A stretch of 64,000 bases of DNA from assembly GCA_964035545.1 (NCBI GenBank), contig OZ037769.1, positions 9,826,633 through 9,890,632 of the forward strand. The letters run 5' to 3'. Numbering within the stretch: position 1 is the stretch's first letter; each line of letters starts with the position of its first letter. A program made the position numbers and the translations under genes. The notes under the pieces were generated by a model that had not been told where the DNA came from, ran no database searches, and saw only the letters and a list, made by a program, of their open reading frames with translations. Source of the stretch: Bugula neritina (lineage: Eukaryota > Animalia > Bryozoa). Below are positions 1 through 64,000 of this stretch, one piece after another.

Positions 1-3000
1 CAACATACTGCAAAATACTGCATCATACTGAAATACACTGTAACATACTGAAATACCTTGCAACACATTGGAATATACTGCAACATAATGAAATATATGG
101 TAACCTGCTGAAATACGTTGCAAACTACTGAAATATACTGCAACATACTGCAATCTATTGAAATATACTGCAAGATACTGCAACATACTGAGATACACTG
201 TAACATACTGAAATACACTGCAAATTACTGAAATATACTGCAACATACCGAAACATACTGCACAATACTGCAACATATGGAAGTACACTGTAACATACTG
301 AAATACACTGCAACATACTGCAAAATACTGCATCATACTGAAATACACTGTAACATATTGAAATACACTGCAACACATTGAAATATACTGCAACATACTG
401 AAACATACGGCAACATACTGAAATATACTGCGACACAATGAATGTACTGCAACATACCGAAATATGCTGTAGCATACTGAATTACACTGCAACACACTGA
501 AGTATACTGTAATCTACAGAAATGTACTGTAACATACTGAAACATACGTCAACATACTGAAATGTACCTGAAAACATTGAAACGTACTGAAATACACTGT
601 AACATACTGAAATACTTTGCAACATATTGGAATATACTGCAACATGATGAAATATGTTGCAAAGTACTGAAATATACTGCAACATGCCGCAACATGTTGA
701 AATATACTGCAAGATACTGCAACATACTGAAATACACTGTAACATACTGAAATACACTGAAAATTACTGAAATATACTGCAACATACTGAAATATACTGC
801 AAGATACTGCAACATACTGAAATACACTGTAACATACTGAAATACAGTGCAACATCATGAAATATACTGCAAGATACTGAAATATACTGCACGATACTGC
901 AACATATGGAAGTACACTGTAACATACTGAAATACACTGCAACATACTGCAAAATACTGCATCATACTGAAATACACTGTAACATACTGAAATACTTTGC
1001 AGCACATTGGAATATACTGAGACGTACCGAAATATATGGTAAACTACTGAAATATGTTACAAACTACTGAATTATACTGCAACATACTGCAACATAATGA
1101 AATATACTGCAAGATACTGCAACATACTGAGATACACTGTAACATACTGATATACGCTGCAAATTACTGAAACATACTGCAACATACTGAAATATACTGC
1201 AAGATACTGCAACATACTGAAACATACTGCAACAACTTAAAATTTACTGCAAAAAACTGCAACATAATGAAGTACACTGTAACATATTGAAATACACTGC
1301 AACACATTGAAAAATACTGCAACATACTGAAATATGCTGTTGAATACTGAAATACAGTGCAACACACTGACGTATACTATAATATACAGAAATGTACTGT
1401 AAAATACTGAAATATGCATCAACATACTGAAATATACTGCAAGATACTGCAACATACTGAATTACACTGTAACATACTGAAATACTTTGCAACACATTTG
1501 AATATACTGCAACATAATGAAATATATGGTAACCTACTGAAATATGTTGCAAACTACTGAAATATACTGCAACATACTGCAACCTATTGAAATTTACGAA
1601 AGATACTGCAACATACTGAAATACACTGTAACATACTGATATACACTGCAAATTACTGATATATACTGCAACATACTGAAATATACTGCAAGATACTGCA
1701 ACATCCTGAAATACAATGTAAAATACTGAAATACACTGCAACACAGTTGAATATACTGAGACGTACCGAAATATATGGTAAACTACTGAAATATGTTAAA
1801 AACTACTGAATTATACTGCAACATACTGCAACATAATGAAATATACTGCAAGATACTGCAACATACTGAGATACACTGTAACATACTGATATACACTGCA
1901 AATTACTGAAACATACTGCAACATACTGCAATATACTGCAAGATACTGCAACATACTGAAACATACTGCAACAACTTAAAATTTACTGCAAAATACTGCA
2001 ACATAATGAAATACACTGTAACATATTGAAATACACTGCAACACATTGAAAAATACTGCAACATACTGAAATATGCTGTTGAATACTGAAATACAGTGCA
2101 ACACACTGACGTATGCTATAATATACAGAAATGTACTGTAAAATACTGAAATATGCATCAACATACTGAAATATACTGCAAGATACTGCAACATACTGAG
2201 TTACACTGTAACATACTGAAATACAGTGCAACATAATGAAATATACTGCAACATACCGAATAATATTGCACGATACTGCTACATATGGAAGTAGACTGTA
2301 ACATACTGAAATACACTGCAACATCCTGCAAAATACTGCATCACACTGAAATACACTGTAACATATTGAAATACACTGCAACACATTGAAATATACTGCA
2401 ACATACTGAAATATATGGTAACCTACTGAATAATGTTGAAAACTACTGAAATATACTGCAACATACTGCAAGATAATGAAATATACTGCAACATACTGAA
2501 ATACACTGTAACATACTGAAATACACTGCAACATACGGCAACATACTGAAACACACTGTAACATATTGAAATACACTGCAACACATTGAAATATACTGCA
2601 ACATACTGAAATATATGGTAACCTATTGAATAATGTTGAAAACTACTGAAATATACTGCAACATACTGCAAGATAATGAAATATACTGCAACATACTGAA
2701 ATATACTGCAAGATACTGCAACATACTGAAATACACTGTAACATACTGAAATACACTACAACATACTGAAATATACTGAAACATACCGAAATGAACTGCA
2801 CGATACTGCAACATACGGAAGTATACTGTAAAGTGTAACATACTGAAATACACTGTAACATACTGAAATACACTGTAAATTACTGAAATATACTGCAAGA
2901 TACTGCAACATACTGAAATACATTGTAAGATACTGAAAAACACTGCAACATACTGCAACATACTGAAATACAGTGTAACATATTGAAATACACAGCAAAA

Positions 3001-6000
3001 CAATGAAATATTCTGCAACATACTGAAACATACAGCAACATACTGAAATACACTGCGACACATTGAATTCTACTGCAGCATAATGAAATATACTGCAAGA
3101 TACTGCAACATACTGAAATACATTGTAAGGTACTGGAATACAGTGCAACATACTGAAACATACTGCAACATACCGAAATTCACTGGAACATACTGGAATA
3201 AACTGTGACACACTAAAATATTATGCAACATACTGAAAGATACTGCATTATACTGAAATATACTGCGACACAATGAAATATACTGCAAACTACTGAAATA
3301 TACTGCAACATGCCGCAACATGTTGAAATATACTGCAAGATACTGCAACATACTGAGATACACTGTAACATACTGAAATACACTGCAACATACTGCAAAA
3401 TACTGCATCATACTGAAATACACTGTAACATACTGAAATACCTTGCAACACATTGGAATATACTGCAACATAATGAAATATATGGTATCCTGCTGAAATA
3501 TGTTGCAAACTACTGAAATATACTGCAACATACTGCAATCTATTAAAATAGACTGCAAGATACTGCAACATACTGAGATACACTGTAACATACTGAAATA
3601 CACTGCAAATTACTGAAATATACTGCAACATACCGAAACATACTGCACGATACTGCAACATATGGAAGTGCACTGTAACATACTGAAATACACTGCAACA
3701 TACTGCAAAATACTGCATCATACTGAAATACACTGTAACATATTGAAATACACTGCAACACATTGAAATATAATGCAACATACTGAAACATACGGCAACA
3801 TACTGAAATATACTGCGACACAATGAATGTACTGCAACATACTGAAATATGCTGTAGCATACTGAAATACACTGCAACACACTGAAGTATACTGTAATAT
3901 ACAGAAATGTACTGTAACATACTGAAACATACGTCAACATACTGAAATGTACCTGAAAACATTGAAACATACTGAAATACACTGTAACATACTCAAATAC
4001 TTTGCAACACATTGGAATATACTGCAACATGATGAAATATGTTGCTAACTACTGAAATATACTGCAACGTGCCGCAAAATGTTGAAATATACTGCAAGAT
4101 ACTGCAACATACTGAAATACACTGTAACATACTGAAATACACTGAAAATTACTGAAAAATACTGCAACATACTGAAATATACTGCAAGATACTGCAACAT
4201 ACTGAAATACACTGTAACATACTGAAATACAGTGCAACATAATGAAATATACTGCAAGATACCGAAATATGCTGCACGATACTGCAACATATGGAAGTAC
4301 ACTGTAACATACTGAAATACACTGCAACATACTGCAAAATATTGCATCATACTGAAATACACTGTAACATACTGAGATACTTTGCAACACATTGGAATAT
4401 ACTGCAACATACTGAAATACACTGTAACATACTGAAATACACTGAAAATTACTGAGATATACTGCAAGACACTGCAACATACTGAAATACACTGTAACAT
4501 ACTGAAATACACAGCAAATTACTGAAATATACTGCAACATACTGAAATATACTGCAAGATACTGCAACATACTGAAATACAGTGTAACATACTGAAATAC
4601 ACTGCTACACAATTGAATATACTGCAACGTACCGAAATATATGGTAAACTACTGAAATATGTTACAAAATACTGAAATATACTGAAATATACTGCAACAT
4701 ACTAAAATATACTGCAAGATACTGCAACATACTGCAACATACTGAAATACATTGTAAGATACTGAAATACACTGCAATATACTGCAACATACTGAAATAT
4801 ACTGCGACGTATCGAAATATGCTGCAACATACTGAAATACACTGCAAGATACTGCAACATACTGAAATACACTGTAACATACTGAAATACACTACAACAT
4901 ACTGAAATATACTGAAACATACCGAAATATACTGCACGATACTGCAACATACGGAAGTATACTGTAAACTGTAACATACTGAAATACACTGTAACATACT
5001 GAAATACACTGTAAATTACTGAAATATACTGCAAGATACTGCAACATACTGAAATACATTGTAAGATACTGAAAAACACTGCAACATACTGCAACATACT
5101 GAAATACAGTGTAACATATTGAAATACACAGCAAAACAATGAAATATCCTGCAACATACTGAAACATACAGCAACATACTGAAATACACTGCGACACATT
5201 GAATTACACTGCAGCATAATGAACTATACTGCAAGATACTGCAACATACTGAAATACATTGTAAGGTACTGGAATACAGTGCAACATACTGAAACATACT
5301 GCAACATACTGAAATACAGTGTAACATCTTGAAATACACTGCAAAACATTGAAATATACTGCAACATACTGAAACATACGGCAACATAATGAAATATACT
5401 GCGACACATTGAAATATACCGCAACATACTGAAATTCACTGGAACATACTAGAATAAACTGTGACACACTAAAATATTATGCAACACACTGAAAGATACT
5501 GCATTATACTGAAATATACTGCGACACAATGAAATATACTGCAACCTACTGAAATATGCTGTAGCATACTGAAATACACTGCAACACGCTGAAGTATACT
5601 GTAATATACAGAAATGTACTGTAACATACTGAAACATACGTCAACATACTGAAATGTACTGCAACATATTGAAATATACTGCAACACATTGAAATATACT
5701 GCAACATACTGAAATACACTGCACGATACAGCTACATATGGAAGTACACTGTAACGTACTGAAATACACTGTAACATATTGAAATACACTGCAACACATT
5801 GAAATATACTGCAACATACTGAAACATACGGCAACATACTAAAATATACTGCGACACAATGAATGTATTGCAACATACTGAAATATGCTGTAGCATACTG
5901 GAATACACTGCAACACACTGAAGTCTACTGTAATATACAGAAATGTACTGTAACATACTGAAACATACAACAACATACTGAAATTTACTGCAACATACTG

Positions 6001-9000
6001 AAATATACTGCAACATACTGAAATACACTGTAACATACTGAAATACACTGCAACATACGGCAACATACTGAAACACACTGTAACATATTGAAATACACTG
6101 CAACACATTGAAATATACTGCAACATACTGAAACATATGGTAACCTACTGAATAATGTTGAAAACTACTGAAATATACTGCAACATACTGCACGATAATG
6201 AAACATACTGCAACATACTGAAAGATACTGCAAGATACTGCAACATACTGAAATACACTGTAACATACTGAAATACACTACAACATACTGAAATATACTG
6301 AAACATACCGAAATATACTGCACGATACTGCAACATACGGAAGTATACTGTAAACTGTAACATACTGAAATACACCGTAACATACTGAAATACACTATAA
6401 ATTACTGAAATATACTGCAAGATACTGCAACATACTGAAATACATTGTAAGATACTGAAAAACACTGCAACATACTGCAACATACCGAAATTCACTGGAA
6501 CATACTGGAATAAACTGTGACACACTAAAATATTATGCAACATACTGAAAGATACTGCATTATACTGAAATATACTGCGACACAATGAAATATACTGCAA
6601 ACTACTGAAATATACTGCAACATGCCGCAACATGTTGAAATATACTGCAAGATACTGCAACATACTGAGATACAATGTAACATACTGAAATACACTGCAA
6701 CATACTGCAAAATACTGCATCATACTGAAATACACTGTAACATACTGAAATACCTTGCAACACATTGGAATATACTGCAACATAATGAAATATATGGTAT
6801 CCTGCTGAAATATGTTGCAAACTACTGAAATATACTGCAACATACTGCAATCTATTAAAATAGACTGCAAGATACTGCAACATACTGAGATACACTGTAA
6901 CATACTGAAATACACTGCAAATTACTGAAATATACTGCAACATACCGAAACATACTGCACGATACTGCAACATATGGAAGTGCACTGTAACATACTGAAA
7001 TACACTGCAACATACTGCAAAATACTGCATCATACTGAAATACACTGTAACATATTGAAATACACTGCAACACATTGAAATATACTGCAACATACTGAAA
7101 CATACGGCAACATACTGAAATATACTGCGACACAATGAATGTACTGCAACATACTGAAATATGCTGTAGCATACTGAAATACACTGCAACACACTGAAGT
7201 ATACTGTAATATACAGAAATGTACTGTAACATACTGAAACATACGTCAACATACTGAAATGTACCTGAAAACATTGAAACATACTGAAATACACTGTAAC
7301 ATACTCAAATACTTTGCAACACATTGGAATATACTGCAACATGATGAAATATGTTGCTAACTACTGAAATATACTGCAACGTGCCGCAAAATGTTGAAAT
7401 ATACTGCAAGATACTGCAACATACTGAAATACACTGTAACATACTGAAATACACTGAAAATTACTGAAAAATACTGCAACATACTGAAATATACTGCAAG
7501 ATACTGCAACATACTGAAATACACTGTAACATACTGAAATACAGTGCAACATAATGAAATATACTGCAAGATACCGAAATATGCTGCACGATACTGCAAC
7601 ATATGGAAGTACACTGTAACATACTGAAATACACTGCAACATACTGCAAAATATTGCATCATACTGAAATACACTGTAACATACTGAGATACTTTGCAAC
7701 ACATTGGAATATACTGCAACATACTGAAATACACTGTAACATACTGAAATACACTGAAAATTACTGAGATATACTGCAAGACACTGCAACATACTGAAAT
7801 ACACTGTAACATACTGAAATACACAGCAAATTACTGAAATATACTGCAACATACTGAAATATACTGCAAGATACTGCAACATACTGAAATACAGTGTAAC
7901 ATACTGAAATACACTGCTACACAATTGAATATACTGCAACGTACCGAAATATATGGTAAACTACTGAAATATGTTACAAAATACTGAAATATACTGAAAT
8001 ATACTGCAACATACTAAAATATACTGCAAGATACTGCAACATACTGCAACATACTGAAATACATTGTAAGATACTGAAATACACTGCAATATACTGCAAC
8101 ATACTGAAATATACTGCGACGTATCGAAATATGCTGCAACATACTGAAATACACTGCAAGATACTGCAACATACTGAAATACACTGTAACATACTGAAAT
8201 ACACTACAACATACTGAAATATACTGAAACATACCGAAATATACTGCACGATACTGCAACATACGGAAGTATACTGTAAACTGTAACATACTGAAATACA
8301 CTGTAACATACTGAAATACACTGTAAATTACTGAAATATACTGCAAGATACTGCAACATACTGAAATACATTGTAAGGTACTGGAATACAGTGCAACATA
8401 CTGAAACATACTGCAACATACTGAAATACACTGTAACATCTTGAAATACACTGCAAAACATTGAAATATACTGCAACATACTGAAACATACGGCAACATA
8501 ATGAAATATACTGCGACACATTGAAATATACCGCAACATACTGAAATTCACTGGAACATACTAGAATAAACTGTGACACACTAAAATATTATGCAACACA
8601 CTGAAAGATACTGCATTATACTGAAATATACTGCGACACAATGAAATATACTGCAACCTACTGAAATATGCTGTAGCATACTGAAATACACTGCAACACA
8701 CTGAAGTATACTGTAATATACAGAAATGTACTGTAACATACTGAAACATACGTCAACATACTGAAATGTACTGCAACATATTGAAATATACTGCAACACA
8801 TTGAAATATACTGCAACATACTGAAATACACTGCACGATACAGCTACATATGGAAGTACACTGTAACGTACTGAAATACACTGTAACATATTGAAATACA
8901 CTGCAACACATTGAAATATACTGCAACATACTGAAACATACGGCAACATACTAAAATATACTGCGACACAATGAATGTATTGCAACATACTGAAATATGC

Positions 9001-12000
9001 TGTAGCATACTGGAATACACTGCAACACACTGAAGTCTACTGTAATATACAGAAATGTACTGTAACATACTGAAACATACAACAACATACTGAAATTTAC
9101 TGCAACATACTGAAATATACTGCAACATACTGAAATACACTGTAACATACTGAAATACACTGCAACATACGGCAACATACTGAAACACACTGTAACATAT
9201 TGAAATACACTGCAACACATTGAAATATACTGCAACATACTGAAACATATGGTAACCTACTGAATAATGTTGAAAACTACTGAAATATACTGCAACATAC
9301 TGCACGATAATGAAACATACTGCAACATACTGAAAGATACTGCAAGATACTGCAACATACTGAAATACACTGTAACATACTGAAATACACTACAACATAC
9401 TGAAATATACTGAAACATACCGAAATATACTGCACGATACTGCAACATACGGAAGTATACTGTAAACTGTAACATACTGAAATACACCGTAACATACTGA
9501 AATACACTATAAATTACTGAAATATACTGCAAGATACTGCAACATACTGAAATACATTGTAAGATACTGAAAAACACTGCAACATACTGCAACATACTGA
9601 AATACAGTGTAACATATTGAAATACACAGCAAAACAATGAAATATTCTGCAACATACTGAAACATACAGCAACATACTGAAATACACTGTAAGGTACTGA
9701 AATACACTGAAAATTGCTGAAATATACTGCAACATACTGAATTATACTGCAGCATAATGAAATATACTGCAAGATACTGCAACATACTGAAATACATTGT
9801 AAGGTACTGGAATACAGTGCAACATACTGAAACATACTGCAACATACTGAAATACACTGTAACATCTTGAAATACACTGCAAAACATTGAAATATACTGC
9901 AACATACTGAAACATACGGCAACATAATGAAATATACTGCGACACATTGAAATATACCGCAACATACTGAAATTCACTGGAACATACTGGAATAAACTGT
10001 GACACACTAAAATATTATGCAACATACTGAAAGATACTGCATTATACTGAAATATACTGCGACACAATGAAATATGCTGGAACCTACTGAATTATGCTGT
10101 AGCATACTGAAATACACTGCAACACACTGAAGTATACTGTAATATACAGAAATGTACTGTAACATACTGAAACATACGTCAACATACTGAAATGTACTGC
10201 AACTTATTGAAATATACTGCAACACATTGAAATATACTGCAACATACTGAAATATGCTGTAGCATACTGAAATACACAGCAACATGCTGACGTATACTAT
10301 AATATACAGAAATGTAACGTAAAATACTGAAATATACTTCAACATACTGAAATGTACCTGAAAACATTGAAACATACTGAAATACACTGTAACATACTGA
10401 ATTACTTTGCAACACATTGGAATATACTGCAACATGATGAAATATGTTGCAAACAACTGAAATATACTGCAACATGCCGCAACATGTTGAAATATACTGC
10501 AAGATACTGCAACATACTGAGATACACTGTAACATACTGAAATACACTGCAACATACTGCAAAATACTGCATCATACTGAAATACACTGTAACATACTGA
10601 AATACCTTGCAACACATTGGAATATACTGCAACATAATGAAATATATGGTAACCTGCTGAAATACGTTGCAAACTACTGAGATATACTGCAACATACTGC
10701 AATCTATTGAAATATACTGCAAGATACTGCAACATACTGAGATACACTGTGACATACTGAAATACACTGCAAATTACTGAAATATACTGCAACATACCGA
10801 AACATACTGCACGATACTGCAACATATGGAAGTACACTGTAACATACTGAAATACACTGCAACATACTGCAAAATACTGCATCATACTGAAATACACTGT
10901 AACATATTGAAATACACTGCAACACATTGAAATATACTGCAACATACTGAAACATACGGCAACATACTGAAATATACTGCGACACAATGAATGTACTGCA
11001 ACATACCGAAATATGCTGTAGCATACTGAAATACACTGCAACACACTGAAGTATACTGTAATCTACAGATATTTACTGTAACATACTGAAACATACGTCA
11101 ACATACTGAAATGTACCTGAAAACATTGAAACGTACTGAAATACACTGTAACATACTGAAATACTTTGCAACATAATGGAATATACTGCAACATGATGAA
11201 ATATGTTGCAAACTACTGAAATATACTGCAACATGCCGCAACATCTTGAAATATACTGCAAGATACTGCAACATACTGAAATACACTGTAACATACTGAA
11301 ATACACTGAAAATTACTGAAATATACTGCAACATACTGAAATATACTGCAAGATACTGCAACATACTGAAATACACTGTAACATACTGAAATACAGTGCA
11401 ACATAATGAAATATACTGCAAGATACTGAAATATACTGCACGATACTGCAACATATGGAAGTACACTGTAACATACTGAAATACACTGCAACATACTGCA
11501 AAATACTGCATCATACTGAAATACACTGTAACATACTGAAATACTTTGCAGCACATTGGAATATACTGCAACATAATGAAATATATGGTAACCTACTTAA
11601 ATATGTTGCAAACTACCGAAATATACTGCATCATACTGCAACCTATTGAAATATACTGCAAGAAACTGCAACATACTGAAATACATTGTAATATACTGCA
11701 ACATACTGAAACATACGGCAACATACTGAAATATACTGCGACGCATCGAAATATACTGCAACATACTGAAATATACTGCAACAACTTAAAGATTACTGCA
11801 AAATACTGCAACATAATGAAATACACTGTAACATACTGAAATACACTGCAACACACTGACGTATACTATAGTATACAGAAATGTACTGTAAAATACTGAA
11901 ATATACATCAACATACTGAAATATACTGCCAGATACTGCAACATACTGAAATACGCTGTAACATACTGAAATACACTGCAACATACTGCAAAATACTGCA

Positions 12001-14562
12001 TCATACTGAAATACACTGTAACATACTGAAATACTTGGCAACACATTGGAATATACTGCAACATAATGAAATATGTGGCAAACTACTGAAATATACTGCA
12101 ACACACCGCAACATATTGAAATATACTGCAAGATACTGCAACATACTGAAATACACTGTAACATACTGAAATACACTGAAACTTACTGAAATATACTGCA
12201 ACATACTGAAATATACTGCAAGATACTGCACCATACTGAAATACACTGTAACATACTGAAATACAGTGCAACATAATGTAATACACTGCGAGATACCGAA
12301 ATATACTGCACGATACTGCAACATATGGAAGTACACTGTTACATACTGAAATACGCTGCAACATACTGCAAAATACTGCATCATACTGAAATACACTGTA
12401 ACATACTGAAAAACTTTGCAACACATTGGAATATACTGCAACATACTGAAATACACTGTAACATACTGAAATACACTGAAAATTACTGAAATATACTGCA
12501 ACATACTGAAATATGCTGCAAGATACTGCAACATACTGAAATACAGTGTAACATACTGAAATACACTGCTACACAGTTGAATATACTGCAACGTACCGAA
12601 ATATATGGTAAACTCCTGAAATATGGTACAAAATACTGAAATATACTGAAATATACTGCAACATACTGAAATATACTGCAAGATACTGCAACATACTACA
12701 ACATACTGAAATACATTGTAAGATACTGAAATACACTGCAATATACTGCAACATACTGAAACATACGGCAACATACTGAAATATACTGCGACGCATCGAA
12801 ATATGCTGCAACATACTGAAATATACTGCAACAACTTAAAAAATACTGCAAAATACTGCAACATAATGAAATACACTGTGACATCTTGAAATACACTGCA
12901 ACACATTGAAATATACTGCAACATACTGAAATATGCTGTAGCATACTGAAATAGACTGCAACACACTGACGTATACTATAATATACAGAAATGTACTGTA
13001 AAATACTGAAATATACATCAACATACTGAAATATACTGCAAGATACTGCAACATACTGAAGTGCACTGTAACATACTGAAATACAGTCCAACATAATGAA
13101 CTATACTGCAACATACCGAAATACACTGCACGATACTGCTACCTATGGAAGTACACTGTATTGTACTGAAATACACTGTAACATATTGAAATACACTGCA
13201 ACACATTGAAATATACTGCAACATACTGAAACATACGGCAACATACTGAAATATACTGCGACACAATGAATGTATTGCAACATACTGAAATATGCTGTAG
13301 CATACTGAAATACACTGCAACACACTGAAGTATACTGTAATATGCAGAAATGTACTGTAACATACTGAAACATACAACAACATACTGAAATTTACTGCAA
13401 CATACTGAAATACACTGTAACATACTGAAATACACTGCAACATACGGCAACATACTGAAACACACTGTAACATATTGAAATACACGGCAACACATTGAAA
13501 TATACTGCAACATACTGAAATATATGGTAACCTACTGAATAATGTTGAAAACTACTGAAATATACTGCAACATACTGCACGATAATGAAATATACTGCAA
13601 CATACTGAAATATACTGCAAGATACTGCAACATACTGAAATACACTGTAACATACTGAAATACACTACAACATGCTGAAATATACTGAAACATACCGAAA
13701 TATACTGCACGATACTGCAACATACGGAAGTATACTGTAAACTGTAACATACTGAAATACACTGTAACATACTGAAATACACTGTGAATTGCTGAAATAT
13801 ACTGCAAGATACTGCAACATACTGAAATACATTGTAAGATACTGAAAAACACTGCAACATACTGCAACATACTGAAATACAGTGTAACATATTGAAATAC
13901 ACAGCAAAACAATGAAATATTCTGCAACATACTGAAACATACAGCAACATACTGAAATACACTGCGACACATTGAATTATACTGCAGCATAATGAAATAT
14001 ACTGCAAGATACTGCAACATACTGAAATACATTGTAAGGTACTGGAATACAGTGCAACATACTGAAACATACTGCAACATACTGAAATACACTGTAACAT
14101 CTTGAAATACACTGCAAAACATTGAAATATACTGCAACATACTGAAACATACGGCAACATAATGAAATATACTGCGACACATTGAAATATACTGCAACAT
14201 ACTGAAATTCACTGGAACATACTGGAATAAACTGTGACACACTAAAATATTATGCAACATACTGAAAGATACTGCATTATACTGAAATATACTGCGACAC
14301 AATGAAATATACTGCAAGATACTGCAACATACTGAAGTACACTGTAACATACTGAAATACTTTGCAACACATTGGAATATCCTGCAACATGATGAAATAT
14401 GTTGCAAACTATTGAAATATATACTGCAACATACTGCAACATACTGAGATACACTGTAACATACTGAAATGCACTGTAAATTACTGAAATATACTGCAAC
14501 ATACTGAAATATACTGCAAGATACTGCAACATACTGAAATACATTGTAAGATACTGAAATAC
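1..14562 (+). repeat. Sat1: 10-bp-period satellite (ATACTGCAAC / ATACTGAAAT / ACACTGTAAC variants) with kb-scale higher-order duplications; continues beyond window start
   Basis: Continuous decamer tandem array. Recurring ORF-track translations give block offsets of 739, 3312/3112 and 10549 bp. Confidence 0.99.
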
Positions 14563-17500
14563 ATGTCAAAATGAGCTAAAACATGCCTTAATACGCTAAA
14601 TTGATCCAAATATACAACTAGTACTAATGAGTGCCCAGAGGTTCTGAAACGTGCCCAATAGTGCTAATAGTAGAATTACTGTGCTCAACAGTGCCCAAGT
14701 GTGCTAAATTGAGGCAAATATGCTAATAGTACCAATAAGTGCTCAGAAGTTCTGAACCGCACCCAATAGTGCTACAAACAAAACAAATGTGCTTAACAGT
14801 GCCCAAATGTGCTAAAACATGCCAAAATGTGCTAAGACATGCCCAAATGTGCCAAATTGAGCCAAATATGCGAATAGTACCAATAAGTGCTCAGAAGTTC
14901 TGAACCGCACCCAATAGTGCTACAAACAAAACAAATGTGCTTAACAGTGCCCAAATGTGGTAAAACTTGCCCTAATGTGCTAAATTGAGTCAAATGTGCT
15001 AATAGTACCAATAAGTGCTCAGAAATTCTGAACCGCACCCAATAGTGCTACAAACAAAACAACTGTGCTTAACAGTGCCCAAATAAGCTGAAACATGCCC
15101 TAATGTGCTAAATCGAGCCAAATATACTACTAGTACCAATAAGTACCCAGAGGTTCTGAAACGCGCCCAATAGTGCTAATAGTTGAAATACTGTGCTGAA
15201 CAGTGCCCAAATGTGCTAAAACATGCCAAAATGTGCTAAATTATGCCCAATGCGCTAATAGTACCAATGAGTGCCCAGAAGTACTGAACCGCACCCAATA
15301 GTGCTACAAACAAAACAAATGTGCTTAACAGTGCCCAAATGTGGTAAAACTTGCCCTAATGTGCTAAATTGAGTCAAATGTGCTAATAGTACCAATAAGT
15401 GCTCAGAAATTCTGAACCGCACCCAATAGTGCTACAAACAAAACAACTGTGCTTAACAGTGCCCAAATAAGCTGAAACATGCCCTAATGTGCTAAATCGA
15501 GCCAAATATACTACTAGTACCAATAAGTACCCAGAGGTTCTGAAACGCGCCCAATAGTGCTAATAGTTGAAATACTGTGCTGAACAGTGCCCAAATGTGC
15601 TAAAACATGCCAAAATGTGCTAAATTATGCCCAATGCGCTAATGGTACCAATGAGTGCCCAGAAGTACTGAAACGCACCCAATAGTGCTACAAACAGAAC
15701 AAATGTGCTTAACAGTGCCCAAATGTGGTAAAACATGCCCTAATGTGCTAAATTGGGCGAAATATGCTAATTGTACAAATAAGTGCCCAGAAGTTCTGAA
15801 ACACTCCCAATAGTTCTACAAACAGAACAAATGTCCTTAACAGCTCCCAAATGTGCTAAAACATGCCCCAATATGCTCAATTGAGCCAAGTACACTATTG
15901 GTACCCAAAAGTGCCCAGAGGTCGGGAAACACGCCCAATAGTGCTGATAGTCGAACTACTCCACAAAACAGTGCCCAAATGTGCTAAAATATGCCCAAAT
16001 GTGCTAAAACTTGCCAAACTGTGCTAAAACATGCCAAAATTTGCTAAAACATGCCCAAATATGCTGCTAAATTAAGCTTAATATGCTAATAGTACCAATG
16101 AGTGCCAGAAGTACTGAAACGCACTCTATGGTGCTACAAACAGAACAAATGTGCTTAACAGTGCCAAATGTGCTAAAACATGCCCCAATGTGCTAAATTG
16201 AGCCAAATATGCTAATTGTACCAATAAGTGCCCAGAAGTTCTGAAACGCACCTGATAGTGATACAAACAGAACAAATGTCCTTAACAGCTCCCAAATGTG
16301 CTAAAACATGCCCTAATATGCTCAATTGAGCCAAGTACACTACTGGTACCCGAAAGTGCCTAGAGGTTCTGAGACACGCCCAATACTGCTAATAGTCGAA
16401 CTACTGCGCAAAACAGTGCCCAAATGTGCTAAAACATGCCCAAATGTGCTAAATTGAGCCAAATATGCTAATAGTACCAATAACTGCCCAGAAGTACTGA
16501 AACGCACACAATAGTGCTACAATTAGAACAAATGTGCTTAACATTCCCCAAATGTGCTAAAACATGCCAAAATGTGCTAAAACATGCCCAAATGTGCTAA
16601 AACATGCCCAAATGCGCTAAATTGAGCCAAATATGCTAATAGCACCAATAAGCGCCCAGAAGTACTGATTCGCACCCAATAGTGCTACAAACAGAACGAA
16701 TGTGATTAACAGTGCCCAAATGTGGTGAAACATGCCCTAATGAGCTAAATTGAGCCAAATATGCTAATTATACCAATAAGTGCCCAGAAGTTCTGAAACG
16801 CACCCAATAGTGCTACAAACAGAACAAATGTGCTTAACAGTGCCCAAATGTGCTAAAACGTGCCCGAATGTGCTAAATTGAGCCAAATATGCTAATAGTA
16901 CCAATAAGTGTCCAGAAGTTCTGAAACGCGCCCAATAGTGCTAATAGTAGAACTACTGTGCTGAAAAATGCCCAAATGTGCTGAGACATGTCAAAATGTA
17001 CTAAAACATGCCCTAATGTCCTGAATTGAGCCAAAAATACTACTAGTAACTTTGAGTGCCTAGAGGTTTTTTGAAATGCGCCCAACAGTGCTAATAGTAG
17101 AACTACTGTGCTGAACAGTGCCAAAATGTGCTAAATTGAGCCAAATATGCTAATAGTACCAATAAGTGCCCAGGAGTACTGAAACGCACTCAATAGTGCT
17201 ACAAACAGAACAAATGTGCTCAACAGTGCCCAAATGTGCTAAAACATGCCAAAATGTGCTAAAACATGCCCTAATGTGCTAAATTGATCCAAATTTACTC
17301 CTAGTACTAATGAGTGCCTAGATGTTCTGAAACGTGCCCAATAGTGCTAATAGTAGAGCTACTGTGCTCACCAGTGCCCAAATGTGCTAAAACATGCCCA
17401 AATGTGCTAAAACATGCCCAAATGTGCTAAAACATGCCCAAATGTGCTAAGTTGAGCCAAATATGCTATTAGTACCCATAAGTGCCCAGAAGTACTGAAA

Positions 17501-20500
17501 CGTACCCAATAGTGCTACAAACAGAACAAATGTGCTTAACAGTGCCCAAATGTGGTAAAACATGCCGTAATATGCTCAATTGTGCCAAGTACACTACTGG
17601 TACCCAAAAGTGCCCACAGGTTCTGAAACACGCATAATAGTGCTAATAGTTAAACCACTGCGCAAAACAGTGCCGAAATGTGCTAAAACATGCCGAAATG
17701 TGCTTAATTCAACCAAATATGCTAATAGTACCAATGAGTGCCCAGAAGTTCTGAAACGCACCCAATGGTGCTACAAACAGAACAAATGTGCTTAACAGTG
17801 CCCAAATATGCTAATACATGCCCAAATGTGCTAAATTGAGCCAAATAGGCTAATAGTTCCAATAATTGCCCAGAAGTTCGGAAACGCGCCCAATAGTGCT
17901 AGTAGTAGAACTACTGTGCTGAACAGTGCCCAAATGTGCTGAAACATGTCAAAATGAGCTGAAACATGCCCTAATGTCCTAAATTGAGCCAAAAAAACTA
18001 CTAGTACCGATGAGTGCCTAGAGGTTTTGAAATGCGCCCAATAGTGCTAATAGTAGAACTACTGTGCCCAACAGTGCCAAAATGTGCTAAATTGAGCCAA
18101 ATATGCTAATAGTACCTATAAGTGCCCAGAAGTACTGAAACGCACCCAATAGTGCTACAAACAAAACAAATGTGCCTAACAGTGCCCAAATGTGCTAAAA
18201 CATGCCAAAATGTGCTAAAACATGCCCAAGTGTGCCAAATTGAGCCAAATATGCGAATAGTACCAATAAGTGCTCAGAAGTTCTGAATCGCACCCAATAG
18301 TGCTACAAACAAAACAAATGTGCTTAACAGTGCCCAAATGTGGTTAAACTTGCCCTAATGTGCTATATTGAGCCAAATATGCTAATAGTACCAATGAGTG
18401 CACGGAAGTTCTGAAACGCACCGAATAGTGCTACAAACAAAACAACTGTGCTTCACAGTGCCCAAATAAGCTAAAACATGCCCTAATGTGCTAAATCGAG
18501 CCAAATATACTACTAGTACCAATAAGTGCCCAGAAGTTCTGAAACGCACCCAATGGTGCTACAAACAGAACAAATGTGCTTAACAGTGCCCAAATATGCT
18601 AAAACATGCCCAAATGTGCTAAATTGAGCCAAATAGGCTAATAGTTCCAATAATTGCCCAGAAGTTCGGAAACGCGCCCAATAGTGCTAGTAGTAGAACT
18701 ACTGTGCTGAACAGTGCCCAAATGTGCTGAAACATGCCGAAATGTGCTAAAAAACGCCCTAATGTGCTAAATTGATCCAAATTTACTCCTAGTACTAATG
18801 AGTGCCTAGAGGTTCTGAAACGTGCACAATAGTGCTAATAGGAGAACTACTGTGCTCAACAGTGCCCAAATGTGCTAAAACATGCCGAAATGTGCTAAAT
18901 TGAGCCAAATATGCTAATAGTACGAATAAGTGCTCAGAAGTTCTGAACCGCACCCAATGGTGCTACAAACAAAACAAATGTGCTTAACAGTGCCCAAATG
19001 TGGTAAAACTTGCCCTAATATGCTAAATTGAGTCAAATGTGCTAATGGTACCAATAAATGCTCAGAAAGTCTGAACCGCACCCAATAGTGCTACAAACAA
19101 AACAAATGTGCTTAACAGTGCCGAAATGTGGTAAAACATGTCCAAATGTGCTAAATTGAGCCAAATACGCTAATAGTTCCAATAATTGCCCAGAAGTTCG
19201 GAAACGCGCCCAATAGTGCTAGTAGTAGAACTACTGTGCTGAACAGTGCCCAAATGTGCTGAAACATGTCAAAATGTGCTGAAACATGCCCTAATGTCCT
19301 AAATTGAGCCAAAAAAACAACTAGTACCGATGAGTGCCTAGAGGTTTTGAAATGCGCCCAATAGTGCTAATAGTAGAACTACTGTGCCCAACAGTGCCAA
19401 AATGTGCTAAATTGAGCCAAATATGCTAATAGTACCTATAAGTGCCCAGAAGTACTAAAACGCACCCAATAGTGCTACAAACAAAACAAATGTGCCTAAC
19501 AGTGCCCAAATGTGCTAAAACATGCCAAAATGTGCTAAAACATGCCCAAGTGTGCCAAATTGAGCCAAATATGCGAATAGTACCAATAAGTGCTCAGAAG
19601 TTCTGAACCGCGCCCAATAGTGCTACAAACAAAACAAATGTGCCTAACAGTGCCCAAATGTGGTAAAACTTGCCCTAATGTGCTAAATTGAGTCAAATGT
19701 GCTAATAGTACCAATAAGTGCTCAGAAATTCTGAACCGCACCCAATAGTGCTACAAACAAAACAAATGTGCTTAACAGTGCCCAAATGTGGTTAAACTTG
19801 CCCTAATGTGCTATATTGAGCCAAATATGCTAATAGTACCAATGAGTGCACGGAAGTTCTGAAACGCACCGAATAGTGCTACAAACAAAACAACTGTGCT
19901 TCACAGTGCCCAAATAAGCTAAAACATGCCCTAATGTGCTAAATCGAGCCAAATATACTACTAGTACCAATAAGTGCCCAGAGGTTCTGAAACGCGCCCA
20001 ATAGTGCTAATAGTTGAAATACTGTGCTGAACAGTGCCTAAATGTGCTAAAACATGCCGAAATGTGCTAAAAAACGCCCTAATGTGCTAAATTGATCCAA
20101 ATTTACTCCTAGTACTAATGAGTGCCTAGAGGTTCTGAAACGTGCACAATAGTGCTAATAGGAGAACTACTGTGCTGAACAGTGCCCAAATGTGCTGAAA
20201 CATGTCAAAATGAGCTGAAACATGCCCTAATGTCCTAAATTGAGCCAAAAAAACTACTAGTACCGATGAGTGCCTAGAGGTTTTGAAATGCGCCCAATAG
20301 TGCTAATAGTAGAACTACTGTGCCCAACAGTGCCAAAATGTGCTAAATTGAGCCAAATATGCTAATAGTACCTATAAGTGCCCAGAAGTACTGAAACGCA
20401 CCCAATAGTGCTACAAACAAAACAAATGTGCCTAACAGTGCCCAAATGTGCTAAAACATGCCAAAATGTGCTAAAACATGCCCAAGTGTGCCAAATTGAG

Positions 20501-23500
20501 CCAAATATGCGAATAGTACCAATAAGTGCTCAGAAGTTCTGAATCGCACCCAATAGTGCTACAAACAAAACAAATGTGCTTAACAGTGCCCAAATGTGGT
20601 TAAACTTGCCCTAATGTGCTATATTGAGCCAAATATGCTAATAGTACCAATGAGTGCACGGAAGTTCTGAAACGCACCGAATAGTGCTACAAACAAAACA
20701 ACTGTGCTTCACAGTGCCCAAATAAGCTAAAACATGCCCTAATGTGCTAAATCGAGCCAAATATACTACTAGTACCAATAAGTGCCCAGAAGTTCTGAAA
20801 CGCACCCAATGGTGCTACAAACAGAACAAATGTGCTTAACAGTGCCCAAATATGCTAAAACATGCCCAAATGTGCTAAATTGAGCCAAATAGGCTAATAG
20901 TTCCAATAATTGCCCAGAAGTTCGGAAACGCGCCCAATAGTGCTAGTAGTAGAACTACTGTGCTGAACAGTGCCCAAATGTGCTGAAACATGCCGAAATG
21001 TGCTAAAAAACGCCCTAATGTGCTAAATTGATCCAAATTTACTCCTAGTACTAATGAGTGCCTAGAGGTTCTGAAACGTGCACAATAGTGCTAATAGGAG
21101 AACTACTGTGCTCAACAGTGCCCAAATGTGCTAAAACATGCCGAAATGTGCTAAATTGAGCCAAATATGCTAATAGTACGAATAAGTGCTCAGAAGTTCT
21201 GAACCGCACCCAATGGTGCTACAAACAAAACAAATGTGCTTAACAGTGCCCAAATGTGGTAAAACTTGCCCTAATATGCTAAATTGAGTCAAATGTGCTA
21301 ATGGTACCAATAAATGCTCAGAAAGTCTGAACCGCACCCAATAGTGCTACAAACAAAACAAATGTGCTTAACAGTGCCGAAATGTGGTAAAACATGTCCA
21401 AATGTGCTAAATTGAGCCAAATACGCTAATAGTTCCAATAATTGCCCAGAAGTTCGGAAACGCGCCCAATAGTGCTAGTAGTAGAACTACTGTGCTGAAC
21501 AGTGCCCAAATGTGCTGAAACATGTCAAAATGTGCTGAAACATGCCCTAATGTCCTAAATTGAGCCAAAAAAACAACTAGTACCGATGAGTGCCTAGAGG
21601 TTTTGAAATGCGCCCAATAGTGCTAATAGTAGAACTACTGTGCCCAACAGTGCCAAAATGTGCTAAATTGAGCCAAATATGCTAATAGTACCTATAAGTG
21701 CCCAGAAGTACTAAAACGCACCCAATAGTGCTACAAACAAAACAAATGTGCCTAACAGTGCCCAAATGTGCTAAAACATGCCAAAATGTGCTAAAACATG
21801 CCCAAGTGTGCCAAATTGAGCCAAATATGCGAATAGTACCAATAAGTGCTCAGAAGTTCTGAACCGCGCCCAATAGTGCTACAAACAAAACAAATGTGCC
21901 TAACAGTGCCCAAATGTGGTAAAACTTGCCCTAATGTGCTAAATTGAGTCAAATGTGCTAATAGTACCAATAAGTGCTCAGAAATTCTGAACCGCACCCA
22001 ATAGTGCTACAAACAAAACAAATGTGCTTAACAGTGCCCAAATGTGGTTAAACTTGCCCTAATGTGCTATATTGAGCCAAATATGCTAATAGTACCAATG
22101 AGTGCACGGAAGTTCTGAAACGCACCGAATAGTGCTACAAACAAAACAACTGTGCTTCACAGTGCCCAAATAAGCTAAAACATGCCCTAATGTGCTAAAT
22201 CGAGCCAAATATACTACTAGTACCAATAAGTGCCCAGAGGTTCTGAAACGCGCCCAATAGTGCTAATAGTTGAAATACTGTGCTGAACAGTGCCTAAATG
22301 TGCTAAAACATGCCGAAATGTGCTAAAAAACGCCCTAATGTGCTAAATTGATCCAAATTTACTCCTAGTACTAATGAGTGCCTAGAGGTTCTGAAACGTG
22401 CACAATAGTGCTAATAGGAGAACTACTGTGCTCAACAGTGCCCAAATGTGCTAAAACATGCCGAAATGTGCTAAAACATGCCCAAATGTGCCAAATTGAG
22501 CCAAAAATATGCTAATAGTACCAATAAGTGCTCAGAAGTTCTGAACCGCACCCAATGGTGCTACAAACAAAACAAATGTGCTTAACAGTGCCCAAATGTG
22601 GTAAAACTTGCCCTAATATGCTAAATTGAGTCAAATGTGCTAATGGTACCAATAAATGCTCAGAAAGTCTGAACCGCACCCAATAGTGCTACAAACAAAA
22701 CAAATGTGCTTAACAGTGCCGAAATGTGGTAAAACATGTCCAAATGTGCTAAATTGAGCCAAATACGCTAATAGTATGAATAAGTGCCCAGAAGTACTGA
22801 AACGCACCCAATAGTGCTACAAACAGAACAAATGTGCCTAACAGTGCCCAAATGTGCTAAAACATGCCGAAATGTGCTAAAAAACGCCCTAATGTGCTAA
22901 ATTGATCCAAATTTACTCCTAGTACTAATGAGTGCCTAGAGGTTCGAAACGTGCACAATCGTGCTAATAGGAGAACTACTGCGCAAAACAGTGCCCAAAT
23001 GTGCTAAAACATGCCGAAATGTGCTAAATTGAGCCAAATATGCTAATAGTATGAATAAGTGCCCAGAAGTACTGAAACGCACCCAATAGTGCTACAAACA
23101 GAACAAATGTGCTTAACATTCCCCAAATGTGCTAAAACATGCCAAAATGTGCTAAAACATGCCCAAATGTGCTAAAACATGCCCAAATGCGCTAAATTGA
23201 GCCAAATATGCTAATAGCACCAATAAGCGCCCAGAAGTACTGATTCGCACCCAATAGTGCTACAAACAGAACGAATGTGATTAACAGTGCCCAAATGTGG
23301 TGAAACATGCCCTAATGAGCTAAATTGAGCCAAATATGCTAATTATACCAATAAGTGCCCAGAAGTTCTGAAACGCACCCAATAGTGCTACAAACAGAAC
23401 AAATGTGCTTAACAGTGCCCAAATGTGCTAAAACGTGCCCGAATGTGCTAAATTGAGCCAAATATGCTAATAGTACCAATAAGTGTCCAGAAGTTCTGAA

Positions 23501-26500
23501 ACGCGCCCAATAGTGCTAATAGTAGAACTACTGTGCTGAAAAATGCCCAAATGTGCTGAGACATGTCAAAATGTACTAAAACATGCCCTAATGTCCTGAA
23601 TTGAGCCAAAAATACTACTAGTAACTTTGAGTGCCTAGAGGTTTTTTGAAATGCGCCCAACAGTGCTAATAGTAGAACTACTGTGCTGAACAGTGCCAAA
23701 ATGTGCTAAATTGAGCCAAATATGCTAATAGTACCAATAAGTGCCCAGGAGTACTGAAACGCACTCAATAGTGCTACAAACAGAACAAATGTGCTCAACA
23801 GTGCCCAAATGTGCTAAAACATGCCAAAATGTGCTAAAACATGCCCTAATGTGCTAAATTGATCCAAATTTACTCCTAGTACTAATGAGTGCCTAGATGT
23901 TCTGAAACGTGCCCAATAGTGCTAATAGTAGAGCTACTGTGCTCACCAGTGCCCAAATGTGCTAAAACATGCCCAAATGTGCTAAAACATGCCCAAATGT
24001 GCTAAAACATGCCCAAATGTGCTAAGTTGAGCCAAATATGCTATTAGTACCCATAAGTGCCCAGAAGTACTGAAATGTACCCAATAGTGCTACAAACAGA
24101 ACAAATGTGCTTAACAGTGCCCAAATGTGGTAAAACATGCCGTAATATGCTCAATTGTGCCAAGTACACTACTGGTACCCAAAAGTGACCACAGGTTCTG
24201 AAACACGCATAATAGTGCTAATAGTTAAACCACTGCGCAAAACAGTGCCGAAATGTGCTAAAACATGCCGAAATGTGCTTAATTCAACCAAATATGCTAA
24301 TAGTACCAATGAGTGCCCAGAAGTTCTGAAACGCACCCAATGGTGCTACAAACAAAACAAATGTGCTTAACAGTGCCCAAATGTGGTAAAACTTGCCCTA
24401 ATATGCTAAATTGAGTCAAATGTGCTAATGGTACCAATAAATGCTCAGAAAGTCTGAACCGCACCCAATAGTGCTACAAACAAAACAAATGTGCTTAACA
24501 GTGCCGAAATGTGGTAAAACATGTCCAAATGTGCTAAATTGAGCCAAATACGCTAATAGTTCCAATAATTGCCCAGAAGTTCGGAAACGCGCCCAATAGT
24601 GCTAGTAGTAGAACTACTGTGCTGAACAGTGCCCAAATGTGCTGAAACATGTCAAAATGTGCTGAAACATGCCCTAATGTCCTAAATTGAGCCAAAAAAA
24701 CAACTAGTACCGATGAGTGCCTAGAGGTTTTGAAATGCGCCCAATAGTGCTAATAGTAGAACTACTGTGCCCAACAGTGCCAAAATGTGCTAAATTGAGC
24801 CAAATATGCTAATAGTACCTATAAGTGCCCAGAAGTACTAAAACGCACCCAATAGTGCTACAAACAAAACAAATGTGCCTAACAGTGCCCAAATGTGCTA
24901 AAACATGCCAAAATGTGCTAAAACATGCCCAAGTGTGCCAAATTGAGCCAAATATGCGAATAGTACCAATAAGTGCTCAGAAGTTCTGAACCGCGCCCAA
25001 TAGTGCTACAAACAAAACAAATGTGCCTAACAGTGCCCAAATGTGGTAAAACTTGCCCTAATGTGCTAAATTGAGTCAAATGTGCTAATAGTACCAATAA
25101 GTGCTCAGAAATTCTGAACCGCACCCAATAGTGCTACAAACAAAACAAATGTGCTTAACAGTGCCCAAATGTGGTTAAACTTGCCCTAATGTGCTATATT
25201 GAGCCAAATATGCTAATAGTACCAATGAGTGCACGGAAGTTCTGAAACGCACCGAATAGTGCTACAAACAAAACAACTGTGCTTCACAGTGCCCAAATAA
25301 GCTAAAACATGCCCTAATGTGCTAAATCGAGCCAAATATACTACTAGTACCAATAAGTGCCCAGAGGTTCTGAAACGCGCCCAATAGTGCTAATAGTTGA
25401 AATACTGTGCTGAACAGTGCCTAAATGTGCTAAAACATGCCGAAATGTGCTAAAAAACGCCCTAATGTGCTAAATTGATCCAAATTTACTCCTAGTACTA
25501 ATGAGTGCCTAGAGGTTCTGAAACGTGCACAATAGTGCTAATAGGAGAACTACTGTGCTCAACAGTGCCCAAATGTGCTAAAACATGCCGAAATGTGCTA
25601 AATTGAGCCAAATATGCTAATAGTACGAATAAGTGCCCAGAAGTACTGAAACGCACCCAATAGTGCTACAAACAGAACAAATGTGCCTAACAGTGCCCAA
25701 ATGTGCTAAAACATGCCAAAATGTGCTAAAACATGCCCAAATGTGCCAAATTGAGCCAAAAATATGCTAATAGTACCAATAAGTGCTCAGAAGTTCTGAA
25801 CCGCACCCAATGGTGCTACAAACAAAACAAATGTGCTTAACAGTGCCCAAATGTGGTAAAACTTGCCCTAATATGCTAAATTGAGTCAAATGTGCTAATG
25901 GTACCAATAAATGCTCAGAAAGTCTGAACCGCACCCAATAGTGCTACAAACAAAACAAATGTGCTTAACAGTGCCGAAATGTGGTAAAACATGTCCAAAT
26001 GTGCTAAATTGAGCCAAATACGCTAATAGTATGAATAAGTGCCCAGAAGTACTGAAACGCACCCAATAGTGCTACAAACAGAACAAATGTGCCTAACAGT
26101 GCCCAAATGTGCTAAAACATGCCGAAATGTGCTAAAAAACGCCCTAATGTGCTAAATTGATCCAAATTTACTCCTAGTACTAATGAGTGCCTAGAGGTTC
26201 GAAACGTGCACAATCGTGCTAATAGGAGAACTACTGTGCTCAACAGTGCCCAAATGTGCTAAAACATGCCGAAATGTGCTAAATTGAGCCAAATATGCTA
26301 ATAGTATGAATAAGTGCCCAGAAGTACTGAAACGCACCCAATAGTGCTACAAACAGAACAAATGTGCTTAACAATGCCCAAATGTGCTAAAACATGCGAA
26401 AATGTGCCAAACCATGCCAAAATGTTCTAAAACGTGCCTAAATGTGCTACATTGAGCCAAATATTTTACTAGAACCAAGAAGTGCTCGGAGGTTTTAAAG

Positions 26501-27763
26501 CGCGCCCAATTGTGGTAATAGTAGAACTACTGTGCCCAAACGTGCTAAAACATGCCAAAATGTGCTAAAACATGCCCAAATGTGCTAAAACATGCCCAAA
26601 TGTACTAAATGGATCCAAATATGCTAATCTTACTAATAAGTGCCCAGATGTACTGAATCGCATCCAATAGTTCTACAAACAGAACAAATGTGCTTAACAG
26701 TGCCCAAATGTGCTGAAACATGTCAAAATGGGCGAAAACATGCCCAAATGTGCTAAATTGAGCCAAATATACTACTAGTACCAATAAGTGCCCGGAAGTT
26801 TTAAAACGCGCCCAATAGTGCTAATAGTAGAACTACTGCGCCCAAATGTGCTGAAACATGCCAAAATGTGCTAAAACATGCCCAAATGTGCTAAAACATG
26901 CCCAAATGTGCTAAATTGAGCCAAATATACTACTAGTACCAATAAGTGCCCAGAAATTGTGAAACGCGCCCAATAGTGCTGATAGTAGAACTACTGTGCT
27001 CAACAGTGCCCAAAAGTTGTGAAACATGCGCAAATGTGCTAAATTGAGCCAAATATCTTAATAATACCAACGAGTGCCCAAAAGCACTGAAACGCACCCA
27101 ATAGTGCTACAAACAGAACAAATGAGCTTAACAGTGCCCAAATTTGCTATAACATGCCCAAATGTGCAAAATTGAGCCAAACATATTAATAGCGCCAATA
27201 AGTGCTTAGAGGTTCTGAAACGCGCCCAATAGTGCTAATAGTAGAACCACTGTGCTCAACACTGCCCAAATGTGCGAAAACATGGCCAAATGTGCTAAAT
27301 TGAGCCAAATATGCTAATAGTACCAATAAGAGCCCGGATGTAGTGAAACGCACCCAATAGTGCTACAAACAGAACAAATGTGCTTAACAATGCCCAAATG
27401 TGCTAAAACATGCGAAAATGTGCTAAAACATGCCAAAATGTGCCAAAACGTGCCTCGATGTGCGACATTGAGCCAAATATTCTACTTGAGCCAATAAGTG
27501 CCCGGAAGTTTTAAATTGCGCCCAATAGTGCTAATAGTAGAACTACTGCGCCCAAATGTGCTAAAACATGCCAAAATGTGCTAAAACATGCCCAAATGTG
27601 CTAAAACATGCCCAAATGTGCTAAATTGAGCCAATTATACTACTAGTACCAATAAGTGCCCAGAAATTATGAAACGCGCCCAATAGTGCTGATAGTAGAA
27701 CTACTGTGCTCAACAGTGCACAAAAGTTGTAAAACATGCGCAAATGTGCTAAATTGAGCCAAA
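14563..27763 (+). repeat. Sat2: 128-bp satellite (108/128/148/168-bp variants via copy number of the 20-mer AAATGTGCTAAAACATGCCC), forward arm
   Basis: Monomer AAATTGAGCCAAATATGCTAATAGTACCAATAAGTGCCCAGAAGTTCTGAAACGCACCCAATAGTGCTACAAACAGAACAAATGTGCTTAACAGTGCCCAAATGTGCTAAAACATGCCCAAATGTGCT. Block offsets of 384, 2256, 3127 and 6575 bp. Confidence 0.98.
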
Positions 27764-30700
27764 CAATTCAGCACATTTGGGCATGTTTTAGCACATTTGG
27801 GCACTGTTGAGCACATTCGTTCTGTTTGTAGCACTATTAGGTGCGTTTCAGAACTTCTGGGCACTTATTGGTACTATTAGCATATTTGGCTCAATTTAGC
27901 ACATTTCGGCATGTTTTAGCACATTTGGGCACTATTTTGCGGAGTAGTTCGACTATTAGCACTATTGGGCGTGTGTCCGAACCTCTGGGCACTGTTGGGT
28001 ACCAGTAGTGTACTGGGCTCAATTGAGCACATTTGGGCATGTTTTAGCACATTTGGGCACTGTTAAGCACATTTGTTCTGTTTGTAGCACTGTTGGGCGC
28101 ATTTCAGAACCTCTAGGCACTTATTGGTACTAGTAATATTTTTGGCTCAATTTAGCACATTTGGGCATGTTTTAGCACATTTTGGTATTTTTTAGCACAT
28201 TTTGGTATTTTTTAGCACATTTTGGCATGTTTTAGCACATTTGGGCACTGTTAAGCACATTTGTTCTGTTTGTAGCACTATTGAGTGCGTTTCAGTACTT
28301 CTGGGCACTCACTGGTACTATCAGCATATTAGGCTCAATTTAGCAGCATATTTGGGCATGTTTTAGCACATTTTGGCATGTTTTAGCACAGTTTGGCAAG
28401 TTTTAGCACATTTGCGCATGTTTTACAATTTTTGGGCACTGTTGAGCACAGTAGTTTTACTTATAGCACTATTCGGCGCAATTCAGAACCTCTGGGCACT
28501 TATTGGTACTAGTAGTATATTTGGCTCAATGTAGCACATTTCGGCATGTTTTAGCACATTTTTGGCATGTTTTAGCACATTTGGGCACTGTTAAGCACAT
28601 TTGTTCTGTTTGTAGCACCAATTGGTGTGTTTCAGTATATCTCGGCACTTATTGGTACTATTAGCATATTTGGCTCAATTTAAATCATTTGGGCATGTTT
28701 TAGCTTATTTGGGCATGTTTCAGCCCATTTTGGCATGTTTTAGCACATTTGGGCACTGTTAAGCACATTTGTTCTGTTTGTAGAACTATTGGGTGTGTTT
28801 CAGTACTTCTGGGCACTTATTGGTACTATTAGCATATTTGGCTCAGATTAGCACATTTGGGCATGTTTTAGCACATTTGGGCACTGTTGAGCACAGTAGT
28901 TCTACTATTAGCACTAATGGGCTCGTTTAACAACTTCTGGGCATTTATTGGTACTAGTAGTATATTTGGTTCAATTTAGCACATTCGGGCACTGTTGAGC
29001 ACAGTAGTTCTACTATTAGCACTATTGGGCGCGTTTCACAATTTCTGGGCACTTATTGGTACTAGTAGTATATTTGGCTCAATTTAGCACATTTGGGCAT
29101 TTTTTCGCACATTTGGGCAGTGTTGAGCACAGTGGTTCTACTGTCAGCACTATTGGGCACGTTTCAGAACCCCTAGGCACTTATTGGCGCTATTAGCATG
29201 TTTGGCTCAATTTAGCACATTTCGGCATGTTTTAGCACATTTTGTTTGTTATAGTACATTTGGGCACTGCTAAGCACATTTGTTCTGTTTGTAGCACTAT
29301 TGGTTGCGAATCAGTAAATCTGGGCACTTATTAGTAATATAAGCATATTTGGATCCATTTAGTACATTTGGGCATGTTTTAGCACATTTGGGCATGTCTT
29401 CGCCCATTTTGGCTAGTTTTAGCACATTCGGGCACTGTTAAGCACATTTGTTCTGTTTGTAGCACTATTGAGTGCGATTCAGTACATCTGGGCACTTATT
29501 AGTAAGATTAGCATATTTGGATCCATTTAGTACATTTGGGCATGTTTTAGCACATTTGGGCATGTTTTAGCACATTTTGGCATGTTTTAGCACATTTGGG
29601 CACAGTAGTTTTACTATTAGCACAATTGGGCGCGATTTAAAACGTCCGGGCACTTATTGGTTCTAGTAAAATATTTGGCTCAATGTAGCACATTTAGGCA
29701 CGTTTTAGCACATTTTGGCATGGTTTGGCACATTTTCGCATGTTTTAGCACATTTTGGCATGTTTTAGCACATTTGGGCACAGTAGTTTTACTATTAGCA
29801 CAATTGGGCGCGATTTAAAACGTCCGGGCACTTATTGGTTCTAGTAAAATATTTGGCTCAATGTAGCACATTTAGGCACGTTTTAGCACATTTTGGCATG
29901 GTTTGGCACATTTTCGCATGTTTTAGCACATTTGGGCATTGTTAAGCACATTTGTTCTGTTTGTAGCACTATTGGGTGCGTTTCAGTACTTCCGGGCTCT
30001 TATTGGTACTATTAGCATATTGGGCTCCGTTTAGCACATTTTCGAATGTTTTAGCACATTTGCGCACCTTTGAGCACAGTAGTTCTACTATTAGCGCTAT
30101 TGGGCGCGTTTCACAATTTCCGGACACTTATTGGTACTAGTAGTATATTTGGCTCAATTTAGCACATTCGGGCGTGTTTTAGCACATTTTGTTTGTTATA
30201 GTACATTTGGGCACTGTTGAGCACAGTAGTTCTACTATTAGCACTATTGGGCGCGTTTCAAAACCTCTGGGCACTTATTGGTTCTAGTAGATTAATTGGC
30301 TCAATCTAGCACATTTAGGCCTGTTTTAGCACATTTTGGCATGTTTTAGCACATTAAGGCACTGCTAAGCACGTTTGTTTTGTTTGTAGCACTATTGGGA
30401 GCGTTTCAGCACTTCTGGGCGCTTATTGGTACTATTAGCATGTTTGGCTCAATTTAGCACATTTTCGCATGTTTTAGCGTGTTTTGGCATGTTTTAGCAC
30501 AATTTGGGATGTTTTAGCACATTTGGGCACTGTTGAGCACAGTAGTTCTACTATTAGCACTATTGGGCGCATTTCAGAACCTCTGGGCACTTATTGGCGC
30601 TATTAGCATGTTTGGCTCAATTTAGCACATTCGGACACGTTGTAGCACATTTTGGCCTGTTTTAGCACATTTGAGCACTGTTAAGCACATTCGTTCTGTT

Positions 30701-30986
30701 TGTAGCACTTTTGAGTGCGTTTCAGTACTTCTGGACACTTATTGGCCCTATCAGCATGTTTGGCTCACTTTAGCACGTTTGGGCATGTTTTAGCACATTT
30801 TAGCGTGTTTTAGCACATTTGGCCATTGCTAAGCACATTTGTTCTGTTTGTACCACTATTGGGTGCGTTTCAGTACTTCTGGACACTTATTGGTACTATT
30901 AGCATATTCAGCTCAATTTAGCACATTTGGGCGTGTTTTAGCACATTTTGGCATGTTTCAGCATATTTGGGCACTGTTAAGCACAT
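27764..30986 (-). repeat. Sat2 inverted arm
   Basis: Reverse complement of the Sat2 monomer (TTTTAGCACATTTGGGCATG etc.), more diverged than the core of the forward arm. Confidence 0.98.
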
Positions 30987-30989
30987 ATT

Positions 30990-31299
30990 ATTTTACAGTG
31001 TAATTAAGTATTCCACAGCATACTTAAATATTTTACAGTATATATTAGTATGTTGCAGTAGATTATGTCAGTGGGTTACAGTATATTTTAGTATCTTACT
31101 GTTTATTTCCGTATGTTGTAGTATATCCAGGCATGTTACAGTATATTTCAGTATGTCACGGTACATTTCAGTATGTTGCAGTATATTTCAGTACGTTGCA
31201 GTATATATCAGTACGTTCCAGTATGTTTAAGTATGTTGCAATACATTTCAGTATGTTGCAATATATTTCAGTATGTTAGAGTATATTTCTGTATGTTGC
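30990..31299 (-). repeat. Decayed inverted Sat1 remnant
   Basis: GTATGTTGCA/GTATATTTCA decamers are the reverse complement of Sat1; most degenerate next to Sat2. Confidence 0.9.
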
Positions 31300-34200
31300 C
31301 ATCATGAGGGGGCCACTCTAAGTGCCCTACAGCATAGTCTGCCAGGTATCTGGGGGGTCTTCGTGACCGCTGGCTCCTCCCAATTGGAGCAGGCGCTGAT
31401 GGTGCCAGTGGCTCCTGGGCTACCCTAGTAGGGAGGTCCCCGCCTTCACCCAACACGTGGGTGGGGGTGTCCTCCCCCAGAGAGGGTGGTGGTGGTCCTA
31501 GGGCTTGCTGCTGTTCTTGCTCCTACTCCTCTCTTTGCTGTTGCTCCAGCTGCTTCAGCAAGGCGGCCTGCTCCTGGTCCGCCTCTCTAGGGACCACAAT
31601 TTCCACCTCTCGGGGCTGGGTGGCCTGTCCTCGACGGTTGGGCTGGCGGTGGGGCTCCAGGAGGGGTGGAGCCTGACCCACCGCGTCTGGGCTGGCATGG
31701 TAAGGTTTCAAGCGCTGTTCGCTCTGGACTGAGACCTGTCCAGAGCGCTCCACACGGTACGTGTGGTTGGGCAGCACCTGCACTACACAGTAGGGACCGA
31801 CGAACTTGGGCTGAAGCTTAGCCGACTGTCCGCGTCACCTACGGTAGCTCACCATCCAGATCCAGTCTCCCACCTGGTACAACGGGGGCTATTCTAAGTC
31901 CTCTGTGCAGGTCTGCCACTGCGTGTACACAGTGCATCATGAGCTTTGCCCATGATGTCTATCATACCCTCCACGTATTCGTGTACCGGTGATTCGGGGG
32001 CAGGAACATGGTATGTCAGGTGTTCCGGAACCCGCGTCTTTCGGCCTAGCATCAGAAATTTTGGGGTCTCCTGCGTGGCGGAGTGTGGTGTGCTGCGGTA
32101 AGCTTGCATGATTTGCTGCAGCACCACGTCCCATTCTTCCTGACCTCGACCAAGGAGCAGGCTCCTGAGGGCGTCACCTAACATCCTGTTGTTCCGCTCG
32201 ACGACTCCGTTCCCTTGCGGGTGATATGGGGTTAACCCCTATATCCGGCAGAGGTCTCCCATGAGCTGGGACTGGAACTGGGCACCCTGGTCCGTATGTA
32301 TCTGCTCGGGCAAACCGAGGTAACAGAACACATGTTGGTCCAGGGTCCAGGCCACTGTGGGGGCTGTTGCGTCTGGAATAGCCAGAGCATCTGCCCACCG
32401 AGTAAAGTGGTCCATGAGCACCAGTATCCAGGTGTTCCTTCTGGCGGATAACGGCATAGGCCCGACGAGGTCTACCGCTACTACTTGCCACGGTCGACCA
32501 GCGAACAGCCGGCGTCGACCAGTGGTTTCCGTGGGGCGGCCATGCTTGCTAGCTTGGCAGACCTTGCATTGCCGTACCCGCAGTCGTACGTCCCGAGTCA
32601 TTCCGGGCCAATACCAACGCAGCCGCAGACACCTGATGACCCGACTGACTCCAGAATGAGCCTGCTTATGGGTGTCCCAGATCAGTTCTCGCCAGAGGGC
32701 GCGTGGGCAAACGACGCGGTCCCTCTCCTGCTGACAGTTGTCTGCTGCTAACGTTATCGTCAGGAGGCCATCAGGACTGACCTTGAGGGCATCCCAGCGA
32801 CGACAGAGGAGTTGGAACTCAACGTCTTCCTGCCGCTGCTGTTCCTCGCTAGGTCGTCGGCCCTCCTTCTTGGCCCGGAAGATGTCCGCTACCGCTGGGT
32901 AGCGTCTCTTGGAGTCGGCACAGCTCCTTGACGTTCTGGTGCAGAGTAGGGTTGGCGTGGAGCGCCTGGACGCCGTCCTGGTGAGTTTCGGTCCGAAGAT
33001 GGCCGTGCTCCCACCGGTAGACGGTGCCCTTCACTAACTCTGTATCCACGTCAAGGCGAGCGGGTCCCCCGTCCCGCTGCTCAATGTGTAGGCATTGCTT
33101 ACAGTCCTCTACCGGCCGGCGGCTCATGCCGTCGGCGTTCCCATGCTTCCGGCCTGCACAGTGCTCTATCCGGTAAGAGAACTCGGCAAAATTCTCTAGC
33201 TAACGAGCTACCTGGCTTGAGGGCTCTGCACGTTTACACAGCCATATCAGTGATGCATGGTCTGTTTGCAAATGGAACGTTCTCCCATACAGACAGGGCC
33301 GAAAGTGCTTGACCGCCTTGACTACTGCTATGAGTTCCTTCCTAGTGGTGCAGTAGTTCTTCTCGGCGGCCGTGAGAGTTTTGCTGTAGTAATCCACGAC
33401 CACCCCACTTCCACCCTGAACTTGGGACAGAACAGCTCCCACACTGTGGTCGCTGGCGTCAGTGTCCAGGATGTACTCTTTGGCTGGATCAGGATACGCC
33501 AGGATTGGCGCCTCCGTTAGCCATTGCTTGAGGTGACCGAATGCCTGCTGTTCCTCCTGTGTCCACTGCCACCGGACTCCCTTCGCGGTCAGCCGATTTA
33601 ACGGCTGAGCCACCCCTGCGAACCCAAGTATGTACTGCCGGTAGTACCCTTCTAGGCCCAGGAATGCACGCAACTCAGGGAGGTCACGGGGGATAGTCCA
33701 CTCCTTCACAGCCTGTACCTTCTCCGGGTCGGTAGCAACCCTATCACGGCCAACCACATGGCCCAGGTACGTGACTTCCGGCTGCAGGAGTGCACACTTG
33801 GAGGGCTTCAGCTTCAGTCCAGCTGCCCGGAGACGGTCAAAGACCTCCCGCAGATGACTGACATGAGTCGAAAAGTCTGGGGAGATGACAATGACATCAT
33901 CTAGATAAATGAGGAGGGTCTTCCAGTGTAACCCACTGAGGACCTGCTTCATGAGCCGTTGAAAAGTTGGCGGGGCGGACGTTAGTCCAAATGGCAGTAC
34001 TTTCCACTTCCAGAGCCCGTCGCGAGTGATGAACGCTGCTTTGTCCTGGGCGTCAGGACTGAGGGGTACTTGCCAATACCCGCTAAGCAGATCCAAAGTA
34101 CTGAAGTACTTGCTACCCGCGAGGGCATCCAGAGACTCATCTATCCGTAGGAGAGGGTAGGCGTCCTGGATGGTAACACTGTTGAGTCTGCGGTAGTCCA

Positions 34201-35690
34201 CGCAGAATCTCCAGCTACCATCCTTCTTCTTGAACAGGACTACTGGAGAGCTCCACGCACCGTGGGCAGGCTCAATCAGATCCCGGTCGAGAAGATCCTC
34301 CTTCTCCTTCTTCGGGCCTAGACGCCGGGTAGGCTGCCTGATGGGAGTGGTGCCAGTTGCCAGGAGTATCTCGTGGGATATAACCTTAGTCAGCCCCATG
34401 TCTCTATCGCCACGACTGAAGACATCACTGTACTTCGCAAGTAGTTGAGCCAGTACTTGGCGTTCAGTACTACTCGTACAGTTTCCACATGCTCCACCAT
34501 ACAGGTCAGCCATATGCCCCGGGACTTCTCCTCATCTGGTGCCAGGGGGGTTTTCCTGGCTGTCGGCCACTGTCTCCAGTGCCGGACCCACATCCGCCTC
34601 CTGGATGGATTGGTACTTCCCCATCAGCGCTCCGGTCGATAATCGGACAGGTTCCGTGAAGGGGTTGATGCACTGCACGAGGAGCTCTTGCCGACAATCT
34701 AACCAATTCAGGCTGTTTGCTAGTCGGATCGCTCCGTGCGTTCCCTCAACCACCCTCAGGCCGGCGATCCTCTTGCAGTTGACTCTGCAGCGAAGAGTCG
34801 CCTGGGATCTCCCTGGAACCGTGCAGTCCCGCACTACCTGGACTCTGCCCACCAAGGGCCTGCCGAACTTGTCAACACAGACAAGTTCCTTCCCAGCCAT
34901 CACCACCACTGACTTCTGGAAATCCATGTGACACTGGTGTTTCTCCAGAAACGGCATTCCCAGGATGGCGTCCTCCTTCAGCTGGCTGACTATGAACGTT
35001 TCGTGAATTGCTTGATCACGGACGCGTCCAGGTAGTGAAATGACGCCGTAGAAAGGAATGCATGATCCGTCCGCCAACGTACCATGCGCACCTTCATACG
35101 GCTTGAGGCTCGCCCGCTCTCGTGCACCAAGAGTGTCAAAGAGACGCCTACTCAGCAGGTTGGTAGTGCACCCAGTATCCAGTAGGAATGTGGCAGCTTT
35201 ACCCGAAATTTTTCCAAGCAGGAATTAGCTGCTTCCATACGGCTGGGTGCTCTTGGAGCGGTCAGTCTCTGGGGGAGACACAACTTGGGTCCGCACAGCG
35301 GGCCTCCTCTTTGTCTTAGAGACAACGGGGGTTTTCTGAGGTCGGGAGGGTAGCTTGGGGTACTCTTGCGAGTAAGCTGAATCTTCCTTCACAACCTCCT
35401 CGGGCAACCCCGCGAGCCGGTTACAGAGTGGCCAGGCCGGAGGATCGGGTAGACCTTGCGGTCTCCAAGATCTCCGAGGTGCCTGCCATCCTGCTTCTTC
35501 TAGCTGCATCCGGGTCTCGAGTGGCACAGCAGGAGGATCGGGTAGACCTTTCGGTCTCCGAGATCTCCATGGTGCCTGCCACTCAGTATCGGCAGACTCT
35601 GTGGAGGTCTCTTCTGTTACCCTCCGAGTCCTATGCCGGACGGGATTAGCGTGAGGCCCACGGGTGGTGGAAGTTACCGTGAGCCTTGGG
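31300..35690 (-). pseudogene. pol: Gypsy A pol (PR-RT-RH-IN) with stops and frameshifts; RT/RH block 33200-34513
   Basis: ORFs 34532-35077, 33200-34513, 32239-32601, 31894-32184 and 31523-31783. Lacks 6 aa (VSRQVQ) relative to Gypsy B. Confidence 0.95.
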
Positions 35691-36027
35691 TGTTTAAAGG
35701 CTTCTGTCCCTTAGGGCAGTGCCTTCTCACATGACCTTGCATCCCGCACTCCCAACAGGTGGGCAGATAGGGGCGGACAGGGTTGTCCCGCGATCGGGGA
35801 GCCCGCCTGTCCGTCTGGTTGCGCTGCAACTCCGACACCGTAGCCTGCAGGTGAGCTGCGTCTGCTCAGGCGATGGAGTTGCCGCTGCCGCCACCTGTGG
35901 GGTTGAAGGTGGGGGTGCCTCTTCTTCCCCTTTGGCCACCTGGCGAGCTGTGTAGCTTGTCCTCTGAGGCTCTTCCACTTGGAAGTAAGCCATCCCCATC
36001 TCCAGCGCTTCTTCTATACTGCTGACC
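35674..36027 (-). pseudogene. gag: Gypsy A gag 3' fragment
   Basis: VSSIEEALEMGMAYFQ aligns to Gypsy B gag VETMEKALRLGNAYFQ. CCHC knuckle follows a frameshift; stop TAA at 35674-35676. Confidence 0.85.
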
Positions 36028-36207
36028 TATTTTTATGCATAATCATAATAATCAATTGTTTCACTTATTGTAATAATTTTAGTTTTTTCTTGTATATATA
36101 TTTTAGTAATAAATCACGGCTTCGGCCTCTTCCGTTAATCAACTAACTTGAGCACATTCTTTCTTTTTCACGATAGCTGAAACAATAACACAAAACAACA
36201 CAAAACA
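36028..36207 (+). mobile_element. 5'-truncated, diverged LTR of the Gypsy E (Mag-like) family
   Basis: Reverse complement aligns to 55633-55810 (shared TTTCAGCTATCGTGAAAA, AAGAGGCCGAAGCCGTGATTTATTAC). Ends ...AAAACA with no PBS following. Confidence 0.9.
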
Positions 36208-36560
36208 CCATTAGGCATAAAATCTGAAATCATTTTAATGAGACACGAAATTTGCAACATTTTTTAAAATTCTTGTATTGAGCAGCTGCTTCGTCAAAAT
36301 TATTAATTGTTTTTCAATTGTGGGAGGCATTTTCTTCCCAATATTCAGCACTGTTTTTTAAAACATGCTGATGGAAACGGTGTCGTGTTGCAAACAGTCA
36401 CTTATTATACACATGCAGTAAATAGGTTAGATCTCCCAATCTTCAACAGGATATGCCACAGAGGGGTTTACGGTAGCTTGGGAATTTTCCCAGTCAAACC
36501 ACTGTACTGCATTGTAACAATTAGTCCTTCGAAACCAAGAATTCTCAGGCCATAGCATTT
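36208..36560 (-). pseudogene. Decayed Sola-like DNA transposase fragment
   Basis: Minus-strand translation across frames: NAVQWFDWENSQATVNPSVAY ... CIISDCLQHDT ... FDEAAAQYKNFK ... NFVSH*NDFRFYA*W. This matches a recalled transposase motif series (Q-x-HW-x-SQAT, ISD-x3-HD, SDG-x3-QYKN, DF-x4-AEW); the Sola assignment is from memory. Confidence 0.7.
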
Positions 36561-37901
36561 CAAATTTATGCACTTAAATATTTTCGTAAGAATTTCTGGT
36601 TTATCAAGAAATTGAGAAAAATTTGTCTAATTTACTATACATTTAGTTAAAGAAACAAATGCTAAAGCCCGCTTCTCTCTTTCCACAGTTAGTTTAAGGT
36701 CATGCTTTTCAGTTTCTGGCTCTTTGCCAGGTGCTTTATGTTCTATATGAACAATGTTCCACTGATAGCTCGAACAGGTTGAATGTCACAAGAACAAAAA
36801 AAATATGAAAAGATAAAAAAATTTATGTTCTCCAATATACTTTTTTATTTTTTTCAAAAGCCAATTCATGTTTAAGTTATAGCTTGTTGAAAAAACTAGT
36901 CCCCCTTCCACATTCTTTTTAATTTATACGCTCCTGACTTGTTATTGTGTCTCAATATGCCTTGTATTTGAGTGCTCGTTAGTCTCGCTTCACTAACTTT
37001 GCCTATACTTCACAAGTGCCAGTGCTGCTGGCTCAAAAGCTAAATGTTATAAACTGTCAGCTAAAACCCGATCTAGTATTCCTAGGTTGGTTGGCCCACA
37101 TAAAACAATAGTCAAATCATGATTTCATGTTTTAAAAGTTTACTCAATTCTAACCTGCTGCCTAGCTAGTTCTATTTTTGATGTATAATTACGGAATTTG
37201 TGATACATTTTTTTGGCAACCATCCGAGTTATAAAATGCAGTAATGGTACTTATAATATTATATTATTATCATTATAATATATTATATAGTATTATGTGT
37301 GTTTTTATTATACTGCATAATATATATTTTATTATTGTTGTTGTGCAAACAAGTGCAATTAACCTAGTTTTCAAAATGTACCTCTAAATTATCAGCATAT
37401 CAGTTTAGATATTTTCCTACTTTGCTAGGTAAACCTAAAAAAAGAGGCTGTATTCCCAAAGTAAAGGGTGTTGAACTATGAACTATATTATATTAGCCAC
37501 TCTGCTACCAAGTGCATCAGTATAATGTTATATCAATAGCTCTGATGCTGTGTCTCCAGTGGCTGGCTGCGATATGATAACTTGACCAGCTTCCAAGAGT
37601 TTAAAATTGGCGCAATTATTCAAGAGGTTACATACTGCACAGAGCTAGCAGTGATAGTAACCTTGCTATTGACAGTACTTATTACAACTGCTAGCATATA
37701 AGCTGCATTGTAGAATGCTGTTGGGGTAGGCTAGTAAAACCAAATTCTGCTCTCTATAATACCTTAGACACAATGCAGCAACATAATTTTTAGTTTCAAA
37801 TTACATTGCCACCCTTACATGAGCTGTGGGCTTCATAAAGATTCATATGATTGGAGAGTTATGCTATAGGCCCTACCTGTGCTAGCGTATGATGAAAATA
37901 A

Positions 37902-38320
37902 TGTAATGGATTTTAGTGGTGCAATTAGTGTTAGCTATTATATTGAAAGGGTCGACTCTATATTGTATGCTATTGTGGAGATCGACTACATCGACCTCCA
38001 GCAACTTGTATCTATGGTCGACAGTGGCACCACTGGTAACAACCAATCAGGACTGACATACTAATTGATAGCAGGTGGAGCTAGCTACTCGTAGTGGAAG
38101 CGCGCTGAGTAGCTAGCCAGGCAGAGCAGCTTGGGACTTCATTTAGAGTAGTTGTGTGTAAATGCTCACTAATTATGTAATCGTTTCACTTCATGTTAGC
38201 AGTAATTAGAACCTCTTGTATCTTGTAAATAATAAACTTATCATAACGTAAATAACCTGGTGTAGTGGCTTTGTTTAAGTTGACTCACACATAATATAGT
38301 GAAGTGTGAAATTCACTACA
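37902..38320 (+). repeat. Gypsy B 5' LTR (about 419 bp)
   Basis: TG...CA with an imperfect 12-bp terminal inverted repeat. The 3' ~300 bp matches 60905-61208. Contains AATAAA. The 5' boundary is inferred from the inverted repeat. Confidence 0.85.
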
Positions 38321-38321
38321 G

Positions 38322-38339
38322 TGGTGGCAGCGGTGGGAT
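38322..38339 (+). promoter_or_regulatory. Primer-binding site, tRNA-Leu
   Basis: TGGTGGCAGCGGTGGGAT one base after the LTR; complement of the tRNA-Leu(AAG)-type 3' end ...ATCCCACCGCTGCCACCA. Confidence 0.9.
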
Positions 38340-38381
38340 CTTACTTAATACAAATGCTCCTAGTCAGGGAGTAGAAAGAAG

Positions 38382-39254
38382 ATGGCCGACAAGGACGACG
38401 TGCCCAGACAGGAACCGGCAGCAGTAGAAGAGGATCACATAGGCGGCCCAGCGCTGCCTATGGACAGGTACCACTTGCAGGCTCCCATCTTCTCAGGGGA
38501 AGAAGATGTGGAGCAATTCATCACTGAGTTTAGTGATGTGGCGGCCATCTGCAGATGGCCGAATAGGGTTACTCTGATCCAGCTGCGGTTATGTCTGACA
38601 GGGCCGGCTAAACCCTATGGGATAAGCCAGAATGTCGGTGACATATTTGAAGCATTACGAGCTCGGTTTGGATTAACCGCTCGAGATGCTTGCGTGCAAC
38701 TCCAGGGACTTGGGAGAAATCCTAAGACCAACCTGCGAGAGCATGCTACGGCAGTCGAACGACTGGCACAAGTCGCCTACGGCGACTTGCCTGCTGATAG
38801 TCGACAGAGCCTAGCACTGGATGCATTCCTCCAGTCTATTAACAACCTCGGCCTGAAACAGCATTTGCTGGTGGCCAAAGTTGAGACTATGGAGAAAGCT
38901 CTAAGGCTTGGGAATGCCTATTTCCAAACCGACAGTGCGAGTCGACCTGGTGCGACAATACGGCAGGTCGGAGCAGACGACGACACGTCGACGTCGCCGG
39001 CGAAGACAGCTGTACATGTCGCCTCGGCAGCAGCAGGCGAATCGACTAGCTTGACCACAAGCTTGGTTCGAGAACTGCTAGCCAAGATCAGGTAACTGCG
39101 CCAGCAGTCGACAGCCGAGCGACCCAGGAGGTCGTCGGTAGCTGTCGACAACAGGCGCCGCCCCATATGCTGGGGTTGTGGTAGTGGTGGGCACTTCATA
39201 CGAAGTTGCCCCCGCGGTAGTGGGAGGCAGTTAAACAGCAATGGCCCACGGTAA
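38382..39254 (+). pseudogene. gag: Gypsy B gag with premature stop at 39093-39095
   Basis: 237-aa capsid-like ORF; the same frame continues to CWGCGSGGHFIRSC and TAA at 39252. Confidence 0.9.
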
Positions 39255-42200
39255 CTTCCGCCGACCGTGGGCCCCAGTTTAACCCCCAAAGGCAGAGGCC
39301 AAGGCCCAAGCCCCGCCGGGTGAGGAGGTCGCCTTCGCCAGAGTGGCAAGCCCCAAGGAGAGTTAGTAGGCCGCAAGGCCCACCCAAACCTCCGGCTTGG
39401 GCACTCAAAAACCGCTTTGAAGGTTTGCTTGATAAGGGAGTGAACGACGAGTAGGAGCACAACAGGGATTTTCCTCGGTTGCCCACACGAGCATCAGTCC
39501 GATAATTCACTCGGCCGCCCGTGTGTGAGCAAGACCGAGATGTAACCTGTTTGCCCACGCGACGTCGACGACCCCCTCGCAACCGAAAAGCACAGGTGCA
39601 TCCCCAACTCCATGCACATGAGGTGTCGCCTCAAGAGACGAACTGCTTAGTGAGCGCTCAGCCATATGGAAGCAGCTATTTCCTCCCCAGCAAACCTGCT
39701 GGCAAAGCTGTCACATTCCTGTTGGATACTGGGTGCACCACAAACCTACTGAGTCGGCGTCTATTCAACACTCTCAGTGCCAGGGACAGGGCTAGCCTAG
39801 AGCCATATGAAGGGGAACACGGCACGTTGGCGGACGGGTCGTGTATTCCTTTTTATGGGGTAATCCAGTTGACTGGTAGAGTCCGTGATCAGACGATCAG
39901 TGAGACCTTCATCTTCAGTCAACTCAAGGAAGACGCCATCTTGGGCATGTCATTTCTGAAGCGACACAGGTGCTACATCAACTTTAGCAAGTCGGCGGTA
40001 GTGATGGCCGGGCGTGAGCTGGCCTGTGTCGACCGATTTGGCCGACCCTTGGTGGGGGGAGTGCAGGTGGTACAGCGTTGCACTGTAACTGGGCGCTCCC
40101 GGGCTACAGTTCGCTGCAGAGTGAACTGTACGGAAATCTCTGAGTTAGGAGTGGTGGATGGTGTACTGGGGGGCGTCCAGCTCGCTAACAGTCTGAATAG
40201 GCTGGACGAGCGGGGGGAGTTCCTAGTCCAGTGCGTAAACCCTTTCACGGAGTCGGTAGAATTGCCGGCTGGGTCTCTAGGGGGGAAGTTCCACTCTGTA
40301 CAGGAAGAGGATGTAAGGCCCACGCTGAAGACGGCGGACAAAGCCCGTGGGGTACCCACTAGAAACGGCAGGGGGCCGGTGCCTGAACACGTAGCGGAGT
40401 TGTACGAGGATGCCTGTGATGGCTGTGAGAGCAAGCGAGAACGCCTGGTGATGGCGCGGCTACTCTCTGAGTACAAAGACGTGTTTAGTTGCGGCGACCA
40501 TGACATGGGTCTGACTAAGACTGTCTGTCATGAGATACCCCTGGCGGCGGGGACGGCGCCCATCCGGCAGCCGACCCGCCGGTTAGGTCCTGAGAAGGAG
40601 AGAGAAGTGAGCCGTCAGGTGCAAGACCTTCTGAACCGGGACCTGATTGAGCCAGGCCATGGGGCCTGAAGTTTTCCAGTCGTCCTAGTTCGGAAAAAGG
40701 ATGGGAGCTGGAGGTTTTGCGTTGATTATCGCAGGCTGAACAGCGTGACCATTCAGGACGCTTACCCTCTTCCTAAGATCGATGAGTCGCTCGATGCCTT
40801 AGCTGGTAGCAAGTTCTTCAGCACGTTGGACTTGCTAAGCGGGTATTTGCAGGTGCCCCTGAGTCCTGAAGCACAGGACAAGGCTGCGTTCATAACGCGG
40901 GATGGGCTCTGGAAATGGAAGGTGTTGCCATTCGGACTTGCGTCCGCACCGGCCACCTTCCAGCGACTCATGGAGCAGGTCCTGAGTGGGCTGCACTGGA
41001 AGACCTTGCTCATTTATCTTGATGATGTCATTGTCATCTCCCCCGACTTCGACACACATGTCAGTCGACTCTGGGAGGTGTTTGGCAGACTTCGAGCTGC
41101 TGGTCTGAAGCTCAAGCCCTCTAAGTGTGCATTACTGCAACGCGAGGTTAAGTACCTGGGCCATGTAGTTGGTCGAGACGGGGTCGCCACCGACCCCGAG
41201 AAGGTGCGGGTTGTGAGGGATTGGGCTGTTCCGGTCGACCTCCCTGAATTGCGGGCATTCCTGGGACTGGTAAGGTACTATCGTCAGTACATGCCAGACT
41301 TCGCCGGAATTGCACAGCCGTTAAATCGGCTGACAGCAAAAGGGGTGCGATGGCAGTGGACACAGGCCGAGCAGAAGGCATTTGACCACCTGAAGGATCG
41401 CCTGGTGGAAGCACCCATCTTGGCGTATCCTGACCCTGCGAAGGAGTACATTTTGGATACTGATGCCAGTAACCATAATGTGGGGGCTGTGCTGTCGCAA
41501 GTCCAAGATGGTCGCGAGGTGGTGGTGGCTTACTATAGCAAAGCCCTGTCGGCGCCTGAGGAGAACTACTGTACAACCAGGAGGAAACTCTTGGCAGTAG
41601 TCAAGGCGGTCAAACACTTTAGACCATATCTATATGGGCGTACATTCCGGCTTCGGACGGACCATGCGTCTTTGATATGGCTGTGTCGACAGGCGGAACC
41701 ATCAAGCCAAGTAGCGCGCTGGCTAGAGATCCTGGCAGAGTTTTCTTATCGGATCGAACATCGACCCGGTAAGAAACACGGTAATGCCGATGGACTCAGC
41801 CGCTGCCAGGCAGATGGGTGTAAGCAATGCCAGAATATGGAGCGCAGGGATGGTGGACCCCCTCGCTCGGACGTTGAAGCGCAGTTGGGGAAAGCGGGTG
41901 TATACAGCTGGGAAGAAGGGCAACTCCTGTCCGAATCTCCTAACGAAGCTGTTAACAACCTTCACGCAAAACGCTCAGGAACGTCAGGGAGCTATGTCGG
42001 CTCCAGGCTACACTACCAGGAGTAATAGCTGACCTAGTCCGAGCCAAGAAGGAGAGACGGCAGCCGAGTGAGGCCGAACAGCGAGTGAAGAGCGCAGAGT
42101 TTAAGTACTTCTGTGACCGCTGGGACTCCCTCCGGTTCAACAGCGATGGGCTGCTAACGATAACGTTGGTAGCCGGCACCAATCGCAGTGAACGAGAGAG

Positions 42201-43576
42201 GGTAGTCTGCCCGTCCGCTCTGAGGCGGGAGTTGATCTGGGACACCCATAGGCAAGCTCACGCGGGAGCTAGCCGGGTGACTAGGTGTCTTCAACTCCAG
42301 TGGTTTTGGCCCGGTATGACCCGGGATGTCCGACTCCGGGTGCGGAAGTGCGATGTATGCCAAGCGAGCAAGCATGGCCGCCCCACCGAGACCGCAGGGA
42401 GGTGTCTCCTCCATGCCGGTCGTCCGTGGCAGGTAGTTGCTGTAGATCTGGTAGGCCCCATGCCCACAACAGCGAGAGGTAAAAACTGGATACTGGTACT
42501 AACTGACCATTTCACGCGGTGGGCTGATGCACTGGCTATTCCAGATGCGTCGGCCCCCTCAGTGGCCAGAGCCTTGGATCAGCAGGTGTTCTGCTATTTC
42601 GGTTTGCCGGAGCAGATACACTCTGATCAAAGCGCCCAGTTTCAGTCGCAACTTATGAGCGATCTCTGTAAAATGTGGGGGGTAAACCAGAGTCGGACGA
42701 CCCCGTATCACCCGTAAGGGAACGGGGTTGTGGAGCGGAACAACCGAATGCTAGGGGACTCACTGAGAAGCCTGCTTATCGGTAAGAGCCAGGAAGAGTG
42801 GGACTTGGTGCTGCCGCAGATCATGCGAGCGTACCATAGTACCCCTCACTCCAGTACACTGGAGACCCCTAATTTTCTCATGCTGGGGAGAGAAACCAGG
42901 GTTCCTGAGCACGTAACCTATCATGTTCCGGTTCCCGAGAGCAACGTCCACGATTACGTGGACAAACTCGTAAAACGCATGGGGACGGCTCACGGGGTGC
43001 TACGTGAGCAGCAATGGCAGGTCAGAAGTGGTGACTCTGACGACCCCCCCCTTATACAAAGTAGGAGACTGGGTCTGGATGACCAGTCATCGCCGGCGAC
43101 GCGGACAGGCAGCCAAGTTGCAGCCGAAGTTCGTGGGTCCTTACTGCGTGATTGAGGTGATGCCAAATCACACCTATAAAGTGGAACGGTCTGGACAAGT
43201 GTCAGTCCAGAACGAGGCACGGCTGAAACCTCACTGGGCAAGTCCTGATGCAGCAGGTCAAGCACCTCCTCTCTTAGAGCCCGCTAGATGCCCTCCTATG
43301 AGGGGGCGAGGCATGGCGTATAGAGAGATTGAGGAGACACTGCAAGATCAGGACGGGGCGGCTGACGCGCCGCCTGACCCGCCCCAGCCACCTCCACCCC
43401 AGGAGGAGGAGGAGGCCGACACACCAGAAGACCTGTCTGAGCCGACCCCACCACCTGTGGAGCCGGTCGACAGGCCCATCGCCCCAGATGAGATGGAAAT
43501 TCCTCAAAATCATGAGGAAGAGGCAGCTGGGGGAGGACCACCCGCACTGGTGGACCTCCCGCCCCCGTACTGGTGA
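39230..43576 (+). pseudogene. pol: Gypsy B pol (PR FLLDTG, RT YLDD, RNase H, integrase HHCC-DDE, Pro-rich tail), interrupted by stops and frameshifts
   Basis: ORFs 39521-40669, 40745-42025, 42085-42717, 42730-43155 and 43004-43576. Confidence 0.96.
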
Positions 43577-43930
43577 TACCACTCGTGGTGGAAGAGTCAC
43601 CAGTCGCAGCAAATTCCCCGATACCGTTGGAACGTAGCCAACGTACCAGGGCGCCACCATCTTATTTGAGAGACTTCTTGTGCGACTTGGTCGACACGTA
43701 CCGTATCTTGTAGCGTGTCGACAGGTGCAAAAGAAGTCTGGGGGGCGAGGTAAAGGAAAGAGCGAAGTCAGCTCGCTAGTGAAGGAGGTATTATGTGATC
43801 ACTTTCACTACGAAGAGCGTTCTTTTCTATTTCAACTGCCAACGTGCACGCGCACACTCGGCAGGCTGGCGTACTACTAGAATAATTGAGTGGGCCTAAG
43901 TGACAACTATAACAATAATTCACTCTTCAC

Positions 43931-43948
43931 TGGTGGCAGCAGTGGGAT
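43931..43948 (+). promoter_or_regulatory. Primer-binding site, tRNA-Leu (Gypsy C)
   Basis: TGGTGGCAGCAGTGGGAT, one mismatch to the Gypsy B PBS, one base after the LTR end CA. Confidence 0.88.
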
Positions 43949-44004
43949 CTTTTCTACTAACACTAGACGAACTCCAACTTTAAAGCTAAAACCTAAAACT
44001 AAAG

Positions 44005-44957
44005 ATGGCCGAGTCAGGAGATGTACCCCCTACAACCGAGAAACTAGCTACCACAGCTGAAGTCAATGAACAATTGGTGCAACTACTGCGAGCACAAATG
44101 ATTGGCATGAATCAGCCCAAAAAACAGCCCATATCAGCTCCAACTTACGACGGCACTACTGACGTAGATACATTTTTGCAACAATTTGATATCATAGCAG
44201 CTCACAACAACTGGGAATCAGACGAGAGTGGGCTTCGACTGAAATTAGCATTGCGAGGGGAAGCTGCTAAATGTGTAATGTCGGATCGTGCAGCGGAGAT
44301 CAGACAGCAACTAATACAAAAGTATGGCTTGAGAGAGAGAGTCAAGCCTACAATATGCTCAAGAAACTGAGTTATAAACCAGGAGAGGATTTAAACGTTT
44401 TTATTAACCAGCTACAGAAGGTATTAGCCACTGCCCATCCTAAGCTAAGAGGAGACGAGTTGGAGGCAATGGCTGTAAAGGAACTGCTAGCACAGATACC
44501 TTCCAATCACCCTGCTATGTGGGCCCTACGCGTGAAACCTCCTACCACTGTACAAGATATTAAGGAGATCTACGATACATTTACCAACGATAATACTAAT
44601 ATTAACTACATGAGCAGTGAAACCGTGGACTCTACCCCCAACTTGGCCCAGACCTTACTAGAAGGCTTTCAAAAACAACAGCAACAGCAGCAAGAAGTAC
44701 TGCAGGAGGTGCTCACCCTGGTACGCGGGGTACGACAGCCCCCCACACCAGTTGCAACTGCCCGAGAGGAAGCGCTACCCCCAGTGCAGGAGAGAAGGAC
44801 CTACTCAACCACTTACCAATGTCCCCGCAGAAATCTTGCACCCAGAGCAGAAACTAGACAATGCTGGAGTTGTCAGCAAATAGGACATCTTGCCAGAAAC
44901 TGCCCTTACCCTCCAACCCCTATACACAAGACGGGAAATGGTCCAGCCCGGCGTTAG
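44005..44957 (+). pseudogene. gag: Gypsy C gag, frameshifted in a GA dinucleotide run (about 44331-44341)
   Basis: ORFs 44005-44370 and 44271-44957; CWSCQQIGHLARNC knuckle. Confidence 0.9.
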
Positions 44958-46298
44958 AAGCCCCATACAACGCCGGGCTTGAACAACTTATTCCTTTGGG
45001 CGCTAGGCAAGCTGGTATAGACGCCACAGCTTACTACGTCACTGGACGAATCAGTTATACTGATGTCATTCTGTTGCTGGACAGCGGATGTTCTAAATCC
45101 ATTATTCCTACTCAACTATACCAGCAACTGAATCGGGATTGTGCTACCTCACTGAAAAAAGTCCCTGGAGAGGGTGTCCTAGCTGACGGCAGCCGACTAC
45201 CTATAGAAGGCAGCACCACTATTACTCTCCGCATAGGAAGCAAAACTTACACCCAACCTTTCTTAGTAGCTAATTTACAGCAACATATTTTGTTGGGATT
45301 AGATTTTTTTATTCAACATGGCTGTCACTTAGATTTCAAACGTGCACGTTTTACACACTCTGGTGAGAGTCAAAACTGTTGTGATGCGTATGGTGGACCA
45401 ATACGTGTTAATGTTCATTTAGCTCGTCATGTAGAGATACCCCCACTCTCAGAGATGATGATTCCGGCCCACATTACCAGACACTGGACCTCTCAAGTCG
45501 CTTACATAAAAGCAAGTAGCCCTGACAAGAATTTACTCATTGCAGCTTCCATATATCAGCCCAGAGATAATCTCGTTTGGGTTAGGGCCTGCAATATTTC
45601 CTCCGATACACTAGAACTTCCACAAGGGAAGACAATAGCCACTTGTAGTCAAGCCCAAGTGATTGATGATGTTGGTACTAACACCCCTGACTACAGGTCA
45701 CTGCCCCCACAATTGGAGCAGCTTCTCCAGAAAACTAACTTAGACCAAAGAGATACGCAGAAGGCCAGACTCCTCCTACAAAGACACCAGGATATATTCA
45801 GCATGGATAAGTATGACCTGGGACGCACAAATCTTACTCGGCACCAGATCCCACTCATTGATAGCGCTAGGCCAATAAAGCAGCGCCCTTATAGACATGG
45901 CCCCATCCACGAAGAGGAAATAGAACGACAAGTGAAGGAGTTACAGACACAAGGTCTTATCTCTGAAGGAAAGAGTGCGTGGAGTTCCCCCGTAGTCCTA
46001 GTGCAGAAAAGAGACGGGAGCTGGCGATTCTGCGTTGACTATCGTAAGCTGAATGAAGTAACCTCCAAAGATGCCTTCCCACTACCACGTATCGACGACA
46101 GCCTAGATACACTTGGAAGGAGTACTGTATTTAGTACTCTAGATTTAACTAGCGGCTATTGGCAGGTTGAGCTAGATGCAGATGCCCGGGAGAAAGCAGC
46201 GTTTGTGACTCGATCTGGTCTCTACGAATGGGAGGTCTTGCCCTTTGGCCTCACTTCTGCACCCTCCACATTTGAAAGATTAATGGAGACTGCCCTTA

Positions 46299-47054
46299 CA
46301 CAGGATAGTTAAGGGCAACCTTTTAGCTGCAACTACCTTGCTGAGGTTTGCATTGTAATCATATAAAAATTCAGTACCAGTAAAATAAAATCTCACCTAA
46401 TTGTGCTAGAGTCAAAATTTAAAAACTATACTGTAGATCTTCTTTTTCTCCAGGGTAAGTTTTTTGGAAATTTCAATTTTCATTTTTTTTGCAAAGTTAT
46501 AGACAAAAAACTGCCCAATTTTGGCCAATTTTGCCTGAAAAGCTGACTTTTCAGTACCAGTAAAATATCTCAGCAGCGAAGCATGATATCTGAATAAAAA
46601 TTGCACTGCTGGAATCCTGAGATATTTCTCCAGGGTAAGTTTTTTTCTTTTTCCAATAACTCTTCTAGATTGCCCACAAATTGGTGATTTATACACTGAA
46701 AATGCCATGTTTTTTCATAGTAAATTGGCAGCGCGCAGTGCTTCACGCTTCAATGAGCACGTAGGGATGAGAAGATATTGGCGCGTACATGCTAATTATA
46801 GGCTTGCTAGTCGACAGGCTACAATGAATAGCTTGCTTGGTACTTTGTTTATGTAGCGCCTATAATGGAATGTTGATAGATAACACAGCCCTAATGAAGG
46901 TTGCTGCTTATTGGTTGTAGTTTGATCTTAGGCTAAACAATTGCAAGTAGGCAACACGCATGCCACCCGCAGAGTAGTATTATTCAAGAACCTAAACTAC
47001 ATTTTGAGAGAAATTTATGATATTCTTAGTGAGGATGCCCTTAACTATCCTGTG
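46299..47054. mobile_element. 756-bp non-autonomous DNA transposon (MITE) with TA target duplication
   Basis: 19-bp perfect TIR CACAGGATAGTTAAGGGCA / TGCCCTTAACTATCCTGTG. TA at 46297-46298 and 47055-47056. Removing it restores the RT frame. Contains an internal ~180-bp imperfect direct repeat. Confidence 0.95.
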
Positions 47055-48313
47055 TAGAGGTCTCCATTGGAAAACCCTATTAATTTACCTAAATGACATC
47101 ATCGTCTTTGCTCCCGATGTGGACACCCATATTCACCGGTTAGAGGAGGTATTTAACCGACTTCGAGCAGCCAAGCTAAAATTGAAGCCTGAGAAATGTA
47201 CCTTATTTGCCGAAAGAGTAAAGTATCTAGGACATATCGTCAGTAGTCAAGGCGTGGAAACAGATGAAGAAAAAATACAGGCGATTAAGAACTGGCCCCG
47301 CCCTCAACACAAGAAAGATGTCAGGTCTTTTATGGGAACCTGTAGTTACTATCGCAGATTTATTAAAAATTTCTCTGAGATTAGTAGACCGCTTAGCCAA
47401 ATTAGTTCCAAGAATGCCCAATTTAACTGGACTCCCGAGTGTCAGCAGGCTTTTGACCTGTTGAGTAATCACTTAACTACAGCGCCTATCTTGGCATACC
47501 CTGATTATACCCTACCCTTTATTTTGGACACTGATGCCAGTGCTGTTGGTATTGGAGGGGTCCTTTCACAAGTGCAGGATGGTCAGGAACGCGTCATCTC
47601 TTATTACTCGAAAATGATGTCGTCAGAAGAACGGAACTATTGCGCGACCAGACAGGAACTGCTAGCTATAGTTAAAACCATTACACATTTTAAACCTCAA
47701 CTGTATGGCAAACCTTTTACAGTACGTACAGATCACGCCTCGCTCACTTGGCTACTGCGCACTCCACATCCTCAAGGACAACTAGCTAGATGGCTAGAGA
47801 CACTAGCTCCCTATGATTTCCATATTGAACATCGTAGAGGCAAAGTACATAGCAATGTAGACGGACTTAGCAGACAATTCTGAAAAGATTGCCGCCAATG
47901 TAACCAGATGACAAAACCTGCCTCACAAGACGCCCCTCTCCCACTCTCCATGTATAATTCGGAGAAGTCCATTCCCTGCCAGCAGATTATGCAACCCCTT
48001 CCTATCCCACAACAAGTCCCTATTCTGGCCCACTTAGCACAACCCTCTCCTACACTACACCCCACTCCACAAGTCCTACGTACTCCAAAGTCTGTGACCA
48101 GACAAGAAAGCTTTATAAAGAACCCGACGACCCAGTCCATACCGTCTCTTCTCAGTTTGAAAACTACCTGGCACGGTCACATGACAAATACCTTCTTGAG
48201 CCCAACTCCACAGCCCCACCTTGCTCGTAGTTGGAGTAATGTGATAAATAATTCCCCTCCGGCCACATTCCCTACGCTCAGCCCCGCTTCCACACAACAA
48301 ATCCCAAGGTCTC

Positions 48314-49167
48314 TGTAATGTTACGAAATAGGATGTTTACAGATATTATAACTTGTAGTACAATCACACACAATCACAATGTCATTAACCTCAAATTAGC
48401 CTAACCACTAGCTGCTAGTAGTCTACCTAATGCTTCTTTAATCACTACCCCAAAACAGTAGCTACGCATGTAGAATGATTCATAGTCAGCAGCTATGCTT
48501 GCATCAGCTGTGATGTCACACGATGCTTGTTTACTTCAGCCCACTTCTTGAAACAGTAAGATCCTACCCCCAAAATAGTAAATTGTAAAATCATACCTCT
48601 TACAACACAATAATGTTTATCAAATGGATTAGTATATAAGACAAAACCATTTTTATTAGTTGCAATATTGTTAGAGTCATGCTGTCAGTTTGGACAGCAT
48701 CAAATTTATGTAAGACTACTAAAGAGTAGCATTATTTGAAAGACTGTGCAAAGCCACAGCATTAACATAACAGTAGACTAGGAGAGAGAGAAAAGAGGTA
48801 ATGAACATCTATTTACAATTATATATCGTTATTACATTTTTATGTTATAAAGTTTTTAATAATATGGGCTGTAGTTGCATGTTATGTTGAATCATTATTT
48901 CATGCTGCTATCTACAATTTATGATATACATTGCTAGTGCTTTTACATACATACTTATTATATTACGTACATTTTGTTTGCCTTATGCCTTATGTTGTAT
49001 CATTATTATTTTAGTTTTTACGGTCAGTGTTTGGTCAGCATTTGGTCAGTATTTGGTGACTCAAATAAACTCTGATCACGTCTAAAACCCTCCCTATTCC
49101 TAGTCAGGCTGTATAAGCTAGAGTGTCACTCTAAAGCAAGGGTCATAGCAAAGAGTGTCATTCTATA
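48314..49167 (+). repeat. Element D 5' LTR (854 bp)
   Basis: Direct repeat of 52864-53716. Differences seen: one C in a C-run and the penultimate base. Confidence 0.96.
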
Positions 49168-49732
49168 GTAAAAACTCTTTCTCAAGTCCGGGAGTAACAG
49201 CTCCATCTCAAGTCCAACAAAAGAAACCGACAAACATAAGACGACCACAAAGAGAACCTCACTTCTACCCACCTCAACTATATAAACATTACTAACATTT
49301 ATCAGGATATTATTCTCAACTACATACAAAGGTGACCTGGAATCAGCAGATTGGTGAGAGATTACCATATAACCCTCACCTTCACATATAAGTGACATAA
49401 TTATAAAGGAAATAGTTGAATGGAAAGTTATTAGAATAATTAGGCTTGCATGCAGATTTATTTTTTGGAAGTATTGTAATTATAGAAACTCCATTTGATA
49501 AACATTGTGTCAAAGCCCCATAAAATTAATTAGGATCTCCCTGTTTCTGATTGGGCAGTTGGGTACAATCCCTGTGCTGGCATCAGCTGTTTGTTTGCAT
49601 TAGCTGTTGGCTAGTGATAAATCTTGACAAACTAGTCCAAACTAGTTTTCCTACTGAATTTAGGTTATAAAATAACTGTAGTAAGTAAATGCATGCTTTT
49701 CACTAACTGTCTCTATTACTAACACAGCAACA

Positions 49733-52477
49733 ATGAATGATGACACATCCACATGTAGTAATAGCATTAGGATTAGCAGCCGAGTCAAAACCCTATCTAC
49801 AAAGGGAAAACAATTAGAGGTAGAAAAAAGGTTTAAATCTGTCACAAGTGCAATTAAAAGGTTTAGAAGTAGGCATGCAGCAACAGACAATCATGATAAT
49901 GAATTTTGGGATGACATACAACGAATTATGTTAGATGCAGATGCTGACTTAGCAATTCTAAAGTCATTAGCTCCAAGTCATCCTCACCTTGAGGACTTAA
50001 CACAGCAAATTAACAGTATACATGAACAATGTAAGGGCGAAAGCCATTCAGTGCATGCTAGCAGTAAACACACATCAAAAGCAAGCTCATTCATCTCAGC
50101 CAAGACAAAATTGCAAGTTGCACAATTAGAAATTGAAATGGAAGCCATGCAAAGACAGGCTGAGCTAGAAAGGCAGTTAGCCAATGTCCAGTTGGAACTA
50201 AGTAAAAGTAAGCTGTTAGAAAAACAGAAACAACTGAGAATAAGGCAGGAAATAATAGAGGAACATGATATAGACGTTAGAGATGAGCTAGCAGAGTATT
50301 TAGATAATTGCCAACCAATAGTGAATCAGGAAAGCAATAGTGAAGTTATTTTTAGTAGGCCAGTAGAAGTTTTGCAAAGCAACCAACCACAGCAAATAGG
50401 CAGCATGCAAAACAATGAATCACAGCATTCTACATGCAGTAATGAATACCTGGCCACATGCTTAACAAAAGCAATACAAGCCAACAATGTGCCGAAGCCA
50501 CCAATATTTAGGGGAAATCCCTTAGACTTTATAGATTGGGAATATGCCATAGAGAGTTACATCAAGGATAAAATGATAGGTGATGATGGTAAAATGTATG
50601 TCTTGAAACAGCATGTTGATGGACCTGCTAGAGAAGCAATTAGTGGCCTATGCAGTTTACATACACTAGCAGCATACCAAAAGGCCAGAATAATTTTGAA
50701 AGAAAGATTTGGGTCAGAATTCACAGTTGCTAATGAATTTCGAAAGAAAATTAATGCTTGGCCCAAAATGAAACCACATGAACATAAGCAGATACAATCA
50801 TTTTCTGACTTCCTCACACATTGCGAAATAGCAGCAAAAGATATTAAAGAGTTGGAAATTTTAAATGATTGCGAAAAGAATCTTGAGCTCATGTCCAGGC
50901 TGCCAGATAACATGATAAATAGATGGAAGCGGGAGGTAACCACACATAGGAAAAATCACAGGAGTTACCCCAGTTTTAGTCAGTTTGTAAAGTTTGTACA
51001 AACAGAAGCAGAAATCCTAAATGATCCAATCACTTCATCTTTGTCAGGTTCAAGGGTCATAGACTTACATAAGCCTCAAAAGCACAACAACAAGGGCATT
51101 AGCTTTGCTACTAGCATAGAAAAGCATTCTCCTGATGTTGAAAGTACAGAAAATCACAAAGCTAAACTATGCCTCTACTGCAATTACAGTAATCATAGCA
51201 CACATGAGTGTAGAAAACTGGCTAGCATACCAGTTGATCAAAAACAAAAGTTCATTACTGGTAAAAGATTATGCTTTGGTTGCTTGAGAATAGGTCACAT
51301 GACAAAAGAATGCAGAAATAGAGCTACTTGTAAAATATGCCAAAAAAGGCATCCTACTGTAACACATAGAAGCAATCAGCCAGCTACACAAGCTAACAAC
51401 AGCAATACCAAAGTAGAAACAGTGCAGGTAAATGGAGTAGCAAGTAGCAACAACCCAGAGCAAGTAACAGCTAACAGCAACAATACAGTGGCTAAAACAA
51501 ATGGCTTGTGCTCAATGGTTGTGCCTATATACCTAGCAACTGTAGATAACCCTAATGAGGAAGTGCTAACTTATGCACTCTTAGATAGCATGTCAGATAC
51601 CACATTTGTAACTAACCAAGTTGTTAGTAAGCTACAAACAGCTACAAGCAAACCAGTTTCTCTTAAACTAACAACAATGACAGCTGACAACTTGGAAATG
51701 AAGTGTAAGGTGTACAATAACTTGACCATTAGAGGACTTAACATGCATGAGCAGATACAAGTAGGAAAGACTTACAGTAGGGACAGCATTCCAATTAACA
51801 AGCAGCACATACCCACACCAGAAATTGCCAATAGATGGCCACACCTTAAATGCATTGCAGGTGAAATACCTCAAAGTTTAGATATAGAAATAGGAATGCT
51901 TATAGGGTATGACAACTCCAGAGCTTTAGTGCCACTTGAAACTAAAATAGGCCCTGCAATCAATGATCCCTTTGCTCTGAGAACACCTCTAGGATGGTGT
52001 ATTGTAGGCAATAGTGGTAAGCATGAAACAAACTCATTTCCCACATGCAATAGTGCTATGGCTCATGAGCAGAATTTGAGTTCAGATATCTTGAATGTCC
52101 TACAGCAAGATTATACTGACACAAAGTACATTGGTACTCATAAAATGTCACAGGAAGATGCCAAGTTTTTAGATAACATGCGCAACAATATTAAACAAAG
52201 AGAAGACAATTATTACAGCATGCCACTGCCGTTTAAAAATGCTAAGCCACAATTACCAAACAATAGACAATTAGCTGTGCACAGACTTGATACCCTCAAA
52301 ACTAAAATGCTTAAAGACCAGGAATATGGAACAGACTACGTGGCATTCATGACAGACATAACAAACAATGGCGATGCAGAATTGGTACCTACAACTTGTG
52401 AGGCAAGCAACCATCAGTGGTACATTCCCCACTTTGGCGTGTATCACCCCAAAAAGAAAAAGATTAGTAAAGCATAA
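49733..52477 (+). CDS. BEL/Pao Gag-protease with RT N-terminus (914 aa), truncated by internal deletion
   Basis: FRGNPLDFIDW gag motif; triple Cys/His knuckle CLYC..H..C, CFGC..H..C, CKIC..H..H; protease YALLDSMSD; YSMPLPFK and WYIPHFGVYHPKK just before the break. Confidence 0.93.
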   Translation: MNDDTSTCSNSIRISSRVKTLSTKGKQLEVEKRFKSVTSAIKRFRSRHAATDNHDNEFWDDIQRIMLDADADLAILKSLAPSHPHLEDLTQQINSIHEQCKGESHSVHASSKHTSKASSFISAKTKLQVAQLEIEMEAMQRQAELERQLANVQLELSKSKLLEKQKQLRIRQEIIEEHDIDVRDELAEYLDNCQPIVNQESNSEVIFSRPVEVLQSNQPQQIGSMQNNESQHSTCSNEYLATCLTKAIQANNVPKPPIFRGNPLDFIDWEYAIESYIKDKMIGDDGKMYVLKQHVDGPAREAISGLCSLHTLAAYQKARIILKERFGSEFTVANEFRKKINAWPKMKPHEHKQIQSFSDFLTHCEIAAKDIKELEILNDCEKNLELMSRLPDNMINRWKREVTTHRKNHRSYPSFSQFVKFVQTEAEILNDPITSSLSGSRVIDLHKPQKHNNKGISFATSIEKHSPDVESTENHKAKLCLYCNYSNHSTHECRKLASIPVDQKQKFITGKRLCFGCLRIGHMTKECRNRATCKICQKRHPTVTHRSNQPATQANNSNTKVETVQVNGVASSNNPEQVTANSNNTVAKTNGLCSMVVPIYLATVDNPNEEVLTYALLDSMSDTTFVTNQVVSKLQTATSKPVSLKLTTMTADNLEMKCKVYNNLTIRGLNMHEQIQVGKTYSRDSIPINKQHIPTPEIANRWPHLKCIAGEIPQSLDIEIGMLIGYDNSRALVPLETKIGPAINDPFALRTPLGWCIVGNSGKHETNSFPTCNSAMAHEQNLSSDILNVLQQDYTDTKYIGTHKMSQEDAKFLDNMRNNIKQREDNYYSMPLPFKNAKPQLPNNRQLAVHRLDTLKTKMLKDQEYGTDYVAFMTDITNNGDAELVPTTCEASNHQWYIPHFGVYHPKKKKISKA

Positions 52478-52479
52478 AG

Positions 52480-52757
52480 GTAGCATAACTCCCAGACTCA
52501 CAATTATTGACTTGACAGATGCTAAACATCTTATAATGCAGTGGGTACAAAAAGAGTCATTTTTAGATGAATATTACAGGCTAAGTAAAGACAATTGTGT
52601 AAGTAAAGATAGAAACACATAAAACTGAGATGACTTAATTCGTAAGGTAAAAGTACAACTAGCAACTACAGAGTTGAACAGTAAAGATGTGAAACTAGCT
52701 CCACCCACATACTTAGATAGGCCTATCCATAAATTAATTTACCTATTTACCCCATAA
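52480..52757 (+). pseudogene. Residual BEL pol fragments (RH-IN connection; integrase C-terminus)
   Basis: LTIIDLTDAKHLIMQWVQKESFLDEY, then DDLIRKVKVQLA...YLDRPIHKLIYLFTP* at 52629-52757. Confidence 0.8.
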
Positions 52758-52863
52758 CCTTTGCATGCATACCTATATTAGTATTTTAGCTTAATATTTT
52801 AAATGCATAATAATATAATTGTTAATTCCCTCTAAGTGAATAGAGAGAAATTAAAGGGGGGAG

Positions 52864-53716
52864 TGTAATGTTACGAAATAGGATGTTTACAGATATTATA
52901 ACTTGTAGTACAATCACACACAATCACAATGTCATTAACCTCAAATTAGCCTAACCACTAGCTGCTAGTAGTCTACCTAATGCTTCTTTAATCACTACCC
53001 CAAAACAGTAGCTACGCATGTAGAATGATTCATAGTCAGCAGCTATGCTTGCATCAGCTGTGATGTCACACGATGCTTGTTTACTTCAGCCCACTTCTTG
53101 AAACAGTAAGATCCTACCCCAAAATAGTAAATTGTAAAATCATACCTCTTACAACACAATAATGTTTATCAAATGGATTAGTATATAAGACAAAACCATT
53201 TTTATTAGTTGCAATATTGTTAGAGTCATGCTGTCAGTTTGGACAGCATCAAATTTATGTAAGACTACTAAAGAGTAGCATTATTTGAAAGACTGTGCAA
53301 AGCCACAGCATTAACATAACAGTAGACTAGGAGAGAGAGAAAAGAGGTAATGAACATCTATTTACAATTATATATCGTTATTACATTTTTATGTTATAAA
53401 GTTTTTAATAATATGGGCTGTAGTTGCATGTTATGTTGAATCATTATTTCATGCTGCTATCTACAATTTATGATATACATTGCTAGTGCTTTTACATACA
53501 TACTTATTATATTACGTACATTTTGTTTGCCTTATGCCTTATGTTGTATCATTATTATTTTAGTTTTTACGGTCAGTGTTTGGTCAGCATTTGGTCAGTA
53601 TTTGGTGACTCAAATAAACTCTGATCACGTCTAAAACCCTCCCTATTCCTAGTCAGGCTGTATAAGCTAGAGTGTCACTCTAAAGCAAGGGTCATAGCAA
53701 AGAGTGTCATTCTAGA
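52864..53716 (+). repeat. Element D 3' LTR (853 bp)
   Basis: Follows the purine tract and precedes the TSD GTCTC. Confidence 0.96.
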
Positions 53717-55905
53717 GTCTCATTTAGCTTACCCCTCACACATGACCCAACAGGTCCATACTACCTCTCAACTTAGTAAACTCCAGTGGGAGGATCCAAA
53801 CTTATCAGTACTCATGAAGACTATCCAAGACAATGAGCCTTTTGATTTAAAGGTACAGAGCAGAGAGACAGTATTACTGTGGCGTGCCAAAGAATATTTA
53901 ATATTAGACCTGGCCGGCGAACTGAAGATTAGCGGACCTGGAGGAAGGAGACGATCTGTTTGTCCTTAGTCCATTTGGCAGAGTGTCATCATGAGCCTCC
54001 ACAAAGAAGCTCATTTTGCTGCAAATAAGGTACTAGCTGCCCTCCGACTTAAGTGGTATTGGCCAGGTATGACCAGTCAGGTTAGGCGGCTGGTGGCACA
54101 GTGTAGAGACTGCCAACAAGCGAAAGGTGATAACACTGTGAAGAGGCGAGCAGACAACCATTTGCATGCAGGACGTCCGTGGCAAATGGTGGCCATTGAT
54201 CTGTGTGGACCACTACCGGAGACAGAAGACCGAAATACCATGATACTTGTGCTGACTGATCATTTTACCAGATGGAGCGACGCTATTCCACTGCCTGATG
54301 GGAAAGCTACTACTGTGGCCAGAGCTCTGGATGAGAAAGTGTTTGCAGTTTTTGGCATTCCCGAAGTTATCCACTCAGATCAAGACTCCCAATTCCAATC
54401 TGAGCTTTTCCAAGCATGCTGTAACCTCTGGGGATGCGATAAGTCTCAAACTTCACCCTACCGCCCCCAAGGGAACTCAGTGGTGGAGCGACTGAACCGA
54501 ACCGTGGGAAACTCCTTAAGAGCCCTACTAATAGGTCATGAACATCGGCCGTGGGACCGGCTCTTGCCACAAATTATGCGCACTCTACGCGCCACCCCAC
54601 ATCGCATCACGGGCGAAACTGCCAACTACATGATGCTGGGAAGAGACGCGCGACTGCCCCCTGACATTCACCAACCGGTTACTCAGCCAGAATACACAGA
54701 AGTTGAATATGTCACCGATTTACAAGAGAGGATGCAAGTGGCAGGTCAGATGCTAAGAGACCGTCAAAACAAACTCCCCAGGGCAGAGGAAGATGTCGAA
54801 CCCTTATTTAAAGTTGGAGACAAGGTCTGGCTCAAATCATTTTATAAAGGACGAAGCAGAGGGACTAAGTTACAGCTCAAATATGTCGGACCGTATACCA
54901 TCACTAAAACTCTGCCCTTCCAGACCTATGAGATGGAACGACAAGGACAAAAGTCAGTGCAACATGAGGTAGGGATATAGCTAGTAGTTGGAGATGTGGT
55001 GTCAGAGAAAGCGTCCCCGTCACAGAAGGAAGGAAATAGCGACCCACCAGCAACAGAGACAGTAGACACTCAACTTGAAGAGGAGTATTTTGATGCTGAT
55101 GACTTTTCCTTAATTGTGCCCCCAGCGTTATTGATGCCGGACTCCGAACCAGTGCACCCCCCACCTCCCGTAGTGGAAGGCGATGCCTCCCATATTACTC
55201 CAGATTCCCCTATAGCCCAGACACCACCCCGTCGGTCTAGTAGAAGCCGAGCTATGCCTCCTAGATACGATGATTATGTCATTAATGAAGCACATCCTGA
55301 CTGCAGACTACGAGGACGTAGTCCAATCAAGGGAGAGGGTGATGAAGAGGAAGCTACAGCTGTTAACAACATATTGTCTATACCTCACATCGAGTCAAAA
55401 TAAAGAAATCGAGGAGGTAACTCCCAAATAGGAAGATATGTAAAATCAAGATCGATATGTAAATGTAGGAGTTGTACTACTATGTCCCATTAAAAGAAAA
55501 CTTGCCTTCTCATGATAAAAAGTCAAGAAAAATAAGAACCGCTGCTCGAACAAGAGTTGTTGGAGTGGTTTTGAGACTGACAGATATAATTGTTGTTTTT
55601 GGCGCTATCGCCTTCTTTCGGATTTCTAAGATTGTTTTATGTTGATTTGTGATATTATTTCAGCTATCGTGAAAAGACAGAACGTGCTCGAGTTAGTTGA
55701 TAAACGTAAGAGGCCGAAGCCGTGATTTATTACCACAATATATATACACGAAAATACTAAAACTATTACAATAAGTGATACAATTAATTATTAAGATTAT
55801 GACAAAAAATAGTAAAATAATAAAATAACAAATTAGAAATAAATGTTTACATGAACACCGAACATCTCCCACAGAATAGAAAAAAGCTATTTAGATATGA
55901 TTGTT

Positions 55906-58900
55906 TTAAGAGGGCACATAGTCTGCCATCCAACTAGGTGGCTTCCGTTCTCTGGTTGAACGTCTTAGATTGTCGCTATGATTGGCGCTCTCGGTGGTGT
56001 CAACCTGGGTACTACTAGCGTTTTGTTTAGGATCCTTTGGTGTCTCAGGACTCGCTGGCTCCGTGACGAGTGGTCTGATGTCTCGCCGGTTTCTCCGAAA
56101 GAGGTTGTTGTTAAGTTGTATGGCATAGGCTCTGCTACTCAATTGTTTGTTAATTTGCGCCTCCTGCCATTTTCTCCGGTGCTGACTCCAGTCTCGAACC
56201 AAAACTGGTTGCCCTTCTTTCAGCACTGCCAAATCTCTTGCACCGTCATTGCATCTCTGCTGCAGTTTTTCATTGCGGCCCTGCTTTTCCCACCAACCTT
56301 GGTTGTTCTCTGTTTCTGGCTGAACTTGTGGGAGTACTGACCTGGTGGGTCTTCCGATAAGTTGCTGAATTGGGCTGGCCGTCAGGCCTTCTTTGGTGGT
56401 GTTGAGATGTTCCAGTAACGCAAGTTCGGGCTCTTCACATCTGCGGAGTATACGTTTGGCTATCTTCACAGCAGACTCTGCCTTCCCATTGGACTGAGGA
56501 TGATATGGAGAGCTGGTGGTGTGTGTGAAATTCCATGATTGGCTGAAAGTGGAAAACTGGTGCGAGGTAAACTGTGGTCCGTTGTCAGTGTGAACCTGTC
56601 TGGGTATTCCCAGGCGTCCAAAACAGCGCTTTATGGAGTTGATAACAGCCTCTGCTGTTTGGTTGTCCAGTCGGTCATATTCAAGGTAGTCAGTCGTATA
56701 GTCAACAATAGTAATGTAGTGAGTGTGATTGTATTCAAACAAGTCAATTCCTACTTTGGTCCAGGGTTGTTGGGGAACTGTGTAGAGTAAAAGTGTTTCC
56801 TTCTGTTGCCGGGGAGCATCCAGTTGACATTGTCGACAGTTAGCAATATTGTTTTTGATGTCATTGGTGATGCCAAGCCAAAACACTGTGTGGCGGGCAC
56901 GTCTTAGTGTGGAGTTAATCCCATTATGGCCGGTGTGAAGTAGTTGGAGAAACTTTCTCTGGAGTGTCTTTGGAATAATGGCTCGTAGTCCTTTGTAAAC
57001 AATGCCATTGTCAATAGATAGTTCGTCCTGAAAGTGTTTGTACTTGTCGTGAGTTGTGCAGTTGGCAATGTTCCAGTCATGTTTAATAAGGTTTGTCAGT
57101 GTCATAAGTTCATTGTCCTGTGCAGTAGCAGTCCTAATGTTGTCAATTAAGTCGTCACAAACAGGAGCATCATTATTTTGAGAGTCAATGTGAAAAATGT
57201 GTTCTGGTAGTTGTTGATAGTTGGGGGAGTCAAAGTATGAGTCTCTTGAGAGTAAGTCAGCCGTGATCTGTTCAGCACCCTTTTGCCAAGTTACCTTAAT
57301 GTTGGGGTATCTTTGTAAGTGAAGAAGCATAGCCTGCAACCTCCGAGATGCCTTATGAATGGATTTCCTGAAAATAGATACAAGGGGTTTGTGGTCAGTT
57401 TGGATAGTGACAGCATGGTGACCAAAGATATACTGGTCAAAGCGTTCAGTGCCAAACACTATGGCAAGGCACTCAAGCTCTAGTGGCACATAGTTCTGTT
57501 CCGATTTTGTTAAACTGCGAGATGCATATGCTACAGGCTTGCCTCCTTGCATGAGTGTTGCACCCACACCAGCATTTGAAGCGTCAGTTTGTATAGTTAC
57601 TGGCTTGTTGCAGTCAAAGTATTGTAGAGTTTCTGAGTCAGTTAGTAAGGTCTTCAGTCTATTAAAAGCGTTCATTTGGTCGTCAGTCCAGTGAAAGTCT
57701 TGAGCATTGTCTTGTGTCAGTAAACGTCGTAATGGTTCAGATTCCGATGCTAGGTTGCTAATAAATTTTGACATGTATGTGATGTGACCAAGGAATCGTT
57801 TTACTCCCTGTGGAGATGAGGGAGGTTCCATCTTAAGAATGGCTTTTACTTTGTTAGGATCTGGTTTAAGTCCATTAGTTGTCAGTATGTGTCCAATGTA
57901 AGGTAGTTCGTCCTGAAGGAAGCGGGATTTTTCCTTGTTCAGTCTCAGTCCTGTCTGTCGAGCACGTTTGAAGAGCGCTTCAAGGTTTCTATCATGCTCT
58001 TTCCTTGTGCTTCCAAAAATTAGGATGTCATCTGCAACTATGGTGATGCCATCAAGACCAGCAAGATTTTCCGTGAGCCTTCTCTGAAACTCCTCCGGCG
58101 CTGATGCAATTCCAAAGGGTAGCCTTAGGTACTTGTACTTTCCTATGGGAGTCCAGAAAGTTGTCAAGTCTGTAGATTCCTCAGCTAGGGGAATTTGATA
58201 GAAACCTTCTTTGGCGTCACACAAGGAGAAAAACTTGGCACCGTTGAGTTGTGGCAAAACATCTTCCAATGTTGGCATGACAGCGTGGTTTCGTTTAATT
58301 GCTTGATTGAGATTTTGCGGATCTATGCAGATGCGTATCTTTCCATTAGGCTTGCGCACTGGTTGTAGATGGCTTATCCAGTCTGTAGGTGCTTCTACCT
58401 TAGCGATAATTTGACGTTGTTCTAGTTCAAGAATAGTCTTGATGAGATCTGATTTCATCGACAAGGGCACCTTCCGCGGTCGGACTTGCACTGGTACAGC
58501 TTCAGGTCTTAGCTCTATCCTATATTCCTGTTCAAACTTTCCAAGTCCGGTAAATATGTCATCAAAGTTAGTCAGTAAAGTCTGAAGGTCTGGGTCAGTA
58601 GTGGCAAAGTTTACATTCTCGCTTTTGGTGCTGGGCATTTGTAATAAATCCAGGTGCAAACATGATTTCCATGACAGCAAGCTATGTTGGGTGGTTTCCA
58701 CAACTAGGAATTTTAATGTAGTGTAACATCCTTGCTTGTTTAGTATCTGTATCCGTGTCCACCCTAGTGGTGCACACTTGCTCTGGTCATATAAAGTTAG
58801 TACAGTATCAGTCGGTGTAAGTTTCGGTCTACCTAGCTTGTCGTAGTCGATCGTATTCAAAGTATTGCATGATGCACCAGTGTCAAGTTGGAATTCAATG

Positions 58901-59857
58901 TCATAAATAGTATCTGCTTGCTTAGCAGTGAGCATCGCTAATAATTTACGATCTCGTACAGTAGTGGAGATAGTACTTACATATTGAGAGTCACTGTCTG
59001 AAGAGTAATTCCAGGTGACTTGATTGGCTGTTTCGGTTGAGTCGCGATAATGATGCATGCGTGACCTGCAGTATGTAGCAAAGTGGTTAAATTTCTTGCA
59101 ATGATTGCACTGTTTCCCATATGCTGGGCATGCTCGAGGTGGGTGATTGCCTCCACAGTTTCCACACCTAGAAGCACCAACTGATTTTCTGACGTTGGGC
59201 TGAGAGTGAGTGTGTGAAAGTTGTCCTCTGTGTTTATCAGTGTTACGAGTGTCATTAGAGTGATATTGATGAGTCGGAGGTCTATGTTTTACCAAGTTCA
59301 CTTGTTCGAGTCCATATGTGTTATCCTTAGTCATAGTCTTGTAGTCAATAGCCGATGCTTCTTCTCGTCTGCAGAGTTCAATTGCTTTGTCAAAGTCAGT
59401 CAAGTCAAACAGTTTCTTTCTAATCTTGTCACTTTCAATTCCCAGTATCAGTGCTTGTAGTATCAGTCGGTTGTACATGTTTTTTTAAGTCACATAGTCC
59501 TGCAATGGTATGTAGTTCAGTCAAAAATTCGTCAATAGTTCTATTTCCTTGCTTACAAGTCAGTAGTGAGTGAGTCTTAGCCACTAAGTTTATTCTTGGT
59601 TTGCAGTAGTCATCAAACTGCGTCACAACTTTGTCATAGTCAGTTTTGTCATTGTTGTCAGTCCAGTTGAAAGAGTCGTATATTTGGTTGCCTCGGCGAC
59701 CGATAGTTCTAAGTAGGTATGCAGTTTTCACTTTGCCTTCGGCTGTATCTTTCGATGTGGCAGTTAAAAAAAGTTCGAAGTCACGTTTAAAAATCTTCCA
59801 TTCCTCAGGTAAATTCGGTCCATCTGCTAATGGTTTTGGCGCTAGTAATTGCTCCAT
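55906..59857 (-). CDS. gag-pol: Gypsy E gag-pol polyprotein; one frameshift in an A7 run at 59480-59486
   Basis: ORF 59435-59857 (140 aa) plus ORF 55906-59478 (1190 aa): PR LDTGA, RT VADD, RH TDAS, IN H..H..C..C, GIDL, TDNG, AESAVK. Confidence 0.93.
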
Positions 59858-59888
59858 GTTATTTCAGTGTAATATTAATAATAATTAG

Positions 59889-59901
59889 ACTCGGGGCACC
59901 A
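59889..59901 (-). promoter_or_regulatory. Primer-binding site of Gypsy E, elongator tRNA-Met-like
   Basis: TGGTGCCCCGAGT directly after the 5' LTR. Animal elongator tRNA-Met ends ...CGGGGCACCA. Confidence 0.7.
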
Positions 59902-60812
59902 TGTTTTATGTTGATTTGTGATATTATTTCAGCTATCGTGAAAAGACAGAACGTGCTCGAGTTAGTTGATAAACGTAAGAGGCCGAAGCCGTGATTTATT
60001 ACCACAATATATATACACGAAAATACTAAAACTATTACAATAAGTGATACAATTAATTATTAAGATTATGACAAAAAATAGTAAAATAATAAAATAACAA
60101 ATTAGAAATAAATGTTTACATGAACACCGAACAAAGATTATTATATTTTGCAATTAGCCCTCAGCCGTTATAATATTATACTTACTAAAGGAAAATTCTA
60201 CATTTTTTATTACTGTTAGTTTTATCGTTCTGTCTTTTTGACTGAATCAACTGCGCAGTTAATTTTTGGTGTTACAATAATATATTAATATAGTGAATAT
60301 TATTCAATTTGTTCATATTCTATTGTATATTATTATTAACTTCTCCCTTTGTTTGTGATTGCATAAATCTGTGTACAAAACGTAATCAATTCTAGTATCT
60401 CAATTGTTAGTAGAAAGTAAGTCGTATATTTGTTTCAAAGTTATTAAAAAGTAATTCTTGTGTTGATACCCATCTGATCTTAAAATAGTAATAGTTTTAG
60501 ATAACATAAAAATCTGACATTTACATTCGCATAACCACAGCTGAACAGTAGTAGACCATAATATTTTTAGTCTCACTGAACACTTTCCTTTATCATACTC
60601 CGACATAATAGTTATAGTAGATATTAATATAGAGATTTGAACTATACTACTCAGTTCCACTACCCGATCCAACACCGCGGCTACAAACAAACATCTTAAC
60701 CTTGGCTTTGCTTTGCGCTACTCTACATCAGCACGTCATACATTACATCTAAAAGAACATTAGAATAATTGAGTGGGCCTAAGTGACAACTATAACAATA
60801 ATTGACTCTTCA

Positions 60813-61208
60813 GTAGAAGACGCTAGTGTTATGCTTATGGTTATGGAGGTAATTAGTATCGACAGAGATGACTCGGGTCGGCTGTTATCCGACAGTATCT
60901 CACAGTCGACAGTGGCACCACTAATGCTAGCCAATCAGGACTGACATACTAATTGATAGCAGGTGGAGCTAGCTACTCGTAGTGGAAGCGCACTGAGTAG
61001 CTAGCCGGGCAGAGCAGCTTGGGACTTCATTTAGAGTAGTTGTGTGTAAATGCTCACTTATTATGTAATCGTTTCAATTCATGTTAGCAGTAATTAGAAC
61101 CTCTTGTATCTTGTAAATAATAAACTTATCATAACGTAAATAACCTGGTGTAGTGGCTTTGTTTAAGTTGACCCACACATAATATAGTGAATTGCGAAAT
61201 TCACTACA
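60813..61208 (+). repeat. B-family LTR (5'-truncated by the Gypsy C insertion) with a divergent U3
   Basis: 60905-61208 aligns to 38017-38320, whereas 60813-60904 is only weakly similar to 37902-38016. Ends ACTACA with no PBS. Confidence 0.9.
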
Positions 61209-61337
61209 ATATGTCACGCAAAATGGAAAACTAGGTTGTTACTGAAATGTTTTTCGCCACTTCTTCAGCCCTCCTGATTAATACCGTATAACTGATACTC
61301 AACAACATAAAACAGTTTTTGTCAAAAAGTTTCCTAT

Positions 61338-61690
61338 TGTAGGAATTCGTGCAATTACTGTGCGTGAGTTATCTACTTGCGTATACTTAGTTGGCTATTC
61401 TACTAGCAATTACTAGGGTAGCTGTCGAGTAATTATATTTATTATCCACAATAAAACATAAAGCAAACATTACATCAAATTATCCTATACATCAGTCAAC
61501 TACTAACACATGTTTCTACTTCAAGCCTCCGCTTACAACAACGTGATCAATTGTCAATAGCCCGGGAAGTGTCACGTGAGTCGGAAGCATATCTTCCGGT
61601 GCTGCTAATTGGTTGCTACATAAGGGCCTTAGTATTCCCAGAACGGAGAGAGGGCGATTCCAGTATTTGTACTTTGCATGACTCACTACA
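61338..61690 (-). repeat. Gypsy F 3' LTR (about 353 bp)
   Basis: TGTAG...CTACA termini just after the PPT; AATAAA on the minus strand at about 61438-61443. The partner LTR is outside the window. Confidence 0.75.
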
Positions 61691-61989
61691 CCGCCCCCCC
61701 CCAGCAGAAAGCCCTACTTTCTGATAACACAATACAAAAAAAACACATAAAGAAAAACAATACAATAATCCAAAAAGAAAAACATACATAAGTAAACACA
61801 CAAAAAGGAAGAAGAGAAATAGTTGAGTACGACAACATTTATATACAGAAGTAAACAGGGTGATCGAACACACACATCTAGTCAGCTATAAAGAGAGAGG
61901 GTGCTTACCAGCACGCGGGCCAATGTCGGAGCACTCGTCACTTTCCAGACGAAATACAGCTCAACGAAAGGTGCCTACCCCAGGCATAC

Positions 61990-63047
61990 TCATTGGGTGG
62001 ACTCTGACTCTTGTAGCGAGCGTGCTCTGTGTCGAGCCTGTCGGGCACGTAGCCGCCTCTTCAGTCGCCCCACTGAGTCCTTCAGCTGGTATAGACCTGT
62101 CGTCGTATCCAGCAGGTCAGGGGCCAGTTGCGTAAACTCGGCTTGTAGTTTTATAAGCCGCTCTTCTACATTAGCCAGTCGGCTAGGCCTTGGTGGGGTT
62201 GTAGTAGTCTCTGTTATTGGGGGTATTGTTGTTCCTTCTAATTCGAGGGTGTTGCTAGGGTTGACGGGGGTAGGAGACGGGCCCTGAACCATAGGGGACT
62301 TATGGTGGGCGGATAACAGCAGTACTTGGAACCCTGACGCTAGTGCGGCCAGGGTGATGGCCTTCTTGATGACTGGCTTGATGGTGTCCATGTACTGGGG
62401 GAAACTGTCCTCATCAACAATATGGTTCTCTCCGGCGAAGCAGCTCAACTTATGGACTATCACAGGATACGGGTATACATCGTGGAACCCGCATGGGCAG
62501 AAATGAAGTAGAAAATGGGCGTCTACATGCAGACGCAGGGAGCGGTGTGACGGGCACTCCTCGAAGCAGACCTGGCAGGTCCGGTGGGGTCCACTGGGTT
62601 CCCAGGCTTCCTCAATTCTCCTTTCCGTCGTGGGTGACACCCAGCGGTGTCGTCGACGAAGCACCACGGGTAAGCCATTCTCCATTACAGGTTCTTCTTC
62701 CATAGGTAGAGAGGTTGGCTGGTCCCGTGACCGGGAGGTGGTCACTCGAGTGTGATCTGAAAGAGTAACAGTGTTAAAGATTATACACTGAGGTACCGTC
62801 GGCGTGTACAGCCTGACCGGTACTCTGTTCAGTTACACTCGTGATATTCAGGCTAATGAATAGTTGATGGAGAACACACTCGCTATGGCAGATTATTTAA
62901 AATCAAAGTCGACGTGTATTCCCACCACTGTTTATCATTATCGAATCTCCAGCTCGCTAGCTAGTGTAGCTAAAGCTGACTGATGCAGTCTAGTTATCGT
63001 ACCAAAAACATAATTAACTCACCCTTCGATCCAGAATAGTAAGACAT
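61990..63047 (-). CDS. Predicted two-exon accessory gene of Gypsy F: join(63047-63023, 62756-61990), 263-aa C2H2/C2HC zinc-finger plus coiled-coil protein
   Basis: AAAATG start; donor G|GTGAGT at 63022; acceptor TTACTCTTTCAG| at 62757. The phase-1 join is in frame with the 251-codon ORF. Contains C-x2-C-x12-H-x3-H and C-x-C-x12-H-x3-C. Confidence 0.75.
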
Positions 63048-63070
63048 TTTGGAATGAGAGTGGTAAATGA

Positions 63071-64000
63071 TTACTGTTTAGTGGCACGTCTACTCTTGAC
63101 TGCATCAACGTAGGAAAAGACCGGACAGCGTGGTTGTGAAACGTGACTAGGGCTTTTCACTTCCCGCGGATGAATCTCGTGTGAGATTCCGCCAAGGCAA
63201 AAGTTGAGATTTCCGTGGTGTTCACAACTCCCACGTCTCTTTGCCTGTTTTCCCACGCGAGACCTCGCTAGACTCTTGTAACTGCCGCTTGTACCGCGGT
63301 CACGTACACAGTCTCTGAGACACGCTGGGGGTTGCCTAGTGTGTGGTCCTGGAGGCGTCGTCACTGTGGGAGGCGGTGTGCTCACCCGTGGATTGTTATG
63401 TCTCACGGGTGGTTTTTCCAGCCTGTTTGTGACGGTTGTTCCTACGTTGGTATCTCCTTGCGGAGCCCCTCCCACGGGGGTTTTTTGCACTTCCGGACCC
63501 GTTTTTGGTTCCGGAAGTGGTGGTGATGGCAGGCTTGACGTTGGGGGTGGTGGGCGCACTTTCAAGGACGGAAGTGGCCTTTCTCGCCTCGCCAAGTCTT
63601 CCTGAGGTGTCATGGAGGTGTTTCCGGCCAGGACGACAGTCTCCGCCTGCCAAGACCTTCTCGCACAATGCGTCTGCCGCCCGCTTCACCAGGGAGACGG
63701 CTATGCTTGTTGGTCTGGCAGACTTCGCACCGTCTCACTCTGCGCCGGATATCCCGCTCCATGTTGGGCCAATACCACCGGAGTTGTAGCTTGGTGACCA
63801 CCCCTTGGACTCCTCCGTGAGTCTTCTCGTGGGTGTCTTGTATCAACTCCCGGCGGATGGCAGCTGGGCAGACGATCCTTTTCCTGGCTGGTTGTCTGTT
63901 GTTGGCGGCCAAGGTCATGGTCAGCAGACCATCTGGCCCGACCCGCAGAGAGTTCCAACGTTGACAGTACAGCCGTAACTCGGCGCATCCCTGTCGCCGT
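63071..64000 (-). pseudogene. Gypsy F integrase remnant: HHCC region fused to the Pro-rich C-tail, catalytic core missing
   Basis: RSWQAETVVLAG (compare RPWQVVAVDLVG) runs directly into MTPQED...PPPPT...TRQPPACLRD. Confidence 0.8.

Follow-up and report, generated by a model that had tools for sequence, protein, structure and literature searches.

Complex retroviruses are characterized by regulatory accessory genes. To our knowledge, such genes have rarely been documented in animal Gypsy elements, in which CERV is the tested case that we found. The question raised by the present locus is whether a frame of 263 codons at the 3' end of a Gypsy-type element in the bryozoan Bugula neritina is a gene of this kind, and what its product might do. 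The window (the whole stretch analysed, 64,000 nt of contig OZ037769.1) is repeat-rich, with satellites to ~31 kb followed by nested LTR elements, and the frame forms part of the 3' end of an element that is on the minus strand and is cut by the window end. A first-pass annotation, made from the letters of the DNA, had described a non-env accessory gene that lies behind pol and starts with an ATG exon of its own. The analysis upheld such a gene as real and found it to be constrained, and it is very probable that a spliced accessory gene lies between the integrase tail and the polypurine tract (PPT) and 3' LTR. The satellites of the window consist of a 20-nt-unit array at 1-14536 (734 copies) and a 128-nt-unit array at 14569-30986, the orientation of which flips at 27763/27764.

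The end of the element is organized as follows:

61338..61690, minus strand: 3' LTR of 353 nt, TGTAG...CTACA, with AATAAA at 61443 (sequence; depth in run X1)
61691..61702, minus strand: polypurine tract, G-rich (sequence)
61990..62756, minus strand: exon 2, encoding the finger domain, a Pro/Thr linker, the coiled coil and the basic tail (133 homologues; conservation by region)
62014..62184, minus strand: predicted coiled coil ending Arg-rich (helix 192-253 in the full model; Leu heptads; column identity 0.77)
62305..62679, minus strand: folded domain of 125 aa (AlphaFold2 pLDDT 93.3, pTM 0.86)
62757..63022, minus strand: GT-AG intron of 266 nt (exact joint in one X1 contig; stops in all frames)
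63023..63047, minus strand: exon 1 of 25 nt, with the start codon (sequence and joint in X1)
63048..63070, minus strand: spacer of 23 nt with two TCATT initiator-like motifs (63070, 63057), a candidate internal start (motif scan)
63071..63685, minus strand: integrase C-terminal tail, Pro-rich and then with a conserved end (47% identity to the P0211 tail; H2C2 and tail in a single frame in P0208/P0210)
63700..63867, minus strand: integrase H2C2 zinc-binding domain, the frame of which runs past the window end (PF17921, E 2.5e-16)

The boundaries first assigned to exon 1 (63047-63023), the intron (63022-62757), exon 2 (62756-61990) and the fingers (62577 to 62440) all check, and the joined exons encode 263 aa without a stop. 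The upstream integrase-tail stop, at 63073-63071, lies 23 nt 5' of the ATG, which has an A at -3. The intron has a GTGAGT donor, a pyrimidine-rich CAG acceptor and a TTTAAC motif near 62778, and its three frames hold 6, 7 and 7 stops. In a motif scan of 61338-64000, GTGAGT occurs only twice, at this donor and in the first bases of the LTR. The GC content is 40-41% in the intron and the 3' untranslated part and 55% in exon 2. The LTR and the sequence upstream of exon 1 have no long motif in common, only three 8-mers. An out-of-frame ATG at 63105 (minus strand) opens a short frame that crosses exon 1 and stops at the donor; this ATG could damp translation from longer messages.

Positions 60000-64000 were compared with a public run, X1, which is likely DNA and perhaps the window's own source, hence not independent. 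Seven joints were listed, six of them inside the element. One of these, 62756>63023, skips 266 nt, which is exactly the predicted intron, and has GT..AG ends (CT..AC on the plus strand). It is carried by one contig at depth 843, with a short side of 29 nt, one shared letter and a likeness of 85, in a comparison where joints with a likeness <95 or a side <30 nt are less reliable. Of all deletions of 60-600 nt that could arise in the element, only 0.4% would have GT..AG ends, and a set of six random joints would contain this one with a probability of ~5e-6. The remaining five joints of the element are non-canonical, and one of them (87 nt) fits a 29-residue gap in the related protein P0208, which indicates that genomic deletions are visible in the run. 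Because of its non-canonical GT..AC ends, a second joint at 62751>63010 (depth 120) was disregarded.

Depth in X1 is flat over the intron and the exons and two- to threefold higher over the LTR, and the longest record spans 59 kb, which suggests that X1 is DNA. In this likely case, the joint would correspond to intron-less genomic copies made from spliced RNA, some 5-8% of the depth; if X1 is RNA, it would be the spliced message. Either reading supports splicing. The depth of the intron bins is 10,300-16,700, versus 843 for the joint. Most copies keep the intron, but the claim that it must be retained through retrotransposition is too strong: if X1 is DNA, a minority of copies have lost it.

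The homologues bear on the same joint. In the 34 close homologues that reach the acceptor, the residues at this point are Ser-Asp (27), Leu-Asp (4) or Ser-Gly (2), and differ in one protein, so that 33/34 are AG-compatible. The exception is P0015, the sequence of which ceases to match its relatives precisely at the acceptor; it may represent a copy without the intron. Upstream of the acceptor, homologue copies shift frame. To judge from its translation, P0002 starts at a GTG aligned with the donor, 88 codons (~265 nt) before the acceptor. P0210 and P0262 read exon-1 DNA in another frame, with six of seven residues the same, and back-translation would place the sole change at the third position of the predicted exon-1 frame. 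In four of the 34 close homologues, the part of exon 2 that precedes the conserved Trp contains no Met. These four need an upstream exon, and a start solely at an internal Met was rejected for them, but may apply to the other 30. The intron proposed from the letters alone was thus borne out by the exact 62756>63023 joint, by the acceptor residues and by these four proteins. Because distant members of the family have long in-frame N-termini, the intron evidence is limited to the close homologues.

The element itself carries the mark of LTR retrotransposons, a PPT followed by an LTR with TG...CA ends, and X1 depth is 39,500-48,200 in the LTR versus 9,400-19,900 in most inner bins. The Ty3/Gypsy order protease-RT-RNase H-integrase is found in a sister element at 39.5-43.6 kb. 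In the present copy, integrase is the last part of pol; the window does not extend to its RT, gag, primer site, 5' LTR or target-site duplication. Its H2C2 frame is 51-57% identical to the sister integrases in the window, with a match that stops after ~115 residues, and no catalytic core (rve) was matched by Pfam after H2C2 in this copy. In an alignment of 206 columns, the tail shares 47% identity with the stretch of P0211 that follows the SH3 domain. A frame break separates the H2C2 and tail frames near 63680. With this break and no catalytic core, the element is defective, though the accessory frame is open. The Gypsy context and the integrase tail of the first-pass annotation are thus correct, the latter being a true C-terminal tail; the missing catalytic core and the non-autonomous branch had escaped it.

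This branch includes P0208 (716 aa) and P0210 (722 aa), two single frames with a protease region, H2C2 and the tail, which match the sister-element protease and integrase frames at 52-56%. P0208 is 93% identical to the H2C2 frame and 74% identical to the tail of this copy. P0208, P0209 and P0210, three of the four matches of their homologue search, have no match to the sister RT/RNase H frame, and P0209 has lost the H2C2 domain as well. P0208 and P0210 are 59% identical and share the same losses, with an open frame in both; the non-autonomous branches are therefore old enough to have diverged by 40%. The integrase tails of P0208, P0209, P0211 and this copy share a common end point, and the frame of P0210 continues into exon-1 DNA. 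The first-pass annotation had asked whether homologues always lie between integrase and the PPT; a position behind integrase is seen in the present copy and, for exon 1, in P0210/P0262. The complete sister element (38-44 kb, plus strand), which its protease and integrase identities place in the same clade, ends shortly after the shared tail motif and then has a PPT, without the accessory gene. The sister at 32-36 kb is uninformative about the presence of the gene, because satellite cuts it after its tail. P0211, with its intact-type integrase end, and the accessory protein P0024 both come from a 4,280-nt contig, a match with a chance probability of ~0.085 and hence no more than a hint that intact elements carry the gene. 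The two sister elements (32239-35710, minus strand; 38008-43750, plus strand) are decayed and 72% alike. Both have a long beta-rich region with no Pfam name between protease and RT; the non-autonomous P0208-P0210 have retained this region as well.

The accessory frame has relatives well beyond this copy. A total of 133 close homologues were found among 1,451 candidates, with identities of 49-90% in the 120 listed; in 46 of these 120, at least 85% of exon 2 is covered in one frame, at 49-90% identity. Among the same 120 matches, the eight zinc ligands are conserved at 728 of the 770 positions that could be aligned. An alignment of 34 rows gave column identities of 0.73 for the fingers and 0.77 for the coil, against 0.36 for the linker (p 1e-5 by permutation over columns, which are not independent of the tree), and 30 indels fall in the linker versus 7 in the fingers. 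In a neutral control, 7/300 frames stay open and 66% of the ligands are kept at 70% identity, to be read with a protein set of called open frames only, which inflates apparent intactness. This copy differs from the majority of the run at five exon-2 positions, among 40 differences listed (145 more lie beyond these); four of the five are non-synonymous, which suggests that the copy itself is drifting or decaying.

A wider homologue search gave 87 representatives, with identity down to ~26%, and another distant search gave 54 homologues, mostly from one distant subfamily. In a domain tree of 59 rows, made up of the window protein and of those left from 113 usable proteins after thinning at 80% identity, the window protein belongs to a supported clade of 25 rows, next to other deep groups; Watersipora rows have long branches and are of unsure placement. 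Named homologues come from two bryozoans, B. neritina (KAF6037488.1) and Watersipora subatra (XP_067940964.1, XP_067944745.1), and all are without a named function. The layout of XP_067940964.1 is two finger pairs plus a coil. Homologue-bearing DNA was sought in metagenome contigs (77 and 190 pattern matches) and in viral contigs (100 and 31), with none confirmed. Judged on its sequences, the accessory gene family is conserved and its product belongs to no named family. P0130, P0200 and P0174 have the double-finger domain in two copies followed by a coil at the C terminus; isoforms are annotated for those from Watersipora, which may be products of cellular genes, domesticated or ancestral.

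As the first-pass annotation had suggested, the product was modelled with AlphaFold: the finger region forms one confident 125-aa domain (model built with 70 sequences), the structural matches of which are weak. The domain opens with helices and a C2H2 finger, which a strand of five residues links to the C-x-C-x12-H-x3/5-C finger; a further strand and three helices follow. In the full model, a single helix of ~60 residues forms the end; the last 30 residues have a pI of 12, and in 29 proteins the Arg-rich tail has 5-8 basic residues per 16. This basic tail is weaker in distant members. The window protein matched no Pfam family. Among 70 family members, zf-C2H2_4 was matched in 19 and zf-C2H2 in 9 (best E 1e-4, weak), out of 21 families matched overall; no env family was found among the Pfam matches of the window protein or of these 70. 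The best 19-residue hydropathy window is 1.58, only 2/34 rows exceed 1.6, and the stretch falls inside the folded domain. An env identity, F-type or gB-type, was rejected, with no transmembrane helix and no env family match, in agreement with the earlier statement that the product is not env-like.

Finger 1 follows the classical C2H2 pattern, C-x2-C-x12-H-x3-H with a beta-beta-alpha fold, and Leu occupies the classical +4 position in 62/62 close and 65/66 distant members. The family profile matches the C2H2 fingers of SALL3/4 and HIC2 (E 4.5e-6 to 1e-3). The best structural matches are DNA-bound tandem finger arrays, those of Kaiso (5vmu), SALL4 (7y3k) and ZNF524 (7ysf), with Z of 4.1, 3.7 and 3.7. 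They share with the domain two fingers in tandem, of which finger 1 is standard here, but the likeness extends over only 51-59 residues at rmsd 3.0-4.0; the Kaiso match (rmsd 3.5, 59 residues) covers the fingers only, and its Z, the best for tandem finger geometry, is a weak match. In contrast to the arrays, finger 2 of the domain is C-x-C...H-C and both fingers are set within a larger helical domain. No chain reached Z >=5 in a structural search of 48,161 chains, from which novelty of the fold does not follow. Foldseek with the full and domain models gave no match at E <0.001, and feature (atlas) searches gave hypothetical, C2H2 or RING leads, all <=0.90.

The second finger separates the subfamilies. 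In DNA-reading fingers, the reading positions include Asp at +2 and Arg/Lys at +6. Finger 2 has Asp at +2 in 56 and Arg/Lys at +6 in 53 of the 66 distant members, while in the close subfamily its helix starts Pro-Tyr-Pro (60, 61 and 61 of 62). With a finger 2 that resembles a DNA reader in the 66 distant members but carries Pro-Tyr-Pro in the 62 close ones, the subfamilies may have different targets. In the close subfamily, finger 1 has Leu at +6 and the inter-finger linker is five residues long and hydrophobic; the standard linker and polar base-reading residues of a Kruppel-type DNA-binding array were not found there.

What could such a protein do for its element? Tentatively, and at somewhat less than even odds, the product would act in the nucleus, where it would bind DNA and activate its own element or protect it from silencing, by analogy with Tas of foamy viruses. 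A short message would start just behind the pol stop, at the candidate internal promoter, lose the 266-nt intron and end in the 3' LTR. The protein would pair through its coiled coil, be carried into the nucleus by its basic stretches and bind the element's own LTR or internal promoter, where it would raise transcription or block silencing, like Tas. Any copy with matching sites would profit from a factor of this kind, so that branches without RT, RNase H and integrase core would still gain, which would explain its retention. The C2H2 profile matches, the DNA-bound array matches, the finger-2 residues of distant members and the pI-12 end speak for this reading. Against it are the weak structural matches, the absence of a long motif common to the LTR and the sequence upstream of exon 1, and the Pro-Tyr-Pro, Leu at +6 and five-residue linker, which are unlike standard arrays. 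A similar arrangement is described for foamy virus Tas/Bet: 3'-end accessory genes, an internal promoter, a spliced message and a nuclear regulator of LTR and promoter (PMC13220597, PMC4929722). Tas acts on both the LTR and the internal promoter (PMC13220597). However, Tas/Bet belong to a vertebrate retrovirus with env, whereas the promoter and activity of the present gene are putative. No relationship to the Tas sequence family was detected, there being no retroviral accessory family among the 21 Pfam families and no viral fold at E <0.001.

The chief rival, less probable than a Tas-like role, is a factor resembling Rev or CERV, the fingers or Arg-rich helix of which would bind unspliced genomic RNA for export or for intron-retention feedback. 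Its attraction lies in the consensus-type sense intron that is kept in most copies (10,300-16,700 vs 843); the Arg-rich tail and a finger 2 atypical for DNA reading point the same way, although the tail is weaker in distant members. CERV of the C. elegans element Cer1 is a precedent: it comes from a spliced accessory message of a Ty3/Gypsy-type element, is a nuclear protein with a Cys finger and a leucine zipper, and is needed for genomic RNA export (PMC10309623). Its layout is dissimilar, with 517 aa, five exons that overlap gag, and H, M and G domains (PMC10309623), whereas the present gene lies wholly behind pol and encodes, in two exons, 263 aa with a C2H2 and C2HC pair.

Other roles are improbable to different degrees. 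It is unlikely that the protein is a cofactor of integration or packaging, which would anchor the integration complex or the particle on chromatin or at the nuclei of germline or stem cells. A longer integrase tail does accompany the accessory gene (P0208, P0209, P0211 and this copy, versus the 38-44 kb sister), and P0208 and P0210 keep H2C2 and tail; but the conserved end of the tail may be promoter DNA, which P0210 reads in another frame, and P0209 is without the H2C2 domain. Finger-plus-coil layouts also occur in ubiquitin-ligase-like adaptors, and the domain feature search led to RING/IBR clusters (0.82-0.88, where scores <0.9 are leads only). A counter-defence adaptor, which would act like a ubiquitin ligase or as a decoy to remove or jam a host silencing factor, is likewise unlikely: the ligand spacing and the model read as two tandem fingers rather than a cross-brace RING, and no RING family is among the 21 Pfam families matched in 70 members. 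Least likely of all is that the gene was captured from a host and is a passenger of no use to the element. Genes of the family with several isoforms are annotated in Watersipora, one of them encoding two finger pairs and a C-terminal coil, but these models are possibly element copies or domesticated themselves. In addition, deeply split subfamilies retain ligands, frame and coil, and the exon-1 region is kept in lineages that have lost most of pol.

Whatever the role, the unnamed accessory gene family is real and occupies a known kind of slot; the intron is well supported and the function is a proposal. In Oikopleura, the third gene of Tor3b/4b is an env downstream of pol; it has a separate start within pol or shortly after it, and an internal promoter behind pol (PMC4402516). 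However, the Tor product is a membrane glycoprotein, and its internal-promoter messages are unspliced (PMC4402516). Bdelloid LTR elements, also from a spiralian animal, have a non-env ORF3 between pol and the 3' LTR, but the ORF3s described are of env-like, GDSL esterase, DEDDy exonuclease or transmembrane types (PMC5408684); the main text of that paper contains neither 'zinc' nor 'intron'. In plants, Grande gene23 and Retand TRP28 are extra genes between pol and the 3' LTR; gene23 has its own promoter, and the plant ORFs are nuclear or predicted to be DNA-binding and occur in non-autonomous clusters as well (PMC7264820, PMC11963269). Unlike the present gene, they are antisense, plant-only and of unrelated domains (PMC7264820, PMC11963269). 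A further precedent is given in PMC11952523. Searches of the open literature gave no account of a C2H2/coiled-coil gene behind pol in animal Gypsy elements, and neither 'zinc finger' nor 'splic' occurs in the main text of a metazoan env survey that includes bryozoans (PMC13524379); repeat databases may hold an unnamed annotation.

Here, an unnamed, confidently folded double-finger domain sits in the accessory slot, together with a precise intron. Its survival in branches without most of pol would mean that the gene matters more to them than their own enzymes, and its retention bears on the persistence of non-autonomous LTR elements. More speculatively, and rather doubtfully at present, this bryozoan Gypsy lineage might be a complex retroelement with its own spliced regulator behind pol, built on an unnamed double-finger domain that hosts also use in cellular genes, in which long-lived, parasitic branches without RT, RNase H and integrase core keep the regulator to switch on or outcompete their helpers.

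Elsewhere in the window, at 48314-53718 (plus strand), lies an LTR element with 856-nt repeats that are 99.8% identical and one open frame of 930 aa, the stop of which is ~390 nt before the PPT. From its motifs it is presumably BEL/Pao-like, and it seems to have neither RT nor integrase, which would make it a second young non-autonomous type.
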